From contig CAWGXL010000011.1 in the NCBI GenBank assembly GCA_963826535.1, forward strand, positions 320,809 to 384,808: DNA of 64,000 bases, read 5' to 3'. The notes below the pieces were generated by a model. It made no database searches. It had not been told where the DNA came from and was given only the letters and a program-made list of their open reading frames with translations. Source of the stretch: an uncultured bacterium. Lineage in GTDB: Bacteria; Patescibacteriota; Microgenomatia; Levybacterales; UBA12049. This document shows positions 1 through 64,000 of the stretch, in pieces (positions within the stretch are counted from its first letter, which is position 1; every line of letters begins with the position of its first letter). The translations under genes were made by a program, and so were the position numbers.

Positions 1-921
1 CCAAAGGTGGATTTTGTGGCGATGCATGAAGATAGTAAATATAATGCCAAAGATGGGCTGAATGCTTACAATAAGTTAAAGGTGGATGGGGGTATTGATG
101 CGGTTATTACGCATGGCAGTCCGGTGGCAATAGCAATTCAACCAGTGGCAGCACAAGATAAAATTCTACAAATGGCAGTATCGGCTTCGGTTGCTGACTA
201 TAGCTCAGCGAATGACCTTTCTTTTCGTGTGAGTCCTAAAACTGATATTGAGACTAAGGTGATGGCAGAATATTTAGCAAAACAAAATTTACAGAATATT
301 GGTATTCTCTACTATAATAATGATATTGGGGTTAGTGTAGCTCGGGATTTTACTGCTGAATTGGGTAAACTAAACACAGATGTAAAAGTAGTTTCAAGCG
401 AAAGTTATCCGCTTGATACTAATGACTACCGGAGTTATTTGCTGAAAGTCAAAAATCTTAAGACTGATGGATTGTACGTGATTGGGACAGCTGCTCATAT
501 GAGCAATATTATAAAGCAAGCTCGTGAGCTTGATATTCAAGCTTCTGTGTTTGGTTTTAGGCCGACTGAAGATCCGGTTTTGTTAAAAAACCTAGGTCAA
601 CTCGCAGAAGGGATTATCTATACGTATGGTTTTGATACGTTAAGCACTGTGCCGCCGGCAAAACAATTTACCGCTGATTATAAACAACGATATAGTGAGC
701 TTCCTGATGGATTTGCGGCTGAAGGATATGAAGGGATGCGTTTGGTTGGCGAGGCGTTCGCGAAATGTGGTAAGGATAATGATTGTATTAAAAATTTCCT
801 ACTTAATCTGAAAGACTATGACTCAATCTTTGGCAAAATTTCTTTTGACCGGAATGGGGATATACTCTATCCGTTCTTCTTGAAAACTGTTAAAGATGGT
901 AAATTTTTAAGATTGGAATAA
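1..921 (+). CDS. ABC transporter substrate-binding protein, Liv/Peripla_BP_6 type (5'-truncated by window edge)
   Basis: Aligns to the middle and C-terminal parts of the three downstream paralogs (AYNKLK...GIDAVI, FDRNGD motifs). Lacks the N-terminal anchor they carry, so it is probably cut by the window start. Confidence 0.7.
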   Translation, partial: PKVDFVAMHEDSKYNAKDGLNAYNKLKVDGGIDAVITHGSPVAIAIQPVAAQDKILQMAVSASVADYSSANDLSFRVSPKTDIETKVMAEYLAKQNLQNIGILYYNNDIGVSVARDFTAELGKLNTDVKVVSSESYPLDTNDYRSYLLKVKNLKTDGLYVIGTAAHMSNIIKQARELDIQASVFGFRPTEDPVLLKNLGQLAEGIIYTYGFDTLSTVPPAKQFTADYKQRYSELPDGFAAEGYEGMRLVGEAFAKCGKDNDCIKNFLLNLKDYDSIFGKISFDRNGDILYPFFLKTVKDGKFLRLE

Positions 922-2051
922 TGAATATGAAAAAAATAATTATTTGGGTGGTAATAGGACTTGTATTAATTATTCTTATAGCTCTTATCGCTAATAGAAG
1001 TAGTCAACAAAATAATAATGTATCAATAAAAGTTGGGGCTATTGTTTTTCTTACAGGGGCTCAAGCGTCTCTTGGTGAAGAGGTTAGAAATGCATTATTG
1101 CTAGCCCAGGATATGAAGAACCCGATTTCAGATAAAAAAATTGAATTTGTTATAGAAGATAGCCAAGACGAACCCAAGTTGGCATTAGGTGCTTATAATA
1201 AATTGAAACAACAGAATATACCGGTAATTATTTCTACAGGAGATCAAGTAAGTTATGCACTCTCGCCAGTTGCAAATAAAGACAATGTCCTACTTCTGAT
1301 GACTGTGGCCGCTGCTACAGAAACTTCCGGAGACAATACTTTCAGAGCTTTTATCACTGCTGATAAGCAAGCAAATATCATGGCTGATTATTCTTCTAAA
1401 GTTTTGGGGAATAAAAAAGTTGCAGTTCTGTATATTAATAATATTTATGGGCAATCATATCTTGACACTTACAAAAATGCTTTAAATAAAAATGGCGCAG
1501 ACGTTGTGGCATCTGAAGCTTTTGGTATTGCAGATAATGAACTGAAAGCTCAAATTACGAAAATAATTGCAAACAACCCTGATACTGTTACCATTGTGGG
1601 TTTTGGCCCCGCATATATTGTTGCATTTAATCAACTCAGGCAATTTGGATGGAGCAAAAGTATTTTAACTGATAATACTTTATCAATTCCTTATTTTTTT
1701 AATTCTGTTGCACCTGAAAACCTGCGTGATATATATTTTACAAGTACGAACTTTGATACCCAAAATCCTACTAATCCAAGCATGGCCGAATTTATTCAGG
1801 AGTATAAAAAACGTTTTAAAACAGCCCCAAGTTTTGTGGGCGCATATACATTTGACCTCGTAGATGCATTATTTTATGCAATTCAAGGATGTGATTATAA
1901 TTCCGAATCAATTAAAAACTGCTTGCTTAAGATTAAGGATAAACAGGGAGTATTGGGATCCATTGATTTCTCTAGCCGAGAAATGAGAGTTCCTCTTTAT
2001 ATTAAAAAGGTGGAAAATGGTAAAGTTGTAACTCAACAAGAGATAAAGTAA
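921..2051 (+). CDS. ABC transporter substrate-binding protein, branched-chain amino acid (LivJ/K-like), N-terminal membrane anchor
   Basis: N-terminal TM helix followed by IKVGAIVFLTGAQASLGEE..GAYNKLK, the leucine-binding-protein fold signature. Paralog of 2860-3999 and 4080-5216. Confidence 0.75.
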   Translation: MNMKKIIIWVVIGLVLIILIALIANRSSQQNNNVSIKVGAIVFLTGAQASLGEEVRNALLLAQDMKNPISDKKIEFVIEDSQDEPKLALGAYNKLKQQNIPVIISTGDQVSYALSPVANKDNVLLLMTVAAATETSGDNTFRAFITADKQANIMADYSSKVLGNKKVAVLYINNIYGQSYLDTYKNALNKNGADVVASEAFGIADNELKAQITKIIANNPDTVTIVGFGPAYIVAFNQLRQFGWSKSILTDNTLSIPYFFNSVAPENLRDIYFTSTNFDTQNPTNPSMAEFIQEYKKRFKTAPSFVGAYTFDLVDALFYAIQGCDYNSESIKNCLLKIKDKQGVLGSIDFSSREMRVPLYIKKVENGKVVTQQEIK

Positions 2052-2060
2052 ATTTTAATT

Positions 2061-2813
2061 ATGGCTTTGCTTGCAACTAAAAATCTCGTAAAACATTTTG
2101 ATGGGGTTTATGCTGTTAATAAGCTGTCTATCTCCTTTGAGCCGGGGAAGATTACGGGTATTATCGGGCCGAATGGGTCGGGTAAATCGACATTAATTAA
2201 TGTCTTAACAGGTCTTCTGCCTAGTGACAGAGGTGAGATTGTGGTAGCAGGCGCAACTCATTTAACTCGAATCAGGACACATGAAGTCCCCTTTTACGGC
2301 ATGACAAGAACATTTCAAGACGCAAGACTTTTCGAGCAATTGCCGGTTCTTGATAATATCTTAGTTGTTTTAACTGACAGAGGTGTTTGGTCGGCATTGT
2401 TTGAGCGACACACGTCATTTCACATAGAAAAGGCAGAGGAAGTATTGAAAAAGGTTGGGCTTTGGGAGAAGCGAAACGCGCTGGCGAAGAATCTTTCGTA
2501 TGGCCAGCGTAAGCTGCTGGAAATTGCCAGGGCATTGGCAATCATGCACAGCGGGGCCGGGGATATAAATATTATTTTTTTTGATGAACCGTTTGCCGGA
2601 CTTTTTCCTGAGATGATTAAAATTGTGATGACTGTAATAAAAGAACTTCGCGATCAGGGAAAAACCGTGGTATTAGTTGAGCATAATATGGATTTGATCC
2701 GTGAGTTGTCTGATTATCTGTATGTGCTTGATTCAGGTATGCTTTTGGCCGCGGGAAAGCCTGAAGAAGTTCTCAAGAGGAAAGAGGTTATTGAAGCGTA
2801 TTTGGGGGAATGA
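2061..2813 (+). CDS. ABC transporter ATP-binding protein, LivG-like
   Basis: Walker A GPNGSGKST, ABC signature LSYGQRKLLEIARAL, Walker B IFFDEP. Confidence 0.85.
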   Translation: MALLATKNLVKHFDGVYAVNKLSISFEPGKITGIIGPNGSGKSTLINVLTGLLPSDRGEIVVAGATHLTRIRTHEVPFYGMTRTFQDARLFEQLPVLDNILVVLTDRGVWSALFERHTSFHIEKAEEVLKKVGLWEKRNALAKNLSYGQRKLLEIARALAIMHSGAGDINIIFFDEPFAGLFPEMIKIVMTVIKELRDQGKTVVLVEHNMDLIRELSDYLYVLDSGMLLAAGKPEEVLKRKEVIEAYLGE

Positions 2814-2859
2814 TATTATGTGTTAGATCAGAAATATTGCAAATAGCCTATTTATTAGT

Positions 2860-3999
2860 ATGAAAAATAAGGACGCAAAGCAGAGAGGCAACTTCAAATT
2901 AATAGCTTGGATTATAGTGATAATTCTAGTGGCGTGGGGCATTACAGCTGTATCCAGTAAAAGTTCAAGTGTAAATGAAAGTCCTATTAAGATTGGTGTG
3001 ATCGCGCCTCTTACAGGCAGTTTTGGTGTGTTAGGTGAAAGGATTAAAAATGGTTTTGAGCTAGCAAGGGATGAGTTCATTTCAGAAAAACCCAGCCGTA
3101 AAATTGATTTGATTATTGCAGATGCATGCCAACCAAAAGATACTGTTTCCGCTGTGAGAAAGATGGTTGATTCAGACAAGATTTCTATGCTTGGTGGTTC
3201 TTTTTGTCTTATTGGATTCGTCCCGGTTATTCCAATTCTGCAAGAAAGCAATATTTTAGGGTTTAATACTGCAGCTAATCCGGATATTACACTTAACCAG
3301 AAAAACATATTTTCGTTTAATAAATCCATAAAAGCTGATGCGACGAACCTTGCAAATTATGCTCTTGAGCATGGTGCGAAAACCGCTGCGGTGGTTTATT
3401 ATGTTACTCCTCTTGGGGAAGACTTTAACAAATACTTTACGTCAGTCTTTGATAGTGCAGGAGGAAAAATAGTCATAAATGAACCTGTTTCACTTGACGC
3501 TACCGATTTTCGAACAAGTCTTGCCAAAATCAAATCTTTAAACCCTGATGTGGTATTTGTAATACATTTAGCAAAACCGCTTGGAACATTTTTGAAACAG
3601 GCAAGAGAATTGGGCTTAAATTCTGTCGTCATGAGTCACTCTGAAGCAGAAGATCCTAATGTACTTGAAGCCGCCGGAGTTGCAGCAGAAGGCTTCATCA
3701 TCTCATCTTCAGATCCGGTTATAGAAACTAAGGAGATTAAGAATTTCAAAGAACTTTATTTAAAAGAATATGATGTTCAGCCTGATATACTCGCGGCTGT
3801 AGCATATGATTCTCTTAAATTGCAGGTGTCTGCTTATGAAAAATGTGGTGGGGAAATTGAGTGTATGAAGAAAGAATTCAAAGAGATTAAAAATTACAAT
3901 GGAGCTAGTGGAGAAATAAGTATGAATGCTGACGGGTCAACTGATAAGCCCACAAATTTCAAAGTTGTAAAAAATGGGAAATTTGTTGAGATAAAATAA
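2860..3999 (+). CDS. ABC transporter substrate-binding protein (LivJ-like paralog)
   Basis: TM anchor followed by IKIGVIAPLTGSFGVLGE. Same architecture as the neighbouring substrate-binding genes. Confidence 0.75.
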   Translation: MKNKDAKQRGNFKLIAWIIVIILVAWGITAVSSKSSSVNESPIKIGVIAPLTGSFGVLGERIKNGFELARDEFISEKPSRKIDLIIADACQPKDTVSAVRKMVDSDKISMLGGSFCLIGFVPVIPILQESNILGFNTAANPDITLNQKNIFSFNKSIKADATNLANYALEHGAKTAAVVYYVTPLGEDFNKYFTSVFDSAGGKIVINEPVSLDATDFRTSLAKIKSLNPDVVFVIHLAKPLGTFLKQARELGLNSVVMSHSEAEDPNVLEAAGVAAEGFIISSSDPVIETKEIKNFKELYLKEYDVQPDILAAVAYDSLKLQVSAYEKCGGEIECMKKEFKEIKNYNGASGEISMNADGSTDKPTNFKVVKNGKFVEIK

Positions 4000-4079
4000 C
4001 CTATGCACGGAGAGCCTCTATTGATACTGCAAAACATTTCGGTTCATTACATAAGAGTAATTGGAAGAATGATAAATTT

Positions 4080-5216
4080 ATGAATAAATACGCAATAATG
4101 CTTATTGGATTGGGAATATTGATTTTGGGAGCTGTATTAGTCACTATCAATAATAAATCAGGGTCAGAAACAGTTAAAATAGGAGCAATTCTGCCTTTAA
4201 CCGGCAATAATATAGATCAGGGCGAATGGGTCAAACAGGGATTAGAATTAGCGCAAGAACAGATTAATAAAAATCAAGAAAAAAAGATCGAGGTTATAAT
4301 TGAAGATAGTCAGGGAGACACCATTAAGGCAATTTCTGCTTATAGGCGAATAAGAGAAAAATTTAATATACCAGCTGTTATTACATGGGGGTCCGGAATT
4401 GGCGTAGCGTTAACGCCCATTGTTAACGGAGATAAAGTTGTACAATTTGGGGTAGCGACAGCGACAGCAGATTATAGTACTCCTGACGACTTTACTTTCC
4501 GTGACTTTCCTACTTCAGCTGAAGAAGCAAAATTTACCGCAAATTTTATTCTTAACCGGTTAAAACAACAACGAGTTGCTGTTTTGAAAATAAATAATGA
4601 CTACGGATCAAGTGTCTCAAAGCTTTTTACTGATGAATTTAAAAAAACCGGTGGAATAGTAACATTCGAAGATTCGTTTGCACCAAATATCTCTGATTTT
4701 CGACCACATTTAACGAAACTTCAAAATGATTCAGCTGATCTGGTCTACATGGCTACTTATCCGAAAGAAGGTGCTTTGTTGCTTAAACAGGCAAAAGAAA
4801 TAGGTATTGAGAGAAGTTTCTTGGCAGCCGGAGCGATTTTAGGCGGGGAGACTTTTTTTGGCACAGCAGGGAATGCAGCTGAGGGGCTAATGGTAATAAC
4901 ATCTGCTCCTAATTTCTCCCAAACAAATAATCTTGTTGTACAAAATTTCGTACAGGCTTATATAGACAAGTATGGAAAAAATCCAGGGCCGCAACAACTC
5001 TATAGCGCAAGAGCATATGATGCATTAAATATTATCGCTTTGGCACAAAAACAATGTACTCAAACTTCCAATACTGAATGTCTAAAGAACAATATCGCAA
5101 AGGTTAAAGATTATAATGGTGTTTCAGGGAATATCTCTTTTGACTTGAATGGGGATATTACTACTCAATTTAATGTTCAAACAGTAAAAGATAATCAATT
5201 TTATGAATATAAATAA
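4080..5216 (+). CDS. ABC transporter substrate-binding protein (LivJ-like paralog)
   Basis: TM anchor followed by VKIGAILPLTGNNIDQGE...AYRRI. Shares the C-terminal FDLNGD motif with the paralogs. Confidence 0.75.
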   Translation: MNKYAIMLIGLGILILGAVLVTINNKSGSETVKIGAILPLTGNNIDQGEWVKQGLELAQEQINKNQEKKIEVIIEDSQGDTIKAISAYRRIREKFNIPAVITWGSGIGVALTPIVNGDKVVQFGVATATADYSTPDDFTFRDFPTSAEEAKFTANFILNRLKQQRVAVLKINNDYGSSVSKLFTDEFKKTGGIVTFEDSFAPNISDFRPHLTKLQNDSADLVYMATYPKEGALLLKQAKEIGIERSFLAAGAILGGETFFGTAGNAAEGLMVITSAPNFSQTNNLVVQNFVQAYIDKYGKNPGPQQLYSARAYDALNIIALAQKQCTQTSNTECLKNNIAKVKDYNGVSGNISFDLNGDITTQFNVQTVKDNQFYEYK

Positions 5217-5934
5217 ATCAAAAGAGACTTTACTTAGACTAAATGATATACATGTTCATTATGGAGGCGTGAGAGCGCTTGAGGGTGTGTCTATTTCCAT
5301 AGACACAGGCGAGGTTGTTGCATTGATGGGGCCTAATGGGGCGGGGAAATCTACAATTCTTAAAACAATATTTGGACTTGCACCAATAGAATCGGGAGAA
5401 GTGCAATGGGCGGGACATGCGTTTGTGCCTGTATCACACGACGTTGTGCAGATGGGAATTTCATTTGTGCCTCAGGGGAGACGGGTTTTTCGGCATCTCA
5501 CTGTTTATGAAAATCTTGAAATAGGAGGATGGATTATCAAAGATTCTAAACTGAGAAAAAAACGCACTGAAGATGTGCTTGGGATTTTCCCGGCACTTGG
5601 TGCAAAAATTAGATTAAAGTCTGGCGCTCTTTCAGGTGGCCAACAGCAAATGCTGGCAATAGCCCGAGGGCTTATGACTGATCCAAAGGTGCTTCTACTT
5701 GATGAGCCGTCCCTTGGTCTTGCTCCAAAAATTGTCAAAGAAGTTTTCACTAAAATTAAGGAGATAAACGCGCGACGGAAAATGGCAATTATTGTGGTGG
5801 AGCATAATCTGAAGTCACTTCTCGGAATCGCAAATCGGGCATATGTTTTGGATAAAGGGAAAATTTATACAGAAGGGCTGCCAGGAGATATTATTAAAAA
5901 TAAGGTGCTGGAAAAAGTATTTTTGTCAGCTTAA
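5203..5934 (+). CDS. ABC transporter ATP-binding protein, LivF-like
   Basis: Walker [10 protein letters not shown], signature [15 protein letters not shown], Walker [13 protein letters not shown]. Confidence 0.85.
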
Positions 5935-7008
5935 ATAGTCTTTGAGTTTGTTGCCGCGGGAAGGATGGCGGAGTTTGCGCAGCGCCTTGGCTTCGATTTG
6001 GCGGATACGTTCCCGGGTTACTTTGAATTCTTTTCCTACTTCTTCCAGTGTCCGCGATCTGCCGTCGTCAAGACCGAAGCGGAGTTCCAGGACTTTTTTT
6101 TCTCTTTCGGTTAATGTAGAAAGCACTTGATTTACCTGTTCTTTTAACAGTTCACGTGAGGCAGAGTCAAAGAGAGTCGGAGCTGAGGAGTCATGGATGA
6201 AGTCTCCTAAACGGCTGTCTTCTTCGTCGCCGACCGGCGCTTCTAAGGAGGCCGGGTTTTGGGATATTTTGATAATCTCAAGAGCTTTCTCCGGCTCTAT
6301 GCCCAGGACTTTGGCGACTTCTTCAGGAGTGGGTTCACGACCTAATTCCTGCATGAGTTTTCTTTGACTGCGGAGGAATCTATTAATATTCTCTACCATA
6401 TGGACAGGGATACGGATAGTACGTGCCTGGTCAGCAATTGCACGAGTCACCGATTGACGTATCCACCAGGTGGCATAGGTTGAAAATTTGAATCCCCGTC
6501 TCCAATCGTACTTTTCAACTGCCCGGATGAGACCTTGATTGCCCTCTTGAATTAAATCAAGCAAAGATAGGCCGCGGCCAATGTATTTCTTGGCAATCGA
6601 CACAACCAGACGAAGGTTGGAATTAATTAGTTTCTTTTTGGCTTCATAATCCCCTTTTTCAACTCGTTGAGCCAGATTGATCTCCTCTTCAAAGGTTAAC
6701 AGCGGAATACGTCCAATTTCTTTGAGGTACATTCTTACGGGATCGGAGATGGATCCTTCGGTAAGCATAGTTAAGGCTTCTAATTCTTTTTTGAGGTCTT
6801 CGATCGGTTTTTGTACTTCCTGTTCTTGTACGACGCTTTCAAACACGTCGATGTTGGATTTCATTAACTTGTCGTACAAACTATCAAGTTCTTCGATGTG
6901 TTCTTCGGGTTTGGTAAAAATACCTAAAATTTCGTCTTGGGTGATGTAGCCACGCTTTTTAGCGGACGTGACAATATCCGTCAGAAACGGTGATAATTTT
7001 ACCGGCAT
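5926..7008 (-). CDS. rpoD: RNA polymerase sigma-70 factor RpoD/SigA
   Basis: Region 1.2/2 motifs [12 protein letters not shown] and IRIPVHMVE, a region 4 HTH, and an [23 protein letters not shown]-terminus. Confidence 0.9.
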
Positions 7009-7068
7009 AGATGTATTTTAGCACAGGACGGTTGATATGCAAGCAGAGCATTTATACCCCAAGTTAGT

Positions 7069-8154
7069 TTAGGGCGCACCATTATAGATGGCTGTAATTT
7101 CAGAAAGTGAGAGAGCCCTGTTGTAGATACGAACGTCGTCGATCTGGCCGTCCATTTCCGAATCTCCGGTGTCGTCTGCTCCGATCCTGAGCGGTTGTGT
7201 ATGCGCGAGACTCGCGGAACTCGCGGAGAGGCTGCCCGCGAACACGCCGTCTTGGTACAGAAAGATCGTCGAGCCTTGGCGCATGCCCACGACATGGTGC
7301 CAGGCGCCGTCGTTAATCGGGGTTGGCCCAGTCACCTGGTAGAAGACGTTACTGACCCATACTTCAAACATGGGCTTGTAGCTAGAAACAGAATCCATGA
7401 CCAGATCCCAACTCGTGCGGATCCCCCCGGGATTAGCGAGCTTGTGCACAATTGCCGGATATGAGTTGCTCGCCTCTGTCGATTTCACCCACGCCGAGAT
7501 CGTAAAGTTCTGACTGGCGCCGAAGTTGATGGACGAATGGTTCGGCACGCTGACATAATCACCACTCCCATGCCCATCAAAATCCAGTGCCTGGCCGAGT
7601 TTGCCGGTTGACCAGGTTGGAGTGCCTGTGAGGGTACCGTTGTTGCCAGTGCCAGAGGAATCGGCTGCTGTCATCCCTGATCCTTCATTAAATTTCCAGT
7701 GGCCAACCCTGCCGGGGATGGGAGTTGGAGTTGGAGTGGGTGTGAGAGTTGAGGTTGGAGTTGGAGTTGGTATGGTCAAAGTTTCATTCCAGCTATTCAT
7801 TACAATACCATTTGTCCGGTTAAAGGCAACTTGCACTGTCCGGTTGAAAGAGGTTGCCGTAGTTGTTGCGGTTATTGTCCAGTTATTGCCAGCTTTTGCC
7901 ACAGTTATAATACAGGTGCCTTCCGGACGGGTTATATTTCCTCCGTTATATGAGTTGCTTGCCCATGCTTTCAAAAGCGCATCTTCGGCACACCCTTCCA
8001 CTAACTGTAAATTCTCCTCGCCTTTATTCATTGCTAAAGAAGTTTGTGCTTCTCCTATTGCCAAGAGCGAGACGGTAGACGCGGTTGAAAGGGCAACTGC
8101 TGAAATGATAAGGACGGTTACTAATGCAATAAATCCACTTGGTTGGTTATTCAT
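7069..8154 (-). CDS. Prepilin-like protein with C-terminal LamG/concanavalin-A-like lectin domain (cassette gene D)
   Basis: N-terminal [15 protein letters not shown] hydrophobic prepilin-like segment, a TPTPTP linker, then GHWKFNEGSG...DGQIDDVRIYNRALS (Laminin_G_3-like jelly-roll). First 139 aa are identical to 8211-9635. Confidence 0.6.
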   Translation of the reverse strand: MNNQPSGFIALVTVLIISAVALSTASTVSLLAIGEAQTSLAMNKGEENLQLVEGCAEDALLKAWASNSYNGGNITRPEGTCIITVAKAGNNWTITATTTATSFNRTVQVAFNRTNGIVMNSWNETLTIPTPTPTSTLTPTPTPTPIPGRVGHWKFNEGSGMTAADSSGTGNNGTLTGTPTWSTGKLGQALDFDGHGSGDYVSVPNHSSINFGASQNFTISAWVKSTEASNSYPAIVHKLANPGGIRTSWDLVMDSVSSYKPMFEVWVSNVFYQVTGPTPINDGAWHHVVGMRQGSTIFLYQDGVFAGSLSASSASLAHTQPLRIGADDTGDSEMDGQIDDVRIYNRALSLSEITAIYNGAP

Positions 8155-8204
8155 ATTTAATTACTTCGTATCTCTGCACTTCCTTCAATTGTTGTGGATT
8201 CCTT
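7738..8204. repeat. 467-bp direct repeat, copy 1 (shared 5' coding module plus 50 nt upstream of the pilin-LamG genes)
   Basis: Direct comparison with 9219-9685 shows near-100% identity. I saw one mismatch. Confidence 0.9.
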
Positions 8205-8210
8205 TTTACC

Positions 8211-9635
8211 TTATTGAGCACCATTGTAGATGGCAGTGATTTCAGAACCTGAGAGCACCCTGTTGTAAACGCGGACGTCGTCTATCTTACCTTTGAACCA
8301 AAGGGAATTATACAATGTTCCTCCGATAGACTTGTTATTTGCGGAGTCATTAAACACATTAGTGCTATTCCCGACTGTTTGATAAGCTACTTCCGCATTA
8401 TTAACGTAGATACGAATACCGGTTCCGGTTCCGGTTCCGTTCCAGGTTACAGTGATGAATTGCCATGTGTTCAACTGCACTACGTTGTTCACCGACCTTC
8501 TTAAGAGGTTAGACCCGGAGACGTCCACGGCAAATTCAAGCGGATAATTCGGATATATCATAAGGTCATACCCATCAGCGGTGCCGGCCGGAGTATCGGA
8601 ATTATACAGTTTTATCTCTGTGGATCCACCGGAATTGGCGTAGATCCACATGGCGATTGTCACGGGTGTAACATTATCAAGCGAAGAACCTGACCCAACA
8701 TTTACCACATCATTCACGCCGTCAAAAGAGAGAGCCTGACCGAATCTGCCTGTTGTCCAAGTGGGTCCGCCGGTGAGGGCGCCTGTGTTGCCATTTCCGC
8801 TTGAGTCGAAGGCTTGGCTCCCCGAACCTTCATCAAATTTCCAGTGGCCACGCCTGCCGGGGATGGGAGTGGGGGTAGGAGTCGGGGCTATAGTCGGGGT
8901 AGGAGTTCTTGTCGGTGTTGGAGGAATTGGAGTAGGAGTTCTTGTTGGAGTCGGAGTTGGAGGAATTGGAGTAGGAGTTCTTGTTGGAGTCGGAGTTGGA
9001 GGAATTGGAGTAGGAGTTCTTGTTGGAGTCGGAGTTGGAGGAACGGGAGTTGGAGTTCTTGTCGGTGTTGGAGGGATTGGAGTGGGAGTTCTTGTTGGAG
9101 TCGGTGGGACGGGAGTGGGGGTGAGAGTGGGAGTTGGGGTTGGAGTCGGAGGAATTGGAGTGGGAGTTCTTGTTGGTGTTGGAGGGATAGGAGTGGGAGT
9201 TGGAGTTGGGGTGGGAGTGGGTGTGAGAGTTGAGGTGGGAGTTGGAGTTGGTATGGTCAAAGTTTCATTCCAGCTATTCATTACAATACCATTTGTCCGG
9301 TTAAAGGCAACTTGCACTGTCCGGTTGAAAGAGGTTGCCGTAGTTGTTGCGGTTATTGTCCAGTTATTGCCAGCTTTTGCCACAGTTATAATACAGGTGC
9401 CTTCCGGACGGGTTATATTTCCTCCGTTATATGAGTTGCTTGCCCATGCTTTCAAAAGCGCATCTTCGGCACACCCTTCCACTAACTGTAAATTCTCCTC
9501 GCCTTTATTCATTGCTAAAGAAGTTTGTGCTTCTCCTATTGCCAAGAGCGAGACGGTAGACGCGGTTGAAAGGGCAACTGCTGAAATGATAAGGACGGTT
9601 ACTAATGCAATAAATCCACTTGGTTGGTTATTCAT
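8211..9635 (-). CDS. Prepilin-like protein with long Thr-Pro repeat linker and C-terminal LamG-like lectin domain (cassette gene C)
   Basis: N-terminal module identical to gene D, then about 100 aa of ([13 protein letters not shown])n, then a [23 protein letters not shown]...[13 protein letters not shown] LamG-type domain that differs from gene D. Confidence 0.6.
8880..9230. repeat. Tandem 39/45-nt minisatellite encoding a Thr-Pro-rich linker
   Basis: The unit ggaggaattggagtaggagttcttgttggagtcggagtt and close variants repeat about 8 times inside 8211-9635. Confidence 0.8.
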
Positions 9636-9685
9636 ATTTAATTACTTCGTATCTCTGCACTTCCTTCAATTGTTGTGGATTCCTT
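9219..9685. repeat. 467-bp direct repeat, copy 2
   Basis: Matches 7738-8204. Confidence 0.9.
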
Positions 9686-10186
9686 ATATTCCTGTCTGAG
9701 TCCAGCGCCAGGATAATTTGCTGCAAGGGTAAAGACAAATTGAATATTTTTGGTTTCATTGAATTCCGAGGAGTAGTTAGTAAAGTTTAAAGAGGAAAAG
9801 GTAGTGTTTTTTGAGTTTATACTTATGGGACTTCCTGTACCTTGTTGTATGACTATATTTCCGGAGTTGAGAGTAATAATTGTGGGGTTTGTTGCCGGGT
9901 TTTTTGTGGCCAGAGATATCTGTGTTGGGGTAAAATAGTTAATATTGTCGGCATTTCTGATTTCATACTTCAGCCGTTCACTTACATAGCGGGCTTGTGA
10001 AAATACTTCCTGTTGGGTGGCGCTTTTTGCGCCGCCTCCTATCACATTCCAGGCAAATGGAATCAGGGTTGTCATCATAATAATAATTGTAGCGCTATAT
10101 ATAAGTAGTTCAAGTAAAGTAAAACCTGCCTGCAAATGAGTGTGGTTTCCAGTTTTTAATTTACATGTTTGAGTTTTCTGATTCAT
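9638..10186 (-). CDS. Pseudopilin / minor pilin with prepilin-type N-terminal cleavage-methylation motif
   Basis: [13 protein letters not shown] is a class III signal (G|FTLLE) followed by a hydrophobic helix. Start placed at the internal ATG (MNQKT) to avoid overlap with the upstream gene. Confidence 0.65.
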
Positions 10187-10202
10187 AGTCTGTTTTTTCC
10201 TA

Positions 10203-11351
10203 CTACCCACCATTGTAAATGGTTTGGATTTCGGAGGGTGAGAGCGCACGGTTGTAGATACGGAAGTCGTCGAGTGAACCGACAAGCATGGTGCCGGGGA
10301 AAGCGGGATTGGTTCCTCCGGCGCGAAAAGATGCTGTGCTTGTATTAACGATATTGAAAAGCATAGTTATGTTTTTAACATTACTGCCATCAATGTAGTA
10401 CCTGCCATTCGGATAATCCGCTGTAAACGCGACATGATGCCATTGGTTGTCGGCAAGAGAGATACCTGCTGTAGCGTAAGAGGATGCAGTTGTGCCATTG
10501 CCATGCGAAAAATAGAGGTCTGCATTTGTGGTAAGAGACAAATCATAGTTTCTATTAATGACGCCTGCAACGTGGCCTATGATCTTCATCTCGTTTTTTG
10601 TCGTATTCGTAGTTTTGACCCAGGCGGCAATCGTCAAATCACCGTTTATGTGAAAGGTTGAGGGGCTACCGAAATGAACAAAATCATCCACTCCGTCAAA
10701 GAGCAAGGCCTGACCGATTCTGCCGGTTGTCCAAGCCGGGCCGTTGGTGAGGGTGCCTGTGTTGCCATTTCCGCTTGAGTCGAAGGCTTGGCTCCCCGAA
10801 CCTTCATCAAATTTCCAGTGGCCAACCGGAGTAGGCAGTCTCCAATTTGTGAGGTAGGTAATTAAGACTACCGAAGAGTTACGGGTCGGGCTGGCTTTCC
10901 AAGAGACTGTTGAAGTAATTTTTTTAGAGTTCGGGTCAACTGTTCCTCCGCTTGCGACTATGTTGCCGCTTCCATCTCTTCGCACATCTGCAATTGAAAT
11001 TACCCGTGTATATTTGTTAAATGTATTATTTGCACCGCTTAATGTCCACAGATTTTCAGGGCTGCGGGTAAGTCCGATAGATGCGGTATTGATTAATTTT
11101 TCATATGCCTGGTTTCTAATAGACCGGACTGCCTCAATCCCTTCGGAGGCATATTGATTTGCAATAGTTTCTTCCGATCCGGTCCTATTTGCGTCAAATC
11201 CTTGTAAGATGACAAAGATAACGCCGCTTGAGAAGATAAGAAAAACTGCCGCAGTAAAAATGATTTCTATGACTGAGAAACCTGAGGTCCGGAGTAGCCG
11301 ACCGGATTTTAGCGTAGAGAAGAATTTTGAAATGTGACGATTACTTTTCAT
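10203..11351 (-). CDS. Prepilin-like protein with C-terminal LamG-like lectin domain (cassette gene B)
   Basis: TSGFSVIEIIFTAAVFL prepilin-like N-terminus. C-terminal [34 protein letters not shown]...LDDFRIYNRALSPSEIQTIYNGG is about 75% identical to the C-terminus of gene A. Start set at the internal ATG (MKSNRH). Confidence 0.6.
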   Translation of the reverse strand: MKSNRHISKFFSTLKSGRLLRTSGFSVIEIIFTAAVFLIFSSGVIFVILQGFDANRTGSEETIANQYASEGIEAVRSIRNQAYEKLINTASIGLTRSPENLWTLSGANNTFNKYTRVISIADVRRDGSGNIVASGGTVDPNSKKITSTVSWKASPTRNSSVVLITYLTNWRLPTPVGHWKFDEGSGSQAFDSSGNGNTGTLTNGPAWTTGRIGQALLFDGVDDFVHFGSPSTFHINGDLTIAAWVKTTNTTKNEMKIIGHVAGVINRNYDLSLTTNADLYFSHGNGTTASSYATAGISLADNQWHHVAFTADYPNGRYYIDGSNVKNITMLFNIVNTSTASFRAGGTNPAFPGTMLVGSLDDFRIYNRALSPSEIQTIYNGG

Positions 11352-11364
11352 AATGCAAATTGTC

Positions 11365-12498
11365 CTACGGCGCACCATTGTAGATAGTTATGATTTCGGA
11401 GGGTGAGAGCGCCCGGTTGTAAATGCGAAGGTCGTCGAGTGGACCTACAAGCATAGTGCCGGGGAAGGCAGGATTGCTTCCTCCGGTGCGATAGTGGTAT
11501 TGTGTGATTGTATTAACGATATCGAAAGTCATAGTTATGTTTTTAACATTAGTGCCATCAATGTAGTACTTGCCGTTCGGATAATCCGCCGTAAACGCGA
11601 CATGATGCCATTGGTTGTCGGCAAGGGAGATGCCTGCGGTAGCATACCTGATAGATGATGTTCCATTGCCATGCTGGAAAGTTAGATCTGCATTTAAACC
11701 AAGATGTAATTGATAGTTTCTATTAATGACGCCTGTTGTTTGAGTAATGATAGTCATTTCGTTTTTTGTCGTATTCGTAGTTTTGACCCATGCGGCAATC
11801 GTCAAATCACCGTTTATGTGAAAAGTTGAGGGGCTACCCAAATCAATCTCGTCATCTACCCCATCAAATATTAGGGCTTGGCCGTATTTACCGGTTGTCC
11901 AAGCTGGGCCATTGTGGAGGACGCCAGTATTGCCGCTCGCGCTTGAGTCGAAGGCTTGGTTTCCTGATCCTTCATCCAGTTTCCAATGTCCAACTTTGCC
12001 GGGGAGCGGGGTGGGGGTGGGGGTGGTGGCTGGAGTATTTGCCGGATTGGCTATTCCCTGACTCGCAACTGTTATTGTTTTAATTGTATTGTTGCCTGTA
12101 ATCGTAATCGTCGCAGCCGCACTTGGCGTGCCGGTCATTTTGGCAAAAATTATATCCGTGAAACCGCTAACCGAGATATTGGGATTGAGAGTGAGCTTCT
12201 GGTCAAATGCAATATTGCGAGATGCAAATGAACTTCCTTGAAATAAAATAATACTGCCGGCCTGGTTATGCACTCCCCATTGGCTATTTTGTTTTCCTAT
12301 CATCGCATTGGTTTGCGCTTTGCGGATGTGGTTAATAAGCTGATCATATGTATTTCCTGCTGCATTTTGGGTAAAGAAGTTTGAATAAAAGGGAACCGAA
12401 GTTATGCCAATAACTGTGATAAGAGCGAAAACGATCAGCAGCTCAACGAGCGTAAATCCATTTTGAAATTTTACACCTTTTAATTTGTAATATCCCAT
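11365..12498 (-). CDS. Type IV pilin-like protein with C-terminal LamG-like lectin domain (cassette gene A)
   Basis: Canonical prepilin motif KFQNGFTLVELLIVFALI, then a linker TPATTPTPTP, then a LamG-like domain paralogous to gene B. Confidence 0.65.
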   Translation of the reverse strand: MGYYKLKGVKFQNGFTLVELLIVFALITVIGITSVPFYSNFFTQNAAGNTYDQLINHIRKAQTNAMIGKQNSQWGVHNQAGSIILFQGSSFASRNIAFDQKLTLNPNISVSGFTDIIFAKMTGTPSAAATITITGNNTIKTITVASQGIANPANTPATTPTPTPLPGKVGHWKLDEGSGNQAFDSSASGNTGVLHNGPAWTTGKYGQALIFDGVDDEIDLGSPSTFHINGDLTIAAWVKTTNTTKNEMTIITQTTGVINRNYQLHLGLNADLTFQHGNGTSSIRYATAGISLADNQWHHVAFTADYPNGKYYIDGTNVKNITMTFDIVNTITQYHYRTGGSNPAFPGTMLVGPLDDLRIYNRALSPSEIITIYNGAP

Positions 12499-12559
12499 TT
12501 ACATTATTAAGTGTAGCAAATTTTCCGTTCCTTCTGTAGGGCATTGATGTTTTAATGCT

Positions 12560-13636
12560 TTATTTACTGATAGTACCTGTTAATTCGTAGATTGGCGAAA
12601 TAATCGCTAAGGCGACAAATGCAACAATCCCTCCAATAATAAAAAGCATTATCGGCTCAAGCAGGGTTGAGATATTAGCGGTTGCATCGTCTACTTCATC
12701 CTCAAAGAAGTTGCTCAGGTAAATCAATGTTTCGTCTAGACGCCCTGTTTTTTCTCCTACGGCAATCATTTTGGTTACAATAAGAGGTATCTTTCCATAG
12801 TGCCCCTGTTCAAGTTCTTCGGATAATGATTTTCCTTTTTCAACAGCAGTAAGCATGCGTAACATATATACTTTGAATACTGTATTTGACGTTATTTTTA
12901 CTTCTATTGTAAGTCCTGCGGTAATAGGTAAACCACTTTCGAGCATAATACCTAAATTGCGACAAAATGAAGCTAATTCAGCATTTTGTATTATCTTACC
13001 AAAAACCGGTATATTTAAAAGCATCCTGTCAATATATGGCTTTACCTGGTTTTGTGTGATTAAAAAACGAAGAAAAACCAGTAATCCGATAAAACCTGCA
13101 AGGACCAAGACTCCGAAATTTTGCATAATAGAAGCAAAAGAAAGAAGGATTTGGGTTGAAAGCGGCAGTTTTACGTCAAAGCCCTTAAAAAGCTCTACAA
13201 GTTGTGGTAAAACAAAAACGCTAATGCCTATACCCACCAGCCCGGCTGCAGTCAAGACAATAGCCGGATACATCATTGCTCCTTTGACTTTTTTGCGAAA
13301 GGCATATTCTTTTGCAAGTTGATTGCTTAGATATACAAGACTTTTATCCAGGGTTCCCGAGGTCTCCCCTACTTCTATAATACTGGTATAAAATGAATCA
13401 AAAACTTTCGGATGTTTTGCCAGGGCTGCATTTAAAGATTTTCCGTTTTTAATGTCACTCACCATATCCTGCATAATTTTTTTCAACACCTTTGACTCTG
13501 ATTGCGCAACTAGAATCTGAAGTGCTTCCAGGATGGTAATACTGGTTGCCGCCATCATGCTTAAATGTTTAGTAAAAAGGAGTTTATCAATAAATGAAAC
13601 ACGCGGGAACAAATGTAGTTGGGCAGATGATTTCAT
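12560..13636 (-). CDS. pilC: Type IV pilus assembly platform protein PilC (GspF family)
   Basis: Two T2SSF-type repeats and three TM segments. Lies directly downstream of the PilB ATPase gene. Confidence 0.8.
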   Translation of the reverse strand: MKSSAQLHLFPRVSFIDKLLFTKHLSMMAATSITILEALQILVAQSESKVLKKIMQDMVSDIKNGKSLNAALAKHPKVFDSFYTSIIEVGETSGTLDKSLVYLSNQLAKEYAFRKKVKGAMMYPAIVLTAAGLVGIGISVFVLPQLVELFKGFDVKLPLSTQILLSFASIMQNFGVLVLAGFIGLLVFLRFLITQNQVKPYIDRMLLNIPVFGKIIQNAELASFCRNLGIMLESGLPITAGLTIEVKITSNTVFKVYMLRMLTAVEKGKSLSEELEQGHYGKIPLIVTKMIAVGEKTGRLDETLIYLSNFFEDEVDDATANISTLLEPIMLFIIGGIVAFVALAIISPIYELTGTISK

Positions 13637-13640
13637 GTTT

Positions 13641-15320
13641 TTATTCTTTAGTGACGCGTAATATTTCTTCTATCGTTGTTTCACCTTGTTTTACTTTTTC
13701 CAGTCCATCTTCAAGCATTGCCCTCATACCGTTTTTCTGAGCAATTTTGTGAATAGTTGTGGCATCGCTTTTACTAATAATTGCCTGCTTTATTTCATCA
13801 TCGATTATCATCGCTTCATAAATGCCTACTCTTCCTTCATAAGCACTATTATGACAAATTTCACATCCTTTACCTTTATACAGGCGAATTAAATCGTCCG
13901 TACCCAAGACTTTATCGACCAGAGGCTGCGGTAAGTAACGCAATAGCTTTGTACGCGATACTTCCTCGCTCACCCGGCATACCGCATGAATTTTTCTTAC
14001 CAGCCTTTGCGCTACAACTAAGGTGACTGTGGACGCAATAAGAAACGGTTCAATTCCCATTTCAAAAAGCCTGGGGATTGCTGTTGCGGCATCATTGGTA
14101 TGCAAAGTTGAAAGTACTAAATGACCAGTCATTGCCGAGTTTATAGCTATATCCGCTGTTTCCTTGTCCCGGATCTCTCCGACTAATATGATGTTTGGAT
14201 CCTGCCGGAGGATGGTTCGCAAACCTGTCGCAAATGTCACATTCTCCTTCACGTTTACCTGCATCTGATTTATACCTTCTACGTCATATTCTATCGGATC
14301 TTCAATTGTCATAATATTGACATCACGGTTATTCAAGAGTTTCAAGATTGCATACATTGTTGTTGTTTTTCCCGATCCTGTCGGTCCAGTTGCCAATATT
14401 GCTCCGTAGGGTTTTTTGTATGCGGATTCTACTTTCAATAAATCATCCTGTGAAATGCCAAGCGTTAAGAGAGATATCTGACGGGCCTTATCTGATAACA
14501 GCCTCATGACGATTTTCTCGCCTTTTCTTACCGGAGCTGTTGACACACGAATATCAAGCTTGTTCTGTTCAAACGTAAACTCTATCTTTCCATCCTGGGG
14601 TACCTGATTCTCGTCGGTGCGCAGCCTTGCCAACACTTTTATCCTGCGCACAATTTCCGGATAAATTGTCATTGGCAGGAGAATGACGTCATGCAGTATA
14701 CCATCTATGCGGAATCTGACTATTGCTACGCTTTCCTGCGGCTCCAGGTGTATGTCAGATGCGCTATTGTTATTGGCATAGGTTACAATCGTTTCGACAA
14801 TCTTAATGATGGGCGGCTCACTTACTTGCTGGCCTTTGCCGGTTACCTGCTTAAGGCTCTCTTTCATAATCGTTTCAAACGCTGTGCCGATATCCTGAAT
14901 ATACAGCGTAAGCGTCTGGTCAATGTCCTTATGGGTTGCGAAATACCGGATTAAGGTTAACCCGAGTTTTCTTTGCAGAAAATCAATTATTGTCGTATTG
15001 TTCGGGTTTTCCATGGCCAGATGGAGACCCTGCTGATCTTTTTTAAAGGCAATTATGCGCTGCTGTTTGGCAATGATTTCGGGGATGATCGTCAAAATCT
15101 CCTGAGGGATAACAATATTTGTAAGCGTGACAAGGGGAACGCTTAGAATTTGGGCGATAAGTTTTCCTAAATCGGTATCGGAGATGAGGTTTTTATCGAG
15201 CAGGACATCGCCCAAGAGTATTTTTCGGCTGTCAGCATAGCTTAAAGCATCCTGCAGCTGCCCTTCATCTATAACCTGTAATTCTTTCAACGCGTTGTAG
15301 AGTGCTTGATTATTGTACAT
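13641..15320 (-). CDS. pilB: Type IV pilus assembly ATPase PilB (GspE family)
   Basis: Walker A ATGPTGSGKTTT, Asp box, His box, tetracysteine CEICHNSAYEGRVGIYE, and an N-terminal GSPII-type domain. Confidence 0.9.
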   Translation of the reverse strand: MYNNQALYNALKELQVIDEGQLQDALSYADSRKILLGDVLLDKNLISDTDLGKLIAQILSVPLVTLTNIVIPQEILTIIPEIIAKQQRIIAFKKDQQGLHLAMENPNNTTIIDFLQRKLGLTLIRYFATHKDIDQTLTLYIQDIGTAFETIMKESLKQVTGKGQQVSEPPIIKIVETIVTYANNNSASDIHLEPQESVAIVRFRIDGILHDVILLPMTIYPEIVRRIKVLARLRTDENQVPQDGKIEFTFEQNKLDIRVSTAPVRKGEKIVMRLLSDKARQISLLTLGISQDDLLKVESAYKKPYGAILATGPTGSGKTTTMYAILKLLNNRDVNIMTIEDPIEYDVEGINQMQVNVKENVTFATGLRTILRQDPNIILVGEIRDKETADIAINSAMTGHLVLSTLHTNDAATAIPRLFEMGIEPFLIASTVTLVVAQRLVRKIHAVCRVSEEVSRTKLLRYLPQPLVDKVLGTDDLIRLYKGKGCEICHNSAYEGRVGIYEAMIIDDEIKQAIISKSDATTIHKIAQKNGMRAMLEDGLEKVKQGETTIEEILRVTKE

Positions 15321-15711
15321 TTTCCTCCTTTGCTACAACCGGCGCCGGCTCAAGGAGCGCATTAATTTTACTCAGCACATTATCCAGAGAAGTATCACTT
15401 TTAACTATATAATCTGCCGCACCCAGCTTCATGCTTTTTTCGATATCTTCTTTTTGGCCAAGATTAGATGCCACGATAACAGGAATATTTTTCCATTGCG
15501 GATTTCTCTTCAATTGTGTGAGTGTCGCAAACCCGTCTTTATCCGGCATAATTAAATCAAGCAAAATAAGATCAGGGGTAAAAGTCTCCAAGCGCAATAA
15601 CGCTTCCGATCCATCGAAAGCAAGTTGCACTTCAAAGCCGGCTTTTGTCAGCTTTATTCTATAAGCACTCGATAAAAATTTATCATCTTCTACTACTAAA
15701 ATCTTTTTCAT
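15310..15711 (-). CDS. Single-domain response regulator (CheY-like receiver)
   Basis: VVEDD...DLILLDLIMPDKDGF receiver motifs with no output domain. Its 3' end overlaps the pilB start by 11 nt. Confidence 0.8.
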   Translation of the reverse strand: MKKILVVEDDKFLSSAYRIKLTKAGFEVQLAFDGSEALLRLETFTPDLILLDLIMPDKDGFATLTQLKRNPQWKNIPVIVASNLGQKEDIEKSMKLGAADYIVKSDTSLDNVLSKINALLEPAPVVAKEENVQ

Positions 15712-15784
15712 GCGGTTTTATAGTTATACATAAAAACGGACCACTCATTCAAATGATATGTACCCATCTTAACTTCCCTCACCT

Positions 15785-17290
15785 TTACCTGTCAACAGTA
15801 GCTTGCCGTATATCTTCCAATAGCGGCAGACTAAACCAAAATGTGGTTCCTTTTTTTTCAACGCTTTCAAACCAGACTTTTCCTTTTAACGACTCGATAA
15901 TTATTTTAACCAGATACAAACCGAGTCCTGAACCATCAGTTTCTACTTTTACAACATTATCCGCTCTAAAAAATTTCCGGAATATTTTATCCTGTTGATC
16001 TTTCGGGATACCATATCCGTTGTCGGTGATTTGAGAAATGATTTCATTAAATTTTTTTGAAATGGATAGAGATATTTCTCCACCTGAGGGAGTATACTTA
16101 CTGGCATTTGTCAAAAGATTTAAATAAACCTGCCGGACCAGTTGGGGGTCAATAATAATTTTCGGCAAATCCTGTTCAATGCTGATCGTGAGTTTTTGCT
16201 TTTTTTCATTACACTTTATTTCCATTTCTTTTACAGTAGTTTCAACCAATTCTTTTAAGTCCGTAGATATAGGAGTAATCACAATTTTACCTGATTCAAT
16301 ACGAGAAATATTCAAGAGCGCATTAACCAGTTCAATCATGCGTTGGGTTGAATCACTTATGCTGTGGCCCAACTCCTTTTGTTCAGTATTTAGGTCGCCT
16401 ACGTTTCCACCTAAGAGAATTTCTATAAACCATTTAATTGCAGCAAGGGGAGTCCGGAGTTGATGAGAAGCAAGGGAGATAAATTCTGTTTTCATACGGT
16501 CAACCTCCTGTTCTTTGGTGATATCGCGGATAATTGTAATTGAGCCAATGGTTGCGGTTTTATGATTCAGGTGGTCATGCAGAATCACGGGGGTTGAGGT
16601 CATATTGATTAATACTTTTTCGTCGTTTTTCTTTACAAGAATAAATTTTCCCATGATCTTCTCGCCTTTTTGCAATGCAACAGATACCGGGCTATTCTCT
16701 TTGGAAATATGATTGGCTTCTTCATCATATACTGCTATCAAATCCATCAAATCTTTTTCTTTATAGGCAACCGGGTCAATATTCATTAGTTTTTGCGCGT
16801 TTGAATTCATTAGCAAGACATAACCTGTATTGTCCGTTGCGACAAGGGCTTCGCCTATGCTTTCAAAAATAGCATCATCTTTTGCCCGCTGCGCTTCAAG
16901 CTCCTCTACTTTCTGGGCAAGTTCTAAAGTTTTTGCTTTAACTGCGTCTTCTAACCCCAGTTGGGCAATTTGCAATTTATCGGCCATGGCGTTAAAAGCT
17001 TGGGCAAGTTGACCAATCTCATCCTTTGAATTACTTTGTATTCTTTTACTTAAATTTCCATCTGCAATTTGCATGGCTGTTTTTGTAAGCTCCTGTACCG
17101 GTTTAATTATTTGTAGGATAAAAAGCAACAGAATGCCGTCAATAAAGATTGTGAAGGGTATAACTACTATAACTAACTCAGGGTTATTCACTGTAACGCG
17201 GGAGAAAATCAGTCCGAAAATAATGACTCCAAGGATCATCCCAGCCAAGCCAAATGACATGACAAGAAGAAATTTATAGGTCAGCTGCAT
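15785..17290 (-). CDS. Sensor histidine kinase (2 TM, HAMP, PAS-like, HisKA, HATPase_c)
   Basis: H-box SHQLRTPL, N-box LLTNASKYT, G-boxes DNGYGIP and GSGLGLYLV. Start chosen at ATG 17288-17290; the track ORF begins at an upstream GTG (17314). Confidence 0.8.
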   Translation of the reverse strand: MQLTYKFLLVMSFGLAGMILGVIIFGLIFSRVTVNNPELVIVVIPFTIFIDGILLLFILQIIKPVQELTKTAMQIADGNLSKRIQSNSKDEIGQLAQAFNAMADKLQIAQLGLEDAVKAKTLELAQKVEELEAQRAKDDAIFESIGEALVATDNTGYVLLMNSNAQKLMNIDPVAYKEKDLMDLIAVYDEEANHISKENSPVSVALQKGEKIMGKFILVKKNDEKVLINMTSTPVILHDHLNHKTATIGSITIIRDITKEQEVDRMKTEFISLASHQLRTPLAAIKWFIEILLGGNVGDLNTEQKELGHSISDSTQRMIELVNALLNISRIESGKIVITPISTDLKELVETTVKEMEIKCNEKKQKLTISIEQDLPKIIIDPQLVRQVYLNLLTNASKYTPSGGEISLSISKKFNEIISQITDNGYGIPKDQQDKIFRKFFRADNVVKVETDGSGLGLYLVKIIIESLKGKVWFESVEKKGTTFWFSLPLLEDIRQATVDR

Positions 17291-17296
17291 AATACC

Positions 17297-17312
17297 ATTG
17301 TAGCAAATATTC
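17297..17312 (-). promoter_or_regulatory. Putative extended -10 promoter element (TGcTACAAT) upstream of the histidine kinase gene
   Basis: The 16-mer attgtagcaaatattc (minus strand GAATATTTGCTACAAT) also occurs at 17969-17984 upstream of pilin 1. Confidence 0.35.
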
Positions 17313-17373
17313 ACGTCAAAAAAATAAAATTAATATAAATTCTAGGGAAGGGAGAACTGGATATAATTTTTAT

Positions 17374-17943
17374 TTATCTGGCTTGGGTTATGGGTACTGT
17401 TCCTTCTCCGCCGCAGGCGCTTACCTGGACTATATTATTCGCATCTACTGATATTGCATAACCTGTTTTTGTTGCATCAAGAGTTATTGGCGTTACACCG
17501 CCTGTTGTTCCTTTTGGATCAATCGGTATGGTTTTCAAATATGGGGTGAGGGGGGCTGTCAAGTTTACGCATGCCGTTGCAGCAATTTGACAAGTTGGCG
17601 TGGCTGTAGTCCAAGCTGCAGGGACATTAGCTGCAACGAGATTGCATCCAGCACCTGCCGTGCCAAGTTGTGTTATTGCCATGCCTGTTGTAAGCCCCGC
17701 GGGGAGAGCACCTTTATTGTCGACAACAAATATGTGAATTGCAGTTAAAATTGTCTCGATATCTGATGTCCTCCTTGCCTCGCGCGCATCCCGTGTTCTC
17801 TTTACAGGATTTAAGGCGACAAATACGGTAACTGCGAGGGCGGAAATAATGACAATAACAATTAACAATTCAATAAGCGTAAAGCCTGATTGGGAAAGAA
17901 TGTAACTTTTTTTATTTTTTAACCGGGCAGTAAATTTAAACAT
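17374..17943 (-). CDS. Type IV major pilin (prepilin-type N-terminal methylation motif), paralog 1
   Basis: SQSGFTLIELLIVIVIISALAVTVFVALNP is a class III signal plus alpha1 helix. About 190 aa, with a C-terminal Cys pair. Start at the MFKF ATG; the further-upstream ATG lies beyond the putative -10. Confidence 0.8.
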   Translation of the reverse strand: MFKFTARLKNKKSYILSQSGFTLIELLIVIVIISALAVTVFVALNPVKRTRDAREARRTSDIETILTAIHIFVVDNKGALPAGLTTGMAITQLGTAGAGCNLVAANVPAAWTTATPTCQIAATACVNLTAPLTPYLKTIPIDPKGTTGGVTPITLDATKTGYAISVDANNIVQVSACGGEGTVPITQAR

Positions 17944-17968
17944 ATAAAAAAGTACACTTAATAAATCT

Positions 17969-17984
17969 ATTGTAGCAAATATTC
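17969..17984 (-). promoter_or_regulatory. Putative extended -10 promoter element upstream of pilin paralog 1 (same 16-mer as 17297-17312)
   Basis: Exact 16-nt repeat containing TACAAT on the minus strand. Confidence 0.35.
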
Positions 17985-18084
17985 TCATAAAAAATACAAT
18001 AGGTTATTTCACACAATTCGTAGTAAGAAAACATTGGATTATATAAAGGGAATTATGTAAAGAGATACAGGCTAAAATTTATAA

Positions 18085-18663
18085 TTATCTAGATTGATTT
18101 ATCGGGGTTGTTCCTTCTCCGCCGCAGGCAGTCACCTGGACTATATTATTCGCATCTACTGATACTGCGAACCCAGTTTTTGTTGCATCAAGAGTTATTG
18201 GCGTTACACCGCTTGTTGCTCCTTTTGGATCAATTGGTATGGTTTTCAAATACGTAACAAGCGGGGCTGTCAAGTTTACGCATGCCGTTGCAGCAATTTG
18301 ACAAGTTGGCGTGGCTGTAGTCCAAGCTGCAGGGACATTAGCTGCAACGAGATTGCATCCAGCACCTGCCGTGCCAAGTTGTGTTATTGCCATGCCTGTT
18401 GTAAGTCCAGTTGGTAGAGCACCTTTATTGTCAACAATATATTGGTGGATTGCAGTCAAAATAGTCTCCACATCTGAGGTTCTCCTGGCTTCACGAGCAT
18501 CCAGAGTTCGTTTTATCGGATTTAAGGCGACAAATACGGTAACTGCGAGGGCGGAAATAATGACAATAACAATTAACAATTCAATAAGCGTAAAACCTGA
18601 TTGTAAAAGTGCAGAGTTTTTTTTATTTCTTGTTCGGGCAATAAATTTATTAATATTTATCAT
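18085..18663 (-). CDS. Type IV major pilin, paralog 2 (tandem duplicate of 17374-17943)
   Basis: LQSGFTLIELLIVIVIISALAVTVFVALNP. Mature region about 90% identical to paralog 1. Confidence 0.8.
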   Translation of the reverse strand: MININKFIARTRNKKNSALLQSGFTLIELLIVIVIISALAVTVFVALNPIKRTLDAREARRTSDVETILTAIHQYIVDNKGALPTGLTTGMAITQLGTAGAGCNLVAANVPAAWTTATPTCQIAATACVNLTAPLVTYLKTIPIDPKGATSGVTPITLDATKTGFAVSVDANNIVQVTACGGEGTTPINQSR

Positions 18664-18686
18664 GGGTAAAAAAGAGCTCTAATTTA

Positions 18687-18716
18687 TTTATAATGCAATT
18701 GCATTTCTTTTGTCAA
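18687..18716 (-). promoter_or_regulatory. Sigma-70-like promoter (TTGACA, about 17 nt spacer, TATAAA) with a perfect 14-nt palindrome AATGCAATTGCATT in the spacer, upstream of pilin paralog 2
   Basis: Read on the minus strand: ttgacaaaagaaatgcaattgcattataaa, ending about 20 nt before the ATG. Confidence 0.4.
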
Positions 18717-18756
18717 TAAGCAGAAACGTCTGAAGAACGAACGCCGTGGTAAATAA

Positions 18757-20523
18757 TTATTGTGAAGATAGATGGGAGGAGAGTTGGGAGTATTTTTTTT
18801 TCAGTTCCTGGACTTCTTTTTCCAGACCTGATTGCTCTTTTGTTTTAATTTCAATGGCTAGAGTTTTCATTTTTTGATGGATATAGATTAGCTTAAGTTT
18901 GGAGGCTACTTTTTCTACTTCCTTGGTTAGCTTATTTTGATCAGCGAAATGCGGAAGCGGAAAGAGCATTGAGGAGTCGTAGCTTTCGATCAGCTCAGCG
19001 GGGAGGGCGTTTATGAATTTATGGCCGTCAAAGTTGTCTGAATGGGCAAAATGATCTAAGAGATGATATAGAATTTTCTGGCGGGCGCGATCTTTGGACA
19101 ACGAGTCAGATAGAATATTAACTGCTAAATCTAGAACGGCTTTGGGGTTATCGCTCTGTACTATTAAAGATAGCAAGTATTCTTCCATAATTTCTTCTTT
19201 GGGGCGTTTGGATTGGGGCGCGGTTTTTACCACTGCTGTTTGTTCTTTGGTAGTCATGCGTTCGATTTCTTTGGCGACGCTTTCATAAGACGTATCAAGG
19301 AGGTTCGCGGTTTTTCTGAGATAGTGTTCTTTGATAATTTCGTTTTTAATATTGGAGAACAGCGGGAGCATTGCGTCAGCTATCAGCTTTTTGCCTTCAG
19401 CTGTCTGAATATCGTTAAGGCGCGCTAAGTTGTTTAAGAGGTAATCGTAGGCGCCTTGATCATCGCGTACCGCTTTTTTGAAGAGACCAGAATCCTGTTT
19501 TAGCGCTTCATCGGGATCTTTACCTTGCGGGATGTCTATGACTGTTGGTACGAGTCCTTTTTTTTCCACAACTGCTAAACTTCTTTTGATAGCTTCTTGG
19601 CCGGCTTTGTCACCATCGAAACAGAAAGTAATCTTTTCAGCGAATCGGGCTAGCAGATTTACTTGCGCTTCTGTGAGGGCAGTTCCTTTGACGCCAACAA
19701 CATTGGATATTCCATGCTGAAAACAGGAAATTACATCGAACTCTCCTTCGCAAACAATCACCTGGCCTGCTTTGCGGATGGTGTCTTTGGTGATGTTGAG
19801 TCCATAAACGCACTCTCCTTTGTGGTAAGCCACAGTCTCGCGGGTATTGATGTATTTGGCGGTGGTCGCGTTTTTATCCAGGACGCGGCCCGCAAAGCCG
19901 ACAACATTATCTCTATGGTCAACCAGCGGAAAAATTAGTCTTCCTCTAAAAAAGTCCTGTGTTCTCCCCCCCCATTGTGCGGCTAAGCCAGCGTCAATGA
20001 TATCTTGCGGGGAAAAGCGTTTTTTTTCGATGAGATATTTAGTAAGGGCATTACCAGTGCCCGGCGCAAATCCGAGCATAAAGGTTTGGATGATTTTGTG
20101 AGTTACTCCCCTTTCTTCAAGATAAGCCAAGGCTTTTTTGCCTGCACTGTGCTTGACGAGAACGTAGTGATAGTATTCACGAGCAAGAATATTAAGGTCA
20201 TAGATTTTTTCTTTTTTGGAGTTTTGGGCAATTTGGGTTGGTCTAGTTGCAAGTTCGATGCCAGCCCGTTTGGCTAACATGCGAAGGGCTTCAGGAAATT
20301 CGAGACGTTCGTATTCCATGAGAAAGGAATAAACGTCGCCACCTTTTTGACAGCCAAAGCACTTCCACATTTGGCGTTCAGGGTTGACCATGAAAGAGGG
20401 GGATTTTTCTGTATGGAAGGGGCAGTTGGCTTTGAAGTTGCGGCCGGCTTTTTTGAGTGGAATAAATTCTTGAATAAAGGAGACAATGTCTATTTTTTCG
20501 CGGATTTGGGAAACTTCGTCCAT
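18757..20523 (-). CDS. dnaG: DNA primase DnaG
   Basis: CHC2 zinc finger CPFHTEKSPSF...CFGC, a Toprim domain (EGEFDVIS, DGDKAGQ), and a C-terminal helicase-interaction region. Confidence 0.9.
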   Translation of the reverse strand: MDEVSQIREKIDIVSFIQEFIPLKKAGRNFKANCPFHTEKSPSFMVNPERQMWKCFGCQKGGDVYSFLMEYERLEFPEALRMLAKRAGIELATRPTQIAQNSKKEKIYDLNILAREYYHYVLVKHSAGKKALAYLEERGVTHKIIQTFMLGFAPGTGNALTKYLIEKKRFSPQDIIDAGLAAQWGGRTQDFFRGRLIFPLVDHRDNVVGFAGRVLDKNATTAKYINTRETVAYHKGECVYGLNITKDTIRKAGQVIVCEGEFDVISCFQHGISNVVGVKGTALTEAQVNLLARFAEKITFCFDGDKAGQEAIKRSLAVVEKKGLVPTVIDIPQGKDPDEALKQDSGLFKKAVRDDQGAYDYLLNNLARLNDIQTAEGKKLIADAMLPLFSNIKNEIIKEHYLRKTANLLDTSYESVAKEIERMTTKEQTAVVKTAPQSKRPKEEIMEEYLLSLIVQSDNPKAVLDLAVNILSDSLSKDRARQKILYHLLDHFAHSDNFDGHKFINALPAELIESYDSSMLFPLPHFADQNKLTKEVEKVASKLKLIYIHQKMKTLAIEIKTKEQSGLEKEVQELKKKYSQLSSHLSSQ

Positions 20524-20947
20524 ATTGAACCCCGATTGAACCCCGATTTTATCGGGGAAGTTGGGGCGAGGCTATTGTAGCATGTATTGGCGAATTTTTC
20601 CTCTATTCAATTGTATATTATTTGATGTATTAAGCTTGAGTTTTATTCTTTTATTTTATAAATTCTGGGTTCTAAGATTTATTGTTTAGGCTTTTATTGA
20701 TTTTTTGCCGTTTTAAAATTGGGGTGTTTGGGTTTGATATAGACGGACTTAATACGGACTGATAAAACAATCTTTACAAAGTTTTTAAATTGCGTAATAC
20801 TTATTTTCCTATGTTCTTATTTACTTTCTTTAAATCTTCTAAGATATGGTTGGCAGGGAAGACGACCGGAGCGAGAAAAAAATTCTCCTCTATTCGGCTG
20901 GTGTTTTTGGCGCCGGTGGAATAATGGCTATTAGCGAAGGGCAAGGA

Positions 20948-21328
20948 TTATTTACCAGAAGCTTGACCAACCACAACTACAGTATCCTTAGAAGCGGCAG
21001 GATAATAAAGCCTATTTTGTGCTTTTACAACTCTCTCAGGCTTAACTCCTCCTTTAGTAGCCCAATCTAATGCGCTTCTTCCACCATACTGTTCTTTTAA
21101 AGCTTCATCTGGCGTCATGAGCTTTACATGTTCATCTCCTACCCAAGTAGTTTTTACTGAAGGTTTTGCGTCCTGAACAGTTATTTTTTCACCGCTAACT
21201 GTAATGTTGTATTGTCCCACGACTGTTTCTCTAACACCCAAAGCTGTTTCTCCAAACTTCTCATGTACCTTAGCCATTGCAGCGGCATCCTCTACCCCAC
21301 GGCCAAACTGTGCCTGATTTCTAACCAT
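20948..21328 (-). CDS. Hypothetical protein, possibly a gene remnant
   Basis: ORF only. GC is locally higher than the flanks. A 39-codon ORF in another frame lies immediately upstream at 21330-21450. Confidence 0.25.
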   Translation of the reverse strand: MVRNQAQFGRGVEDAAAMAKVHEKFGETALGVRETVVGQYNITVSGEKITVQDAKPSVKTTWVGDEHVKLMTPDEALKEQYGGRSALDWATKGGVKPERVVKAQNRLYYPAASKDTVVVVGQASGK

Positions 21329-21522
21329 AAATGAGTCAAATTCTTTAGTTAAAAGGGCGCCGCGACTTTCGCTACCACATACAATACCTGGCGAGTTATT
21401 TGCGGTTCTAAAACCTCAACTGATTCGGTTGCTCTCCCAATTTCACCTGCACCTAGCTCTGTCATAATAACTGTACTATAGACAATTCGTGACTAAATGT
21501 CAAATTTTTGTATGCTTAAAAA

Positions 21523-21963
21523 TTAATAAATACTATCTATTTCTTCAACCAGCAGTTTTTTTAGGGATTCTGTTTTTAGATTTATCAGTTTTTCGTCATT
21601 CGTTATAAATGTTTTTGAGCCTGATATAATTGCTGTTGCTATTTGAAGAGAGTCGGGTGTGCGAAGATGCGGATTTTCTCTTCTTAGACTTGCAGCTTTT
21701 TCCATTATTTCCCAGTTGACATCATATACGGTAAGGTTGGGAGTTTTTTGAAAAAACCTGGCAAAAGCCAATAATTTATCTTGATCGCGCTCGAGCTTAG
21801 GGGCGGATAGAACTTCAAGAGTAGTGATAATCGAAGTAACGGCGCTTAAGTCTCCCTTTTCTATTTGTTTAAATAGTCGATTGACCTTTTTTATATACCG
21901 GCTATCTTCCTCGAAAAGATAGATAAACACCATTGAGTCGAGATAAACTTGGATTTTGTTCAT
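21523..21963 (-). CDS. vapC: PIN-domain ribonuclease toxin VapC
   Basis: Acidic PIN residues in VYLDSMVFIY, TLEV and TPDSLQIATA. Its ATG overlaps the vapB stop as ATGA. Confidence 0.7.
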   Translation of the reverse strand: MNKIQVYLDSMVFIYLFEEDSRYIKKVNRLFKQIEKGDLSAVTSIITTLEVLSAPKLERDQDKLLAFARFFQKTPNLTVYDVNWEIMEKAASLRRENPHLRTPDSLQIATAIISGSKTFITNDEKLINLKTESLKKLLVEEIDSIY

Positions 21964-22208
21964 TTTTTGGACCAATGATTTCTTTCTTTGTCAATGTATT
22001 CCTCGCCCCTTCCCCAAACACCCCGGCCCAAACCTGTAACCTTTTTAACCCAGCTTTCCGGCTCGAGCTCAAGTATAGCCTTAGGCACTGTTCCCTTATT
22101 TTCAACGGACAAGAGCAGTTTGCTTCCAGGCTTTAGTCCGAGTTTTTTTCTAGCACGGCTTGGTATAACTACTTGTCCTTGTGAGGATAAAATTAAAGTG
22201 TAAAGCAT
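21960..22208 (-). CDS. vapB: AbrB/SpoVT-family antitoxin VapB
   Basis: SQGQVVIPSRARKKLGLKPGSKL swapped-hairpin motif. 82 aa, immediately upstream of and overlapping the PIN gene. Confidence 0.65.
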   Translation of the reverse strand: MLYTLILSSQGQVVIPSRARKKLGLKPGSKLLLSVENKGTVPKAILELEPESWVKKVTGLGRGVWGRGEEYIDKERNHWSKK

Positions 22209-22372
22209 AATACATTTAATTTATCAAAAAGTTAAATAAATGTCAATAGCGCATTTATCTTAAAATTTGCTATGATAGATTTGCCGCTCAGAATTGATCT
22301 TATTATGATGAATTGCAAGATCAATGCTTTAAGTATTATACTTAATTGTAATATGATAATAGATGAATATAT

Positions 22373-23902
22373 ATGTTAGCTAGGGTTTTGTCAGCGGCGA
22401 TTGTGGGGTTGAACGCGGTTCCGGTGGAGGTTGAGGTAGATATTGCGGCACAGGGGTTGCCGAATTTTTTTATAGTCGGACTTGGGGATAAGGCAGTTGA
22501 GGAGGCGAAGGAGCGGGTGCGATCGGCGCTTCGGAATAGCGGGGCAGATTTTCCTGCCAGGCGGATCACGGTAAACTTGGCGCCGGCAGATTTACCGAAA
22601 GGAGGTCCTGCCTATGATATGCCTATTGCGTTGGGAATCCTCATAGCATCCGGACAATTGCAGGCAGACCCCGCGGATGCACTTTTTGCGGGAGAATTGT
22701 CACTGGACGGGCGTGTGCGGCCGATTACCGGAGTGTTGCTCGCGGCAATTTTGGCAAAAGAGAAAAAAATAAAACAGTTTTTTGTTCCGGAAGATAATGC
22801 TAATGAGGCTACAATTGTGCCAGATATTACTGTTTATCCTGTTCCCTCTCTTCTTTCACTTTTTCAGCATTTTACAAATCAACAACTTCTACAGCCTAAG
22901 GAAGCAGTTGCATATTCTGAGGAGGCAACTAATAATTTTGATTTTGATATGCAGGATATTAAGGGCCAGCAGGCGGCAAAAAGGGCGCTGGAGATAGCGG
23001 CAGCAGGAGCTCACAATGTAATTCTGAAAGGGCCTCCGGGGGCGGGAAAGACTTTACTTGCACGTACTCTGGCATCAATTCTGCCAAAGTTGACTTTTGA
23101 GGAGATGGTTGAGGTTACTAAGATTTATAGTATTTCAGGACTATTGGGAAAGGAGGCGATCGTGAGACAGAGGCCTTTTCGTGCGCCGCATCACACCACT
23201 TCACTGGTTGGACTAATCGGCGGCGGCTCCCATCCAAAACCAGGAGAGATTACACTCGCCCATCGAGGAGTTCTGTTTTTGGATGAATTTCCTGAATTCC
23301 CCAGATATATTCTTGAGAGCTTACGGCAACCGATTGAGGATAGTATTGTGTCAATTTCGAGAGCAAACGGTAAACTACTTTTTCCGGCAAAGTGCATGCT
23401 GGTTGCTGCACAGAATCCCTGCCCGTGTGGTTATTATCAAGACAGTAAACGCGCCTGCAGTTGTACATCGACGCAAGTTATGCGCTATCATAAACGTATA
23501 TCAGGACCTTTGCTTGACCGAATAGATATACATATTGATGTACCAGCCGTACAGGCGCATAAGTTGACTGAGGTAGATGGAGCCTCTGTGGAAAATTCAG
23601 CCGCGGTGCGTGGGCGAGTGCAAAAGGCAAGGGACGCTCAAATTAAACGATTCACCGGAACTACCCTCAGTTCTAATTCGGAATTGACGAGCAGGAATGT
23701 TAAGCAATATTGTGTTCTAACAGATGATTGTATAGATCTGCTACGCCAGGCAGTCTCGACGTTGCATTTATCCGGCAGATCATATTATCGTACAATAAAA
23801 TTAGGCCGGACAATTGCTGATCTAGACAATCAAGAGGACATAAAACCAAACCATATTGCGGAAGCATTACAGTATCGGCCGAAAATAGACACGGTGGTAT
23901 GA
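22373..23902 (+). CDS. comM: Mg-chelatase-like AAA+ ATPase YifB/ComM
   Basis: N-terminal Lon-like domain, Walker A GPPGAGKT, Cys cluster CPCGYY...CSC, C-terminal ChlI-type region. Confidence 0.85.
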   Translation: MLARVLSAAIVGLNAVPVEVEVDIAAQGLPNFFIVGLGDKAVEEAKERVRSALRNSGADFPARRITVNLAPADLPKGGPAYDMPIALGILIASGQLQADPADALFAGELSLDGRVRPITGVLLAAILAKEKKIKQFFVPEDNANEATIVPDITVYPVPSLLSLFQHFTNQQLLQPKEAVAYSEEATNNFDFDMQDIKGQQAAKRALEIAAAGAHNVILKGPPGAGKTLLARTLASILPKLTFEEMVEVTKIYSISGLLGKEAIVRQRPFRAPHHTTSLVGLIGGGSHPKPGEITLAHRGVLFLDEFPEFPRYILESLRQPIEDSIVSISRANGKLLFPAKCMLVAAQNPCPCGYYQDSKRACSCTSTQVMRYHKRISGPLLDRIDIHIDVPAVQAHKLTEVDGASVENSAAVRGRVQKARDAQIKRFTGTTLSSNSELTSRNVKQYCVLTDDCIDLLRQAVSTLHLSGRSYYRTIKLGRTIADLDNQEDIKPNHIAEALQYRPKIDTVV

Positions 23903-23910
23903 GGAATATA

Positions 23911-23962
23911 AGGAAGAAATTATTTGTAACTACTGGATCCCCGCGTTCGCGGGAATGACAAA
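23911..23962. repeat. About 51-nt repeated element with GC-rich hairpin (copy 1)
   Basis: aggaagaaattatttgtaactactggatccccgcgttcgcgggaatgacaa. A near-identical copy sits at 35237-35287. Confidence 0.6.
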
Positions 23963-23979
23963 ATTGATTTGAGTAAAGT

Positions 23980-26349
23980 ATGGAAAAAGAAACAGTCTTA
24001 GGACTTACACATCACGAAGCCAAGCTACGATTGATGCAGAACGGGAAGAATATTATTAACTCCGAGTCCTCATCGTCTTTGCGGGCGATTTTCTTCTCTC
24101 AATTTCCAACAATGATCAACTGTATACTTGCTGTGGCGGCGATTTTATCCTTTGTCCTAAGAAATATACTGGACGGAATATTTATCCTTGCCGTTATTTT
24201 GGTAAACGGCATTCTGGGGTTTATTCAGGAATACCGGGCAGCGCGAACAATCGCGAAATTAAAAGATTATACCGCTCCAACTGCACGAGTTATACGGGAA
24301 GGAAGAGAGGAAGAAATCTTAGCCGAAAATTTGGTGGTAGATGATATTGTGATCCTTGCCGAGGGAAGCCGTGTTCCTGCTGATGGCGCGCTCGTCGGGA
24401 CAACGCATCTTGAAATTGATGAGTCAATTTTGACCGGTGAATCACTGGGTGTGATGAAGAAAATTTCCGGTACTGTTTATTTGGGAACGCTTGTCACAAA
24501 GGGCAAAGGCCGAATGCATGTGGAAAAGACAGGTATGCAGACACGGTTTGGACAAATTGCTCAAAACTTATCAACGATTAAGGCAGATAAAACACCATTA
24601 CAAAAAAATCTTGACGGCTTAGGCAACACATTATCCTTTATAGCAATTATTGCGGGGCTCTTAATTATCCCAATAGGACTATTCTATGGTGAATCCCTAG
24701 TTCCATTAGTTCTGGTTGGGGTAAGCATAGGGGTGGCAGCGATACCAGAAGGGCTGCCGGCAGTTGTAACGATTGCTTTTGCCGTGGGTGGTCATCGAAT
24801 GGCAAGACGCGGCGCGATTGTGAGAAAAATGGCTGCTATTGAAACGCTTGGCGCTGTACAAATTATTCTATCGGATAAAACCGGCACCATTACTCAAAAC
24901 CTAATGCGGGTGAAAAAGTATTGGCTGGAAGACAATGCTAAGTTAACTATGATACTTAGGGCATGTGTTCTTGGCAATACAGCGTCACTGGTTGAAAAAG
25001 GGAGTGGCTCAGCATATGAGGTGGTCGGCGATCAGACGGATGGCGCTCTTCTTTTGTGGGCGAAAGAACAGAAAGTTAAGCCGCTTATCTTAGAGGGAGG
25101 AGAAGTGCTTGATGAGTATGTGTTTGATCCGGAGTACAAAACCATTACAACCGTCTGGAAACATAACAGCCTAAAATATGTCTTTGTCAGGGGGGCGCCG
25201 GAAGCGGTCATTGCTAAAAGCATTCTTACTGAAACAAAAAGAGAGATGGTAACCGCGAAATATGAGGATTTTGCCAAAGAGGGGCTGCGTACAATAGCAT
25301 TTGCATTCAAGAATGAGGGTAGTGCAGGCAAGGTTGAGCGGGAGCAATTGGAGCGTGACTTGACCTTTTTAGGTTTTATCGCAATTTATGATCCGCCTCG
25401 GACAGAAGTAAAAGATGCTATTAAAAAATCCCGCACGGCGGGTATCCAGGTCATTATGGTTACGGGGGACAATGAATTGACCGCGCTTAGTCTGGCACGA
25501 GATATTGGACTGATTGAGAAGGATGAGGATGTGATAACCGGCGAAGAACTCACAAAAATGACTGACGATACGCTATCAAATATTATTCTTAAAACGCGTG
25601 TGTTTGCACGTACGCAACCTGAAGAGAAGCTACGGCTGGTTTCCCTTCTGAAAAAGCAGGGAGTGGTTGTTGGAGTAACCGGAGATGGCGTCAATGATGC
25701 GCTGGCTCTAAAAATGGGAGACGTTGGCGTGGCTATGGGGAAAGGCGGCACCGATGTTGCCCGGGAAGCATCTGATATTGTGCTCACTGATAATAGCTTT
25801 GCGACCCTAATCAAAGCAATTGAGGAGGGGCGGATTATTTATAAAAATATAACAAATGCGGTTGTCTATCTTATTTCCGGAAACCTGGCAGGAATGTCAT
25901 TAGTATTTTTTGCCACTTTGGCTCATCTTCCATTTATCCTTTTACCAACACAAATATTGTGGATAAATCTTGTCACCAGTTTGCCTGCTCTTGCTTTGGC
26001 AACCGGCGCCCGGGACGCGACGGTTTTGCACAAAAAACCACGTGATCCGGCCGTACGCTTATTGAATTCAAAGCGGCTTATGATTATTTGCCTTATCGGC
26101 TTTACGCTTTCAGGCTTTCTGCTGGCTCTTTTTGCATTTCTACTGCAAAATACTACAGAAACGCAGGCACGAGGCGCAATTTTTAATTTGTTTATTTACT
26201 TTCATTTGCTTATTGTTATGGGAATTGGCTGGCAGTCGCTTAAAAAAGGGAATGTGTTTTTGGTATTTACAGTAGTTCTAATTTTTCTCCTGCAAGTCAT
26301 TATCTCTACAATACCTTTTTTCCAACAAATATTTCATCTGCGGGTATAA
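23980..26349 (+). CDS. P-type cation-transporting ATPase (P2-type, Ca2+/Mg2+-like)
   Basis: Phosphorylation motif DKTGTITQN, TGDN, hinge GDGVNDALAL, and about 8-10 TM segments. Confidence 0.85.
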   Translation: MEKETVLGLTHHEAKLRLMQNGKNIINSESSSSLRAIFFSQFPTMINCILAVAAILSFVLRNILDGIFILAVILVNGILGFIQEYRAARTIAKLKDYTAPTARVIREGREEEILAENLVVDDIVILAEGSRVPADGALVGTTHLEIDESILTGESLGVMKKISGTVYLGTLVTKGKGRMHVEKTGMQTRFGQIAQNLSTIKADKTPLQKNLDGLGNTLSFIAIIAGLLIIPIGLFYGESLVPLVLVGVSIGVAAIPEGLPAVVTIAFAVGGHRMARRGAIVRKMAAIETLGAVQIILSDKTGTITQNLMRVKKYWLEDNAKLTMILRACVLGNTASLVEKGSGSAYEVVGDQTDGALLLWAKEQKVKPLILEGGEVLDEYVFDPEYKTITTVWKHNSLKYVFVRGAPEAVIAKSILTETKREMVTAKYEDFAKEGLRTIAFAFKNEGSAGKVEREQLERDLTFLGFIAIYDPPRTEVKDAIKKSRTAGIQVIMVTGDNELTALSLARDIGLIEKDEDVITGEELTKMTDDTLSNIILKTRVFARTQPEEKLRLVSLLKKQGVVVGVTGDGVNDALALKMGDVGVAMGKGGTDVAREASDIVLTDNSFATLIKAIEEGRIIYKNITNAVVYLISGNLAGMSLVFFATLAHLPFILLPTQILWINLVTSLPALALATGARDATVLHKKPRDPAVRLLNSKRLMIICLIGFTLSGFLLALFAFLLQNTTETQARGAIFNLFIYFHLLIVMGIGWQSLKKGNVFLVFTVVLIFLLQVIISTIPFFQQIFHLRV

Positions 26350-26470
26350 GTATAGAATATTAGAACCTTACCTCACTAATTTGTTATACATTTGTAAAGT
26401 TTAAGTAATGTATTTTCATAAATTATTTAATATAATCATTTCAACCAAGTAGTAAAGGGGGTGAATATTT

Positions 26471-26698
26471 ATGGTAATAACAAGAGAAAGCAAATTAAAT
26501 TGCCCTAAATGCGAAACGCAGATGCAGGACGGTAGATTATTAGCAAATGGTTTGGTGTGGGCTGGGAAGAAGATGGATAAAGTTTATGAGAATGTTGTAA
26601 AAGGATGTGAAGCAAAGCCTGCATTTGGAGTAGTAGCTTTTAGATGTCCAGCGTGCAATTATATTGAGCTTTATACTAATGAGGAAGAGGAGGCTTAA
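26471..26698 (+). CDS. Small zinc-ribbon protein
   Basis: Two CxxC pairs (CPKCETQ and CPACNY) separated by about 45 aa. Confidence 0.4.
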   Translation: MVITRESKLNCPKCETQMQDGRLLANGLVWAGKKMDKVYENVVKGCEAKPAFGVVAFRCPACNYIELYTNEEEEA

Positions 26699-26736
26699 TG
26701 CTTTGAAGCAAAAATGAGGAGACGTCAGCTATTTCT

Positions 26737-27759
26737 TTAAAATAATTCGTTCTGATTTGTAAAAGTAATCCCAAGGTGTTGGAAGCCAGCTTTGGTGGCG
26801 ACTCGGCCTCGGGAGGTTCTTTGGAGGAAGCCGATTTGGAGCAAATAGGGTTCGACGATGTCTTCTATTGTTCCTGTATCTTCGGAAATGGTTGAGGCAA
26901 TTGTTTCTATGCCGACCGGGCCGCCGTTGTGTTTTTGGATAATGGCATGCATGAATCTAATGTCCAATGGATCAAGGCCCATTTCATCGACTTCAAGCAT
27001 CTTGAGAGCAGCTTTGGTTGCGGAGAGATCAATTTGGCCTTCTCTTTTCACTTGGGCATAATCACGGACTCTTTTCAGAAGTTTCAAGGAAATGCGAGGC
27101 GTACCTCGGGCGCGTTTGGCGATTTCTTTGACACTTTCTTTATCAATTATAATCTTCAATTTTTTTGCACCACCAACTATGATTGTTCCCAATTCGGAAG
27201 GGTAGTAAAAATTCAACCGGTGCACAACGCCGAAGCGATCGCGCAGAGGCGCGGAAAGCAGGCCGGCGCGGGTAGTGGCGCCGATGATGGTGAATTGGGG
27301 AAGATCAAGGCGAAGCGTGCGGGCGGAGGGGCCTTTGCCTAAGACAATATCCAAGGCGAAGTCTTCCATGGCAGAATACATTGTCTCTTCTACTGTTTTA
27401 TGCAAGCGGTGGATCTCGTCGATAAATAGTATATCGCCTTTTTCAAGATTGGTGAGGATTGAGGCGAGATCGCCTGAGCGAGTAAGCGCAGGGCCTGAGG
27501 TAATACGAAGATTGGCGCCCATTTCCCTGGCCACAATGTGAGCTAGTGTTGTTTTTCCAAGTCCGGGCGGGCCGTAGAAAAGTATGTGCTCAATAGGTTC
27601 GCCGCGTTTTTTGGCGGCAGTGATGGCGATTTGTAAAGCGGTTTTGACACTTTCTTGTCCGCAAAATTCATCCCAAGAGCTTGCCCTGAGAGATGTGAAT
27701 AGCTTTTCTTCTTCCGGAGAGATTTCTTGAGTTTTATCCTTAATTGCTTTATCAACCAT
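26737..27759 (-). CDS. ruvB: Holliday junction branch migration ATPase RuvB
   Basis: LFYGPPGLGKTTLA Walker A, sensor motifs, and a C-terminal winged helix. Confidence 0.9.
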   Translation of the reverse strand: MVDKAIKDKTQEISPEEEKLFTSLRASSWDEFCGQESVKTALQIAITAAKKRGEPIEHILFYGPPGLGKTTLAHIVAREMGANLRITSGPALTRSGDLASILTNLEKGDILFIDEIHRLHKTVEETMYSAMEDFALDIVLGKGPSARTLRLDLPQFTIIGATTRAGLLSAPLRDRFGVVHRLNFYYPSELGTIIVGGAKKLKIIIDKESVKEIAKRARGTPRISLKLLKRVRDYAQVKREGQIDLSATKAALKMLEVDEMGLDPLDIRFMHAIIQKHNGGPVGIETIASTISEDTGTIEDIVEPYLLQIGFLQRTSRGRVATKAGFQHLGITFTNQNELF

Positions 27760-27765
27760 AATTAA

Positions 27766-27830
27766 ATTACAAATCCAAAATTACAAATTCCAAATAATAT
27801 CAAAATTCAAATAAATAAATTCAAAACTAT
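27766..27830. repeat. Left inverted-repeat arm flanking the four-helix-bundle gene (acaaattccaaataa...)
   Basis: A 15-nt arm (27783-27797) is the reverse complement of 28210-28224. Further imperfect aaattcaaaa matches extend the similarity. Confidence 0.5.
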
Positions 27831-27840
27831 TTAATTATAA

Positions 27841-28203
27841 TTATTTTGATTTTTCTAATATTGCTGCGAATATTTTTACCAATTCTACAGTTTCTTGAAG
27901 AAGCGGTTGTATTCTTTCATTGAATTCAGGATTTGCCTCGATAATTAGGTTGAGCCAATATATTGTTTCTTTTCCTTCTTTTCTACAAATTCTGATTCTA
28001 AAAAGAAAGTCTTTTTTTGTTTCTGTTTCGTTTGCCTCTCTATAATTCGCTCCCATCGATGTTCCAGAACGGATAACCTGATCTATTAAATTAAAATTTA
28101 TTGTGTTTTTCGGAATGGCTTTTGCTAAGTGAATAATTCTTTTTCCAAAATCAAGTGTTCTTTCTTCTAGATCGTACTTTTTTGTATTTTGAATATTTGT
28201 CAT
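27841..28203 (-). CDS. Four-helix-bundle protein (23S rRNA intervening-sequence protein family)
   Basis: LDFGKRIIHLAKAIPK...IDQVIRSGTSMGANYREAN...KKDFLFRIRICRKEGKETIYWL matches the family signature. Confidence 0.75.
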   Translation of the reverse strand: MTNIQNTKKYDLEERTLDFGKRIIHLAKAIPKNTINFNLIDQVIRSGTSMGANYREANETETKKDFLFRIRICRKEGKETIYWLNLIIEANPEFNERIQPLLQETVELVKIFAAILEKSK

Positions 28204-28250
28204 TTGGATTTATTTGGAATTTGAGATTTTGAATTTTGAATTTATTTTCC
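28204..28250. repeat. Right inverted-repeat arm flanking the four-helix-bundle gene
   Basis: ttggatttatttggaatttgagattttgaattttgaa. Its reverse complement matches the left arm. Confidence 0.5.
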
Positions 28251-28817
28251 TAAGTATTTTAATGCCATTCTGACTTTCTCCCCAACTGACTCCCCTGCTC
28301 CATTTAAAGCTTTTAGGGCGCTTCGGGCTTCTGCCGGGGTAAAACCAAAACTTTTCAGAGCAGATACGACTTCACTTGCTTCTTCCCTATCGCCGGACAA
28401 ATCAATATCCCCTACCCCACCGAGTTTGCTCTTGAGTTCGATAATTATTTTCTGAGCGTTTTTTTTGCCAAGCCGCGGGACTCCGGTAAAGAACGACGTG
28501 TCATTGGAAACTATAGCTTGGATAATTTCAGGTCTTGAGCCAACAGAATAGATTGCAAGTGCTGTTTTGCAGCCTACTCCTGAAACGCTGATTAAATATT
28601 GGAAGAGCTTGAGATCTTGAGGTTCTGTAAATCCGTATAACTCAAGGAGGTCTTCGCGGACATGGGTATGGGTGTAGAGCATTAGACTTTGTCCTGTGCC
28701 GTTGATTTTGGTTAAAACCGATAATGGAACTAGTACTCTATACCCTACTCCGTTGACGTCGATAATCAAACAGGGATCTTCTCTATATTGGATTGTACCT
28801 TTGAGTGTTCCAATCAT
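28242..28817 (-). CDS. ruvA: Holliday junction DNA helicase RuvA
   Basis: MIGTLKGTI...DVNGVGYRV OB-fold N-terminus, HhH motifs, and a C-terminal RuvB-binding domain. Confidence 0.85.
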   Translation of the reverse strand: MIGTLKGTIQYREDPCLIIDVNGVGYRVLVPLSVLTKINGTGQSLMLYTHTHVREDLLELYGFTEPQDLKLFQYLISVSGVGCKTALAIYSVGSRPEIIQAIVSNDTSFFTGVPRLGKKNAQKIIIELKSKLGGVGDIDLSGDREEASEVVSALKSFGFTPAEARSALKALNGAGESVGEKVRMALKYLGK

Positions 28818-28874
28818 AAATGGCAGTGATCGTGAGGTGATTATAGCATAGATTGAAATGGGTAATGCTTATGG

Positions 28875-29594
28875 TTAAATAACTTGGTAATGCACAATGG
28901 TATTTCCCTCTTTTATTTCGATGTTCGGAATTGTAATTTTCCCGATTTCATTGGTTGAATGGACTTGGGTACCTCCATCTGCAACTGCGCCTATGGATTC
29001 TAACCGCAATGTTCTTAAGGGTTTATTGCTTGGTAGTCCGGGTTGTAGGTAGATAGCTTCTTTTTTTAAGTCATCAAGAGGTTGAAAGAGCCAGGAGAAT
29101 TTTAAATCTTTTATTATCAATTCATTTGCTTTGTCCTCAAGTTTTAGTTTTATATCTTCGCCTAAGGTCCCTTGATAAAGTATAAAAGGTTTTTTACCAT
29201 GATCTCCTTTTATGGGCATTAGGGATTTGGGAGAATAACCTATGACATACATGGCAAAATCTACTACATGACCTCCTGAATGTACCCGCATGTTTTTATA
29301 TCTTCTGTCCCAATTGATTTGCCCATGAACTTTATCTCCAGCTTTAGGAGCACCAGGAGAATTGAGATAGTGCCATATTTCTCCATTTTTCAGCATGACC
29401 ATATAGACTTCTGCCTTCCAGCTGTCATTTTCAAGAGTCCCTTGGTCGGTAGGTTGGCCTCCGCCCATGGGATAGAAGACAGTCTGGTCTAAAATTACTC
29501 TGTATTTATTTTCTGCTTCTAGGTGTACTTCTAAAACCGAAGCATCCATTTCCTTAAGGTAGGAGTCGTCGAGGTAAATTGGTTTTGTTTTCAT
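28875..29594 (-). CDS. Alanyl-tRNA editing protein AlaX-like (tRNA_SAD domain)
   Basis: FYPMGGGQPTDQG and HSGGH (HxxxH) motifs as in AlaRS editing domains. Confidence 0.5.
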   Translation of the reverse strand: MKTKPIYLDDSYLKEMDASVLEVHLEAENKYRVILDQTVFYPMGGGQPTDQGTLENDSWKAEVYMVMLKNGEIWHYLNSPGAPKAGDKVHGQINWDRRYKNMRVHSGGHVVDFAMYVIGYSPKSLMPIKGDHGKKPFILYQGTLGEDIKLKLEDKANELIIKDLKFSWLFQPLDDLKKEAIYLQPGLPSNKPLRTLRLESIGAVADGGTQVHSTNEIGKITIPNIEIKEGNTIVHYQVI

Positions 29595-29656
29595 AGTTTT
29601 ATTATATTATATATTAAGAAGTATATTTTCTTAAAATATGTCAGGATAAAAGAGTT

Positions 29657-30133
29657 TTATGCGTACTTTACTGTAAAAGCGTGGGTGAGGGCTATCGCAA
29701 GGGCGTCGGAGGTGTCGTCGGGTTTGGGGATGTTTGGGAGTTTTAGGAGGACTTTGACCATTTGGGCAACTTGGGATTTTTCTGCCCGGCCGTAGCCGGT
29801 GATGGCGATTTTTACCTGGAGAGGTGTGTAGATGGCTACAGGGATATTTTTTATCGCTGCCGCGAGCATGACAACTCCCCTTGCCTGCCCGACGATGAGA
29901 GCTGTTTTGGCGTTGGTGTTGAAAAAAAGTTCTTCGATAGAGAGGGCGTCAGGATGGTGCTCGTCAAGTAATTGGGTTAGAAAAGTAAAGATTTGCTCAA
30001 GGCGCTTGGGTGTTTCTTCTCCTGTCTGAGTTTCCAAACATCCGTATTGAACAGCGGTGACTATACTGTTCTTTTTTTCGATTATCCCCCACCCTGTTCT
30101 GCCAATGCCCGGATCAATACCAATAATGCGCAT
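29657..30133 (-). CDS. ruvC: Crossover junction endodeoxyribonuclease RuvC
   Basis: MRIIGIDPGIGRTGWGII with catalytic Asp. Start taken at the internal ATG; the 67-aa upstream extension of the track ORF is probably not translated. Confidence 0.85.
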   Translation of the reverse strand: MRIIGIDPGIGRTGWGIIEKKNSIVTAVQYGCLETQTGEETPKRLEQIFTFLTQLLDEHHPDALSIEELFFNTNAKTALIVGQARGVVMLAAAIKNIPVAIYTPLQVKIAITGYGRAEKSQVAQMVKVLLKLPNIPKPDDTSDALAIALTHAFTVKYA

Positions 30134-30172
30134 CCTTGTGTTATTATACAGGTTAGTATAAAATAGAAAATT

Positions 30173-30871
30173 ATGAAACACCCTGTACTTAATGCTGAGG
30201 CGAGAACACTTTTGGGTAAGAAAGTTAAGAAACTTCGAAGAGAGGGGCTGTTGCCGGCAAATGTGTATGGTAAAGGTCTTTCTTCCAAGTCGCTTCAGGT
30301 TAAGATTGCTGATTTTCAGATAGTTTATAAACAAGTCGGCGAAACAGGATTAGTAGAGCTTAAGGCTGATGGGCAAACTCACCCTGTGCTTATCAAGAAT
30401 TTACAAATGGATTATTCTACAAATACTCCGTTGCACGCAGATTTTTACCAAGTAAATCTTAAAGAGAAGGTCAAGACTATGGTACCAGTGGAACTCGTGG
30501 GCGAAGCGAAGGCGGTCACTGAAAAAATTGGGGTTTTGTTACAAACTCTATCTGAAGTTGAAGTCGAGGCTCTGCCTGACAGGATTCCTGAACATATTGA
30601 GGCAAATGTGGAGATGCTAGCCGAGATCGGCGCCGGAATTACTGTTGGAGAATTAAAGATTGAAGAGGGTGTTGTAATTTTGACTGATGCAGGAGTTACA
30701 ATCGCGCGTATCGCAGAGCTTGCTAAAGAGGAGCCTGTTGAAGTCGTTAAGGAAGAGCCTGTAGAGGGCGAAGTTCCGGAAGAAGGGGCTACTCCCGACG
30801 CTACACCAACGGATAAAGCAGGAGAGAAAACAGAAAAACCGGAAAAACCACAAGAGAAACAAGGAAAATAG
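30173..30871 (+). CDS. rplY: Ribosomal protein L25 / general stress protein Ctc
   Basis: LNAEARTLLGKKVKKLRREGLLPANVYGKG N-terminus with an acidic C-terminal extension. Confidence 0.8.
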   Translation: MKHPVLNAEARTLLGKKVKKLRREGLLPANVYGKGLSSKSLQVKIADFQIVYKQVGETGLVELKADGQTHPVLIKNLQMDYSTNTPLHADFYQVNLKEKVKTMVPVELVGEAKAVTEKIGVLLQTLSEVEVEALPDRIPEHIEANVEMLAEIGAGITVGELKIEEGVVILTDAGVTIARIAELAKEEPVEVVKEEPVEGEVPEEGATPDATPTDKAGEKTEKPEKPQEKQGK

Positions 30872-30875
30872 CTGG

Positions 30876-31322
30876 TTAATAATGCTCGCGTCGTATATGT
30901 TCTCCTAATACTCTCCCCTGTTCCGCATTAGGATTAAGACTCAATGCTTTATCTAAAAAGGCATTGGCCGAATGCGAATTGCCAAGGGCGTATTCTAATG
31001 AGGCAATTTTGAGATATATGTCAGGATAATTATTGTAATTTCCTGCAAGTTTTTTCCAATAGATTACTTCTTTTTCGATATTATTTCTTTCTAAAGTAAT
31101 TTTTTTCAAATACTCGCGGTTCTTTAGCAAAATCAAGCCTTGACTTATTGTTATGCTAAGCAGAGATATTGACAACAAGCAGATTATAATTATTTTAACT
31201 TCGGGAATAAATCGGAAAATGCTTGGGAATTGTAGATTATTTTGATTTTCGCCGAGGGAAAATACCTTAGTTTTTACTTTGGTTAATTTAATGTTGGGCA
31301 GTGAAATGGGCATACTAGACAA
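30876..31322 (-). CDS. Hypothetical membrane-anchored TPR-like protein
   Basis: One TM helix plus a TPR-like YALGNSHSANAFLDKALSLNPN. Confidence 0.3.
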   Translation of the reverse strand: MSSMPISLPNIKLTKVKTKVFSLGENQNNLQFPSIFRFIPEVKIIIICLLSISLLSITISQGLILLKNREYLKKITLERNNIEKEVIYWKKLAGNYNNYPDIYLKIASLEYALGNSHSANAFLDKALSLNPNAEQGRVLGEHIRREHY

Positions 31323-31374
31323 TTTTCAATTTACTCCCGATTTAATCGGGATTCAATGAATTTTCATTAATTAC

Positions 31375-33660
31375 TTATTTGCTTGGCCATGGTTCTATCA
31401 TAATAGATTTTTTGTTATTTGCAAGTTTTTGATAGATTTCTTCGGTGATAAAGGGCATGAAAGGATGCAATAGTTTTAAACAAGTAGTAAAAACGTACAT
31501 TAAAGTTGAAAGGGAAATATCTTTATCTTCTCTAGATTTTACATGCTCAATATATTTATCTGCTAATTCATGCCACATAAATTGGTAGATTGCCTCTCCG
31601 GCGTCTGCAAATCGGAATTTTCCCAGTTCGCGATCAACTCTATTTATAAGAGTATTCAGTTGTTTAAGTATCTCTTTGTCTTCCTTTAAGAGCTTCTTTT
31701 TATCTATTTTTTTAAAATCAGGAGCTTCTCTCCCCCATTGCTCAACCATCATTAATATAAATCTTGCCATATTCCAGATCTTATTCGCGAAATGTTTATA
31801 GGCAATTACTCTGTCCCGGGGGAAATTAAAGTCTTTGCCATTGGCTGTCCCGGCAATAAGTCCCATCCTAAGGGCATCGACTCCATATTGCTCAATATAC
31901 TCTTCGGGGTTAATTACATTTCCAAGACTTTTACTCATTTTTCTTCCGTCTAATGCGCGGACAATACCATGGAGATAAACATGTTCAAACGGCGGCTTAC
32001 CTGTAAGATAAAACCCGAACATGATCATACGCGATACCCATAATCTAATAATCTCCCATCCTGTTTCCATTACTGACGTGGGGTAGAAATATTTAAAGTC
32101 TTTAGAACTCGGATATCCGAGAGTTACAAGAGGCCATTGACCGGAGGAAAACCAGGTGTCGAATATATCTGTTTCTTGGATGTATTGTTTATCTTCATCC
32201 CCTTGTACAGTTGGATCATTGGACGCAACGATATATGATGAAACCGCTTTTCTCTTATCCCAAATTGTCGTTACTTGTTGCAAACCTGCTTTTATATCCT
32301 CAAGAGAGGAGCCTTCCTTTAAAAAATTCTGGATATTTCCTCGCTGAAGTTGATTATTTTTATCTAACCAAACAACCCAAATATTTAACACATCTTTCTC
32401 AATTTTATACCAAACAGGAATCCGTATACCCCACACATTTTGCCGTGAAATCGGCCAATCTCTCATCTCTTCCATCCATCGCAAATAGGTTATTTCACGC
32501 CACTTGGGAAAGATTTTAATTTTTCCTGTTTTAACCGCATCATAGGCAGGTTTTTTAAATGATTTATGCTGCGTGTCAACTTTTATAAACCAGTTCGGCA
32601 TAATCATCGACTCTATATCATGTCCGGCTTTACAAAGAGAAATTGAATGAATATATTTTTCATCCACTTTTTCGATCATTCCTTTTTGTTCCAATTCTTC
32701 AACTGCCTTTTTCCGTGCTTCTTGAATGCTCAATCCCTGATATCTGCCTTTCATTTTCCCGTTCAACTCCAACACTTCGTTTATGGGCAGCTTATGCTTC
32801 AGAGCAACTTCATAATCTTTTTTGTCAACGGCAGGGGTAAGTTTTACAATTCCTGTGCCAAATTTTGGATCAACAAATTCATCTCCTATTATTTCCATTT
32901 CTGCTCCTGTCAGCGGATTGAAAACTTTCTCACCGATAAGTTCTCTGTGGATTTTATCTTTGGGGTTAACCGCCAGATGAGTATCTTCAGCAATAGGCTC
33001 GGGCCTCACCGTCGCGATAGAAATATATTGCTGGCCGTGTTCCTTATGGACACGTTCATATTTTATGTAATACAAGGGGTCTTTTCTTTCATCATGGTTT
33101 ATCTCAACATCCGCATATGTTGTTCCGCATTTGGGGCAATAATTAACCATATAGTTATCACGATATACTAATTTATCCTTATGCATTTTTTTAAATGTAT
33201 CCTGGACTGTAAGTACGACATCGGGATCTAATGTAAATTTATATCGGCTCCAATCAACGCTTGCGCCCATTTGCCGCATTTGTGATTCGATCATATGTCT
33301 ATTATCTTGAACGAACTGCCAAATTTCATCATACAGCTGCTTTCTTGTATACTGGAAACGCGACTTGCCTTGTTTTTTTAGTTCCTTTTCGAAGGTAATT
33401 TGTGTTTCTGTTCCCGCATGATCTGTTCCAGGTACCCAGAGAGTGGGTTCGCCTTTCATGCGATGCCAACGGATAAGCAGATCTTCAATGGCAATCATGA
33501 GGACATTGCCTGTGTGCATTTTACCGCTAGCGTTTGGTGGAGGAAGGAGAATTGTAAATGGTTTTTTTTTGGGATCTATTTTTGGCTTGAAGTAACCTTT
33601 TTCTTCCCACATCTGATAGGTTTTTTCTTCTACTTCCAGGTGATTGTAGACTTTATCCAT
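31375..33660 (-). CDS. valS: Valyl-tRNA synthetase (class Ia)
   Basis: PPPNASGKMHTGN (PPPNxTG..HxGH-like), DTWFSSGQWP, KMSKSLGN. Start at the internal ATG (MDKVY). Confidence 0.6.
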   Translation of the reverse strand: MDKVYNHLEVEEKTYQMWEEKGYFKPKIDPKKKPFTILLPPPNASGKMHTGNVLMIAIEDLLIRWHRMKGEPTLWVPGTDHAGTETQITFEKELKKQGKSRFQYTRKQLYDEIWQFVQDNRHMIESQMRQMGASVDWSRYKFTLDPDVVLTVQDTFKKMHKDKLVYRDNYMVNYCPKCGTTYADVEINHDERKDPLYYIKYERVHKEHGQQYISIATVRPEPIAEDTHLAVNPKDKIHRELIGEKVFNPLTGAEMEIIGDEFVDPKFGTGIVKLTPAVDKKDYEVALKHKLPINEVLELNGKMKGRYQGLSIQEARKKAVEELEQKGMIEKVDEKYIHSISLCKAGHDIESMIMPNWFIKVDTQHKSFKKPAYDAVKTGKIKIFPKWREITYLRWMEEMRDWPISRQNVWGIRIPVWYKIEKDVLNIWVVWLDKNNQLQRGNIQNFLKEGSSLEDIKAGLQQVTTIWDKRKAVSSYIVASNDPTVQGDEDKQYIQETDIFDTWFSSGQWPLVTLGYPSSKDFKYFYPTSVMETGWEIIRLWVSRMIMFGFYLTGKPPFEHVYLHGIVRALDGRKMSKSLGNVINPEEYIEQYGVDALRMGLIAGTANGKDFNFPRDRVIAYKHFANKIWNMARFILMMVEQWGREAPDFKKIDKKKLLKEDKEILKQLNTLINRVDRELGKFRFADAGEAIYQFMWHELADKYIEHVKSREDKDISLSTLMYVFTTCLKLLHPFMPFITEEIYQKLANNKKSIMIEPWPSK

Positions 33661-33796
33661 GAGGGAATTGTAGCATAAAATTAAAATATCAGGCAATAAA
33701 CATTAGTGGCGCATTCAATGTCAGCGCAACTAATGGCATAAACAATCACTGTAATTTCACTATAGCGGCGTGAGTTGATTTAACACAGGAGATTTA

Positions 33797-34246
33797 TTAT
33801 TGCTGGCTACCAGGTTGTGCTAGTTGCTGCGCTCTTATCGTTTGTTGCACTTTTTCCCAATTCGCGGCCTTCTGTACATAAACCTCTGCTTCTTTGGGAT
33901 CTGAGCTTGCATGGTACAATGCATGATCATGATAATTTCTAATCGTAGTGGAGCAGAACAACATTTTCCCATAAGACCCGCCTTCCTGCATTCGTTTAAG
34001 CTCTAAGACTTGATGTAATTGCCTAGAGCCAGCACCCTCCCAATGAAAAACCTGATCTTTATTTATCTGGGATGTAGAATGTTCAACAAGATTGTCGATT
34101 GCAATGGTTACGTCTTCAGGCTTGCCATTACCACTATCTATTCTCTGTATTGCTTCGACCATGGGTCTTAACGTCGGCTCTGTCTTCTCAGATCTAACAC
34201 TCTCTGGGTTTGAAGATAGTGGCATCTCTTTTCCTCTTTCGTCCAT
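33797..34246 (-). CDS. Hypothetical protein
   Basis: ORF only. Confidence 0.3.
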   Translation of the reverse strand: MDERGKEMPLSSNPESVRSEKTEPTLRPMVEAIQRIDSGNGKPEDVTIAIDNLVEHSTSQINKDQVFHWEGAGSRQLHQVLELKRMQEGGSYGKMLFCSTTIRNYHDHALYHASSDPKEAEVYVQKAANWEKVQQTIRAQQLAQPGSQQ

Positions 34247-34309
34247 ATTTTCACCTCCTATAAATATAGTAATTTTATTTCTATTACATCAAATATATAT
34301 TTTCATAAC

Positions 34310-34948
34310 CTAAAAGTCAATATTAAGCTTTTCTGAGGCGAGGCGGCGGGATTCTTGGCGAAAAAAGTCTTTTACTTCTTCCCATTTGACCGGCAGGAGC
34401 ATTTCCGGCATGTCATCATCTTCCGCATCGGCAAAATAGCTTAATCCTTTAATAAGTTGATACAATTTGTCATCCAGAGATCCATATTTTTCTTCGTAAA
34501 AATTAAACATCTGATCAATAGTAAATTCTTTCGCCAACATGAAAACATCAATAAAATCTCTTTTAACTCCCCTGTCGCTTATTGCATGTATTTTCATTGC
34601 GGCAATGTCTTTTTTGCCAATAAGATTAATGCCTTCGAAGGTTATAAGGGGGTCAATAATTTTATATTTATAATAAAAAATGCTGAAGCGAGTTTTGCTA
34701 ATCCGTCCTAAAACGGATGCCCAGGCTCTTTGGTCTTCTTGAAATAAGGACAATTGTGAGAGTTCTGTGGCTACCAAGTTTTCATCAAATTTTTCTTTTG
34801 TAAAAAAATCCAAATCGACTGACATTCTGTGTCCTAATTGCAGAGCAAGAGCTGTTCCTCCTGCAAGATAAGCTCGCTGCACTGTCGGTATGGTTGCTGC
34901 TAATTTGATAGCCCAAAGGGTATCCGGGAGTAAGGTTTTTGTAAACAT
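34310..34948 (-). CDS. Nucleotidyltransferase, AbiEii/DUF1814-like toxin
   Basis: GGTALALQLGHRMSVDLDFF matches the GGTAL..R.S.D.D NTase motif of AbiEii-type proteins. Confidence 0.5.
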   Translation of the reverse strand: MFTKTLLPDTLWAIKLAATIPTVQRAYLAGGTALALQLGHRMSVDLDFFTKEKFDENLVATELSQLSLFQEDQRAWASVLGRISKTRFSIFYYKYKIIDPLITFEGINLIGKKDIAAMKIHAISDRGVKRDFIDVFMLAKEFTIDQMFNFYEEKYGSLDDKLYQLIKGLSYFADAEDDDMPEMLLPVKWEEVKDFFRQESRRLASEKLNIDF

Positions 34949-35214
34949 GGCACTTCCTTGGGATTAATATCTAGAATATGCGCCCAAAAATTCGCTGTTT
35001 TTCTGGATATATCCCTTGATGTCAAGATGAGTTCCCGTATGTCATCCAGGCTAAATATTGTGAGCGCCCAGCGTAAGCTTTGAGTATCCCCTCGATCAAT
35101 CACCCGCTTGAGAATAAATCTTGGATTTTTTTGTAGATCCAATTTATCAAATGGCACATCCCAAAAATAAGGCTGCAAAAATTCTGGGAGCGTTGTTTTT
35201 TTATTTTGCTTCAT
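34900..35214 (-). CDS. Small partner protein (putative antitoxin) overlapping the AbiEii-like gene
   Basis: Its 3' end overlaps the NTase gene by 49 nt. I recognise no domain. Confidence 0.35.
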   Translation of the reverse strand: MKQNKKTTLPEFLQPYFWDVPFDKLDLQKNPRFILKRVIDRGDTQSLRWALTIFSLDDIRELILTSRDISRKTANFWAHILDINPKEVPCLQKPYSRIPFGLSN

Positions 35215-35236
35215 ATATATACTCAAGTTACGAAAA

Positions 35237-35287
35237 AGGAAGAAATTAATTCTAACTTCTGGATTCCCGCCTCCGCGGGAATGACAA
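35237..35287. repeat. About 51-nt repeated element with GC-rich hairpin (copy 2)
   Basis: aggaagaaattaattctaacttctggattcccgcctccgcgggaatgacaa. Confidence 0.6.
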
Positions 35288-35333
35288 CTACGTAAATCCT
35301 ATTATCTATTATGACATATTTTTTGCTAAAATT

Positions 35334-36698
35334 CTATTCTTTAATAGCGGAAAGCTTGTAGCCCCGGGTGCGGACGGTGACTATTTCGTAGGGGCTGGCT
35401 TGCTGTTTTAGTTTTACTCGCACGCGGGCTACCAGTCTATCGATCGCCCAGTCGGAAATGCCTAATTCTTTGTATTCAGGCCATACTGTTTCAATGATCT
35501 CTTCTCTTTCGCAGATATTGCCAATATGGGATTCTAAGAGCGTGAAGAGCAGATGTTCTTTTTTAGTTAAATGGATGGTGTGTCCATTTTTGTTTTCTTC
35601 TTTTTCTCTTCCTTCAAGGTAAACGGCAAAAAGCGGGCTAAAGAGTAAGTCTTTGTTGTTTTCAACTTTTATAAAGCCTGTGTCCCATAAATATATATTT
35701 TTTTCTTTATCAACGGAGGCAATTTTTTCTTTTTTGTTTAAACTGGCAAGAAGTTTCTTCTCATCTTTTGTTAGGCTTTCCCATAATTCTTCCGATTGAA
35801 GGGTAATTCGCTCATCATGAACGAGGGTGTGAAAAAGTTCTTCGCTTGTGGTTGTTCCATTTATTTTTTTCTCATTGAGAATAATTAAGGCTAACTGCAA
35901 GTATTGTACGTTGCCATTTACCAAATTAAATAATGCTTCTTCAACTGTTGGATTAAGTAGTAAATTGTACCGTTGATTATAGGATTCATAGATTATTCGC
36001 ATATCTTTATCTATTGCAGGGCGCAAGTAAATAGTTTGTGTAAAAACAGAAAGGGAGGTTTTGGCTGCCGGGAAGATACTGTTCAAACTTCTGAAGCTTG
36101 TAAATACATAGGTTAATTCCTCATGGGTTGCATCACGCAAGCCTTGGAGATTGTTGAAAAAAGATGGAGTAAAAACTGCTGATATCCGGTCAAACCTGAT
36201 AATGAACAATGTAGGGAGCAGGCCCGCACCCACAATTAATAGCAGTGCTTGCCTAACATTATCTATGAGCATGAATAAATCTTGCGATTGAATACTATTT
36301 AGAAATAATGAGCCAATTTTATTTTTTGTAGCTTGGGGAAGTTTAGATTTCTCTACTTCGTCAACTATGCGCTTGAGAGTTAAAGTCCAGAATGGATATA
36401 TATCGAGTTCGATAAGGTCATTCAGATCAATTGGAATAAATAAATGCTCACGATTGTCGCCAATATAGGTTTTAATAATATCTTTATGGAAGAGAAAGAA
36501 CCTGAGGAAATTACTGATACCTATGCGTTTCATGCCAACGATATTTACGCTTTGGCGACGTCTTAATTGTGCTCCCAGTTCGCCCGCTTCTTTTTCACGA
36601 AAATTAAACGGGTACTCTGTTTCGAATATTGCAGGGATCATGTGGTAATTATACTCGAACTTCCAGTTAAGAATCAAATGCCGGATCAGAATTTCCAT
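35334..36698 (-). CDS. Degenerate P-loop NTPase fused to C-terminal OmpR/PhoB-type winged-helix DNA-binding domain
   Basis: N-terminal IVGMKRIGIS (GxxxxGxS). C-terminal LTKKEHLLFTLL...VW...AIDRLVARVRVKL...VTVRTRGYKL is a trans_reg_C signature. Paralog of 59862-61196. Confidence 0.55.
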   Translation of the reverse strand: MEILIRHLILNWKFEYNYHMIPAIFETEYPFNFREKEAGELGAQLRRRQSVNIVGMKRIGISNFLRFFLFHKDIIKTYIGDNREHLFIPIDLNDLIELDIYPFWTLTLKRIVDEVEKSKLPQATKNKIGSLFLNSIQSQDLFMLIDNVRQALLLIVGAGLLPTLFIIRFDRISAVFTPSFFNNLQGLRDATHEELTYVFTSFRSLNSIFPAAKTSLSVFTQTIYLRPAIDKDMRIIYESYNQRYNLLLNPTVEEALFNLVNGNVQYLQLALIILNEKKINGTTTSEELFHTLVHDERITLQSEELWESLTKDEKKLLASLNKKEKIASVDKEKNIYLWDTGFIKVENNKDLLFSPLFAVYLEGREKEENKNGHTIHLTKKEHLLFTLLESHIGNICEREEIIETVWPEYKELGISDWAIDRLVARVRVKLKQQASPYEIVTVRTRGYKLSAIKE

Positions 36699-37699
36699 GC
36701 AAGCTCTTTTTTAATTTCTTTGACGGCATTTTCGTATTGGGCTTTTGAGAGTTGATTATTTAATATACAATATTTTTTGTTTTTTAAACCTACGCAGCCG
36801 AAGCAATCGGAGCAGTTTAAGAGTTTTGTACTATAGTGACAATTCGTACAACCTTCACTATAGTTTAGGAATGCGCAATCGTAGCAAGATTCTGTAAATA
36901 TATTCTCATAACACCGCTGTGAAAAAGTATTTCCCACTGGGTTTCCTCCAGATTGTTCTAAGTCCCAACAATTCTTTGCTCTTGTTGAATCAAAAACATA
37001 GCCGGAATTTTCAAAATTTAATACACTAAAAACCCAATAACAATTTTTTGTATTATAAATGTTATTGCCATAAGGACAATTTTCTGAATTAGATTGGTTA
37101 TTTGCATTGTGTGGTATTGTTTTTTTGAGTTCAATCATTTGGGCAAGGATATTTTCAGATTTATCTTTTTTTAACTCCTCTATCTTTTTGAAATATTCTT
37201 CTTTTGTGTACTGTTTGTTGAAAATACAATATTTTTTGTGAGTCAATGCCACGCATCCAAAACAGTCGCTACATGAGTTTAAAAAGGCGGAAAAATGACA
37301 ATCGGTATTGCTATTGCAATCAATTAAAAAAGTACAACTATGACACTTAGTGCTATTTAAACTTTCATAGCATTTTTCAGATTCATACATTCCATAACAA
37401 TCTGCGATCGTTTTGTTATATTGCCCAAAGTTTGTATACATATTATTTTCAAGATAATATGAATCGAAAGAATAATAGCAATTCTTGCATCTTTCGAGAT
37501 AATCCGTATATTCGCAGTCAACGCATGTGATGGCAACAATAGCAGGAACGGGAATTGATTTTTTTAGAAGCTCGTATTTCTCAAGAAAGATCATTTGTCT
37601 TATTATATCAAGAAAGGTCAAAAACTGCTGCGAAATTGAGTTTGTTTGGTATATACTAAATTGTTGGGGGTTTATGAAATTTATTGGAGACGCAGACAT
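36686..37699 (-). CDS. Cysteine-rich two-repeat protein of unknown function
   Basis: More than 30 Cys across two modules of about 120 aa. Each module ends CSDCFGCV(A/G)L..KKYCI(F/L)N.Q..K..Y. Start is uncertain: the M1 codon would overlap the divergent pgk start, and M36 is the alternative. Confidence 0.45.
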   Translation of the reverse strand: MSASPINFINPQQFSIYQTNSISQQFLTFLDIIRQMIFLEKYELLKKSIPVPAIVAITCVDCEYTDYLERCKNCYYSFDSYYLENNMYTNFGQYNKTIADCYGMYESEKCYESLNSTKCHSCTFLIDCNSNTDCHFSAFLNSCSDCFGCVALTHKKYCIFNKQYTKEEYFKKIEELKKDKSENILAQMIELKKTIPHNANNQSNSENCPYGNNIYNTKNCYWVFSVLNFENSGYVFDSTRAKNCWDLEQSGGNPVGNTFSQRCYENIFTESCYDCAFLNYSEGCTNCHYSTKLLNCSDCFGCVGLKNKKYCILNNQLSKAQYENAVKEIKKELAWKF

Positions 37700-38873
37700 C
37701 AGGGAGAAGCGGGTATTATTGCGGGTTGATTTTAATGTGCCACTTAAATCCGATGGAAGTATTGCGGATGATTCGCGGATCCGGGAGACAGTTCAGACGA
37801 TTAAATATCTACTGGAGCGGCAAAATAAAGTTATTATTGTTTCCCATTTAGGACGGCCTGAGGAAAGAAATTTTCATGATTCATTAGTCGAGTTCATGGC
37901 ATTGTCCTTAGAAAAAGTTGGGCGCAGACTTCACGCTTATTTACCGGATTATCATGGACATTTTGTTCCTGATTTCCTGAAAGATACTCATATCCTGGAA
38001 CAACTAAAACCACGTGAATTTGCGGTTTTGGAGAATATTCGTTTTTATCCGGGAGAAGTAACTAACGACCGCGAGTTTGCTTTGCAACTGGCAAAACTCG
38101 CAGACGTGTACGTTAATGACGCTTTTGCAGTCAGCCATAGAGAGGCAGCGTCTGTTGTAGGTATAACAAAGTACTTACCTTCTTACGGAGGATTTTTAAT
38201 GAAAAAAGAAATTACTATGCTTAGCAAGGTTACGGAAAATCCATTGAAACCATTTGTGGCAATTCTTGGGGGCAAGAAGATATCGACAAAGATAAAGTTT
38301 ATCAGTAAACTTACCAGGCTTGCTGATTATGTGCTTTTGTCAGGAGGGCTGGCTAATACTTTTTTAAAAGCACGGAGTGTTGAGATTGGAAAAAGTCTTT
38401 ATAGAAAGGAAGAAATGGGTCAAGTGAATTATTTGACTTCAGTAGCTCAGCGTCATGGAACAAAAATTGTCCTGCCGGAAGATGCGATCGTTGGCTCGAG
38501 CCCGGATAGCAACAGCAGTCAAGTGAAGTTAATTGGGAAACTTAGAAAATTTGATCAGATTCTTGATATCGGACCAAAAACTCAGGCTGCATATGAAACG
38601 ATCATAATCCGCGCAAAAACCATTATTTGGAATGGGCCTGTGGGGTATTTTGAGAATCCACTTTTTAGGCGAGGCAGTGATTTTATTTATTATGCTATTG
38701 AACAGAATCCACAAGCCGTATCTATCATTGGCGGTGGGGATACTTTGGCGGCTATTGCAAATAAGGAGAATTTGGATAAAATAACTCATATTTCTACAGG
38801 AGGAGGAGCTATGCTGGCTTTTATTGAACATGGGACGCTGGTGGGAATTGAAGCGTTGAAGAAATCCCAATAA
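37674..38873 (+). CDS. pgk: Phosphoglycerate kinase
   Basis: GDADIREKRVLLRVDFNVP N-terminus. C-terminal GGGDT...GGGA hinge and ATP-binding motifs. Confidence 0.9.
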   Translation: MKFIGDADIREKRVLLRVDFNVPLKSDGSIADDSRIRETVQTIKYLLERQNKVIIVSHLGRPEERNFHDSLVEFMALSLEKVGRRLHAYLPDYHGHFVPDFLKDTHILEQLKPREFAVLENIRFYPGEVTNDREFALQLAKLADVYVNDAFAVSHREAASVVGITKYLPSYGGFLMKKEITMLSKVTENPLKPFVAILGGKKISTKIKFISKLTRLADYVLLSGGLANTFLKARSVEIGKSLYRKEEMGQVNYLTSVAQRHGTKIVLPEDAIVGSSPDSNSSQVKLIGKLRKFDQILDIGPKTQAAYETIIIRAKTIIWNGPVGYFENPLFRRGSDFIYYAIEQNPQAVSIIGGGDTLAAIANKENLDKITHISTGGGAMLAFIEHGTLVGIEALKKSQ

Positions 38874-38888
38874 ACTAGTGTCAGGTTT

Positions 38889-40121
38889 TTGTCTGTTAGT
38901 CAAGCAATAGGTTGTGCATTCTTATATAAATTGCCTATGTTACAAGATAAGCTTGTCCGCTTGAAGGAAGAGAGGACGCTTTTGAGTACTGTTCCTGTGA
39001 ATTCTCATAGTCCAGCATTGGGCAACTCAGATTCCAGCTTGCCAGTACTTCATCCTTTAACACTTAAGTCTATTCAGTTAAATTTTTATAAGGAACTTGA
39101 AGATAGTATGGCCGGAAAAAAGACCAGTCTTCCATTTATTCTTCATTCCATTTCTACTCAACCACTAGTTTCTGAAAATGAAACTTTTCAGGTTATGGTT
39201 ATCGGTGGAAGTGTATTCAAACAAGCAATTGCCAAAAAGCGAAAAAATGGGGTTACTTTTTTAGATAAAAGTCAGGAAAAACTACCTGTTTTCCATACAA
39301 AGAACGATTTTATAACTTTAGTTGAGCAGCACTTAGACCCGACAGCCCGCGTTGTTGCCCTTAACTTTGCTTATCCGCTTGGTCCGGTTTTTGATGAAGG
39401 AAAACTTGATGGAGTTTTGCTTTCGGGGACAAAAGAGCATAGCTTTAAAGGCTTAGTTGGTGAACGGGTAGGGCAATCGCTTGAGAGGTACTTTTTGAAA
39501 AAATATAAAAGAAAAATAGATTTTGCAGTTGCCAATGATACTGTTTGCCTTTTGCTTTCCGGTTTGAGGAAAGCTTCATGGAACAAGCTGGCTTGCGGAA
39601 TTGTAGGAACCGGAGTCAATTTTGCTTTCTTCCTTGATGCTACGGATCTGGTAAATCTGGAGTCGGCAAATTTTAATAAATTTCCTGCTAGTCGTGAGAC
39701 TAAGGGCATTGATCTTCGCTCAACTCATACCGGCCAGGGATTATTTGAAAAAGAAACGGCTGGAGGCTATCTTTATCAACATTTCAATTCTATTGTTGCT
39801 AAACAGAAACTCCCCCACCCTCCACTTACTTCTACTTGGGAACTTAAAAAACTCGCTTTGCGGGATACAACTTGGATTACGCCAATTGCGCGAGGACTTA
39901 TAAAGAAATCGGCTGCGCTTATTGCCGCACAAATTGCCGGGATAACGTTATACAAGAGACGGGATATGACTTTTGTGATGGAAGGTAGTTTCTTTTGGGA
40001 TGAAGATATTTATAGGGAATATGTAGAGCATTATCTACGAATACTTATACCTGAGAGGAAGATTACTTTCGTTTCTGTGCCAGATAGTCCGTTTTTGGGA
40101 GCCGCAAAATTGGTTGCTTAA
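38889..40121 (+). CDS. Hexokinase-family sugar kinase (putative glucokinase)
   Basis: VMVIGGS, AVANDTVCLL, GIVGTGVNFAFF and LESANF resemble the hexokinase phosphate 1, sugar-binding, phosphate 2 and connect motifs. Confidence 0.45.
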   Translation: MSVSQAIGCAFLYKLPMLQDKLVRLKEERTLLSTVPVNSHSPALGNSDSSLPVLHPLTLKSIQLNFYKELEDSMAGKKTSLPFILHSISTQPLVSENETFQVMVIGGSVFKQAIAKKRKNGVTFLDKSQEKLPVFHTKNDFITLVEQHLDPTARVVALNFAYPLGPVFDEGKLDGVLLSGTKEHSFKGLVGERVGQSLERYFLKKYKRKIDFAVANDTVCLLLSGLRKASWNKLACGIVGTGVNFAFFLDATDLVNLESANFNKFPASRETKGIDLRSTHTGQGLFEKETAGGYLYQHFNSIVAKQKLPHPPLTSTWELKKLALRDTTWITPIARGLIKKSAALIAAQIAGITLYKRRDMTFVMEGSFFWDEDIYREYVEHYLRILIPERKITFVSVPDSPFLGAAKLVA

Positions 40122-40166
40122 CCTCTATATACTTTAACCCCTTGAATAACAAAATGTTGCCAAGAT

Positions 40167-41105
40167 TTAAATTAGTGCTTTTTTGGATTTGAGGAAGAAG
40201 TAGGCTACGATTGCAAAGGTTGATATAGGGGAAATCCAACTGGGGATATGAAATCCGAAACCTTCAAGAACCATGACGCAACCCAGAACGGCGATAGAGT
40301 ACATTGCGCCGTTTTTGAGATAAATGTAGCGTTTGATACGATCAATATTGCTGACAGTCATTTGCCGGACTATAATGGCTCCCAGTCCATTCCCGAGTAA
40401 AATAAGCGGTACTGAAAGAGTAAAAGCGAATGCTCCAAGGACTCCATCCAGAGAGAAGGTGGCATCGATTACCATAAGGTAAAAAACCTTACTGGTATCT
40501 GACAGCGATCCTTTTTTGTTTAGTAATTTTGCTTCCTGTTTGCCTGCGTTTTCGCGAAACCCGTGGGTGATGAAAAATGCGGTTGATCCAAGTACAGCGC
40601 CGAAGGCTATTAATTCGGACTGCTGCAGCGAAAACCAGACGATGGCAGAAAGCAATAAAGAAACAACAGCAAAAAACCAAACTCCTTGTGAGTTAAAAAA
40701 ACGTTCTCCCAATACCGCATAATTCTTTTCTTCAAGAAACAGCCAATAAAGGAATAAAAAAACTAGAAACACACCGCCGCCCATTAATAATATGGGGGCT
40801 GCCGCTTCTATGGCTTCATGTATTGCCGGGTCATTGCTAAAGGTTGCGGTGAATGCCCCGATCGGTCCCAGACTAGGAACAGTGCCCCAGACAATAAGCC
40901 AGGGCAGAAATCCGCGGACAACAAAAACAGCGAACAGTATTCCCCACAACAAAAACCATTTCCGCGCTTTTTTGCCCATCCCATGCAGCACTTCAGCGTT
41001 GATAATCGCGTTATCAATACTGCTTACGGTTTCAAAAAGGCAGAGGCCGGCGATTATAAGGAGGATAGATAATAAATCCATAACCTGAAGTATACCACTT
41101 CGCAA
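40167..41105 (-). CDS. TerC-family integral membrane protein
   Basis: ETVSSIDNAII motif and about 7 TM helices. Confidence 0.55.
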   Translation of the reverse strand: MRSGILQVMDLLSILLIIAGLCLFETVSSIDNAIINAEVLHGMGKKARKWFLLWGILFAVFVVRGFLPWLIVWGTVPSLGPIGAFTATFSNDPAIHEAIEAAAPILLMGGGVFLVFLFLYWLFLEEKNYAVLGERFFNSQGVWFFAVVSLLLSAIVWFSLQQSELIAFGAVLGSTAFFITHGFRENAGKQEAKLLNKKGSLSDTSKVFYLMVIDATFSLDGVLGAFAFTLSVPLILLGNGLGAIIVRQMTVSNIDRIKRYIYLKNGAMYSIAVLGCVMVLEGFGFHIPSWISPISTFAIVAYFFLKSKKALI

Positions 41106-41183
41106 TCATTTTTCAAAAATGATTGCTTCGTTAGGCATTATACTTATTGTAATTTGAAAACAGAGGTGTATATACCAAAATTT

Positions 41184-43862
41184 TTATTTTTTTGAAAATT
41201 TAAAGTTGAGGTTTTTGTCTTCGGAGAGTTTGTCAGTGTGGAGCAATTTCCCACCAACATCAGTAAAACCCGAAGCACCATGAATTACCTGATAAGCTTT
41301 GGGGTACGCAATAGAAAAGGAGTATGGGTCGCTTGCAGTACCCGCCTGTTTAAAAAGAGATAGGTCGTAGGTAAAAACGGGCTTGGCTGGATTATAGACG
41401 TTTGCCAGTGAATAGGTAATTGAAATTTTTTGGGACGATTGCATAGGAATGATTGTTAGAAAGCCGTAGATCGTCTTTCCCGATTGCTTTGTTTTTTCCA
41501 CTTCTAATTGTTGCGGCGGAATGAAACCTTTTTTTGTAAATTCATTAACTTGTGTAATCGCGCTAGTTGTGGCGATTTCGACTTCATTCACTTCAACCGA
41601 TTGCAGAAGGGCACTCTCGGGTAAAATAAAACGAAGATAATTTTTATAGTCTCCGCCAAACGGACTTTCTTTTTTACTGGTATTTTCGTAGGCAACAGTT
41701 GTCGTTTCCCGGGCACTCCCCTTCTCATCAATATTGACTTTTTGTATGATTGAACGATTTATATAGAAGTTGGTTTTGTTCATGCCAAGGTTGGCTTCAT
41801 TAATACCTAAAAAATCTAAAAATTTGTTGTCTTCTTTTTCCCGGTTATCTTTTAAAGATCCAGATAGCTTATTGACAGTCAGGACTATTTGGGTTTCTGT
41901 ATTGGGAACTGCAATTAAGAGATGTTTTTGTTTCAAGGCAAAGCTTAAATTCTTAACCAACGGAATAAAAGGAATTTTTTGGTCTGCGGTGAGTTTTGAT
42001 TCCAGCGCATTATATACTGCTCTTAGGAAGTCTTTTTTTTGCGTGGAGCCGGGAAAGAAATCTTTTTCAGCATGAGTTTCAGTCAACAAAAAGAAATTGT
42101 CTGCAGTTACTGTCTCTTTGAAGTCGGTAATATGCAGAGGGCCAAATATAGCGATTAAGTTTTTTACAAAATCAGTGTCAATCGCAATGACACCATCAAC
42201 TTTTTCGCCTGTTTCAAGTTCTAAAAAGTTTTGGGCCTTCCCAGCATTGACGGTAAAATCTACATCGAAATTACTATCACGTAAAAATAGATGAGGCGCG
42301 CCAAGATATCTGCGCAGGGCGAATGGAGGTTCGATGTGGGCTGATAATTTTCCGTCCGCATCGTAGACGTCATGGATTTCTAATTTGCCCGTTTTTCCGT
42401 TTTGAATGTCAACTGTGGCGAATGAACCAATAAAGCCTCCTCCAGGACGCAGTTCCATATTATTTTGAAATAGAATTAAATATTTTCTTTTCCCGTTGAA
42501 ACCAAGTAATTCCGGATAGATGTCTATTGTATTTCCAAGTAAAGTTAAGGCGTGTTCGTGTGAGTTGACTTTTTCCAGAATTACCGGAGGAAGGCGGCCT
42601 TCGGCTTTCAACTTTTGCAGAGTTACTAAATTGTTTTTTATTTTTGCAATTACAAGAAGAAAATCATTTTTGGGGTCGGTGGTTTTTTCTTCCAAGATGG
42701 ATTTGACGATAATGGCGGTATCTAAAAAATCACTATTAATTTCGCTTAAGCTAATACCAACTTGCGCTTTTTGGGTTAGCGGTTCTTTTTGGGTTAAGAG
42801 GACAGGGTTAATGCCAGACAGGTTTTGACCGATAAAACCAGAGGTGGCAAAGCTAGCTTTTGCAACCAGATTATATTTTTGAGCCATTGGTATATTTTTG
42901 TCCTGCGCTGTTTTAATAGATTCATTGAGAAAAAAGCCACCTCCCAAAAGCAACATAAATTCCAGAAATAAGGGGAGCAGAAAATATAGTAGACATAAAA
43001 AAAGCAAAAGGGGTAAATGAATTTTTTTTGAATGCCGGTTGGCGGGTTTTATTTGTTTTATTTTTTTCTTGGAATGGTCAATAGATAAGTCGATTTTTCT
43101 TAACTTTTCTTCTATGTCGTAGCTTGGAAAGAGATATTGCGCTTCTTGGGGAAAGTAGTATTCAGTTTCTTTATATTTCTGCTTTTTAAAGCTTATTTTG
43201 ATTAATGGGTCCAGTTTTTGAAAGGCTCTGGCAATTGCCAATTGCGTAAATCCATGTTTGGGGATAAGAAGAATTGTTTTGTCTTTTAAGGGATGAGTAA
43301 AGGCGATGGCAATAATTGCATCGCAGACATCCTCAAATAAAATGGGATAGGATTTTTGAAGACCATTGCCAGTTATTTCTATTTTTTTTAGGGAGCGTAC
43401 TTGGTGAATATAGTTTGTTAGTAAATTGTGTTCGAATCCAACATGCCCAAATATTTCACCATAGATTACCTGTGTTGTTTTTTCATAACGGCCTTGGGCG
43501 AGTAGTTTTTTTAATTTATTGTCAAATGACGCAAGCGATGTTATAAAAATTTGTTTGGCGTTGATCTCAATTGCTTTTTTTGCAATTGAGGGAAGCATGT
43601 CAATTGTTGTTTTTTCGCCATGGAAAACAGTGATCATAATGGAATACTGTTCGTCAGGTATACTTGGTATTTTTTTGCCGTAATGTATATGAATCAGATT
43701 AGCGTGTGATTTTATCTCTTTTTCACTTACTAGGACTATTAGGAATTGATGTTTTAATTTTTCTATGAGTGCATCGGCTAATTCGCCGTTTTTGTCGATA
43801 ATGAGTATGGGGGAATCTTGTGTTGTCTCGCTGATAATTAAGTGAGGCCTGGTGGCGGGCAT
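41184..43862 (-). CDS. Large membrane-anchored protein with extracytoplasmic domain (DUF4012-like?)
   Basis: Cytoplasmic N-terminal region of about 270 aa, a single TM, then an extracellular region of about 600 aa. I recognise no catalytic motif. Confidence 0.3.
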   Translation of the reverse strand: MPATRPHLIISETTQDSPILIIDKNGELADALIEKLKHQFLIVLVSEKEIKSHANLIHIHYGKKIPSIPDEQYSIMITVFHGEKTTIDMLPSIAKKAIEINAKQIFITSLASFDNKLKKLLAQGRYEKTTQVIYGEIFGHVGFEHNLLTNYIHQVRSLKKIEITGNGLQKSYPILFEDVCDAIIAIAFTHPLKDKTILLIPKHGFTQLAIARAFQKLDPLIKISFKKQKYKETEYYFPQEAQYLFPSYDIEEKLRKIDLSIDHSKKKIKQIKPANRHSKKIHLPLLLFLCLLYFLLPLFLEFMLLLGGGFFLNESIKTAQDKNIPMAQKYNLVAKASFATSGFIGQNLSGINPVLLTQKEPLTQKAQVGISLSEINSDFLDTAIIVKSILEEKTTDPKNDFLLVIAKIKNNLVTLQKLKAEGRLPPVILEKVNSHEHALTLLGNTIDIYPELLGFNGKRKYLILFQNNMELRPGGGFIGSFATVDIQNGKTGKLEIHDVYDADGKLSAHIEPPFALRRYLGAPHLFLRDSNFDVDFTVNAGKAQNFLELETGEKVDGVIAIDTDFVKNLIAIFGPLHITDFKETVTADNFFLLTETHAEKDFFPGSTQKKDFLRAVYNALESKLTADQKIPFIPLVKNLSFALKQKHLLIAVPNTETQIVLTVNKLSGSLKDNREKEDNKFLDFLGINEANLGMNKTNFYINRSIIQKVNIDEKGSARETTTVAYENTSKKESPFGGDYKNYLRFILPESALLQSVEVNEVEIATTSAITQVNEFTKKGFIPPQQLEVEKTKQSGKTIYGFLTIIPMQSSQKISITYSLANVYNPAKPVFTYDLSLFKQAGTASDPYSFSIAYPKAYQVIHGASGFTDVGGKLLHTDKLSEDKNLNFKFSKK

Positions 43863-44124
43863 ATATCTTTAATGATACACGTAAGAAGCGTAAAACTCAA
43901 AGCGAAATCCTTAAGCTTTACTTAGGACACGAGTGTAAAGTAAAAGACGACTTCATTTAGCTTATCGTAATTTTTTCTAAGATTCGTAAATTTTTCTACC
44001 ATATGATTTGTGCTATAATGGGGGTCTTTTTTTGCGAAAAGCAAAGTATCGTAAATTTTTCAGGGAGCCGAGGGCGAATGGATAGTAGCGAATGGCAAAT
44101 GGCGAATAGAAAATAGATAGGGAT

Positions 44125-45471
44125 TTATAAAGCCCAGCAGAGGCCGAGGATGATGACGAAGAGGAGTTGGCCTTGTTGGAGCGTGAGCCAGTAGTGATCG
44201 AATTGGCCGAGGATAAGAATTAGTGAAACCAGAGTCAGGAGAATTTTGTGAGTCGGAGTATTATATTTTAATAGGCGCCTGTAGGTTTCGAGGAGAAACC
44301 AGATAAAAAATACAAGTCCGATGATTCCAGTTTCGGCAGCAGTTAGTAAGTAAATATTGTGTACAGGTTGGAGTTCGTTAATTTGAGACGCGGGTTTTTG
44401 TACTTGACTTAAGACCGGGAGAAAGTTGTATAAGCCGACGCCAAATAATAGATGTGTCTTAATAATAGTAACCGAACTTTGGATTAATTCTGTTCTTTGG
44501 ACAATTGCTTTTTCAGTGGGCCTTGTCTCTTCCAGACGGGGGAAAACCGGAGTAAAAAGAAATAAACCGACCGCAATTATAGTGACAATAAGGACAGTAC
44601 TCGTGATAATTATTGGCGATTTATTTTTTATTTGTTTGACCAAAAAGTTGAATAGTAATACTAAAATCGCAAGAATCCAAAGGATAATAGCAATTCTACT
44701 AAGAGTCAACAGTAGAGCGATTGAGCCAAGTAAAAGGGCGGTTGTTTTTAGAATTTTTTTAGACTTGTTTAATCTATCATCTAAAAGGGCAAAAATAAAT
44801 ACTAATGCAGTGAGCAAAAATCCGGCGAGTACATTAGGGTGGGGGAATGTGCCATATGGCCGAAGAATTAACTGGCCGTTTATTGAGGCGTTGGCAATGC
44901 CAGGCGTAAAAGAGGCAAATTTTCTTTCTCCCAGGAAATAAAGCAGGCCGTTTATAGAACCCTGATGGATATATTGCGCGATTGCCAGAAGTGACTCTCC
45001 TACCACAGCAAAGGCGAAGAGCATGGCAATTGTTGTTAATTCTTTTTTGGTTTTTATATTTTTCGCTATGTATAATCCTAAAAAAGTCAATTCCAAAATT
45101 TTTAAAAATCCGTAGAACGAGAGGAGTGGGTTATTTGAAAAAACGGTGTTTATAATGAGATAGACAAAAAAGATTAGCCAGCCCATTTTAGAGGTCACTA
45201 ATTCGCGTAAAAACGTATCAATTTTTTGTTTTTTTAACCAAAATAAAAATAGTGCCAGGATTAATAAATCTGTAACAAAGAGAGTGGGGGAGAGATAGTC
45301 TATTCTGATTCCAAAGACTTGTGAGAAGGGTGGCCAGAAATGTTTACCGAATTGGGTTGGCAATAGTAGGACAAAGAGGTAGAGGGTGAGTTTTTCTAAA
45401 TCAGGCTTTGGGCTTAATAATGAGAACTCTTTCTTTCCCTTCGCCGCTGGACTCGGAGGTAATTTGTTCAT
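44125..45471 (-). CDS. Polytopic membrane protein, O-antigen ligase/polymerase (Wzy_C)-like
   Basis: About 12 TM helices, with a large periplasmic loop late in the protein as in O-antigen ligase-type proteins. Confidence 0.35.
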   Translation of the reverse strand: MNKLPPSPAAKGKKEFSLLSPKPDLEKLTLYLFVLLLPTQFGKHFWPPFSQVFGIRIDYLSPTLFVTDLLILALFLFWLKKQKIDTFLRELVTSKMGWLIFFVYLIINTVFSNNPLLSFYGFLKILELTFLGLYIAKNIKTKKELTTIAMLFAFAVVGESLLAIAQYIHQGSINGLLYFLGERKFASFTPGIANASINGQLILRPYGTFPHPNVLAGFLLTALVFIFALLDDRLNKSKKILKTTALLLGSIALLLTLSRIAIILWILAILVLLFNFLVKQIKNKSPIIITSTVLIVTIIAVGLFLFTPVFPRLEETRPTEKAIVQRTELIQSSVTIIKTHLLFGVGLYNFLPVLSQVQKPASQINELQPVHNIYLLTAAETGIIGLVFFIWFLLETYRRLLKYNTPTHKILLTLVSLILILGQFDHYWLTLQQGQLLFVIILGLCWAL

Positions 45472-45871
45472 CGCTTTGAAAATAAAGATGAATTATTCTT
45501 CGCTCCCATGGCTTAAGGGAGAAAAGCACTTGCTCTTTGTTATCTGCGAGGGATTTTTCTTTGGTTTCCCGGGCTAATTTTTCCAAATATTCAGTCCTGT
45601 TTTTTTTATAACCGTCGACTTCGATCGAGATTCTTAAGAAGCGGCCAAGCTCTTTGGAGATAATCAAAGAGAAAATCAGTTGGAGGGATTCGAGCGCTTC
45701 ACCATGATAACCAATTACCATGCCTGTGTCTTTAGTCTCCAGAGAAATATCAAGATGGTCAACTTGTGGCTGAACTTCAAATGTACCTTCAATTTCGAGC
45801 TTAGAGAGGAGTTTTTTTACAGCTTCTTCTACTTGTTTTAGTTCTTTTCGAGAAAGGCTTATTTCTTCCAT
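45401..45871 (-). CDS. khpB: RNA-binding protein Jag/KhpB (KH plus R3H)
   Basis: C-terminal R3H motif LKPWERRIIHLYF. Sits at the canonical position downstream of yidC. Confidence 0.7.
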   Translation of the reverse strand: MEEISLSRKELKQVEEAVKKLLSKLEIEGTFEVQPQVDHLDISLETKDTGMVIGYHGEALESLQLIFSLIISKELGRFLRISIEVDGYKKNRTEYLEKLARETKEKSLADNKEQVLFSLKPWERRIIHLYFQSDEQITSESSGEGKERVLIIKPKA

Positions 45872-46686
45872 TTTGATTTATTTACCCAGTTAGACAATCC
45901 GCCCAGACCTTGTATTTGATACTGCTGTATGATACCAAAAATTGTGAAAGTATTCCAGTATAAGGATAATCCAATTGCAAACTGGTAAGAAACGACACCA
46001 ATTATAAGCGGTGTCATATAAAGCATTTGGGTTTGTAATGTTTGGGCGAAGTCGAGTGGTTGAGGCTTATTGGGCTTGGCAGCTTGCTCAGCTATTACGG
46101 CGGGCTTTGGAAGTATCATCATTTTTGTTTGGATAAATTGCAATACGGCTGTAATGATAGGGATTAAAAATATTAAGTAACCCATGGAGGAGATTAATTC
46201 TCCGGGGCTTTCTACAAGCGGCAGACCAAAAAAGCCAGTGTCCCAGGCGTGATCTAGCTTAAGAAAGTCAAAATAAGTTATTTTATTTATTACGGATATT
46301 GTTTCTTGGGGTTTTAGGTCAATAACTTTCAGGATCGTATAATAAAATCCGTAAAGCAAGATAATTTGGATTAGAGTAGGTAAACAGCCGGCTACCGGAT
46401 TTACTCCGTGTTCTTTGAAAAGAGCCATTTGCTCTTGCTGCAGTCCCTTAGGATTACCTTTGTATTTTTCTTTTAACTTATTTATAAGGGGTTGCATTTC
46501 CTGCATTTTTTGTGAGGTTTTGATCTGGGTGACAGTAAATGGGTAGAGCAAGAATCGGATAAGAACGGTGCTGAGAATAATTGAGAAGCCCAGACTGAAC
46601 GGAATATGAAGGTAGGCTAATACCTGGTATATGGCAACCAAAATATTAATTAGGGGATTTACTAAGATTGTATCAAATATTTCCAT
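45859..46686 (-). CDS. yidC: Membrane protein insertase YidC (short form)
   Basis: 60 kDa inner-membrane-insertase fold with 5 TM helices, in the rnpA-yidD-yidC context. Confidence 0.8.
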   Translation of the reverse strand: MEIFDTILVNPLINILVAIYQVLAYLHIPFSLGFSIILSTVLIRFLLYPFTVTQIKTSQKMQEMQPLINKLKEKYKGNPKGLQQEQMALFKEHGVNPVAGCLPTLIQIILLYGFYYTILKVIDLKPQETISVINKITYFDFLKLDHAWDTGFFGLPLVESPGELISSMGYLIFLIPIITAVLQFIQTKMMILPKPAVIAEQAAKPNKPQPLDFAQTLQTQMLYMTPLIIGVVSYQFAIGLSLYWNTFTIFGIIQQYQIQGLGGLSNWVNKSKWKK

Positions 46687-46918
46687 ATTTTAAACCGAAA
46701 GGTTGACAATGGAGCAGGCGAATTAGCCCCATTTTTATACCTTTTATTAATCCATATTTTTCAATTGCTTTTTTTGTGTACTGAGAGCAAGAGGGGGTAA
46801 AGCGGCACATTGATTTTACACCAATCAAATTTTTTAAGAGGGGGGAGAAAACTGTTTGATAGATTGATATGATTGTGATTGCTAATTTGTTCATTTGTTC
46901 ATTTCCCCATTTGTTCAA
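46673..46918 (-). CDS. yidD: Membrane protein insertion efficiency factor YidD
   Basis: IYQTVFSPLL...CRFTPSCSQY motif. Confidence 0.85.
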   Translation of the reverse strand: MNKWGNEQMNKLAITIISIYQTVFSPLLKNLIGVKSMCRFTPSCSQYTKKAIEKYGLIKGIKMGLIRLLHCQPFGLKYGNI

Positions 46919-46922
46919 TTGT

Positions 46923-47276
46923 TCAATTGTTCAATTGTTCAATTTGTAAATTTATTAACTGTTTTTTTCTAAAGAGTTTTTCAATTTCATTGTAAAAAAT
47001 CTCTCGTTTTTGACCAACTGCGTTTTTTTGTAATATAAAAAGCATATCATATCCAACGATTATTTTTAGCTGCATTTCTTCTATGCAGGAGCGTAACGCT
47101 CGTTTAGTCCTATTCCTAGTCACTGATCTTTTGTCAATTTTTTTAGCAATAACAAATCCAAACCTGCTAAAAGGGAGGTTATTTTTCGCAATCATAACTC
47201 TCAAGGTTTGTAATTTGTACGAGGAAGAATGAAATAGCTTAACTTTTGCCGGTAACCGATATTTTCTCTTCAACAT
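46923..47276 (-). CDS. rnpA: Ribonuclease P protein component
   Basis: Basic protein with RFGFVIAKKIDKRSVTRNRTKRALR (RNR motif). Confidence 0.85.
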   Translation of the reverse strand: MLKRKYRLPAKVKLFHSSSYKLQTLRVMIAKNNLPFSRFGFVIAKKIDKRSVTRNRTKRALRSCIEEMQLKIIVGYDMLFILQKNAVGQKREIFYNEIEKLFRKKQLINLQIEQLNN

Positions 47277-47288
47277 TACAGTAAGACT

Positions 47289-47423
47289 TTATACAGCAAG
47301 TCTTTTCCTGCTCTTGCCTCTTCTTCTTTTTAGCACCTTTTGTCCAGCATGCGTCCTATTTCTAACCAGGAAACCGTGCTTACGCTTGCGCTTTACTTTT
47401 TTTAATTTAACAAGTTTTTCCAT
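47289..47423 (-). CDS. rpmH: Ribosomal protein L34 (missed by the ORF track, under 60 aa)
   Basis: Minus-strand translation gives MEKLVKLKKVKRKRKHGFLVRNRTHAGQKVLKRRRGKSRKRLAV, the canonical L34, immediately upstream of rnpA. Confidence 0.85.
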   Translation of the reverse strand: MEKLVKLKKVKRKRKHGFLVRNRTHAGQKVLKRRRGKSRKRLAV

Positions 47424-47502
47424 ATGATATAAGTATAACAGATATAAATGCCTATTGACAAGAAGTTTTCCACATTATTAAATAGCATTCACTTGTCTAA
47501 CT

Positions 47503-48993
47503 ATGAATACTGAGTTAACTCCACTCTGGAATAAAGTTTTGGGAGAGATTAAGAAGAGCGTTTCTAAAGGCACTTATGCAACTCTCTTCAAGCAAACACA
47601 TCTTATTTCGCTTGACGAAACAAAAGCGACAGTGGGAGTTCCATCAGTTATGCTTATCAATCTTTTACGCTCGCGGTTTTTACTAGATATAAAGAAGTTA
47701 CTTGACGCATTTACAGGACGCGAGATTGCTATTGTTTTTATTCCACGCTCCCTGCCTACTTCTGAGAAGAACCCTAAAGAGACACCATTATTTGGGCTAC
47801 CTACCACACGCTCAGATTTTTCCAAGACTTCAGATGGCAGGCGCACCGACTCCGAAGCATTGGCGGGCAAGCAAGGATACGCGGGTCATGCCCCATTCCG
47901 CCCAGGTTACGAGGAGCAAGCGGGACAGGGCTCAAATACAACGGGCGGCTCGGGATTAGGCCAGATGATTGGACACTTAACGCGTGTGAGAGCTGATTTT
48001 ACTTTTGCTAATTTTGCTGTTTCTTCTACTAATCAACTTGCATTTGTATCGGCGCAGAATGTGGCTCGCAATACCGGAAAATCATACAATCCCTTTTTTA
48101 TCTATGGGCCTGTTGGGGTGGGCAAAACTCATCTTATGCACGCAATCGCGAATGATGTTTATAAAAGAGAGCCTAATAAGAAGATTATTTATATAACAAG
48201 TGAAGAATTTACTAATGAGGTGGTTGAGGCGATCCGCAATAATGAGACTGCAAAAATGAAAAGGCGGTTCAGGTCTGCATATGTTTTACTCATTGACGAT
48301 ATTCAGTTTATTGCAGGCAAGGAAAAAGTACAGGAAGAGCTTTTTCATACTTTTAATATTTTGATTGATAGCGGATCACAAATTGTACTTTCTTCAGACA
48401 GGCCACCCCAGGAGATAAAGAAGCTTGAGAAGCGCCTGTCTTCGCGTTTTTCCGGAGGGCTGTCGGTAGATATCGAGGCACCTGACTTTGAACTTAAAGC
48501 AGCGATTATTCTTATTAAAGCAAAAAAATATGGGTATGATTTGCCAATTGATGTAGCAAAAATGCTGGCTGAAAATGCAGAAGATACCCGTTCGCTTGAA
48601 GGATTACTCCTGCGAATTATAACGCAAGCAACGGCTGCGGATTCGCCAATTAGTTATGAGATGGCAAAACAGACTTTAAAAGGCGCCGCTCCGGAAGGAG
48701 GCGAACGGCTACATGCTGAAGATATTATAAGGCATGTTTGTAATTACTATAATGTTAAATCCACACAGTTGAAAGGTCCAAAACGAGACGCGGGACTGGT
48801 GAGAGCGCGCCATGTAGCTATGTATTTACTTAAACAAGAGTTAAGACTCACACAGTCGGAAGTCGGTTATTTACTAGGGGGACGAGATCACACAACGATT
48901 ATGCATGGTGTGGATAAAATACGATTGCTGGTGGAAAACCAGGATATTGTAATTGAGGATATTAAGGGGATTATTAAACAGTTTCGTGTGTAA
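47503..48993 (+). CDS. dnaA: Chromosomal replication initiator DnaA
   Basis: AAA+ motifs GPVGVGKTHL and LLIDDIQF, a C-terminal DnaA-box-binding HTH, and a Gly/Pro-rich GC-rich domain II linker. Confidence 0.9.
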   Translation: MNTELTPLWNKVLGEIKKSVSKGTYATLFKQTHLISLDETKATVGVPSVMLINLLRSRFLLDIKKLLDAFTGREIAIVFIPRSLPTSEKNPKETPLFGLPTTRSDFSKTSDGRRTDSEALAGKQGYAGHAPFRPGYEEQAGQGSNTTGGSGLGQMIGHLTRVRADFTFANFAVSSTNQLAFVSAQNVARNTGKSYNPFFIYGPVGVGKTHLMHAIANDVYKREPNKKIIYITSEEFTNEVVEAIRNNETAKMKRRFRSAYVLLIDDIQFIAGKEKVQEELFHTFNILIDSGSQIVLSSDRPPQEIKKLEKRLSSRFSGGLSVDIEAPDFELKAAIILIKAKKYGYDLPIDVAKMLAENAEDTRSLEGLLLRIITQATAADSPISYEMAKQTLKGAAPEGGERLHAEDIIRHVCNYYNVKSTQLKGPKRDAGLVRARHVAMYLLKQELRLTQSEVGYLLGGRDHTTIMHGVDKIRLLVENQDIVIEDIKGIIKQFRV

Positions 48994-49286
48994 ATGTGGT
49001 GGAAAAACAGGCTTATGCTTTTATTAACAACTTATACTCAAAGATATCAACAGGTTTTCCACATTTATCACCTTTTATTTCTACGTCTTTAATTATTACT
49101 ATTGAGAATATTATTAAAAACTAGAAATTTGTGTAAAAAAATAAATTATATCTACCGGCTCCGCCAGTTGGCGGATGAAATTTAAGCAAACACTATTTAT
49201 TATTATCTTATGAGACAAACTACCCTTGCATTTTTCCACTTTTCCATATACACTACTACAACAACAAAATAATATAATACGATGCT
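48994..49286. promoter_or_regulatory. Candidate oriC (dnaA-dnaN intergenic): DnaA-box-like motifs plus AT-rich unwinding region
   Basis: TTTTCCACA at 49055-49063 and TTTTCCACT at 49232-49240 (consensus TTATCCACA), tgtggtgga at 48998. About 60 nt of more than 85% AT at 49087-49150. GC hairpin ccggctccgccagttggcgg. Confidence 0.45.
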
Positions 49287-50396
49287 ATGAAGGTTGAGAT
49301 TATTGTCAGTAATTTACGAGATAAGTTATCCTTTCTTAATCATGTTATATCTTCAAAAAGCCAACTGCCAATATTGTTTAATTTCCTGATTGAAACTGAA
49401 GATGGTAAACTTCGATTAAGTAGTACAGACCTTGAAATAGGAATGGAAACTTATATTCCTGCGACAATTAAAGAAGCGGGGGGAGTTACGGTGCCTGCGC
49501 GTACTTTTACCGAGCTCATAAACTCACTAACTGATGCCACTATTACTTTACAATCAACAGACAACAACCTTGAGGTAATTAGCAAGAAAACAAAAAGCGT
49601 GTTTCAAACAATGTCCAGGAAGGATTTCCCAAAACTTTACGATGTGCGCGGGGATTTGATCGCCGTAATGGACGCTAATGAATTACGAAAAGCTTTTTCT
49701 ACAGTAATTTTTTCTGCAAGTCAGGATACTACCAGGCCTGCCTTATCAGGTGTTTTAGTGAGGCGTGAGAAAGAGGGATTTTTGTTGGTGGCGACCGATG
49801 GTTTTAGATTATCCCTGCGACATTATAAACTACCTAATACAAACGAACAAACCTTAAAGTCTTTTATTGTATCCGCGCGTGTTTTCCGAGAGCTGTTAAC
49901 TATTAAAGAGGGTAAAAAGGAGGTTGAAATGTATATAGCAGGCGGAAGTAATCAGATTATTTTTCAGCAAGGGGATACCCTTATTATTGGAAGACTAATT
50001 GAAGCGGACTTTCCCAGTTTTGAGAAGATTATTCCAACTGACTTCTCGCTGAGCGTAACTTTTGACCGGGAAGAATTGCTTGACGCGGTTAAGATATGTT
50101 CTATTTTTGCGAGGGATAGCGCTAATGTTGTCAAATTAAGCTTACACAAAGATCATATTACTGTTTCTTCGTCATCTCCTTCAGTGGGAAATAATACTGT
50201 TGATGTGGATGCAAAGCTCAGTGGTGAGGAGAATGAGATTGCATTTAACGCGAAATATCTTTTGGATTTATTAAGTAATTTGTCTGAGGGTAGATTGGTT
50301 TTTGACATGATTGGGCCGCTTAACCCCGGGGTATTTAAAGTAGAAGGTGATGCTTCTTTTTTGCATTTAATTATGCCGATCAGGACAGGGGCGTAA
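49287..50396 (+). CDS. dnaN: DNA polymerase III beta sliding clamp
   Basis: Three-domain clamp architecture in the canonical position after dnaA. Confidence 0.9.
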   Translation: MKVEIIVSNLRDKLSFLNHVISSKSQLPILFNFLIETEDGKLRLSSTDLEIGMETYIPATIKEAGGVTVPARTFTELINSLTDATITLQSTDNNLEVISKKTKSVFQTMSRKDFPKLYDVRGDLIAVMDANELRKAFSTVIFSASQDTTRPALSGVLVRREKEGFLLVATDGFRLSLRHYKLPNTNEQTLKSFIVSARVFRELLTIKEGKKEVEMYIAGGSNQIIFQQGDTLIIGRLIEADFPSFEKIIPTDFSLSVTFDREELLDAVKICSIFARDSANVVKLSLHKDHITVSSSSPSVGNNTVDVDAKLSGEENEIAFNAKYLLDLLSNLSEGRLVFDMIGPLNPGVFKVEGDASFLHLIMPIRTGA

Positions 50397-50408
50397 AATA
50401 GGTTAATA

Positions 50409-51002
50409 CTACTGACAATTTGGAGCCAAAGTACTGAAAATAATATTTGAATCACCCAATTCATTCCTTATATCCCAATTTAAAATAAATTCGAGGGGGT
50501 AATTACAGATTGCGTCTTGACTGAATCCGCGATTTAGGAACCATTGAACAGCTTCTTCTTTTGCAAGGCTGATATTGGTTGTTTTTATTTCAACCTCGAA
50601 TATATTAAGTGTGCCATTATAGTCAATGCGCATGTTTGGAGATGTATATATTGTGCCTGACTCCGCATCTTCCGGCAGAAAATCTAATAATATTTTGAGC
50701 GCAGCCGCTTTATCGCTTTCTGAAAGAGGTTTTCTGTTTTGTATTTTTTCTATAAGCAGGTTTTGTGATGATGGATCATATTCTATTATGGGTTTTTTTT
50801 CAGGTTGAAAGTTTGGGGGTATATAAATAAAAGTGGGAGTTGTCGAGTTTTGTTGTGTTTGATTTTGCGCTGGTTGTTTAAGAGCTTTTCTATTAGCGCG
50901 TTGGGAGAGATAATTTAGATAGGTTATTACAACCATAATTATAATCAAGATTAAAGCTATTAATACAATTAAGATATTTTCGAATTTTATCTTTTTTATC
51001 AT
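50409..51002 (-). CDS. Hypothetical single-pass membrane protein (last gene of the T4SS-like operon)
   Basis: N-terminal TM. No recognisable domain. Confidence 0.3.
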   Translation of the reverse strand: MIKKIKFENILIVLIALILIIIMVVITYLNYLSQRANRKALKQPAQNQTQQNSTTPTFIYIPPNFQPEKKPIIEYDPSSQNLLIEKIQNRKPLSESDKAAALKILLDFLPEDAESGTIYTSPNMRIDYNGTLNIFEVEIKTTNISLAKEEAVQWFLNRGFSQDAICNYPLEFILNWDIRNELGDSNIIFSTLAPNCQ

Positions 51003-51017
51003 AATTTAATGTTTTTG

Positions 51018-52367
51018 TCAGCGACAGTTTGGTCTGCTTGCAGTGTGGCCTAACCCATCACCTCCTGGAAAAAGCTTATTCCATTTGCACCAATATCTAT
51101 ATGGGTCATTATTATTGTAACTTTTCATATAATTGATCCCATTACTGATTTGAGATTGCCAGTGGACATCTCCTAAGTCGGAGGAGTTATTTGATTTAAA
51201 CCTGCTCCCCATTTGGAATAATCCCCAAGCCCCATATGGGTTGGGAGTTCCTATGCCCGGGTCTGCCCAGGCAAGAGGATCTAAAGAGCTTTCTCCATTA
51301 AGAACAACGTGCCATTTTAACGCTCTTTCGGGGTCAAGTTGTTGTAGCATCTGGTCCAATTTAGGAATTGCGAAGTCGCATTGAGGATCGCCGAAATTTT
51401 CTTTAAGATAGCGGTTTTTGGCTATTCTAGCGGCGTATTTTGCGTTACAGTCGTCCAGGGTAGCGCTTTGGCTTGCGATGTCAGGGCAGGCAAATTCTCC
51501 ACTTGCGCCTCCTCCACCAAACTCGCCACCCCCGCCCTGAGCGGGCTCTTGGCCACCGGCAGGGTTAGCAGGGGCGGTGCTATTTCCAAAGTAGGTTATA
51601 TCCCAGTGGTTGAACCCACTTTCAAAAACATACTCGTTTCCATCATTATCCTTATATCTTGGACCACCATGTGCACCAGGTCTTTCTCCGTCAGGGGTTA
51701 AGCTTTTTATGTAATTTGATACGGCGTCGGTATTTCCGTTTGAAGTAATATCAACCTTATATCCACTCGGATGGGTGTGTTGTCCTTCCGATGAATGTCC
51801 CGGCTCTGTTCCGCCAAAAACTGTAAAAGAAGACCCGACTTTCTGTTTCAATTTAATGACTCCGTCTAAAGTAGATTGTCTTATGCCTCCGAGGTATGTG
51901 CACCCTTCGTTGTTTGTGAAGCAATGATTGGATGAGTCTATGGAAATACCTGCATTGCTTAGTTGTTGGGCTGCGGCATCATGAGAAACATCTCCTGTAG
52001 TTGCGCTTTGGCTGGCGGATGGGGTACAGCTGGTGGCTCCGCCTGCGCCTTCGGGAATATCATATCCGGTAAACATGGTAATAATTATGTTGATAATAAA
52101 TATAAAGAAAATAATTATTAAAATTGCGATTAAAACATAAGGATTAAGTACTACCCGAGCAGCAACTTGAGTTCCTATTCTAGCTGCTGCTTGCCCTGCT
52201 TTTGCTCCTGCTTTTGATGCTGCCTGACTTGCTTTTCGTGAGGCTAATTTATTAATTGAGGATTTAGGTGTTTGTAATTTTGCATGTCCATGAGCATGAC
52301 TATGAGATTTGTCATCTTCTTTTTCCTCTTCAGGCGGGGCTTGCTGTTCGTCTTCGGGATCCTGCAT
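51018..52367 (-). CDS. Membrane-anchored putative bifunctional peptidoglycan hydrolase (M15-like peptidase plus lytic-transglycosylase-like)
   Basis: Basic N-terminus plus TM. SEGQHTHPSGYKVDI with NHWDITY resembles the M15 SxHxxGxAxD and ExxH motifs. VLNGESS, GAWGLFQM and YNNN resemble SLT motifs I-III. Position next to VirB4 fits a VirB1-like role. Confidence 0.4.
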   Translation of the reverse strand: MQDPEDEQQAPPEEEKEDDKSHSHAHGHAKLQTPKSSINKLASRKASQAASKAGAKAGQAAARIGTQVAARVVLNPYVLIAILIIIFFIFIINIIITMFTGYDIPEGAGGATSCTPSASQSATTGDVSHDAAAQQLSNAGISIDSSNHCFTNNEGCTYLGGIRQSTLDGVIKLKQKVGSSFTVFGGTEPGHSSEGQHTHPSGYKVDITSNGNTDAVSNYIKSLTPDGERPGAHGGPRYKDNDGNEYVFESGFNHWDITYFGNSTAPANPAGGQEPAQGGGGEFGGGGASGEFACPDIASQSATLDDCNAKYAARIAKNRYLKENFGDPQCDFAIPKLDQMLQQLDPERALKWHVVLNGESSLDPLAWADPGIGTPNPYGAWGLFQMGSRFKSNNSSDLGDVHWQSQISNGINYMKSYNNNDPYRYWCKWNKLFPGGDGLGHTASRPNCR

Positions 52368-52386
52368 AGTTATATACTAGCAAATT

Positions 52387-54522
52387 TTAGGGTTTGGGGG
52401 GAAGAGCGGGTGATGGTGGGGAGGGGTTGACGTTTGTAGGGTTAGGTGGGGAGTGGTAGGTGGCGGCAGTTGGCGCGGTGGACGGCTTGGGGGGCGGGGA
52501 ACTGTGGAAAGTGGTTGCGGGTGGGGGATTCGTAGACGTATGGGTAGCAGAGGAGTCCGGTTCTGTAGACTCAGACTGTTTGTTTATAATAGTCATGGCT
52601 TCTTTAGCTTGTTGTCTTTTTAATAATTCCATGGGATTGGATGTAATAAGTTCATGTTCGAATGGAGCAGCAAATGTTTTCATGGCAACATGGTTTTGAC
52701 CGGCAAAGAAAAGTCCTTCGCCAACATCGGCTGAAAGCAGAAGGGCTTTTTCTCCTTCAGAAAGATAGAAAGTTTCGGCGATTTTGTCTACTTCGGCTGT
52801 TCCTTGTTTGAGAAGTATTTGAATAGAGGAATTGGTAAGGACGGCTTTGCCATAGTTGGTTTTCATAAAATCTTCTACGTCCTGGGTAGCAGTAGTCATG
52901 CCCAGGAAGTATTTTCTAGCGCGTTTGGCAATGGAGTAAACGAAAGAGGCGGAATCTTCATATTTCATCATATACCAACCCTCGTCCAGAATAAGCAGGC
53001 GCTTTTTGAGAGTTTTTTTGACTTTGGTCCAGACAAAATCGAGGATAATATGCATGGCGACCGGCCGAAGTTCTTCTTCAAGATTGCGGATGGAAAAAAT
53101 GGTCAGACTATTGTTGATTTCAAAGTTTGACTGTTGATTGAATATTCCTGAGGCGCTTCCTTTGATGAATTTTTCAAGACGATAGGCGAGATCTCTGGCT
53201 GTGGAGGTTTCATAACCTAACAGCACTTTATATAAATCCTCCAAGAGGGGCGGCTGCTTTTTTTGGGTTGCCGGGTCAGTTGTGATACCTTTTTGGCGGT
53301 AAGTTTCAATCATAGCCCGGTCTAAAATTGCGTCATGTTCGGCATCCATATCGCCCATGATAATATTAAGTAATCCGTGAAGGGAAAGAACTTTTAGGCC
53401 CAATTCGTTTTCTCCTTCTTCAAATACGCCTGACATGTCAAAAGGGTTTATTTTTATAGTGGATCCGGACGAGAATTCTACAACTTCTCCGCCTAATTCA
53501 GGCGCGATTGTGCCATATTCTCCTTCGGGATCAATTACAATTACTTCAGCGCCGAGCATGAACTGACGCAGAATTTCAAGTTTTATAAGATAGGATTTTC
53601 CAGCACCCGATTTTCCTAAAATAACTTCGTTGGCATTTTCTAAGGTGAACCTGTCGAAGATAATCAACGAGCCGTTTTGTTGATTTACGCCATACATAAC
53701 ACCTCTATTTTGCGTTAAAACGGCAGATGTGAAAGGAAAAGTGGAAGCCAAAGAAGTTGTGTCCATATTTCTAGTGATATATAAACGGTCTTGTCCCATG
53801 GGTAGTGTTGATCTAAAACCGTCTTCCATTTGTAATGTAGCAATTTTGCCGGTTAGTAAGAGTGCGCCCAGGGCAGTCTGCAGCTCTTTGACTGTTTGTT
53901 GGAGCTTTGCCAGGTCGTCGATGGAGACAGTGAGGTAGAGGGAGAACTGAAAGAAGCGTTCAATGCCTTTAGCAAGCTCCTCTTGAAGTCCGAGAGCGTC
54001 TTCTAATGCAGCTTCGGTTGTCGGGTCTGCGGCTTTACCTTGCTCGCCATCTGATTGGATAGTTGCCTGCATTTCGGCAATTTTTCTTCTCAAATCGGCT
54101 AAAACGTCTTTTGAAGATGTGGGGTATATAAACATGGCGATATCCAAAGTGTGATCATAGTCAATTATGGGTTGTAACCAGCCAGGAGAGACGTAGCGTG
54201 GGTAGCCAGCCGCAAATAAGGTTGAGTAAAATGTGTCACTAACGCGGATAAAGCGGAAGTCAACTTCAACAGACGATGGCGAAATGATATCAATAATAGA
54301 TGAGAGACCTTTCTCTAGGGTTTGCAGGTTTGACGCAGGCGCTGGTTTTGGTTTTGTTTGAGCTGTTTTTGCCGGACGCAAGACTGTTCCCGGCTTCACC
54401 GGCTTTGAGACTACAGCATGGTTGGCAGGGTGCGCGTTTATACCCGGCTTGGCAAGTGGTGGTACACCCCGGGGTGTTGCTTGTGATTGTTGGTTTGGTT
54501 TTTTTAAAAAGGGCAGATTCAT
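52387..54522 (-). CDS. Type IV secretion ATPase, VirB4/TrbE/CagE family, with Pro-rich C-terminal tail
   Basis: Walker A GKSGAGKS, Walker B LLILDEGW, the conserved VirB4 block in its C-terminal half, and a low-complexity P/S/T-rich tail. Confidence 0.75.
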   Translation of the reverse strand: MNLPFLKKPNQQSQATPRGVPPLAKPGINAHPANHAVVSKPVKPGTVLRPAKTAQTKPKPAPASNLQTLEKGLSSIIDIISPSSVEVDFRFIRVSDTFYSTLFAAGYPRYVSPGWLQPIIDYDHTLDIAMFIYPTSSKDVLADLRRKIAEMQATIQSDGEQGKAADPTTEAALEDALGLQEELAKGIERFFQFSLYLTVSIDDLAKLQQTVKELQTALGALLLTGKIATLQMEDGFRSTLPMGQDRLYITRNMDTTSLASTFPFTSAVLTQNRGVMYGVNQQNGSLIIFDRFTLENANEVILGKSGAGKSYLIKLEILRQFMLGAEVIVIDPEGEYGTIAPELGGEVVEFSSGSTIKINPFDMSGVFEEGENELGLKVLSLHGLLNIIMGDMDAEHDAILDRAMIETYRQKGITTDPATQKKQPPLLEDLYKVLLGYETSTARDLAYRLEKFIKGSASGIFNQQSNFEINNSLTIFSIRNLEEELRPVAMHIILDFVWTKVKKTLKKRLLILDEGWYMMKYEDSASFVYSIAKRARKYFLGMTTATQDVEDFMKTNYGKAVLTNSSIQILLKQGTAEVDKIAETFYLSEGEKALLLSADVGEGLFFAGQNHVAMKTFAAPFEHELITSNPMELLKRQQAKEAMTIINKQSESTEPDSSATHTSTNPPPATTFHSSPPPKPSTAPTAATYHSPPNPTNVNPSPPSPALPPKP

Positions 54523-54523
54523 G

Positions 54524-55186
54524 TTACTCCTTAGTTCCTCCTGTAATTATTGTAGCATTTGTGCCGTTTTCCATTTGCTCTACCTGTATGCCGGCACCCT
54601 CATTATAGATATCATAGAAGAGTTTTATCAGATCTTCTTTTTCTAAAATTCTAGCGGACATGGCAAATTTCTGCAATTGTGTTAATATAGAGTCAGCTTT
54701 TGAACTCAGCGATTTTTTGGCCTTATCGGCAAAAACTTCAATTTCCGTAGTTTTTTTCTGTGAGGAATGTGCGGCTCCGCTTACTCCACCTTCAAGCGCA
54801 GAGTAGGGTATAGCTATGTAAAAGGATTTACTCAAGACAACATTGACTGTTACCATTTCATGGACAAAGGTTCGATATAATTTAATATGAGTTTTTAATT
54901 GAGGTGATTTGGTGGTGTTTTCTATTTCGTCCAGCTCCTTCAAATAAGAACTGATATCCATCCGTTTATTGCGGATTATAATTTGAATAGGAAACGAGAG
55001 AGAGTTGAGGAGTGCGGCGTATGAGAAAATTCTTGTGTCCTGTTCCCTTTGGGACAAAAGAGCAAAGTTACTTGCAGTTATTTCGATTATTAAACACGCG
55101 TTTCCTCCTTCCAGGATCACGATATTGTCAATGAAATCAATAATCTCTGTAAATTTTTGTGTTGACGCATGAATTTTTTTGGCCAT
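54524..55186 (-). CDS. Hypothetical protein translationally coupled to VirB4 (T4SS-associated)
   Basis: Stop codon lies 1 nt before the virB4 start. No TM. Might be a separately encoded VirB4 N-terminal-domain-like piece. Confidence 0.3.
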   Translation of the reverse strand: MAKKIHASTQKFTEIIDFIDNIVILEGGNACLIIEITASNFALLSQREQDTRIFSYAALLNSLSFPIQIIIRNKRMDISSYLKELDEIENTTKSPQLKTHIKLYRTFVHEMVTVNVVLSKSFYIAIPYSALEGGVSGAAHSSQKKTTEIEVFADKAKKSLSSKADSILTQLQKFAMSARILEKEDLIKLFYDIYNEGAGIQVEQMENGTNATIITGGTKE

Positions 55187-55232
55187 AGTTTATGACGTAA
55201 GACGTAAGACGTAAGACGTAAGAATTTTCATT

Positions 55233-56342
55233 TTAATTAAATAGTTGTTTATGTAATTCTTCCCGGGCGTCGTGTGATATTATTTCAATTGGGAGCATGA
55301 TTTGTTTGTTAGCGTTTATTTGGATAATGCCAAATGCATGTTGTTTTTTGGGGTCTTCGAGTTCAATTGCATAGGTACCATCTGCCAGGGGAGTGGCTGA
55401 GGCGAATTGCCCCAAGGGATTGGTTTTAAATGCACGAACAGGATTTCCATCTTTATCCTTTACCTCAACTAGAATATTAGGTAGTGAATTTCCCCGAGAA
55501 TCCTTAACAATACCGACGACAACATTGGGGGTATCAGATACATGAGGGAAACCTGCGCTTTTAGTCATATTCTGCGGTATGTTTCGGGCATGGGCTAAGT
55601 CTTGGGCGGGTGTTTGCTTTACTAATTGATGCTGAAGGAGCACCGGTTTTGGTTTCGGGGGGATTTGCGTTTGGGAGGTTACTATATTTGCTGGGTGCAG
55701 AAGTGCACCCGGATGCGCGGGATGCAAGGCTGCACCCGACTTTGGACTAGAAACTGGAAAATGGAGCGTTGGTTTTGTAGGAGTTTTTATTGTCACTGGC
55801 GCAGCAGTAAGTATGGGTTGCGGAGTTGGGGTAGGCATGGCGGCAATTGACTGTAAAAAGGCGACTTCTTTTTTATCCAGGGTATTTTTTGTATTCTGAT
55901 AGCTACTTGCTAATAATGCGCGGAGTTGCTGTCCCTTTTTGCTTTCCTGAAATACCTGACTTGTGGATTTTTGTACTGCTGTTGTTGCTTTGGCTGGTGG
56001 AGCTTTTGCGTAGCTAATTTGTGTAAAACTAAATTTTCTCCCTTTTTTAATATAGACATATTGATTGGGCGAAAATAAGGCGTGAAAGAAATTAGTGGTC
56101 ATTATATCAACCGGTCTTCCTTCAATTGGCACAAACGCTATTATAACGCCGGATAAACCGAATATCGGCACCAGTATTCCTTTGGTCACGAAATGCCAGA
56201 GGAATCCTTGTACAGGCGCATACCAGGATAGGACAGCCAGGATCGCACCGGCAGCAACATAACCAAACTGTTTGACAGTCATAGTGCCTATCAGCTTGAA
56301 CTGAAAGCCTGTTACATCTTGTGGGATCGGATGCTGCTCCAT
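55233..56342 (-). CDS. Membrane protein with VirB3-like two-TM N-terminus, Pro-rich linker and C-terminal carboxypeptidase-regulatory-like beta-sandwich domain
   Basis: TM hairpin FGYVAAGAILAVL and VPIFGLSGVIIAFV. C-terminal VVVGIVKDSRGNSLPNILVEVKDKDGNPV...DGTYAIELE. Start at the internal ATG; the track ORF starts at 56474. Confidence 0.4.
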   Translation of the reverse strand: MEQHPIPQDVTGFQFKLIGTMTVKQFGYVAAGAILAVLSWYAPVQGFLWHFVTKGILVPIFGLSGVIIAFVPIEGRPVDIMTTNFFHALFSPNQYVYIKKGRKFSFTQISYAKAPPAKATTAVQKSTSQVFQESKKGQQLRALLASSYQNTKNTLDKKEVAFLQSIAAMPTPTPQPILTAAPVTIKTPTKPTLHFPVSSPKSGAALHPAHPGALLHPANIVTSQTQIPPKPKPVLLQHQLVKQTPAQDLAHARNIPQNMTKSAGFPHVSDTPNVVVGIVKDSRGNSLPNILVEVKDKDGNPVRAFKTNPLGQFASATPLADGTYAIELEDPKKQHAFGIIQINANKQIMLPIEIISHDAREELHKQLFN

Positions 56343-56532
56343 ATAAATAAATTCCGAGCCGCCATCAGTCAGCCCCGATTTTATCTGGGTCAGTTGACGG
56401 AGGCGGACGGCCTTTCTATTACAGAAAGTGTATAACGTGAAAAATTTGATTGCAAGAGCATCAAAGTGATTCAAACATGATAGGAAATTGTGATTAGATT
56501 CTTGTTTTCACAGGTAGGAGGCTGCGAAGTAA

Positions 56533-57243
56533 ATGTTTTGTATAATAAAACAAATGACAGTATTTCATTTAAAAATTATCGCTATCCTTACTATGGTTAT
56601 AGATCATATCGGTTTATACTTTTTTCCCGATATATTATTGTTTCGTATAGTTGGAAGGATTTCATTTCCGATTTTCGCATGGCTCATAGCTAATGGGGAA
56701 AAGCATACACAAAATATAAAGCGTTACTTGATCCGTTTATTTCTGTTTGCTTGTATATCTCAGCCTTTTTTTTATCTAACATATATCAATATAGATCCCA
56801 CATTTGATGGTCTAAATGTACTTTTTACCCTTTTTATTGGACTTGGTGCAATAATTGCGTTAAAGAAAATCAGAAATAAATTTTTAGCACTTATTTGTAT
56901 TGTATTGATGGCTGCAATGGCCGAAGTAATTAAGTCCGATTATGGTGCGATAGGTATTTTATCAATTGTATTCTTTTATATATTCTATAACAAAATGGCA
57001 AAAATGGTATTATCCCAGATATTTATTTATACAGCTGCATACTGGTTGTCGTTTCCGTTTTTCCCGAGTGAGCAGTTTTTTTTAAGCTTAATACAATCAT
57101 TTATTGGACTGACAGTACTTTTCTCATTATTTCTAATAATGAGATACAAGGGAGTTGAAGGTCCGAGAGTAAAACATCTTTTTTACGTGGTTTATCCGAT
57201 GCAGTATGTGGTAATTTATTTATTGCAAAAATTAGTTTATTGA
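56533..57243 (+). CDS. traX: TraX-family protein (F-pilin acetylase-like polytopic membrane protein)
   Basis: FHLKIIAILTMVIDHIGLYFFPD resembles the TraX family N-terminal signature. Multiple TM helices. Confidence 0.55.
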   Translation: MFCIIKQMTVFHLKIIAILTMVIDHIGLYFFPDILLFRIVGRISFPIFAWLIANGEKHTQNIKRYLIRLFLFACISQPFFYLTYINIDPTFDGLNVLFTLFIGLGAIIALKKIRNKFLALICIVLMAAMAEVIKSDYGAIGILSIVFFYIFYNKMAKMVLSQIFIYTAAYWLSFPFFPSEQFFLSLIQSFIGLTVLFSLFLIMRYKGVEGPRVKHLFYVVYPMQYVVIYLLQKLVY

Positions 57244-57572
57244 CAGCCTGTCATGAAAGTATTTAAATCAGTGAAGCCGGTGATACATGCTGTAGTGTTG
57301 GTAATGTAGCCGATGAAGTAAAGTATTGCGAAGGAGAGCAGGACTATTACAAGGCCTAGTATCGCGAATGTCATAATTTTTCTTGCACCTTCGACTTTTT
57401 TTGCGTCTCCTCCTGAGGTGACCATGCTTAATCCCGCATACATAATGAAGATAATAGCTACTATGCCAACAAACAGAAGAGCTGCGCTAATTACGTTCTT
57501 GAAGACAATAGGAATACAAGTGAGTTTAGGTATGCCGCTTGGATCAAGACAGCTATCCCAGGTCATGAACAT
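57237..57572 (-). CDS. VirB2/TrbC-like T4SS pilin candidate (paralog 1)
   Basis: About 110 aa with two hydrophobic helices joined by VTSGGDAKKVEGAR. Paralogous to the next two genes. Confidence 0.5.
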   Translation of the reverse strand: MFMTWDSCLDPSGIPKLTCIPIVFKNVISAALLFVGIVAIIFIMYAGLSMVTSGGDAKKVEGARKIMTFAILGLVIVLLSFAILYFIGYITNTTACITGFTDLNTFMTGCQ

Positions 57573-57733
57573 GTTTTAAGCTTAGCAATATGCTGAAAAA
57601 AAATCAAGAGTCAAGGCGTAACACTTCCCACCGTTAAGCTGGGCAACGCTCAGGTAGTATACTTATTATCGCTAGGATCCTTGGGATATTTTGAAAGTAG
57701 AGGGGTATAAATGTTACAAGAGGAGCGGTGTGA

Positions 57734-58138
57734 TTAAGCACCTAAGAGTTGTGGAAGAGACATGTTTTGGATATCGATTCCGAATAATCCTGCTACCAGT
57801 GAAACGATGAAGTAGGCGAGGAAAACAAGAACTAAACCGACAATTCCTCCTATAATTGTGTTTCTCGCTGCTTCAACTTTTGCCTTGTCTCCACCTGAGA
57901 CTATCCATTTTATACCTCCCCAGACTAAGAAGATGAGAGCTACAACGATAGCTATGATGAAAAGGGCTGTGAGTATGTTGCTAACCAGTTTTCCAAAATC
58001 ACTAGCTTGTAGACTGCAGACAACATTGAAATCTCCTTCAGGACAGGTGCTTATCTGTGCATAAGCCGGAAGCGCTAATGTTAGGGGAGCAAGAAGTCCG
58101 GTGACTGCTGCGATTAATTTTTTCAATTTGTTTTTCAT
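57734..58138 (-). CDS. VirB2/TrbC-like T4SS pilin candidate (paralog 2, with signal peptide)
   Basis: Signal peptide ending AYAQ, then hydrophobic helix, IVSGGDKAKVEAAR, hydrophobic helix. Confidence 0.5.
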   Translation of the reverse strand: MKNKLKKLIAAVTGLLAPLTLALPAYAQISTCPEGDFNVVCSLQASDFGKLVSNILTALFIIAIVVALIFLVWGGIKWIVSGGDKAKVEAARNTIIGGIVGLVLVFLAYFIVSLVAGLFGIDIQNMSLPQLLGA

Positions 58139-58198
58139 TACTTATTAATCATAAAACACTTTTTTACGGTTTGTCAATAGCTAAAATAGCTGAGCCTA

Positions 58199-58537
58199 TT
58201 AGAGGTTGAAATTCCAGAGATTAATATTGAAGAAATAGTTGAAGGCGCTGATGATAGCGAAGGAAATGAAGATTATGACCAGTCCGATAATTGCCCAGGT
58301 AAGACGAGCTCTGGCATGTGCGATTTTTTCTTTATCTCCACTGGAGGTGACCCATTGAATTCCGGCCCAGATGACAAATAATATTGTGACTACAATGCCT
58401 ACTGTAATAAAAAGTGTAAAGACATTGCTGATAATTGTTGATTCAGTCCCAGGTTGGGGTAGAGATGCGGGGGAATTGACGGTTTGGCCGCCAACTGTGA
58501 GAGCTAGATATTCCATATATATACAATATAATTTCAA
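58199..58537 (-). CDS. VirB2/TrbC-like T4SS pilin candidate (paralog 3)
   Basis: WAGIQWVTSSGDKEKIAHAR between two hydrophobic helices. Confidence 0.45.
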   Translation of the reverse strand: MKLYCIYMEYLALTVGGQTVNSPASLPQPGTESTIISNVFTLFITVGIVVTILFVIWAGIQWVTSSGDKEKIAHARARLTWAIIGLVIIFISFAIISAFNYFFNINLWNFNL

Positions 58538-58635
58538 ATTTCAAATGTCAAATTTTCCCACAAGAGTACTAGCTTTTTCGAAGGGTCGCACGTTTCAAAT
58601 CAAAAATTTTTTTACCAATCAAGTATAATTTTTTT

Positions 58636-59826
58636 ATGCGTAGTTTTTATTACCTTATCCTTTTTATAATTCTTGGTACTGCGTTGTATTTCCCTATTTT
58701 CTCTGTTGGATTTATAGGCGATGATGTGCCTCAATTAGTAAAATTTAAATATTTTCATAACCTTGACGCGGTTACAGATATTTTTTTCAAGGTCATTGCT
58801 ACTCCTACCGGACATCACAACAGTTTGCTCGGTTTCTTTTATCGTCCTCTTACGTTCTCAGTTTATACACTTTTATATTATTACACTCAGGCCAACCCAT
58901 TTTACTTCCATGTATTGCAATTTTCTCTTTTTATTACGGCTACATATCTTTTGTTCCTGTTTTTCAAAACATTTTATTCGACGCGGCTTTCACTTGGACT
59001 CGCAGCTGTTTTTTTAATTCATCCTGCCAATGCAGAACTGGTTGCGTATATTGCCGCGCTTGCCGATACAATGTGCCTTCTTTTTGGCATTGCCGCATTT
59101 AATATAATGGCCAGGACTAAAAGATCATCGCTTTTGGTAGTTATTCTTGTTTGCGCATTGTTACTACTTTCACTGCTGGCAAAGGAAGCCGGAATATTAT
59201 TCGTTATACTTGCCGGAATATATGCAATCAACATAAAAAAGTTAAAAAGTTATTGGTTGCCATTAATCATTACGGTGGGGGTGTATAGTGTATGCCGGAT
59301 AAATGCTGCGCAACATATTTTATTCACCACACTTAGTAATCCAATGGGCAATTTAAGCTTATTAGAGCGCATCTTACAAGCTCCACAATTCGCGTACGCA
59401 TTGATTCGAGAACTTATTATCCCGACGAGAATCGCATTAAAACCGGGTATGTTTCATGCTGATTTCACATTTAGTATATTTCCGTTAATAATGCTTTGTT
59501 TTTTCGTATTTGTAGCTGTTGTACTTTGGATACTGATAAAAAAGTATAATAAAAAAAGCGTTTCAACGTACTTATTTTTTCTATGCTGGATATTTGTGGG
59601 CATCTTGCTTTATGTCCATATTATTCCTCTAGAGGTGTTGTTTGCCGACAGGTGGTTATATGTAGCAGAAATAGGATTGCTAGGAGCGATTGCGATTATA
59701 CTGAAAACGTTTCCGCTAAATAGAAACAAATGGTTAAGATTGTGTGGTGTACTTATTGGAATTGTGGTGTTACTTTATGCAGTAGAGACGATGGTTATTA
59801 ATTTTAAGTGGGCGGAGTGGCACTGA
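58636..59826 (+). CDS. Polytopic membrane protein, possibly a GT-C-type glycosyltransferase
   Basis: About 11 TM helices, with an acidic GDD motif in the first extracytoplasmic loop. Confidence 0.3.
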   Translation: MRSFYYLILFIILGTALYFPIFSVGFIGDDVPQLVKFKYFHNLDAVTDIFFKVIATPTGHHNSLLGFFYRPLTFSVYTLLYYYTQANPFYFHVLQFSLFITATYLLFLFFKTFYSTRLSLGLAAVFLIHPANAELVAYIAALADTMCLLFGIAAFNIMARTKRSSLLVVILVCALLLLSLLAKEAGILFVILAGIYAINIKKLKSYWLPLIITVGVYSVCRINAAQHILFTTLSNPMGNLSLLERILQAPQFAYALIRELIIPTRIALKPGMFHADFTFSIFPLIMLCFFVFVAVVLWILIKKYNKKSVSTYLFFLCWIFVGILLYVHIIPLEVLFADRWLYVAEIGLLGAIAIILKTFPLNRNKWLRLCGVLIGIVVLLYAVETMVINFKWAEWH

Positions 59827-59861
59827 ACGCGCAGTTGAAGAAAGCCAGGGAAGGGGGTAAA

Positions 59862-61196
59862 ATGATTAATATGGAAGAAAAACATTTTGAGTCGCTTTAT
59901 CCGGAGACAGCATTCTATTATGAGATAGACCGCTTGATGGTTAATTTGCGCGGCGGAAAATCGTGTCAGCTTTTGGGCTTGCCGGGAGTTGGGAGGTCCG
60001 ATGTATTGGAGCTTTTGGCTTACAATAAAAATATTCGTGAAAAACATTTGAAAGATAATAATAAATTTGTGCAATTTGTATTTGTGGATTTTTCGGAGAT
60101 CCGGAAGCGTTCGCTTTTTGACGCGATGAAATTTTTATTTTTGAGCCTGGCGGATTCACTCAGGGACAGAGGATTAATGGAAGAGTATGGACAGGTGAAT
60201 GAAGCCTTGCGCGAGGCACTGAGCTTCCATGATGAGCTGGTGTTATTTCAAGAATTAAAAACAGTTGTTGATTATTTGGCACTCCAAAAAAAGCTGACTT
60301 TGGTATTTCTATTTAACCGATTTGAGGATTATATCCCGTCTGTTACCAGTGAGTTTTTCAGCAATTTGCGTATACTGCGCAACCGGGCAAAGTATAGGTT
60401 TTCTATTATATTTTCAACAAGCAGACCGCTTGAGGAGCTTTTGGACCCGATGCTTCTGGCGGATTATTATGAATTTGTGGCGGGAAATTTGGTGTATATA
60501 AGATTTTACGATGAAGTCGCGACTAATTTTTTGCTAACGTACCTTGAAAAATTGACGAAGAAGAAATTGAGCAAGGCGCAGCACACGGAAATATTGCGAT
60601 TGACCGGGGGGTATGCAAAGCTTGTCAGGTTGGCATTTGAGGCGTGTTTGGCGAATGAGCCAAAAGCGCAGGATCTAACAGATTTTCTTTTAGCACAGAA
60701 ACCTATTCAAGTGGCTTTAACGGAAATTTGGCTCGCGCTAACACCGGCGGAACAATCAGATATTTTGCAGAATATTTTTGAAGATCCGGCTGTTGACAAG
60801 TATCTTGAGGAGTCGGGATTGGTTAAAGATAAGAAGTTAAAGCTACCGCTTTTCGCAAAATTTGTCGCGACACTTAATATTCAAACTAAATCAGATATAA
60901 AAATTGAATATGATGAGAATACAAATTCTATACGCCGCGGGAAGGCTGTACTTTCGGATAGCCTTACTTCATCGGAATTCCGGCTGTTGCGATATTTGTT
61001 ACAAAATCAGGAGCGGGTAATTGAACGGGATGCGCTTATTGCTATTGTTTGGCAGGGGGTTAAGTCAACTGCGGGGATAACGGATCAGGCGGTTGATCAG
61101 TTGATTTTCCGTTTGAGGAGAAAAATTGAAGAGGATCCTAATAAGCCGGTATATCTTCAGACTGTGAAGGGGAGAGGGTTTAAGTTTGCTTCGTAA
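59862..61196 (+). CDS. Degenerate P-loop NTPase fused to C-terminal OmpR/PhoB-type winged helix (paralog of 35334-36698)
   Basis: GLPGVGRS (GxxGxGRS). C-terminal LTSSEFRLLRYLLQN...VW...AVDQLIFRLRRKIE...LQTVKGRGFKF. Start at the ATG preceded by AAGGGGGT. Confidence 0.55.
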   Translation: MINMEEKHFESLYPETAFYYEIDRLMVNLRGGKSCQLLGLPGVGRSDVLELLAYNKNIREKHLKDNNKFVQFVFVDFSEIRKRSLFDAMKFLFLSLADSLRDRGLMEEYGQVNEALREALSFHDELVLFQELKTVVDYLALQKKLTLVFLFNRFEDYIPSVTSEFFSNLRILRNRAKYRFSIIFSTSRPLEELLDPMLLADYYEFVAGNLVYIRFYDEVATNFLLTYLEKLTKKKLSKAQHTEILRLTGGYAKLVRLAFEACLANEPKAQDLTDFLLAQKPIQVALTEIWLALTPAEQSDILQNIFEDPAVDKYLEESGLVKDKKLKLPLFAKFVATLNIQTKSDIKIEYDENTNSIRRGKAVLSDSLTSSEFRLLRYLLQNQERVIERDALIAIVWQGVKSTAGITDQAVDQLIFRLRRKIEEDPNKPVYLQTVKGRGFKFAS

Positions 61197-61290
61197 ATAA
61201 GTTGAAAAAAGAAAATATAATACTTTTGTAATCTTCTTGTTACCTCAATATAAAGCTACTTTGAATTGCCAGTGATAGACTGGCGGGGAT

Positions 61291-61623
61291 ATGAACAATC
61301 AAGTTGAATTGACACCACTTAGCGCGAAAAGCTATCATGGAAATATGACAGACAGTAATACAGCTGAGAAGCTACAGGGGCAAGTTTCTGCGAAGGCAGC
61401 AGAAACGAAACCGGAGACACCTGTTGTAGATAAGACTGCTAAAGATTCACCTATTTTCCGAGTGGTGACAGATAAAACGGAGGTTGAAGAGGATAAGAAG
61501 CGTTTTGAGCAGCGTAAGTCTAATACCGTGGAAAAAAAAGAGAAAAGAAAAAGAGGAATTGGTAGTAAGTCGAATTCCACAGATGGCGCGGAGAGAGATT
61601 ATTGCGGAGCAAAAAAATCATAA
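61291..61623 (+). CDS. Small charged hypothetical ORF, possibly the 5' part of the following large gene
   Basis: Ends in a Lys/Glu-rich stretch spanning an A8 run. The long frame +1 ORF that follows begins upstream of its stop codon. Confidence 0.3.
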   Translation: MNNQVELTPLSAKSYHGNMTDSNTAEKLQGQVSAKAAETKPETPVVDKTAKDSPIFRVVTDKTEVEEDKKRFEQRKSNTVEKKEKRKRGIGSKSNSTDGAERDYCGAKKS

Positions 61624-64000
61624 AGAGGAGGGCAGCGGAGGTATTTTGGCGGCGTTTTTGGAGTTTTTGATTAATTTATTAGGGGGGGAAAATAAGGAAG
61701 ATTTGGAGACGAGAATTGAGAATTCTGAGGCTATGAAAGGGCTTTTGGCATATTGGAGTTTAAGGCCACAGAATAAATGGAATGCTACGGATTATGCGAG
61801 AGTAATTGAAATGCTTACACCGGATACATCAAACGAGGCGGCTATTATTAAAGTTAATCTTAAGAAGGAAGCAGCGTCGAAAGGAATTAGTGAGGTATTT
61901 AGTGCGCGAGCACAGCTTGAGTCTGAGTCTCTTGAGACAAAGCGGAAAGCAGGGGGCGTAAAGCGAAGTCCAGAGGGGGAAGCGAAGCATATGGCGATTC
62001 AGATGAATTATGAACTGTGGAAAGATATGGCGCGGAAGAATGAGCTGTCCAGATTAAGTGCAGAAGAATTGGCGGAATTTAATAAGCAGTTAAAAAAAAT
62101 TATATCCAGGGGCGGGGGCGCGACTGAAGATTTGGACAAAATAGCATATTTGTTTAATGGCTTGTCTATAGAGTTTGGAAAAGACAGACCGCTTATGAGA
62201 GCAAAAATGAGTTCAGAAGGAAATGGGTCTATAAGACTTGCTACTTCTGATGGCGTTACAGTAGATGATGGATTGAAAGGAAAAGGCGATAGCGATAGTA
62301 ATAGAGGCGGCGGCAAGGGTAAGCCACCAGGCAGCGGTCCAGGAGGCGGAGACGGAGATGATCCTCAGTGGCAGCAGGTAAAACTGTTGAAAGAACAGAT
62401 TGGATATCAGAAGCAAAGCGTGGACCTTCTGGCTCATGCGGTTGGCGTTTTAGAGCAGATAAGTAAAAAGATAGACGGGATAACTGTGCTTATGAGCAAG
62501 GATCCGTATGATACAGCGTTAAGGGAACAGCTTATTCTTTATAGTAAGCGACAGGCTGAGGCGACGGAGCATATGGAACAAATGATGGGAAGAGAGCGTA
62601 CGGGGGAGACAACTGAAAGTGTTTTGATGGAGAAGATGGCAGGGATTAGGTATTTGATTGAGATGCGTAATAATCCCAATAATCCCGATCTGAATCCTAA
62701 TCAGCCAGGGATTGATAAGTATGAGCAAGATTTTCGCATAGGCATGAAGTTGCTTTATCAGAAGTTGGAAAAGGAGTCTCGTGAGAGCGGTATTGATATA
62801 AGCATACTTGTGGCTCAGGAGGAAAGCAAGCATTTTGAGGAATTAAAGCGGTGGATGGCAGTTATAATAAAAAATTCACAACATAATTCTCACAATGATA
62901 ATCCCGGATTGTTTTTGCCGAAGGATAAATACAATACTTTTAAAGGTTTACTTGAAATGCCGTCGGATATTTATGATTCCGCATATGGTATGGATATTAG
63001 GAAGTATGAAGGAGCGTTGGAGGGTGCAGTAACTAAATTGGAGGAGCAAAAACTTCCCCGTTATTTTAGAGGGGTTGAATATTCTCAGGGTTTGGGGAAA
63101 GAAGTGGATGGTATACCAAATAATTTGGAGGAAACTGTGCAACTGATTATCAGGACCTGGCCTATTGAAAACTATGCACCAGGGCAAGAGTTTGAGATAT
63201 TTAATAAGAAGGGCGAGTTTCAAATGAAAAATTTTAAATACTGGATGGAGGTGCGTATGCGGGAGAAGTCTCTTGAGTATCCCCAGTCTCAGATTGATCC
63301 ATTGAACATGATTCAAGTTAATGCAGGATTGTTAAACCTTAATTTGGCACAGATACTATCAGTGCCCCAGTATACACAACATAGTGAGGTTGTGATCAGT
63401 GGAGACGCATCAAATGAACTAAATTTGGAAAAAACGGTTAAGGCGCATTTGGGAGACGGAAAAGTGCATCCGCATCTTAATTTTGACAGAAGGATTGATT
63501 TGATAGTCGAATCCTGGCTACATGGCGTGGTACATAATGCCTGGGTGGGGCTACATAGTTTTGAGGCAAAAAATACAGCCGGTGGCTGGATTCAAGCATT
63601 GGGTGGGGTTCTCAATGAAAATAATTTATTTAGAGGTGATCATTGGTGGAGATTGCTTAAGACGGCATCACTTAAAGGAAATGAAGTAGAGAATTATTAT
63701 GACAAGGGAGAGCAGGGAAGCTTGGGTTTGGGGAGGAGTAGCATGATGTTGGCATTTCAACATTTGACCGAGTTTTCGGAGTATTACACGAAGCTGAACG
63801 GTCACGGAAAAGCTATTGGAGTTCGACCAGTGGAGGGGAACGGAGAGAACGGGAATATGTTTTATTCTGTTTTGGAATATAACGGGTCAAGTGTGTTTCT
63901 GCAGGGAGTTGCCGAAGGCGCGTTGAATTATGGGAATGCCGCGGAACGGGGTCAATCAATGGAGGAGGCTTTTTCAGGAGCGACTATTAAAGAACACTAT
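61583..64000 (+). CDS. Large hypothetical protein (more than 805 aa, 3' end beyond the window), absent from the ORF track
   Basis: Manual translation of the frame with ATG at 61583 and again at 61991 gives an uninterrupted ORF to position 64000. It includes a Gly-rich GKGDSDSNRGGGKGKPPGSGPGGGDGDD stretch. No motif recognised. Confidence 0.55.
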   Translation, partial: MARREIIAEQKNHKEEGSGGILAAFLEFLINLLGGENKEDLETRIENSEAMKGLLAYWSLRPQNKWNATDYARVIEMLTPDTSNEAAIIKVNLKKEAASKGISEVFSARAQLESESLETKRKAGGVKRSPEGEAKHMAIQMNYELWKDMARKNELSRLSAEELAEFNKQLKKIISRGGGATEDLDKIAYLFNGLSIEFGKDRPLMRAKMSSEGNGSIRLATSDGVTVDDGLKGKGDSDSNRGGGKGKPPGSGPGGGDGDDPQWQQVKLLKEQIGYQKQSVDLLAHAVGVLEQISKKIDGITVLMSKDPYDTALREQLILYSKRQAEATEHMEQMMGRERTGETTESVLMEKMAGIRYLIEMRNNPNNPDLNPNQPGIDKYEQDFRIGMKLLYQKLEKESRESGIDISILVAQEESKHFEELKRWMAVIIKNSQHNSHNDNPGLFLPKDKYNTFKGLLEMPSDIYDSAYGMDIRKYEGALEGAVTKLEEQKLPRYFRGVEYSQGLGKEVDGIPNNLEETVQLIIRTWPIENYAPGQEFEIFNKKGEFQMKNFKYWMEVRMREKSLEYPQSQIDPLNMIQVNAGLLNLNLAQILSVPQYTQHSEVVISGDASNELNLEKTVKAHLGDGKVHPHLNFDRRIDLIVESWLHGVVHNAWVGLHSFEAKNTAGGWIQALGGVLNENNLFRGDHWWRLLKTASLKGNEVENYYDKGEQGSLGLGRSSMMLAFQHLTEFSEYYTKLNGHGKAIGVRPVEGNGENGNMFYSVLEYNGSSVFLQGVAEGALNYGNAAERGQSMEEAFSGATIKEHY

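Follow-up and report, generated by a model that had tools for sequence, protein, structure and literature searches.

How bacteria of the CPR/Patescibacteria recognize and hold their partner cells is largely an open question, and the leading candidates at present are type IV pili whose minor pilins bear accessory domains (PMC11623550). The window (the whole stretch of 64,000 nucleotides analysed, from an uncultured member of the Patescibacteriota) contains a pilus locus that raises this question in a specific form: which part of the pilus do its mosaic genes encode, and how was the mosaic made? Our preferred answer, which we consider likely, is that the locus is the minor-pilin gene set (tip or priming complex) of a type IV pilus of a small-genome, CPR/Patescibacteria-type bacterium, probably from the Microgenomates group, with LamG modules displayed at the tip, and that it was built by grafting and intra-operon recombination.

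Five pilin genes follow pilB and pilC on the minus strand, in the order A, B, E, C, D. These minor pilin genes form one strand block with pilB, pilC and two candidate major pilin genes. The features are as follows.

18085-18663 and 17374-17988, minus strand: two paralogous candidate major pilin genes, 85% identical to each other.
15785-17314, minus strand: histidine kinase (HAMP/PAS/HisKA/HATPase_c), directly upstream of pilB together with the response regulator.
15310-15711, minus strand: response regulator (Response_reg), directly upstream of pilB.
13641-15320, minus strand: pilB, assembly ATPase (Pfam T2SSE, 6e-128, plus MshEN), 74% identical to PilB of the relative L039.
12560-13636, minus strand: pilC, platform protein (Pfam T2SSF, 4e-54), 65% identical to L039.
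11365-12498, minus strand: gene A, minor pilin position 1, ORF of 377 aa; ComGD/GspH-like module 12049-12498, short Thr-Pro linker, LamG 11365-11991.
10203-11378, minus strand: gene B, minor pilin position 2, ORF of 391 aa; carrier module 10824-11378, linker nearly absent, LamG 10203-10823.
9638-10285, minus strand: gene E, minor pilin position 3, without LamG; G/FTLLE motif, N_methyl 0.004.
8211-9635, minus strand: gene C, minor pilin position 4, without Glu5, cap-type, ORF of 474 aa; pilin module 9258-9635, Thr-Pro linker of ~136 aa 8850-9257, LamG 8211-8849.
7069-8154, minus strand: gene D, duplicated position-4 pilin, ORF of 361 aa; pilin module 7777-8154, linker 7705-7776, LamG 7069-7704, different from that of C and with high GC3.

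The true start of gene B is probably Met10, at 11351, and gene E probably starts at Met34, at 10186. The candidate major pilins match N_methyl at ~1e-6 and GspG/ComGC weakly, and carry a G/FTLIE motif. No prepilin peptidase (Peptidase_A24) was found among the window ORFs scanned. In L038 and L039, response regulators likewise precede pilB. A preliminary description of this DNA had counted four consecutive fusion genes. All four exist as minus-strand ORFs, but gene E, which it missed, lies between B and C.

All of A, B, E, C and D begin with a short leader that ends in Gly, followed by ~20 hydrophobic residues. The N-terminal motifs are G/FTLVE in A, G/FSVIE in B, G/FTLLE in E and G/FIALV in C and D. 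Glu at mature position 5 is thus present in A, B and E and absent in C and D (FIALV), so the class III signal peptide of C and D is non-canonical; the pilin-type N-terminus originally assigned to all four fusion proteins is there in each, with this qualification for two of them. The N_methyl HMM matched A (1.9e-5) and E (0.004) only. B, C and D, which it missed, were called pilins by motif, fold and orthology. The N-terminal module of gene A also matched ComGD at 1e-13, below the cutoff, and gave weak PDB matches to PilA/MshA. In the AlphaFold model of D, residues 11-125 have pLDDT >90, and helix 6-65 and five strands are followed by a beta-sandwich. The model of B (pLDDT 84.7) has helix 36-88 and a beta-sheet, again followed by a beta-sandwich. 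A long N-terminal helix on an antiparallel beta-sheet was found in both. When a modular pilin is defined by the IPR012902 motif plus a non-pilus C-terminal domain, A is one in the strict sense (N_methyl plus PF13385), and the precomputed annotation says the same of P0114; B, C and D are modular pilins by architecture, with N-termini that the N_methyl HMM misses.

The C-terminal domains were confirmed as LamG. Laminin_G_3 of Pfam matched A, B, C and D with 101, 101, 74.5 and 116 bits (E values 9e-29, 7e-29, 1.3e-20 and 1.7e-33), that is 74.5-116 bits against a cutoff of 27.6, whereas gene E has no LamG. Two of the checks suggested in the preliminary description, a Pfam search and structure prediction, agreed: PF13385 was found in all four proteins and a jelly-roll-type beta-sandwich in the AlphaFold models of B and D. 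Foldseek searches with these two models gave E values of 1e-10 to 1e-14, with TMt 0.76-0.77 for 5hon_A (0.77 for B). Pfam, AlphaFold and Foldseek together support A, B, C and D as fusions of a pilin and a LamG/ConA-like jelly-roll. The structural neighbours of the LamG modules were the AbnA arabinan-binding domain (carbohydrate-binding domain 4), neurotoxin Hc and the trans-sialidase lectin domain, and by analogy with these the modules would probably bind glycans. LamG_3 domains are not lectins in every case.

Thr-Pro linkers had been described for all four fusions and are present in A (~19 aa), D (~24 aa) and C (~136 aa). Gene B is essentially without one ('NWRLPTPVGHWK'). The linker of gene C is built from a 39-nt tandem repeat at 8911-9184.

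Searches of relatives by tblastn found a conserved CPR operon of pilB, pilC and minor-pilin positions 1-4. Its position 1 is a ComGD/GspH-like protein of ~148 aa, position 2 a large carrier whose C-terminal module varies, position 3 a protein of ~169 aa, and position 4 a protein of ~125 aa that has no Glu5 and almost always stands alone. Gene A (aa 7-151) is 48-55% identical to the position-1 pilins of L039/L041, and gene B (aa 4-180) is 58-59% identical to the N-terminus of the relatives' position-2 proteins of 608-841 aa. Gene E is 59-83% identical to position-3 proteins of L039/L041/L050, and gene C (aa 1-124) is 60-70% identical to the relatives' stand-alone proteins of 122-125 aa. Judged from these alignments, A, B, E and C occupy the four minor-pilin positions conserved in CPR pilus operons, a correspondence that the preliminary description missed.

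All homologs of the C/D pilin module (112/112) are between 80 and 179 aa long. The position-4 family as a whole lacks Glu5; its consensus is GYIALxTV, and Gly-1 is invariant in 54 homologs. Glu5 is likewise absent from cap or initiator subunits, among them GspK, PilX and S. sanguinis PilA. The C-terminal module of position-2 homologs is of at least four kinds: a ~600 aa unknown type, an LVIVD beta-propeller, DUF2341+LamG and a short form. In other CPR lineages LamG occurs on position 1 (L041, L002), position 2 (P0150) and position 4 (L043). Here it is on three of the four positions: 1 (A), 2 (B) and 4 (C).

Pieces of sequence are shared among the genes in the following tracts.

9214-9685: repeat copy 1; last 50 nt of gene E, C pilin module and linker start, in the ancestral context.
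7733-8204: repeat copy 2; its first 50 nt are in the C-D spacer.
10755-10824: B tract; 70 nt at the start of the B LamG, identical to C.
8781-8850: C partner tract; 70 nt at the start of the C LamG, identical to B.

The C/D repeat had been described as 467 bp of 100% identity including 50 nt upstream. The upstream 50 nt are part of it, but it is 472 nt long with one mismatch: 448 nt are exact (9238-9685 = 7757-8204), followed by the mismatch and another 23 identical nt. The mismatch is synonymous (CCC/CCA, codon 133), and the first 145 aa of the C and D proteins are identical. In copy 1, the 50 nt upstream of the C ATG encode 13 residues of the E C-terminus. This 3′ end of gene E is duplicated upstream of D, where the copy begins 6 nt after the C stop codon. 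Because the first 50 nt of copy 2 sit in the C-D spacer, D is the derived copy. Beyond the repeat, the LamG modules of C and D are only 40% identical and are indeed different, as first noted. The D LamG has a GC3 of 0.64 (z=4.5), outside all 172 windows from other genes, and its best outside matches (41-44%) are as close to it as its paralogs in the operon, or closer.

Genes A and B have the opposite pattern. On unrelated pilin modules they carry LamG modules with identities of 79.6% (aa) and 81% (nt), somewhat above the earlier estimate of ~75%; dS for the pair is ~0.4 and dN/dS ~0.3-0.4. The stretch shared by B and C at the start of the lectin module is exactly identical, over 70 nt rather than 75 (longest-run permutation p<2e-4). 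Gene A, otherwise the closest paralog of B, differs at ~12 sites within it. Informative sites group B with C at 28/36 of the first sites and 20/229 of the remaining ones (max chi2 100, permutation p<1e-4), and B-C dS along the LamG is 0, then 0.6, then saturated. We interpret the 70-nt tract as a probable gene-conversion tract within a looser C-like zone of ~145 nt. Phylogenetic incongruence and the dS contrasts support the original view that the shuffled modules point to recombination. Read from one genome, the mosaic shows at least three intra-operon exchange events.

On the observed architecture, folds, carrier orthology and recombination footprints the following model can be built. The sequence records four events. 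Position 4 was tandemly duplicated to give D, by duplication or conversion of the 50 nt of E, the position-4 pilin module and the linker start (dS ~0). A 70-nt conversion between the LamG of B and C (dS = 0), inside the older C-like zone of ~145 nt, is another event, and an older copying of one LamG module between A and B (dS ~0.4) a further one. The D LamG is of separate, probably foreign, origin (GC3 0.64). In the assembled pilus the pilin modules, by their N-terminal helices, would hold the proteins in the tip complex, and the LamG modules would be displayed at the tip on linkers of near zero to ~136 residues. Tip location and subunit order are suggested by the Glu5 logic and by analogy with other systems. 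Neither C nor D has Glu5, and their pilin modules are identical; they may therefore be alternative caps, so that pili would differ in their terminal LamG module and in reach. Such a tip would be multivalent and would probably bind glycans, serving to attach the cell to a partner or a surface, and the exchanges may have an adaptive role. DNA uptake or motility could also be the role of the system, with the LamG modules secondary.

Known variation systems were compared with the locus. A diversity-generating retroelement target was rejected: the A-B mismatch spectrum is not adenine-specific, and there is no reverse transcriptase among the ORFs scanned. A shufflon (Rci/sfx) was also rejected, with no relevant inverted repeats in 5800-19000, co-oriented genes and no recombinase, Rci-type or other dedicated, among the ORFs scanned. 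Antigenic variation by pilE/pilS in Neisseria acts on the major pilin through promoterless silent cassettes and a dedicated G4-dependent mechanism. It likewise makes mosaic pilins from short gene-conversion tracts between paralogs, but here the genes are expressed-looking minor pilins and few events are visible; each of the four LamG genes is a complete ORF with its own start codon and pilin N-terminus, there are no silent cassettes, and variation of this type was rejected. The PilV shufflon of the IncI plasmids R64 and TP114 (PMC9045228) also gives a minor pilin a constant N-terminal part and alternative C-terminal adhesin parts that set partner specificity. There, however, Rci inverts segments at sfx repeats within one gene, whereas the variants here are separate, co-oriented, complete genes.

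A functional analogue of either system might still operate, with LamG cassettes often exchanged between pilin carriers so that partner specificity varies in the population. Thr-Pro linkers and conserved boundaries (10-residue motif, DDxRIYNRALS) would then be the recombination substrates. The two footprints with zero synonymous divergence (472 nt C/D, 70 nt B/C) fit this reading, as do the breakpoints, which codon alignment placed in the linker and at the LamG module start, the 70-100% nt identity at both module ends in every gene pair, and the ruvABC genes nearby in the window. We nevertheless think it unlikely. The modules number only four and all copies are full ORFs, with no inverted repeats or silent cassettes and no dedicated recombinase among the ORFs scanned; the dS and dN/dS of the A-B LamG pair are those of ordinary paralog evolution, and sporadic gene conversion among tandem paralogs is generic. 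Its strongest form, a standing recombination system in which linker and boundary motifs are portable recombination sites and lectin modules are swapped repeatedly among the carriers and also with LamG genes at other sites or from other cells, is doubtful to the same degree. If true, the population of this episymbiont-type bacterium would have many tip-lectin combinations and be able to change its partner or host range; a CPR chromosome would then carry an equivalent of the PilV shufflon that needs no recombinase. The collections searched yielded no strain-level relatives.

The repeats themselves raise the question of an assembly artefact, in which two strain alleles of the position-4 gene, with C-type and D-type LamG, were stitched together one behind the other and the mosaic tracts arose where sequences were wrongly joined. 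The source is probably an uncultured organism, and assembly is difficult for exact repeats of 448 nt and for a 39-nt tandem array. However, C and D have no common 3′ flank, as two alleles in a bubble should. Upstream of D, the copy starts exactly 6 nt past the C stop and carries the E 3′ end, as expected of a tandem duplication product. The 70 nt common to B and C are fewer than a read covers and keep the frame inside genes that otherwise diverge, and one 894,453 bp contig, the scale of a complete or near-complete CPR genome, is recorded as carrying proteins A, B and D. We regard an artefact as very improbable. Somewhat less remote, but still improbable, is that the genes encode pseudopilins of a secretion or competence (Com/T2SS-like) machine whose LamG modules handle substrate or DNA/cell wall and do not attach partners. 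The A N-module is best against ComGD, E is weakly ComGE and the major pilins weakly GspG/ComGC; the operon order is comG-like, and natural competence is reported for Saccharibacteria (PMC10187176). Yet all NCBIfam scores are far under their cutoffs, ConA-like modules displayed on long linkers suit adhesion better, and the TM7x T4P-2 pilus contributed to host binding while its mutants had no significant change in competence (PMC11623550). The two roles are not mutually exclusive.

The preliminary description did not recognize lectin-tipped pilin paralogs with swapped modules as a described system, but lectin-tipped pilins have been reported (PMC8179133, PMC9934059, PMC11623550). A pilin with PF13385 is a listed common "modular pilin" architecture, PF13385 fused to IPR012902 being among the 15 most frequent (Raynaud et al. 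2021, PMC8179133). PilC of S. sanguinis, a minor pilin whose lectin module is ConA-like, has a solved structure, binds glycans and was modelled in a PilABC tip complex (Shahin et al. 2023, PMC9934059). It shares with the proteins here the layout of N-terminal pilin module, linker and ConA-like/LamG module. In both loci the genes adjoin pilB, pilC and two major pilins ~85% identical, one small minor pilin lacks Glu5, and the minor-pilin set includes more than one modular pilin. In S. sanguinis, however, the modules are vWA and lectin, whereas here the same domain family is on 3/4 positions, the Glu5-less subunit itself bears a module and is duplicated, and there are one ~136 aa Thr-Pro linker and clear intra-operon exchange footprints.

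Lectin-like minor pilins are also reported in Saccharibacteria, where TM7x PilX2, a minor pilin with an accessory domain, is needed for host binding (PMC11623550). As in this CPR type IV pilus, whose largest minor pilin has a C-terminal jelly-roll (PilX1) or beta-propeller (PilX2), the position-2 homologs found here include LVIVD beta-propeller forms. TM7x differs in having one accessory-domain pilin per locus, the PilX1 jelly-roll has no CD-Search match whereas the modules here are clear Laminin_G_3, and duplication or module exchange is not reported there.

The protein design, pilin plus lectin, is already known, and no new type of molecular machine comes to light in this locus. Its recombination footprints are unusually clear, and the arrangement is new: three LamG-bearing positions, a duplicated cap gene and at least three intra-operon exchange events. 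One operon shows how tips get built and rebuilt, with the same conserved carriers and different display modules per lineage; here three carriers took LamG, the cap gene doubled and sequence passed between the copies in short conversion tracts. The four LamG modules and the two putative alternative caps with very different linker lengths are testable targets. If population variants exist, the locus would be a natural example of domain-level evolution of pilus adhesins.

The LamG modules also resemble a subunit of a different filament. The model of the haloarchaeal Tat-fimbriae protein TafC (NCBIfam NF052521; PMC11821415) matches them over the whole length (~210 aa, E 1e-9 to 1e-15). Scores are 35-56 bits against a 410-bit cutoff and TafC is Tat-secreted, not a type IV pilin, so that the likeness is at the domain level only.

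The pilin-type genes are located in a single co-oriented block on the minus strand, from 5.9 to 18.7 kb, with the following features.

18085-18663, minus strand: candidate major pilin gene (G↓FTLIE)
17374-17988, minus strand: candidate major pilin gene, paralog (G↓FTLIE)
15785-17314, minus strand: histidine kinase
15310-15711, minus strand: response regulator
13641-15320, minus strand: pilB (T2SSE, 6e-128)
12560-13636, minus strand: pilC (T2SSF, 4e-54)
11365-12498, minus strand: A, 377 aa, mature N-terminus G↓FTLVE, LamG present
10203-11378, minus strand: B, 391 aa, mature N-terminus G↓FSVIE, LamG present
9638-10285, minus strand: E, ORF of 215 aa, mature N-terminus G↓FTLLE, LamG absent
8211-9635, minus strand: C, 474 aa, mature N-terminus G↓FIALV, LamG present
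7069-8154, minus strand: D, 361 aa, mature N-terminus G↓FIALV, LamG present
5926-7008, minus strand: rpoD, after the five pilin-type genes

The preliminary description listed four consecutive LamG genes. It overlooked E, which carries no LamG and intervenes, so A, B, C and D are not consecutive. Its assignment of a LamG domain to four C-termini was borne out by Pfam: Laminin_G_3 (PF13385) is found at the C-terminal end of A, B, C and D with 101, 101, 74.5 and 116 bits, respectively, all above the cutoff of 27.6. The proposed design of pilin plus jelly roll was also found in AlphaFold models of D and B. The model of D rests on a 67-sequence alignment. Its residues 11-125, with pLDDT above 90, adopt the pilin fold (a 60-residue helix, then five antiparallel strands); a low-confidence linker and a beta-sandwich come next. 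The model of B (mean pLDDT 84.7) has the same two modules. When compared with the PDB by Foldseek, the C-terminal modules of D and B matched ConA-like jelly rolls, including arabinan-binding domain 4 of AbnA (5hon_A, TMt 0.76-0.77, rmsd 3.3), the clostridial neurotoxin Hc N-domain and the trans-sialidase lectin domain; full models were used, and the LamG domain dominates the matches. A match of the LamG modules to TafC is domain-level similarity only, and we rejected a relationship to TafC. The N-terminus of A weakly matched ComGD and GspH models and also solved PilA and MshA chains.

The Thr-Pro-rich linker between the modules is about 19 aa in A, almost absent in B, about 24 aa in D and about 136 aa in C (window 8850-9257). 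In C the coding sequence of the linker consists of a 39-nt unit repeated in tandem about 7 times (79% matches), with a higher-order periodicity of 111 nt. This linker is likely a site of length variation, and is possibly O-glycosylated.

With the C/D pilin module alone as query, we obtained 112 homologs, every one 80-179 aa long, from genomes labelled Saccharimonadales, Gottesmanbacteria and Woesebacteria. Their genomic contexts, together with tblastn of the window proteins against those contexts, revealed a conserved operon in the order (response regulators), pilB, pilC, four minor-pilin positions and then the major pilin(s). The positions and their tblastn counterparts in the window are as follows.

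Position 1: about 148 aa in relatives, N_methyl motif; A residues 7-151, 48-55% identity
Position 2: 608-841 aa in relatives; B residues 4-180, 58-59% identity
Position 3: about 169 aa in relatives; E, up to 190 aa ending at residue 215, 59-83% identity
Position 4: 122-125 aa in relatives, without Glu5; C and D residues 1-124, 60-70% identity

Among the best position-2 matches is a protein from Levybacteria. These taxa place the organism in the CPR/Patescibacteria, probably within the Microgenomates group. The position-4 family profile gave no meaningful match among PDB sequences. Since the window genes map to positions 1-4, the cassette is the usual set of minor pilins, in which positions 1, 2 and 4 bear LamG and position 4 has been duplicated. 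The paralogous pair at 17374-17988 and 18085-18663 (85% identity, near-identical N-termini) are probably the major pilins, and resemble PilE1/PilE2 of S. sanguinis, which are also 85%-identical major pilins. This pair is located upstream of the histidine kinase/response regulator pair and pilB.

Position 2 is a natural carrier of variable modules: its homologs end in an LVIVD beta-propeller, in DUF2341+LamG (database protein P0150) or in a module of about 430 aa that has no annotation, or they are short. LamG grafting recurs independently in other lineages. DUF2341+LamG is found on position 1 of a relative's locus (L041), and a Dojkabacteria operon (L002) has LamG in the first minor pilin and also in a 910-aa pilin. 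In a third relative (L043, 8001-8878), a position-4 homolog of 62% identity runs, across overlapping ORFs or a possible frameshift at 8537, into DUF2341 and the start of LamG_3. Since this homolog adjoins a MazE/PIN pair rather than lying in a pilus operon, it may be an orphan fusion of cap pilin and adhesin. Position-4 fusions as in the window are rare: among the 112 homologs, no more than 2 have any C-terminal extension.

Four Patescibacteria MAG contigs (L007, L022, L015 and L026) carry LamG_3 domains or genes in long tandem series of 4 to 14 or more, a possible reservoir of LamG modules in CPR genomes. The database protein P0115 (JGI, 499 aa) has two LamG domains and an N-terminus that, judged by eye, is hydrophobic and signal-peptide-like. 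Its second LamG is 62% identical to the A/B LamG module; thus the A/B-type module is also found on non-pilin carriers. A scan of genome contigs with D returned only distant LamG matches (36% or less), and a scan of metagenome contigs with PilC returned relatives at 30-36% only. Look-ups for exact copies of D, PilC and B gave no match.

Comparison of A, B and C revealed a mosaic. As described before, A and B have different pilin modules (23% identity, unrelated) and similar LamG modules (79.6% identity), and B and C share an identical stretch at the start of the LamG module, which is 70 nt exact (10755-10824 = 8781-8850). In a codon alignment, B equals C at all sites, including synonymous ones, across the first 23 LamG codons. 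A differs from B at about 12 sites there, although it is the closest paralog of B elsewhere in the domain. B is grouped with C at 28 of the first 36 phylogenetically informative sites and at 20 of the remaining 229 (maximum chi-square 100, permutation p<1e-4). In codons 1-24, B and C have a dS of 0; it rises to 0.6 in the following 24 codons and then reaches saturation. A-B dS drops from 1.6 before the breakpoint to 0.39 after it. The LamG of B is therefore a chimera of a C-like 5′ end of about 145 nt and an A-like body. An A-B dN/dS of about 0.3-0.4 indicates purifying selection on both copies. The A/B LamG repeat (window 10182-10326 versus 11347-11491) does not stop at the two stop codons: it continues for about 20 nt, as far as the first bases of the following gene, and an ATGAA start is at the end of both copies. 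This hints that the LamG copy and the junction with the downstream gene moved as a unit.

C and D have identical N-terminal modules and different LamG modules, as the preliminary description noted. The exact identity covers 448 nt (9238-9685 = 7757-8204), followed by one synonymous mismatch and 23 more identical nt. The first 145 aa are identical, and the LamG modules are 39.6% identical. The identity begins 50 nt upstream of the ATG and ends within the Thr-Pro linker. Upstream of C, this 50-nt stretch is the 3′ end of gene E; upstream of D, it lies in the C-D spacer, from 6 nt past the C stop codon. Thus C is in the ancestral context and the 5′ part of D is a copy.

The LamG of D (7069-7704) has a GC3 of 0.64 compared with 0.39 for D's own pilin module, a break inside one gene. 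In 38 other genes, sampled as 172 windows of 200 codons, GC3 never exceeds 0.52 (z=4.5 for the D LamG). Its closest database relatives, from Gammaproteobacteria and Planctomycetes MAGs, are 41-44% identical, and its identity to the operon paralogs is no higher (37-40%). Divergence in situ from the LamG of C is unlikely, because at 40% identity the two are no closer than the D LamG is to LamG domains of other phyla (44%), and because the pilin modules have a dS of about 0 while GC3 jumps within the ORF. A separate origin of the D LamG is thus probable, and by its composition and relatives it is possibly foreign. That the arrangement is an assembly artefact is unlikely. A, B and D have database entries that place them on one contig of 894,453 bp, a length that fits a CPR genome that is complete or nearly so. 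Two collapsed alleles would have a common 3′ flank, which C and D do not have, and the C-D junction is structured as a tandem duplication predicts.

The scanned ORFs include no recombinase and no reverse transcriptase, relevant inverted repeats are absent from 5800-19000 and the A-B mismatches have no adenine bias; shufflon and DGR mechanisms are therefore excluded. Homologous recombination of the ordinary kind between tandem paralogs suffices for the exchange. The mosaic first reported stands, and its interpretation is supported in part: the recombination is borne out, the undescribed protein design is not. That lectin cassettes recombine frequently here and set the partner range is unlikely. 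The pilin-LamG architecture is already known. Raynaud et al. 2021 identified over 1,200 modular pilins, listed PF13385 with the pilin motif (a predicted carbohydrate-binding module) among the 15 most frequent architectures, and included several representatives from CPR bacteria. S. sanguinis has two modular minor pilins within one modelled tip complex. Because of these precedents, the protein design is not undescribed. A limited literature search found no description of one domain family on three of four conserved positions, of a Glu5-less cap gene duplicated with its module replaced, or of dated intra-operon conversion tracts. The locus is a clean, instructive case of CPR pilus adhesin-module evolution, not a new system class.

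By analogy with S. sanguinis PilABC and with the HIJK model, the four minor-pilin modules would assemble into a priming complex, which would come to lie at the tip of the pilus. Position 4 (C or D), which lacks Glu5, would enter first and sit on top, and the LamG modules of A, B and either C or D would then be displayed together. Since their pilin modules are identical, C and D should compete for one slot. This would yield two pilus types with different terminal LamG and different reach (linker of about 136 aa versus about 24 aa). Structural neighbours and two precedents suggest that the LamG modules may bind glycans: S. sanguinis PilC binds glycans (PMC9934059), and TM7x needs an accessory-domain minor pilin to bind its host, a binding that sugars inhibit (PMC11623550).

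Rfam gave no match in the window at gathering thresholds, and a promoter/terminator scan found fewer sites than in shuffled controls. Adjacent dnaA and dnaN genes are located at 47503-50396, so the region of the chromosomal replication origin is probably within the window. A PIN-domain protein and an AbiEii-type nucleotidyltransferase toxin (21523-21975 and 34310-34948, minus strand) are toxin-antitoxin or defence-type genes. On the minus strand, 52387-56474 encodes a 711-aa P-loop ATPase of the VirB4/TraG type together with a PrgI-family protein that bears a CarboxypepD_reg domain. This cluster resembles the type IV secretion genes of monoderm type that have been described in Patescibacteria.

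Follow-up and report, generated by a model that had tools for sequence, protein, structure and literature searches.

Organization of the locus

The window, that is, the whole 64-kb stretch of DNA that was analysed, carries next to dnaA and dnaN a cluster of genes related to type IV secretion systems (T4SSs). The features of this cluster and of its neighbours are collected in Table 1. All the genes that a first-pass annotation had proposed from the sequence alone were found at the positions it had given, and their families were backed by HMM searches. At the dnaN side, the cluster begins with the gene of a small membrane protein, p197, whose stop codon lies 12 nt from that of dnaN, the two genes being convergent. 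DnaA boxes were not significantly enriched (22 matches for 17.6 expected), and the proximity of the origin was therefore deduced from gene content only.

Table 1. Features of the T4SS cluster and of its surroundings in the window.
Feature	Position	Strand	Remarks
dnaA and dnaN block	47503..50396	+	dnaA 47503-48993, dnaN 49287-50396; conserved neighbours of the cluster
Bitopic membrane protein p197, 197 aa	50409..51002	-	one TM, C-terminal domain of ~120 aa, two invariant Cys
Membrane-anchored VirB1-like cell-wall hydrolase candidate, 449 aa	51018..52367	-	TM at residues 78-96
VirB4-family ATPase, 711 aa	52387..54522	-	CD1110/MPF_FATA type; Pro-rich N- and C-terminal tails
TrsD/TraD-like protein, 220 aa	54524..55186	-	equivalent of a detached VirB4 N-terminal domain
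PrgI/VirB3-like protein, 369 aa	55233..56342	-	ORF open upstream to 56474
TraX-family (PF05857) polytopic membrane protein	56554..57243	+	opposite orientation, between pilin array and prgI
VirB2/TrbC-like pilin paralog A, 111 aa	57237..57572	-	two TM helices, no evident signal peptide
VirB2/TrbC-like pilin paralog B, 134 aa	57734..58138	-	signal-peptide-like N-terminus ending AYA/Q, judged by eye
VirB2/TrbC-like pilin paralog C, 112 aa	58199..58537	-	two TM helices
Polytopic membrane protein, 396 aa	58636..59826	+	between pilin array and regulator
AAA-like protein with OmpR-type winged-helix domain, candidate regulator	59808..61196	+	divergent from pilin array
Large soluble protein, 5' part, at least 844 aa	61469..64000	+	runs off the window

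VirB4 and its membrane partners

With NF045971 (CD1110 family; cut-off 325), the ATPase reached 378 bits, and it contains a Walker A motif (GKSGAGKS at residue 303) and a Walker B motif (LLILDE at residue 509). It had first been described as a VirB4-family ATPase with a Pro-rich tail, which was borne out, both tails being Pro-rich. More than 7,700 homologs were obtained at E<=1e-20; the best 120 were 72-85% identical, and the named genomes among these 120 were Levyibacteriota/Patescibacteria MAGs. Placement by nearest neighbours thus fits a position of this VirB4 in the Patescibacteria clade.

The stop codon of the upstream TrsD-like gene lies 1 nt ahead of the virB4 start. Its product matched the TrsD/TraD family at E 1e-3 and a full-length VirB4 model at E 4e-8, the latter over model positions 102-279; each of the 20 orthologs tested matched both the VirB4 N-terminal region and TrsD. 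The ortholog of an annotated relative carries PF26593 (TraC-like). When the TrsD profile was compared with PDB sequences, no matches were obtained.

In the PrgI/VirB3-like protein, a pair of TM helices at the N-terminus is followed by a Pro-rich linker (~165 aa; ~55548-56042) and a C-terminal beta-sandwich (~55236-55547), as the first reading of the sequence had proposed. The PF12666 (PrgI) match, 27.7 bits, is barely at the gathering score (GA) of 27, and the C-terminus matched CarboxypepD_reg at 27.2 bits, below the GA of 32.3; two of the three orthologous C-terminal domains tested were above it (33.7 and 36.6 bits). This prealbumin-like domain is the best-conserved part of the protein, and 71 of 74 related loci encode the fusion. 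The gene adjoins virB4, as that of a VirB3 should, whereas its product, with 369 aa and an extra domain, exceeds the canonical two-TM protein of 10-15 kDa. The protein had been called "beta-sandwich-tipped": the sandwich stood, but the surface exposure that this implies is doubtful. The protein contains only two TM helices, with a positively charged stretch after TM2. Since the canonical VirB3 has a cytoplasmic C-terminus (PMC12857230), these features suggest that the beta-sandwich domain may be cytoplasmic.

The cell-wall hydrolase candidate and the other neighbours

In the hydrolase candidate, a possible LAS/M15-like domain (residues ~105-275) is followed by a lysozyme/SLT-like domain (residues ~290-449) with Glu359 as putative catalytic residue. 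Searched alone, the protein gave no family match. In contrast to this single query, a profile of the C-terminal domain built from 24 orthologs matched C-type lysozymes at E 1.9e-5, the catalytic Glu being both aligned and invariant, and 9 of the 24 orthologs matched Pfam SLT. These data support a predicted SLT/lysozyme-like C-terminal domain. The middle domain displays an H-x2-G-x3-D ... NHWD motif (HPSGYKVD at residue 199, NHWD at 253), and a canonical M15_4 domain is found at the same position in relatives. The M15_4 HMM from these relatives did not detect the middle domain of the window's protein, nor did any other HMM. Its single-sequence AF2 model had a pLDDT of 50, and the top Foldseek matches were hedgehog N-domains (E 0.14-1, TM 0.3-0.4). 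Motif and low-confidence model weakly support an M15-like fold; of the M15-like plus SLT-like hydrolase first proposed, it is thus the SLT part that was supported by the ortholog profile. A word-indexed homolog search with this protein returned 3 sequences.

The p197 family is specific to the T4SS cluster and occurs in 1-4 tandem copies in relatives. p197 matched no family, a word-indexed homolog search returned the query alone, and the profile found no matches among PDB sequences. A fold search with a single-sequence AF2 model (pLDDT 47) gave nothing meaningful and speaks neither for nor against a VirB8/NTF2-like identity.

On the other side of the cluster, the candidate regulator recurs at this position in 27 of the 80 related loci, and a paralog is encoded at 35334-36698. 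The 396-aa membrane protein gave neither a family match nor a homolog in the 80 loci, which points to a window-specific insertion. It was considered as a VirB6, which was not established for the same two reasons. The large soluble protein belongs to a family of ~1000-1700 aa, whose genes keep synteny with that of the regulator in at least 17 related loci; the family profile had no matches among PDB sequences.

Conservation and identity of the cluster

The cluster was compared across 80 related genome loci, mostly from Levyibacteriota. The order found was regulator, pilins, PrgI, TrsD, VirB4, hydrolase, small membrane protein(s), dnaN and dnaA, the recurrent run being pilins-PrgI-TrsD-VirB4-hydrolase-p197...dnaN-dnaA-yidC. 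TrsD, first noted as a 220-aa protein coupled to VirB4, was present in 76 loci, PrgI in 74, dnaN in 59 and dnaA in 55. An independently annotated relative showed the identical gene order. The comparison across related lineages proposed at the outset thus returned a conserved cluster order, with TraX as the exception. Gene identities and conserved synteny are established by these data.

A system of this kind has been described. In Quinonero-Coronel et al. 2025 (PMC12102498), the Patescibacteria VirB4 clade is sister to MPF_FATA. The repertoire comprises PrgI and an abundant TrsD, relaxases are rare, and dnaA, dnaN and rnpA lie nearby; the VirB2 arrays contain 2-11 genes and are met with particularly often in Microgenomatia. 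The Patescibacteria T4SS is derived from monoderm MPF_FATA conjugation machinery and has VirB2 arrays, no relaxase and a location near dnaA/dnaN (PMC12102498, PMC12857230, PMC11665869). In Southlakia epibionticum, the T4SS with its pilin array is essential; a pilus or conduit has been proposed (PMC12857230, PMC11665869).

Judged by its sequence, the cluster is a chromosomal, relaxase-free T4SS of Patescibacteria (CPR) with a pilin array beside dnaA/dnaN, of the kind already described. We consider it likely (probability about 0.8) that it is a T4SS of the Patescibacteria type, vertically inherited in a Levybacteria-like (Microgenomatia) CPR bacterium, of MPF_FATA descent and uncoupled from DNA-processing genes. 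The earlier view that this T4SS-related apparatus beside dnaA/dnaN is chromosomal and non-conjugative, and not an integrative conjugative element (ICE), agrees with the synteny and with the literature (PMC12102498, PMC12857230).

Proposed mechanism and direction of transport

Assembly, pilus formation, substrate and direction of transport we infer as follows. At the membrane, the VirB4 oligomer would be anchored by the PrgI/VirB3 homolog with its two TM helices and by TrsD, while the membrane-anchored lysozyme-like (possibly LAS-peptidase) protein would locally open the cell wall, like VirB1. VirB4 would then draw the three VirB2-like pilins, divergent in sequence, out of the membrane and polymerise them into a pilus or conduit contacting a host bacterium; an exchange of effectors or host-derived molecules through it could sustain an epibiotic life style. 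Expression of the pilin array is probably controlled by the divergent wHTH protein. The 396-aa membrane protein and TraX would stand outside the core, as lineage-specific insertions beside the array.

The absence of a T4CP and of a relaxase in cis would also fit an uptake machine for DNA, nucleotides or other host molecules, comparable to Helicobacter ComB without a coupling protein. Uptake has been proposed as a possibility for Saccharibacteria, and CPR bacteria are without nucleotide biosynthesis (PMC11665869, PMC12857230). However, the sequence is silent on the direction, a search for components specific to ComB identified none, and the conserved ~1000-aa soluble protein beside the cluster could equally be a secreted substrate. 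We therefore regard uptake as possible but rather doubtful.

Nature of the three small proteins

As pilins were counted small helical hairpins with two TM helices and a PF18895 or PF04956 match above the gathering score. Two of the three paralogs were above it, the third being a clear paralog below it: in coordinate order, the T4SS_pilin scores were 22.9, 48.1 and 44.6 bits (GA 26.6), and the middle gene product additionally matched TrbC at 33.2 bits. The paralogs are 25-32% identical and all share the motif W.G...VTSGGD..K...AR...IGLV. With two TM helices each, they correspond well to the three VirB2/TrbC-like two-helix proteins sharing a motif that had been recognised from the sequence alone. 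Three is the modal number of pilins, observed in 25 of the 47 related loci having any pilin.

In the cluster, no polytopic channel protein of the VirB6 type and no VirB8-like protein could be recognised. The small proteins might instead be membrane-embedded channel subunits that replace the missing VirB6, no pilus being formed. In line with this idea, the middle paralog has weak matches to transmembrane (VirB6-like) families of mycoplasma ICEs, and monoderm T4SSs are normally without pili (PMC12857230). Against it stand the T4SS_pilin and TrbC matches above the Pfam gathering scores, the hairpin topology and conserved inter-helix loop, which are typical of VirB2, and the divergence of the paralogs, which resembles that of the surface-exposed pilin arrays in PMC12102498. 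Membrane-embedded channel subunits therefore appear improbable, and the three proteins are best read as VirB2-like pilins.

TraX beside the pilin array

The assignment to the TraX family is firm, with 127.9 bits against PF05857 (GA 25). At its 3' end, traX shares 7 nt with the last pilin gene, and the same arrangement is found in the closest relative (L001). Furthermore, in one distant TraX locus (L086), a distance of 2 kb separates TraX from a pilin gene. From this strong match and this close abutment, it could be supposed that TraX works here as in F-type systems, acetylating or acylating the N-terminus of at least one adjacent pilin, so that this lineage would produce a modified pilus.

However, TraX was found in just 1 of the 80 related T4SS loci. 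Among 80 metagenomic TraX loci obtained by an alignment-based search, 2 had T4SS genes at most 8 kb away, close to the chance expectation for a genome of ~0.9 Mb; a single-sequence TraX search of metagenomes found nothing. Moreover, the protein scored far below the cut-off of the F-type equivalog TIGR02755 (46.5 versus 149 bits), and PF05857 is a very large family, with 9,379 representative clusters at E<=0.001. The gene also lies on the strand opposite to the pilins and is thus not co-transcribed with them, and a cleavable signal peptide, which would expose a new N-terminus, was seen by eye in only one of the three pilins. Modification of the pilins by TraX consequently seems unlikely to us. 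No repeats suggesting a mobile insertion were seen around the gene. On the distribution of its homologs, TraX is most simply taken as a rare, lineage-specific local insertion and not as a conserved part of the T4SS. The TraX-family gene announced by the first-pass annotation was thus verified, whereas its membership of the T4SS set was not.

The cluster had also been considered an unusual combination. This does not hold, as three pilins form the modal array and the beta-sandwich fusion is nearly constant among the related loci; the cluster is ordinary for its lineage, and the impression hangs on the sporadic TraX insertion.

Two further ideas are long shots. If the C-terminus of PrgI is cytoplasmic, its domain could be a substrate-docking module replacing the missing coupling protein, with the ~1000-aa soluble protein as candidate substrate. 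Separately, TraX and the 396-aa protein could be lineage-specific pilin-modifying enzymes.

Absence of conjugation functions

No relaxase, VirD4/T4CP, VirB6 or integrase was recognised among the ORFs of the 64-kb window, whose translations were read with partial HMM coverage, which confirms what had been noted before; relaxase, T4CP and integrase are thus absent in cis. tRNA and Rfam scans of the window were both empty. No relaxase, T4CP, integrase or att/tRNA boundary was present within +/-10 kb in the annotated relative, and no repeats flanked the parts of the cluster that were examined. A T4CP may be encoded elsewhere in the genome: the VirB4 and TraX products belong to a contig of 894 kb. 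That the cluster would be an ICE or its decayed remnant, recent cargo with relaxase and integrase just outside the window, is scarcely credible and largely refuted. For it speak the homology of its components to MPF_FATA conjugation genes, the just 5.5 kb of sequence after the pilin array and a GC content slightly higher over 51-56 kb (0.42-0.45) than in the flanks, but this rise coincides with the Pro-rich coding tails. Against it, neither the window nor the +/-10 kb in the annotated relative contains a tRNA, integrase or relaxase, relaxases are rare near Patescibacteria virB4 (PMC12102498), and the same order at the same position beside dnaN/dnaA/yidC in 55-59 of the 80 related genomes, with VirB4 54-84% identical across loci, fits vertical descent.

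Significance and comparison with known systems

Few machines have been shown to be indispensable to an epibiotic CPR bacterium, and the Patescibacteria T4SS is among them (PMC11665869, PMC12857230). The present locus does not reveal a new kind of system; what it shows is the uniformity of the Levybacteria version, with its fixed order beside dnaN, its three-pilin array, its VirB4 split into TrsD and VirB4, and the extra conserved domain of VirB3, together with the lysozyme-like hydrolase after virB4, the conserved small membrane protein, the regulator and the nearby large protein. It is these lineage-wide features, and not TraX, that offer leads for the structural modelling of a minimal monoderm T4SS and possible pilus builder.

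Among the known systems, Helicobacter pylori ComB is likewise a chromosomal T4SS without relaxase or coupling protein in cis, but it is a diderm set of VirB2-4 and VirB6-10 and has no sequence affiliation with the window's cluster beyond the VirB4 superfamily. The likeness to TraA/TraX of the F plasmid lies in a TraX-family gene adjoining two-helix pilin genes; in contrast, the TraX found here is not the F-type equivalog, the association is not conserved and other MPF_F genes are absent.

With Prg/Pcf of pCF10 (PrgI, PrgJ, PrgK), the cluster has in common the PrgI family and an adjacent VirB4-type ATPase, and the modular PrgK-like peptidoglycan hydrolases have an N-terminal TM, like the candidate described here. 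PrgI of pCF10, however, is 117 aa long without an extra domain (PMC12857230), and the cluster contains no equivalent of PrgH (VirB6), of PrgL/PrgD (VirB8-like), of the adhesin PrgB or of the relaxase PcfG. The MPF_FATA systems Trs of staphylococcal pGO1/pSK41 and Tra of enterococcal pIP501 (TrsC/TrsD/TrsE) likewise contain VirB3-like, TrsD/TraD and VirB4 genes in a row, with a membrane-anchored cell-wall hydrolase in the same operon. Unlike the present cluster, they are plasmid-borne, with relaxase and T4CP and without VirB2-like pilins, and the VirB3 of the window is three times longer.

The closest system is the Patescibacteria-clade T4SS itself (PMC12102498; S. epibionticum ML1, Wang et al. 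2023 as cited in PMC12857230 and PMC11665869). Compared with it, the cluster is without recognisable VirB6, VirB8 and T4CP, VirB6 being scarce in Microgenomatia (PMC12102498). Its PrgI has a conserved C-terminal beta-sandwich, absent from the main-text discussion of PMC12102498, and TraX and the unclassified membrane protein bracket the pilin array in this sublineage. Both share the MPF_FATA-type VirB4, the adjacent TrsD-like protein and PrgI/VirB3, a divergent VirB2-like array (25-32% identity here, against a reported average of 25%), a peptidase/lysozyme-type gene directly 3' of virB4, the lack of a relaxase and the location near dnaA/dnaN/rnpA.

Core genes of the cluster

All nine ORFs described for the cluster in the first-pass annotation were present, and their coordinates are collected in the table. 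For comparison, 80 related loci (VirB4 identity 54-84%) were found via VirB4 in species-representative genomes; most belong to MAGs of Candidatus Levyibacteriota or Patescibacteria, and some are mislabelled. Many related MAG records with a Levybacteria-type cluster (L001, L007, L010 and others) bear titles such as "uncultured Gammaproteobacteria" or "Acidoferrales", and are probably mislabelled bins. VirB4, the hydrolase and TraX each have an exact counterpart in public collections, all on one 894,453-bp contig.

The VirB4-family assignment of the ATPase, a protein with Pro-rich tails, was borne out by a CD1110 score above the curated cut-off and by Walker A and Walker B motifs. Alignment of this 711-aa protein begins only at position 175 of the 752-position CD1110 model, which fits a split-off N-terminal domain. 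Because the TrsD-like protein and its orthologs match both the VirB4 model and TrsD/TraD (20 of 20 orthologs tested, 9 of which also match the CD1110 VirB4 model), and because one ortholog is annotated as PF26593 TraC-like, the TrsD-like protein is taken to be a detached N-terminal domain of VirB4.

The C-terminus of the PrgI-like protein scored 27.2 bits against CarboxypepD_reg, just under the threshold of 32.3; two of three orthologous domains tested exceed this threshold, with further similarity to the prealbumin-like families SdrD_B and SpaA. This domain, preceded by a variable Pro-rich linker, is the best-conserved part of the PrgI homolog (about 75-85% identity across loci, estimated by eye). 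The first-pass annotation had treated the beta-sandwich as the tip of a surface structure, which is doubtful. Because both termini of canonical VirB3 are short and cytoplasmic (PMC12857230), and because the window protein has two hydrophobic segments only, followed by a K/R-rich stretch, the extension would be expected to be cytoplasmic, though this type of fold is commoner in surface proteins.

Features of the cluster, its neighbourhood and related loci
Feature	Location	Strand	Remarks
p197, 197 aa	50409-51002	-	bitopic; cluster-specific family
Hydrolase candidate, 449 aa	51018-52367	-	one TM
VirB4	52387-54522	-	CD1110 family 378 bits; curated cut-off 325
TrsD-like	54524-55186	-	positions 102-279 of full-length mycoplasma-ICE VirB4 model, E 4e-8; TrsD/TraD family weaker
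PrgI/VirB3-like	55233-56342	-	PrgI 27.7 bits; Pfam threshold 27
PrgI prealbumin-like C-terminal domain	55236-55547	-	
TraX	56554-57243	+	PF05857 128 bits
Three VirB2/TrbC-like pilins	57237-57572, 57734-58138, 58199-58537	-	two-helix hairpins; T4SS_pilin 22.9, 48.1, 44.6 bits, in the order of the coordinates; TrbC 33.2 bits for the middle gene
396-aa polytopic membrane protein	58636-59826	+	about 8 or more hydrophobic segments
wHTH regulator candidate	59808-61196	+	
Paralog of regulator candidate	35334-36698	-	
Large soluble ORF	61469-64000	+	runs past window end
Large-ORF relatives (examples)	L003:2094-5147, L007:1834-4809, L009:1-5013	-	
Extended pilins in more distant Levybacteria (examples)	L025:2527-3699, L027:1896-3086, L048:4943-6346, L063:1627-3642		360-670 aa
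Gap between p197 and dnaN stops	50397-50408		12 nt
Tandem pseudopilin-like genes	7069-8154, 8211-9635	-	second gene with long (TPTP)n-type Pro/Thr repeat
Four genes near pseudopilin pair	10203-12498 region	-	motif HWKFDEGSG...RIYNRALS
AbiEii-type nucleotidyltransferase toxin homolog	34310-34948	-	PF08843 E 1e-14
Small unannotated ORF	33797-34246		downstream of toxin homolog

Cell wall hydrolase candidate and p197

The 449-aa protein had been credited with M15-like and SLT-like motifs, and the second of these assignments was upheld. Searched alone against family models, the protein gave no match. Its last ~160 residues form a domain that, in 28 of the 80 related loci, is encoded immediately after virB4. 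A 24-sequence profile of this domain matched C-type lysozymes in the PDB (E 1.9e-5), with an invariant Glu (Glu359 in the window protein) aligned with the catalytic Glu of lysozyme. Searched one by one, 9 of the 24 members matched Pfam SLT. The middle domain (about residues 105-275) has a counterpart only in the closest relative, L001. Its motifs H-x2-G-x3-D and NHWD resemble those of canonical Peptidase_M15_4, a domain of which sits at the equivalent position in other relatives; an HMM built from canonical M15_4 domains gave no hit on the window protein's domain. A model predicted from the single sequence, of low confidence (pLDDT 50), gave weak but consistent Foldseek matches to hedgehog N-terminal domains, which have the same fold as LAS/M15. 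An M15-like nature of the middle domain is thus plausible but unproven.

The p197 family was found in 31 related loci, often as 2-4 tandem copies. In the window, the p197 and dnaN genes converge with only 12 nt between their stops, a gap in which no terminator-like hairpin was found.

Pilin array and TraX

The three small proteins were confirmed as VirB2/TrbC-like by their HMM scores, their hairpin topology and the loop motif quoted in the first-pass annotation, which all three have in common. In more distant Levybacteria, the array is headed by "extended pilins", in which a long N-terminal extension precedes a T4SS_pilin domain that passes the Pfam threshold; none occurs in the window.

In the window, the array is bracketed by TraX and by a polytopic membrane protein which matches no family, lacks homologs among the 80 related loci, and whose gene overlaps at its 3' end the start of the regulator gene. 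The products of the latter and of its paralog combine an AAA-like N-terminal part with a C-terminal winged helix of OmpR type (Trans_reg_C). Divergent from the pilin array, with orthologs likewise placed in 27 of the 80 loci, this gene is a candidate T4SS/pilin regulator. Beyond it, a large ORF for a soluble protein (844 aa or more here, about 1000-1700 aa in relatives) showed no TM, no P-loop and no Pfam, NCBIfam or PDB-sequence match. Iterative HMM searches connected it to a family whose genes, in at least 17 related loci, adjoin the wHTH regulator by the pilin array; the protein may be a factor associated with the T4SS, or a substrate.

The TraX protein is a solid member of PF05857, as had been proposed, and scores far under the F-type TraX equivalog cut-off. 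As a partner of the cluster it is not conserved: among the 80 related loci it was found in L001 only, at the same position and in the same orientation, on the opposite strand, where it breaks a pilins-to-prgI run that is co-directional in other loci. The family is very large (9,379 representative clusters), and 2 of 80 metagenomic TraX loci had T4SS genes within 8 kb, namely a pilin gene at 2 kb in L086 and VirB4 with TrsD at about 5 kb in L112, roughly the chance level for genomes of ~0.9 Mb. That TraX modifies the pilins in this sublineage is unlikely, and neither comparison supports it. TraX is a sporadic insertion and the sole locus-specific twist of the cluster.

Chromosomal setting

The common order in the 80 loci is divergent wHTH regulator, pilins, PrgI, TrsD, VirB4, hydrolase, p197-like gene(s), dnaN, dnaA and yidC, and the chromosomal place is the same across related loci. 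Many loci being cut off by contig ends, TrsD was counted in 76 of 80, PrgI in 74, dnaN in 59, dnaA in 55 and yidC in 48. The independently annotated relative L161 agreed with this, and the 10 kb on either side of its cluster contained no mobility genes. Since order and place are shared and mobility genes are lacking near the L161 cluster, the comparison indicates a vertically inherited chromosomal system. An integrative conjugative element is very improbable: the 64-kb window yielded no recognisable relaxase, coupling protein, VirB6, integrase or tRNA, and the fixed order and place across the 80 loci are more decisive than this absence.

The window itself has a low GC content (about 0.36-0.45), typical of a small CPR genome, and tRNA and Rfam scans of its 64 kb gave no match. 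It carries rnpA-yidD-yidC and dnaA-dnaN at 45.8-50.4 kb, type IV pilus genes (PilB, PilC, pseudopilins) at 7-18.7 kb, Ruv proteins, DnaG and further housekeeping genes. The tandem pseudopilin-like genes are identical over their N-terminal ~150 aa, and four nearby genes, adjoining PilC and PilB, encode similar C-terminal domains; this looks like a recent duplication inside the type IV pilus locus. An AbiEii-type toxin homolog lies elsewhere in the window.

Proposed mechanism

For tethering, wall opening, pilin polymerisation and regulation alike, we infer the following scheme. A VirB4 oligomer would be tethered to the membrane by PrgI and TrsD, and the lysozyme-like hydrolase, which may also contain a LAS peptidase domain, would make a local opening in the wall. 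The divergent pilins would be extracted and polymerised under VirB4 power into a fibre or conduit toward a host cell, the array being regulated by the wHTH protein. Candidates for channel-forming VirB6/VirB8 equivalents are p197 and the pilins themselves.

Comparison with the published system

Quinonero-Coronel et al. 2025 (PMC12102498) have already described the system to which the cluster belongs. According to that work, VirB4 of Patescibacteria forms a clade related to MPF_FATA, TrsD is the most abundant associated T4SS component, VirB3 is PrgI-type, VirB6 is scarce in Microgenomatia, relaxases are rare for these T4SS, and dnaA, dnaN and rnpA are enriched around virB4 (PMC12102498). The first-pass reading of a non-conjugative chromosomal T4SS, reached independently, agrees with the published conclusion and is supported by the conserved synteny. 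Reviews report the T4SS and pilin array of Southlakia epibionticum as essential, regard the function of the T4SS as unknown and suggest that it forms a pilus or conduit serving host exchange (PMC12857230, PMC11665869).

The combination had been called unusual, which is not true of this lineage: the modal array consists of three small pilin genes (25 of 47 related loci with any pilin), and the PrgI beta-sandwich fusion occurs in 71 of 74. The feature is real, was rightly recognised, and is a typical member of an already published system, in which VirB2 arrays of 2-11 genes, especially abundant in Microgenomatia, average 25% identity (PMC12102498), against 25-32% among the three paralogs of the window.
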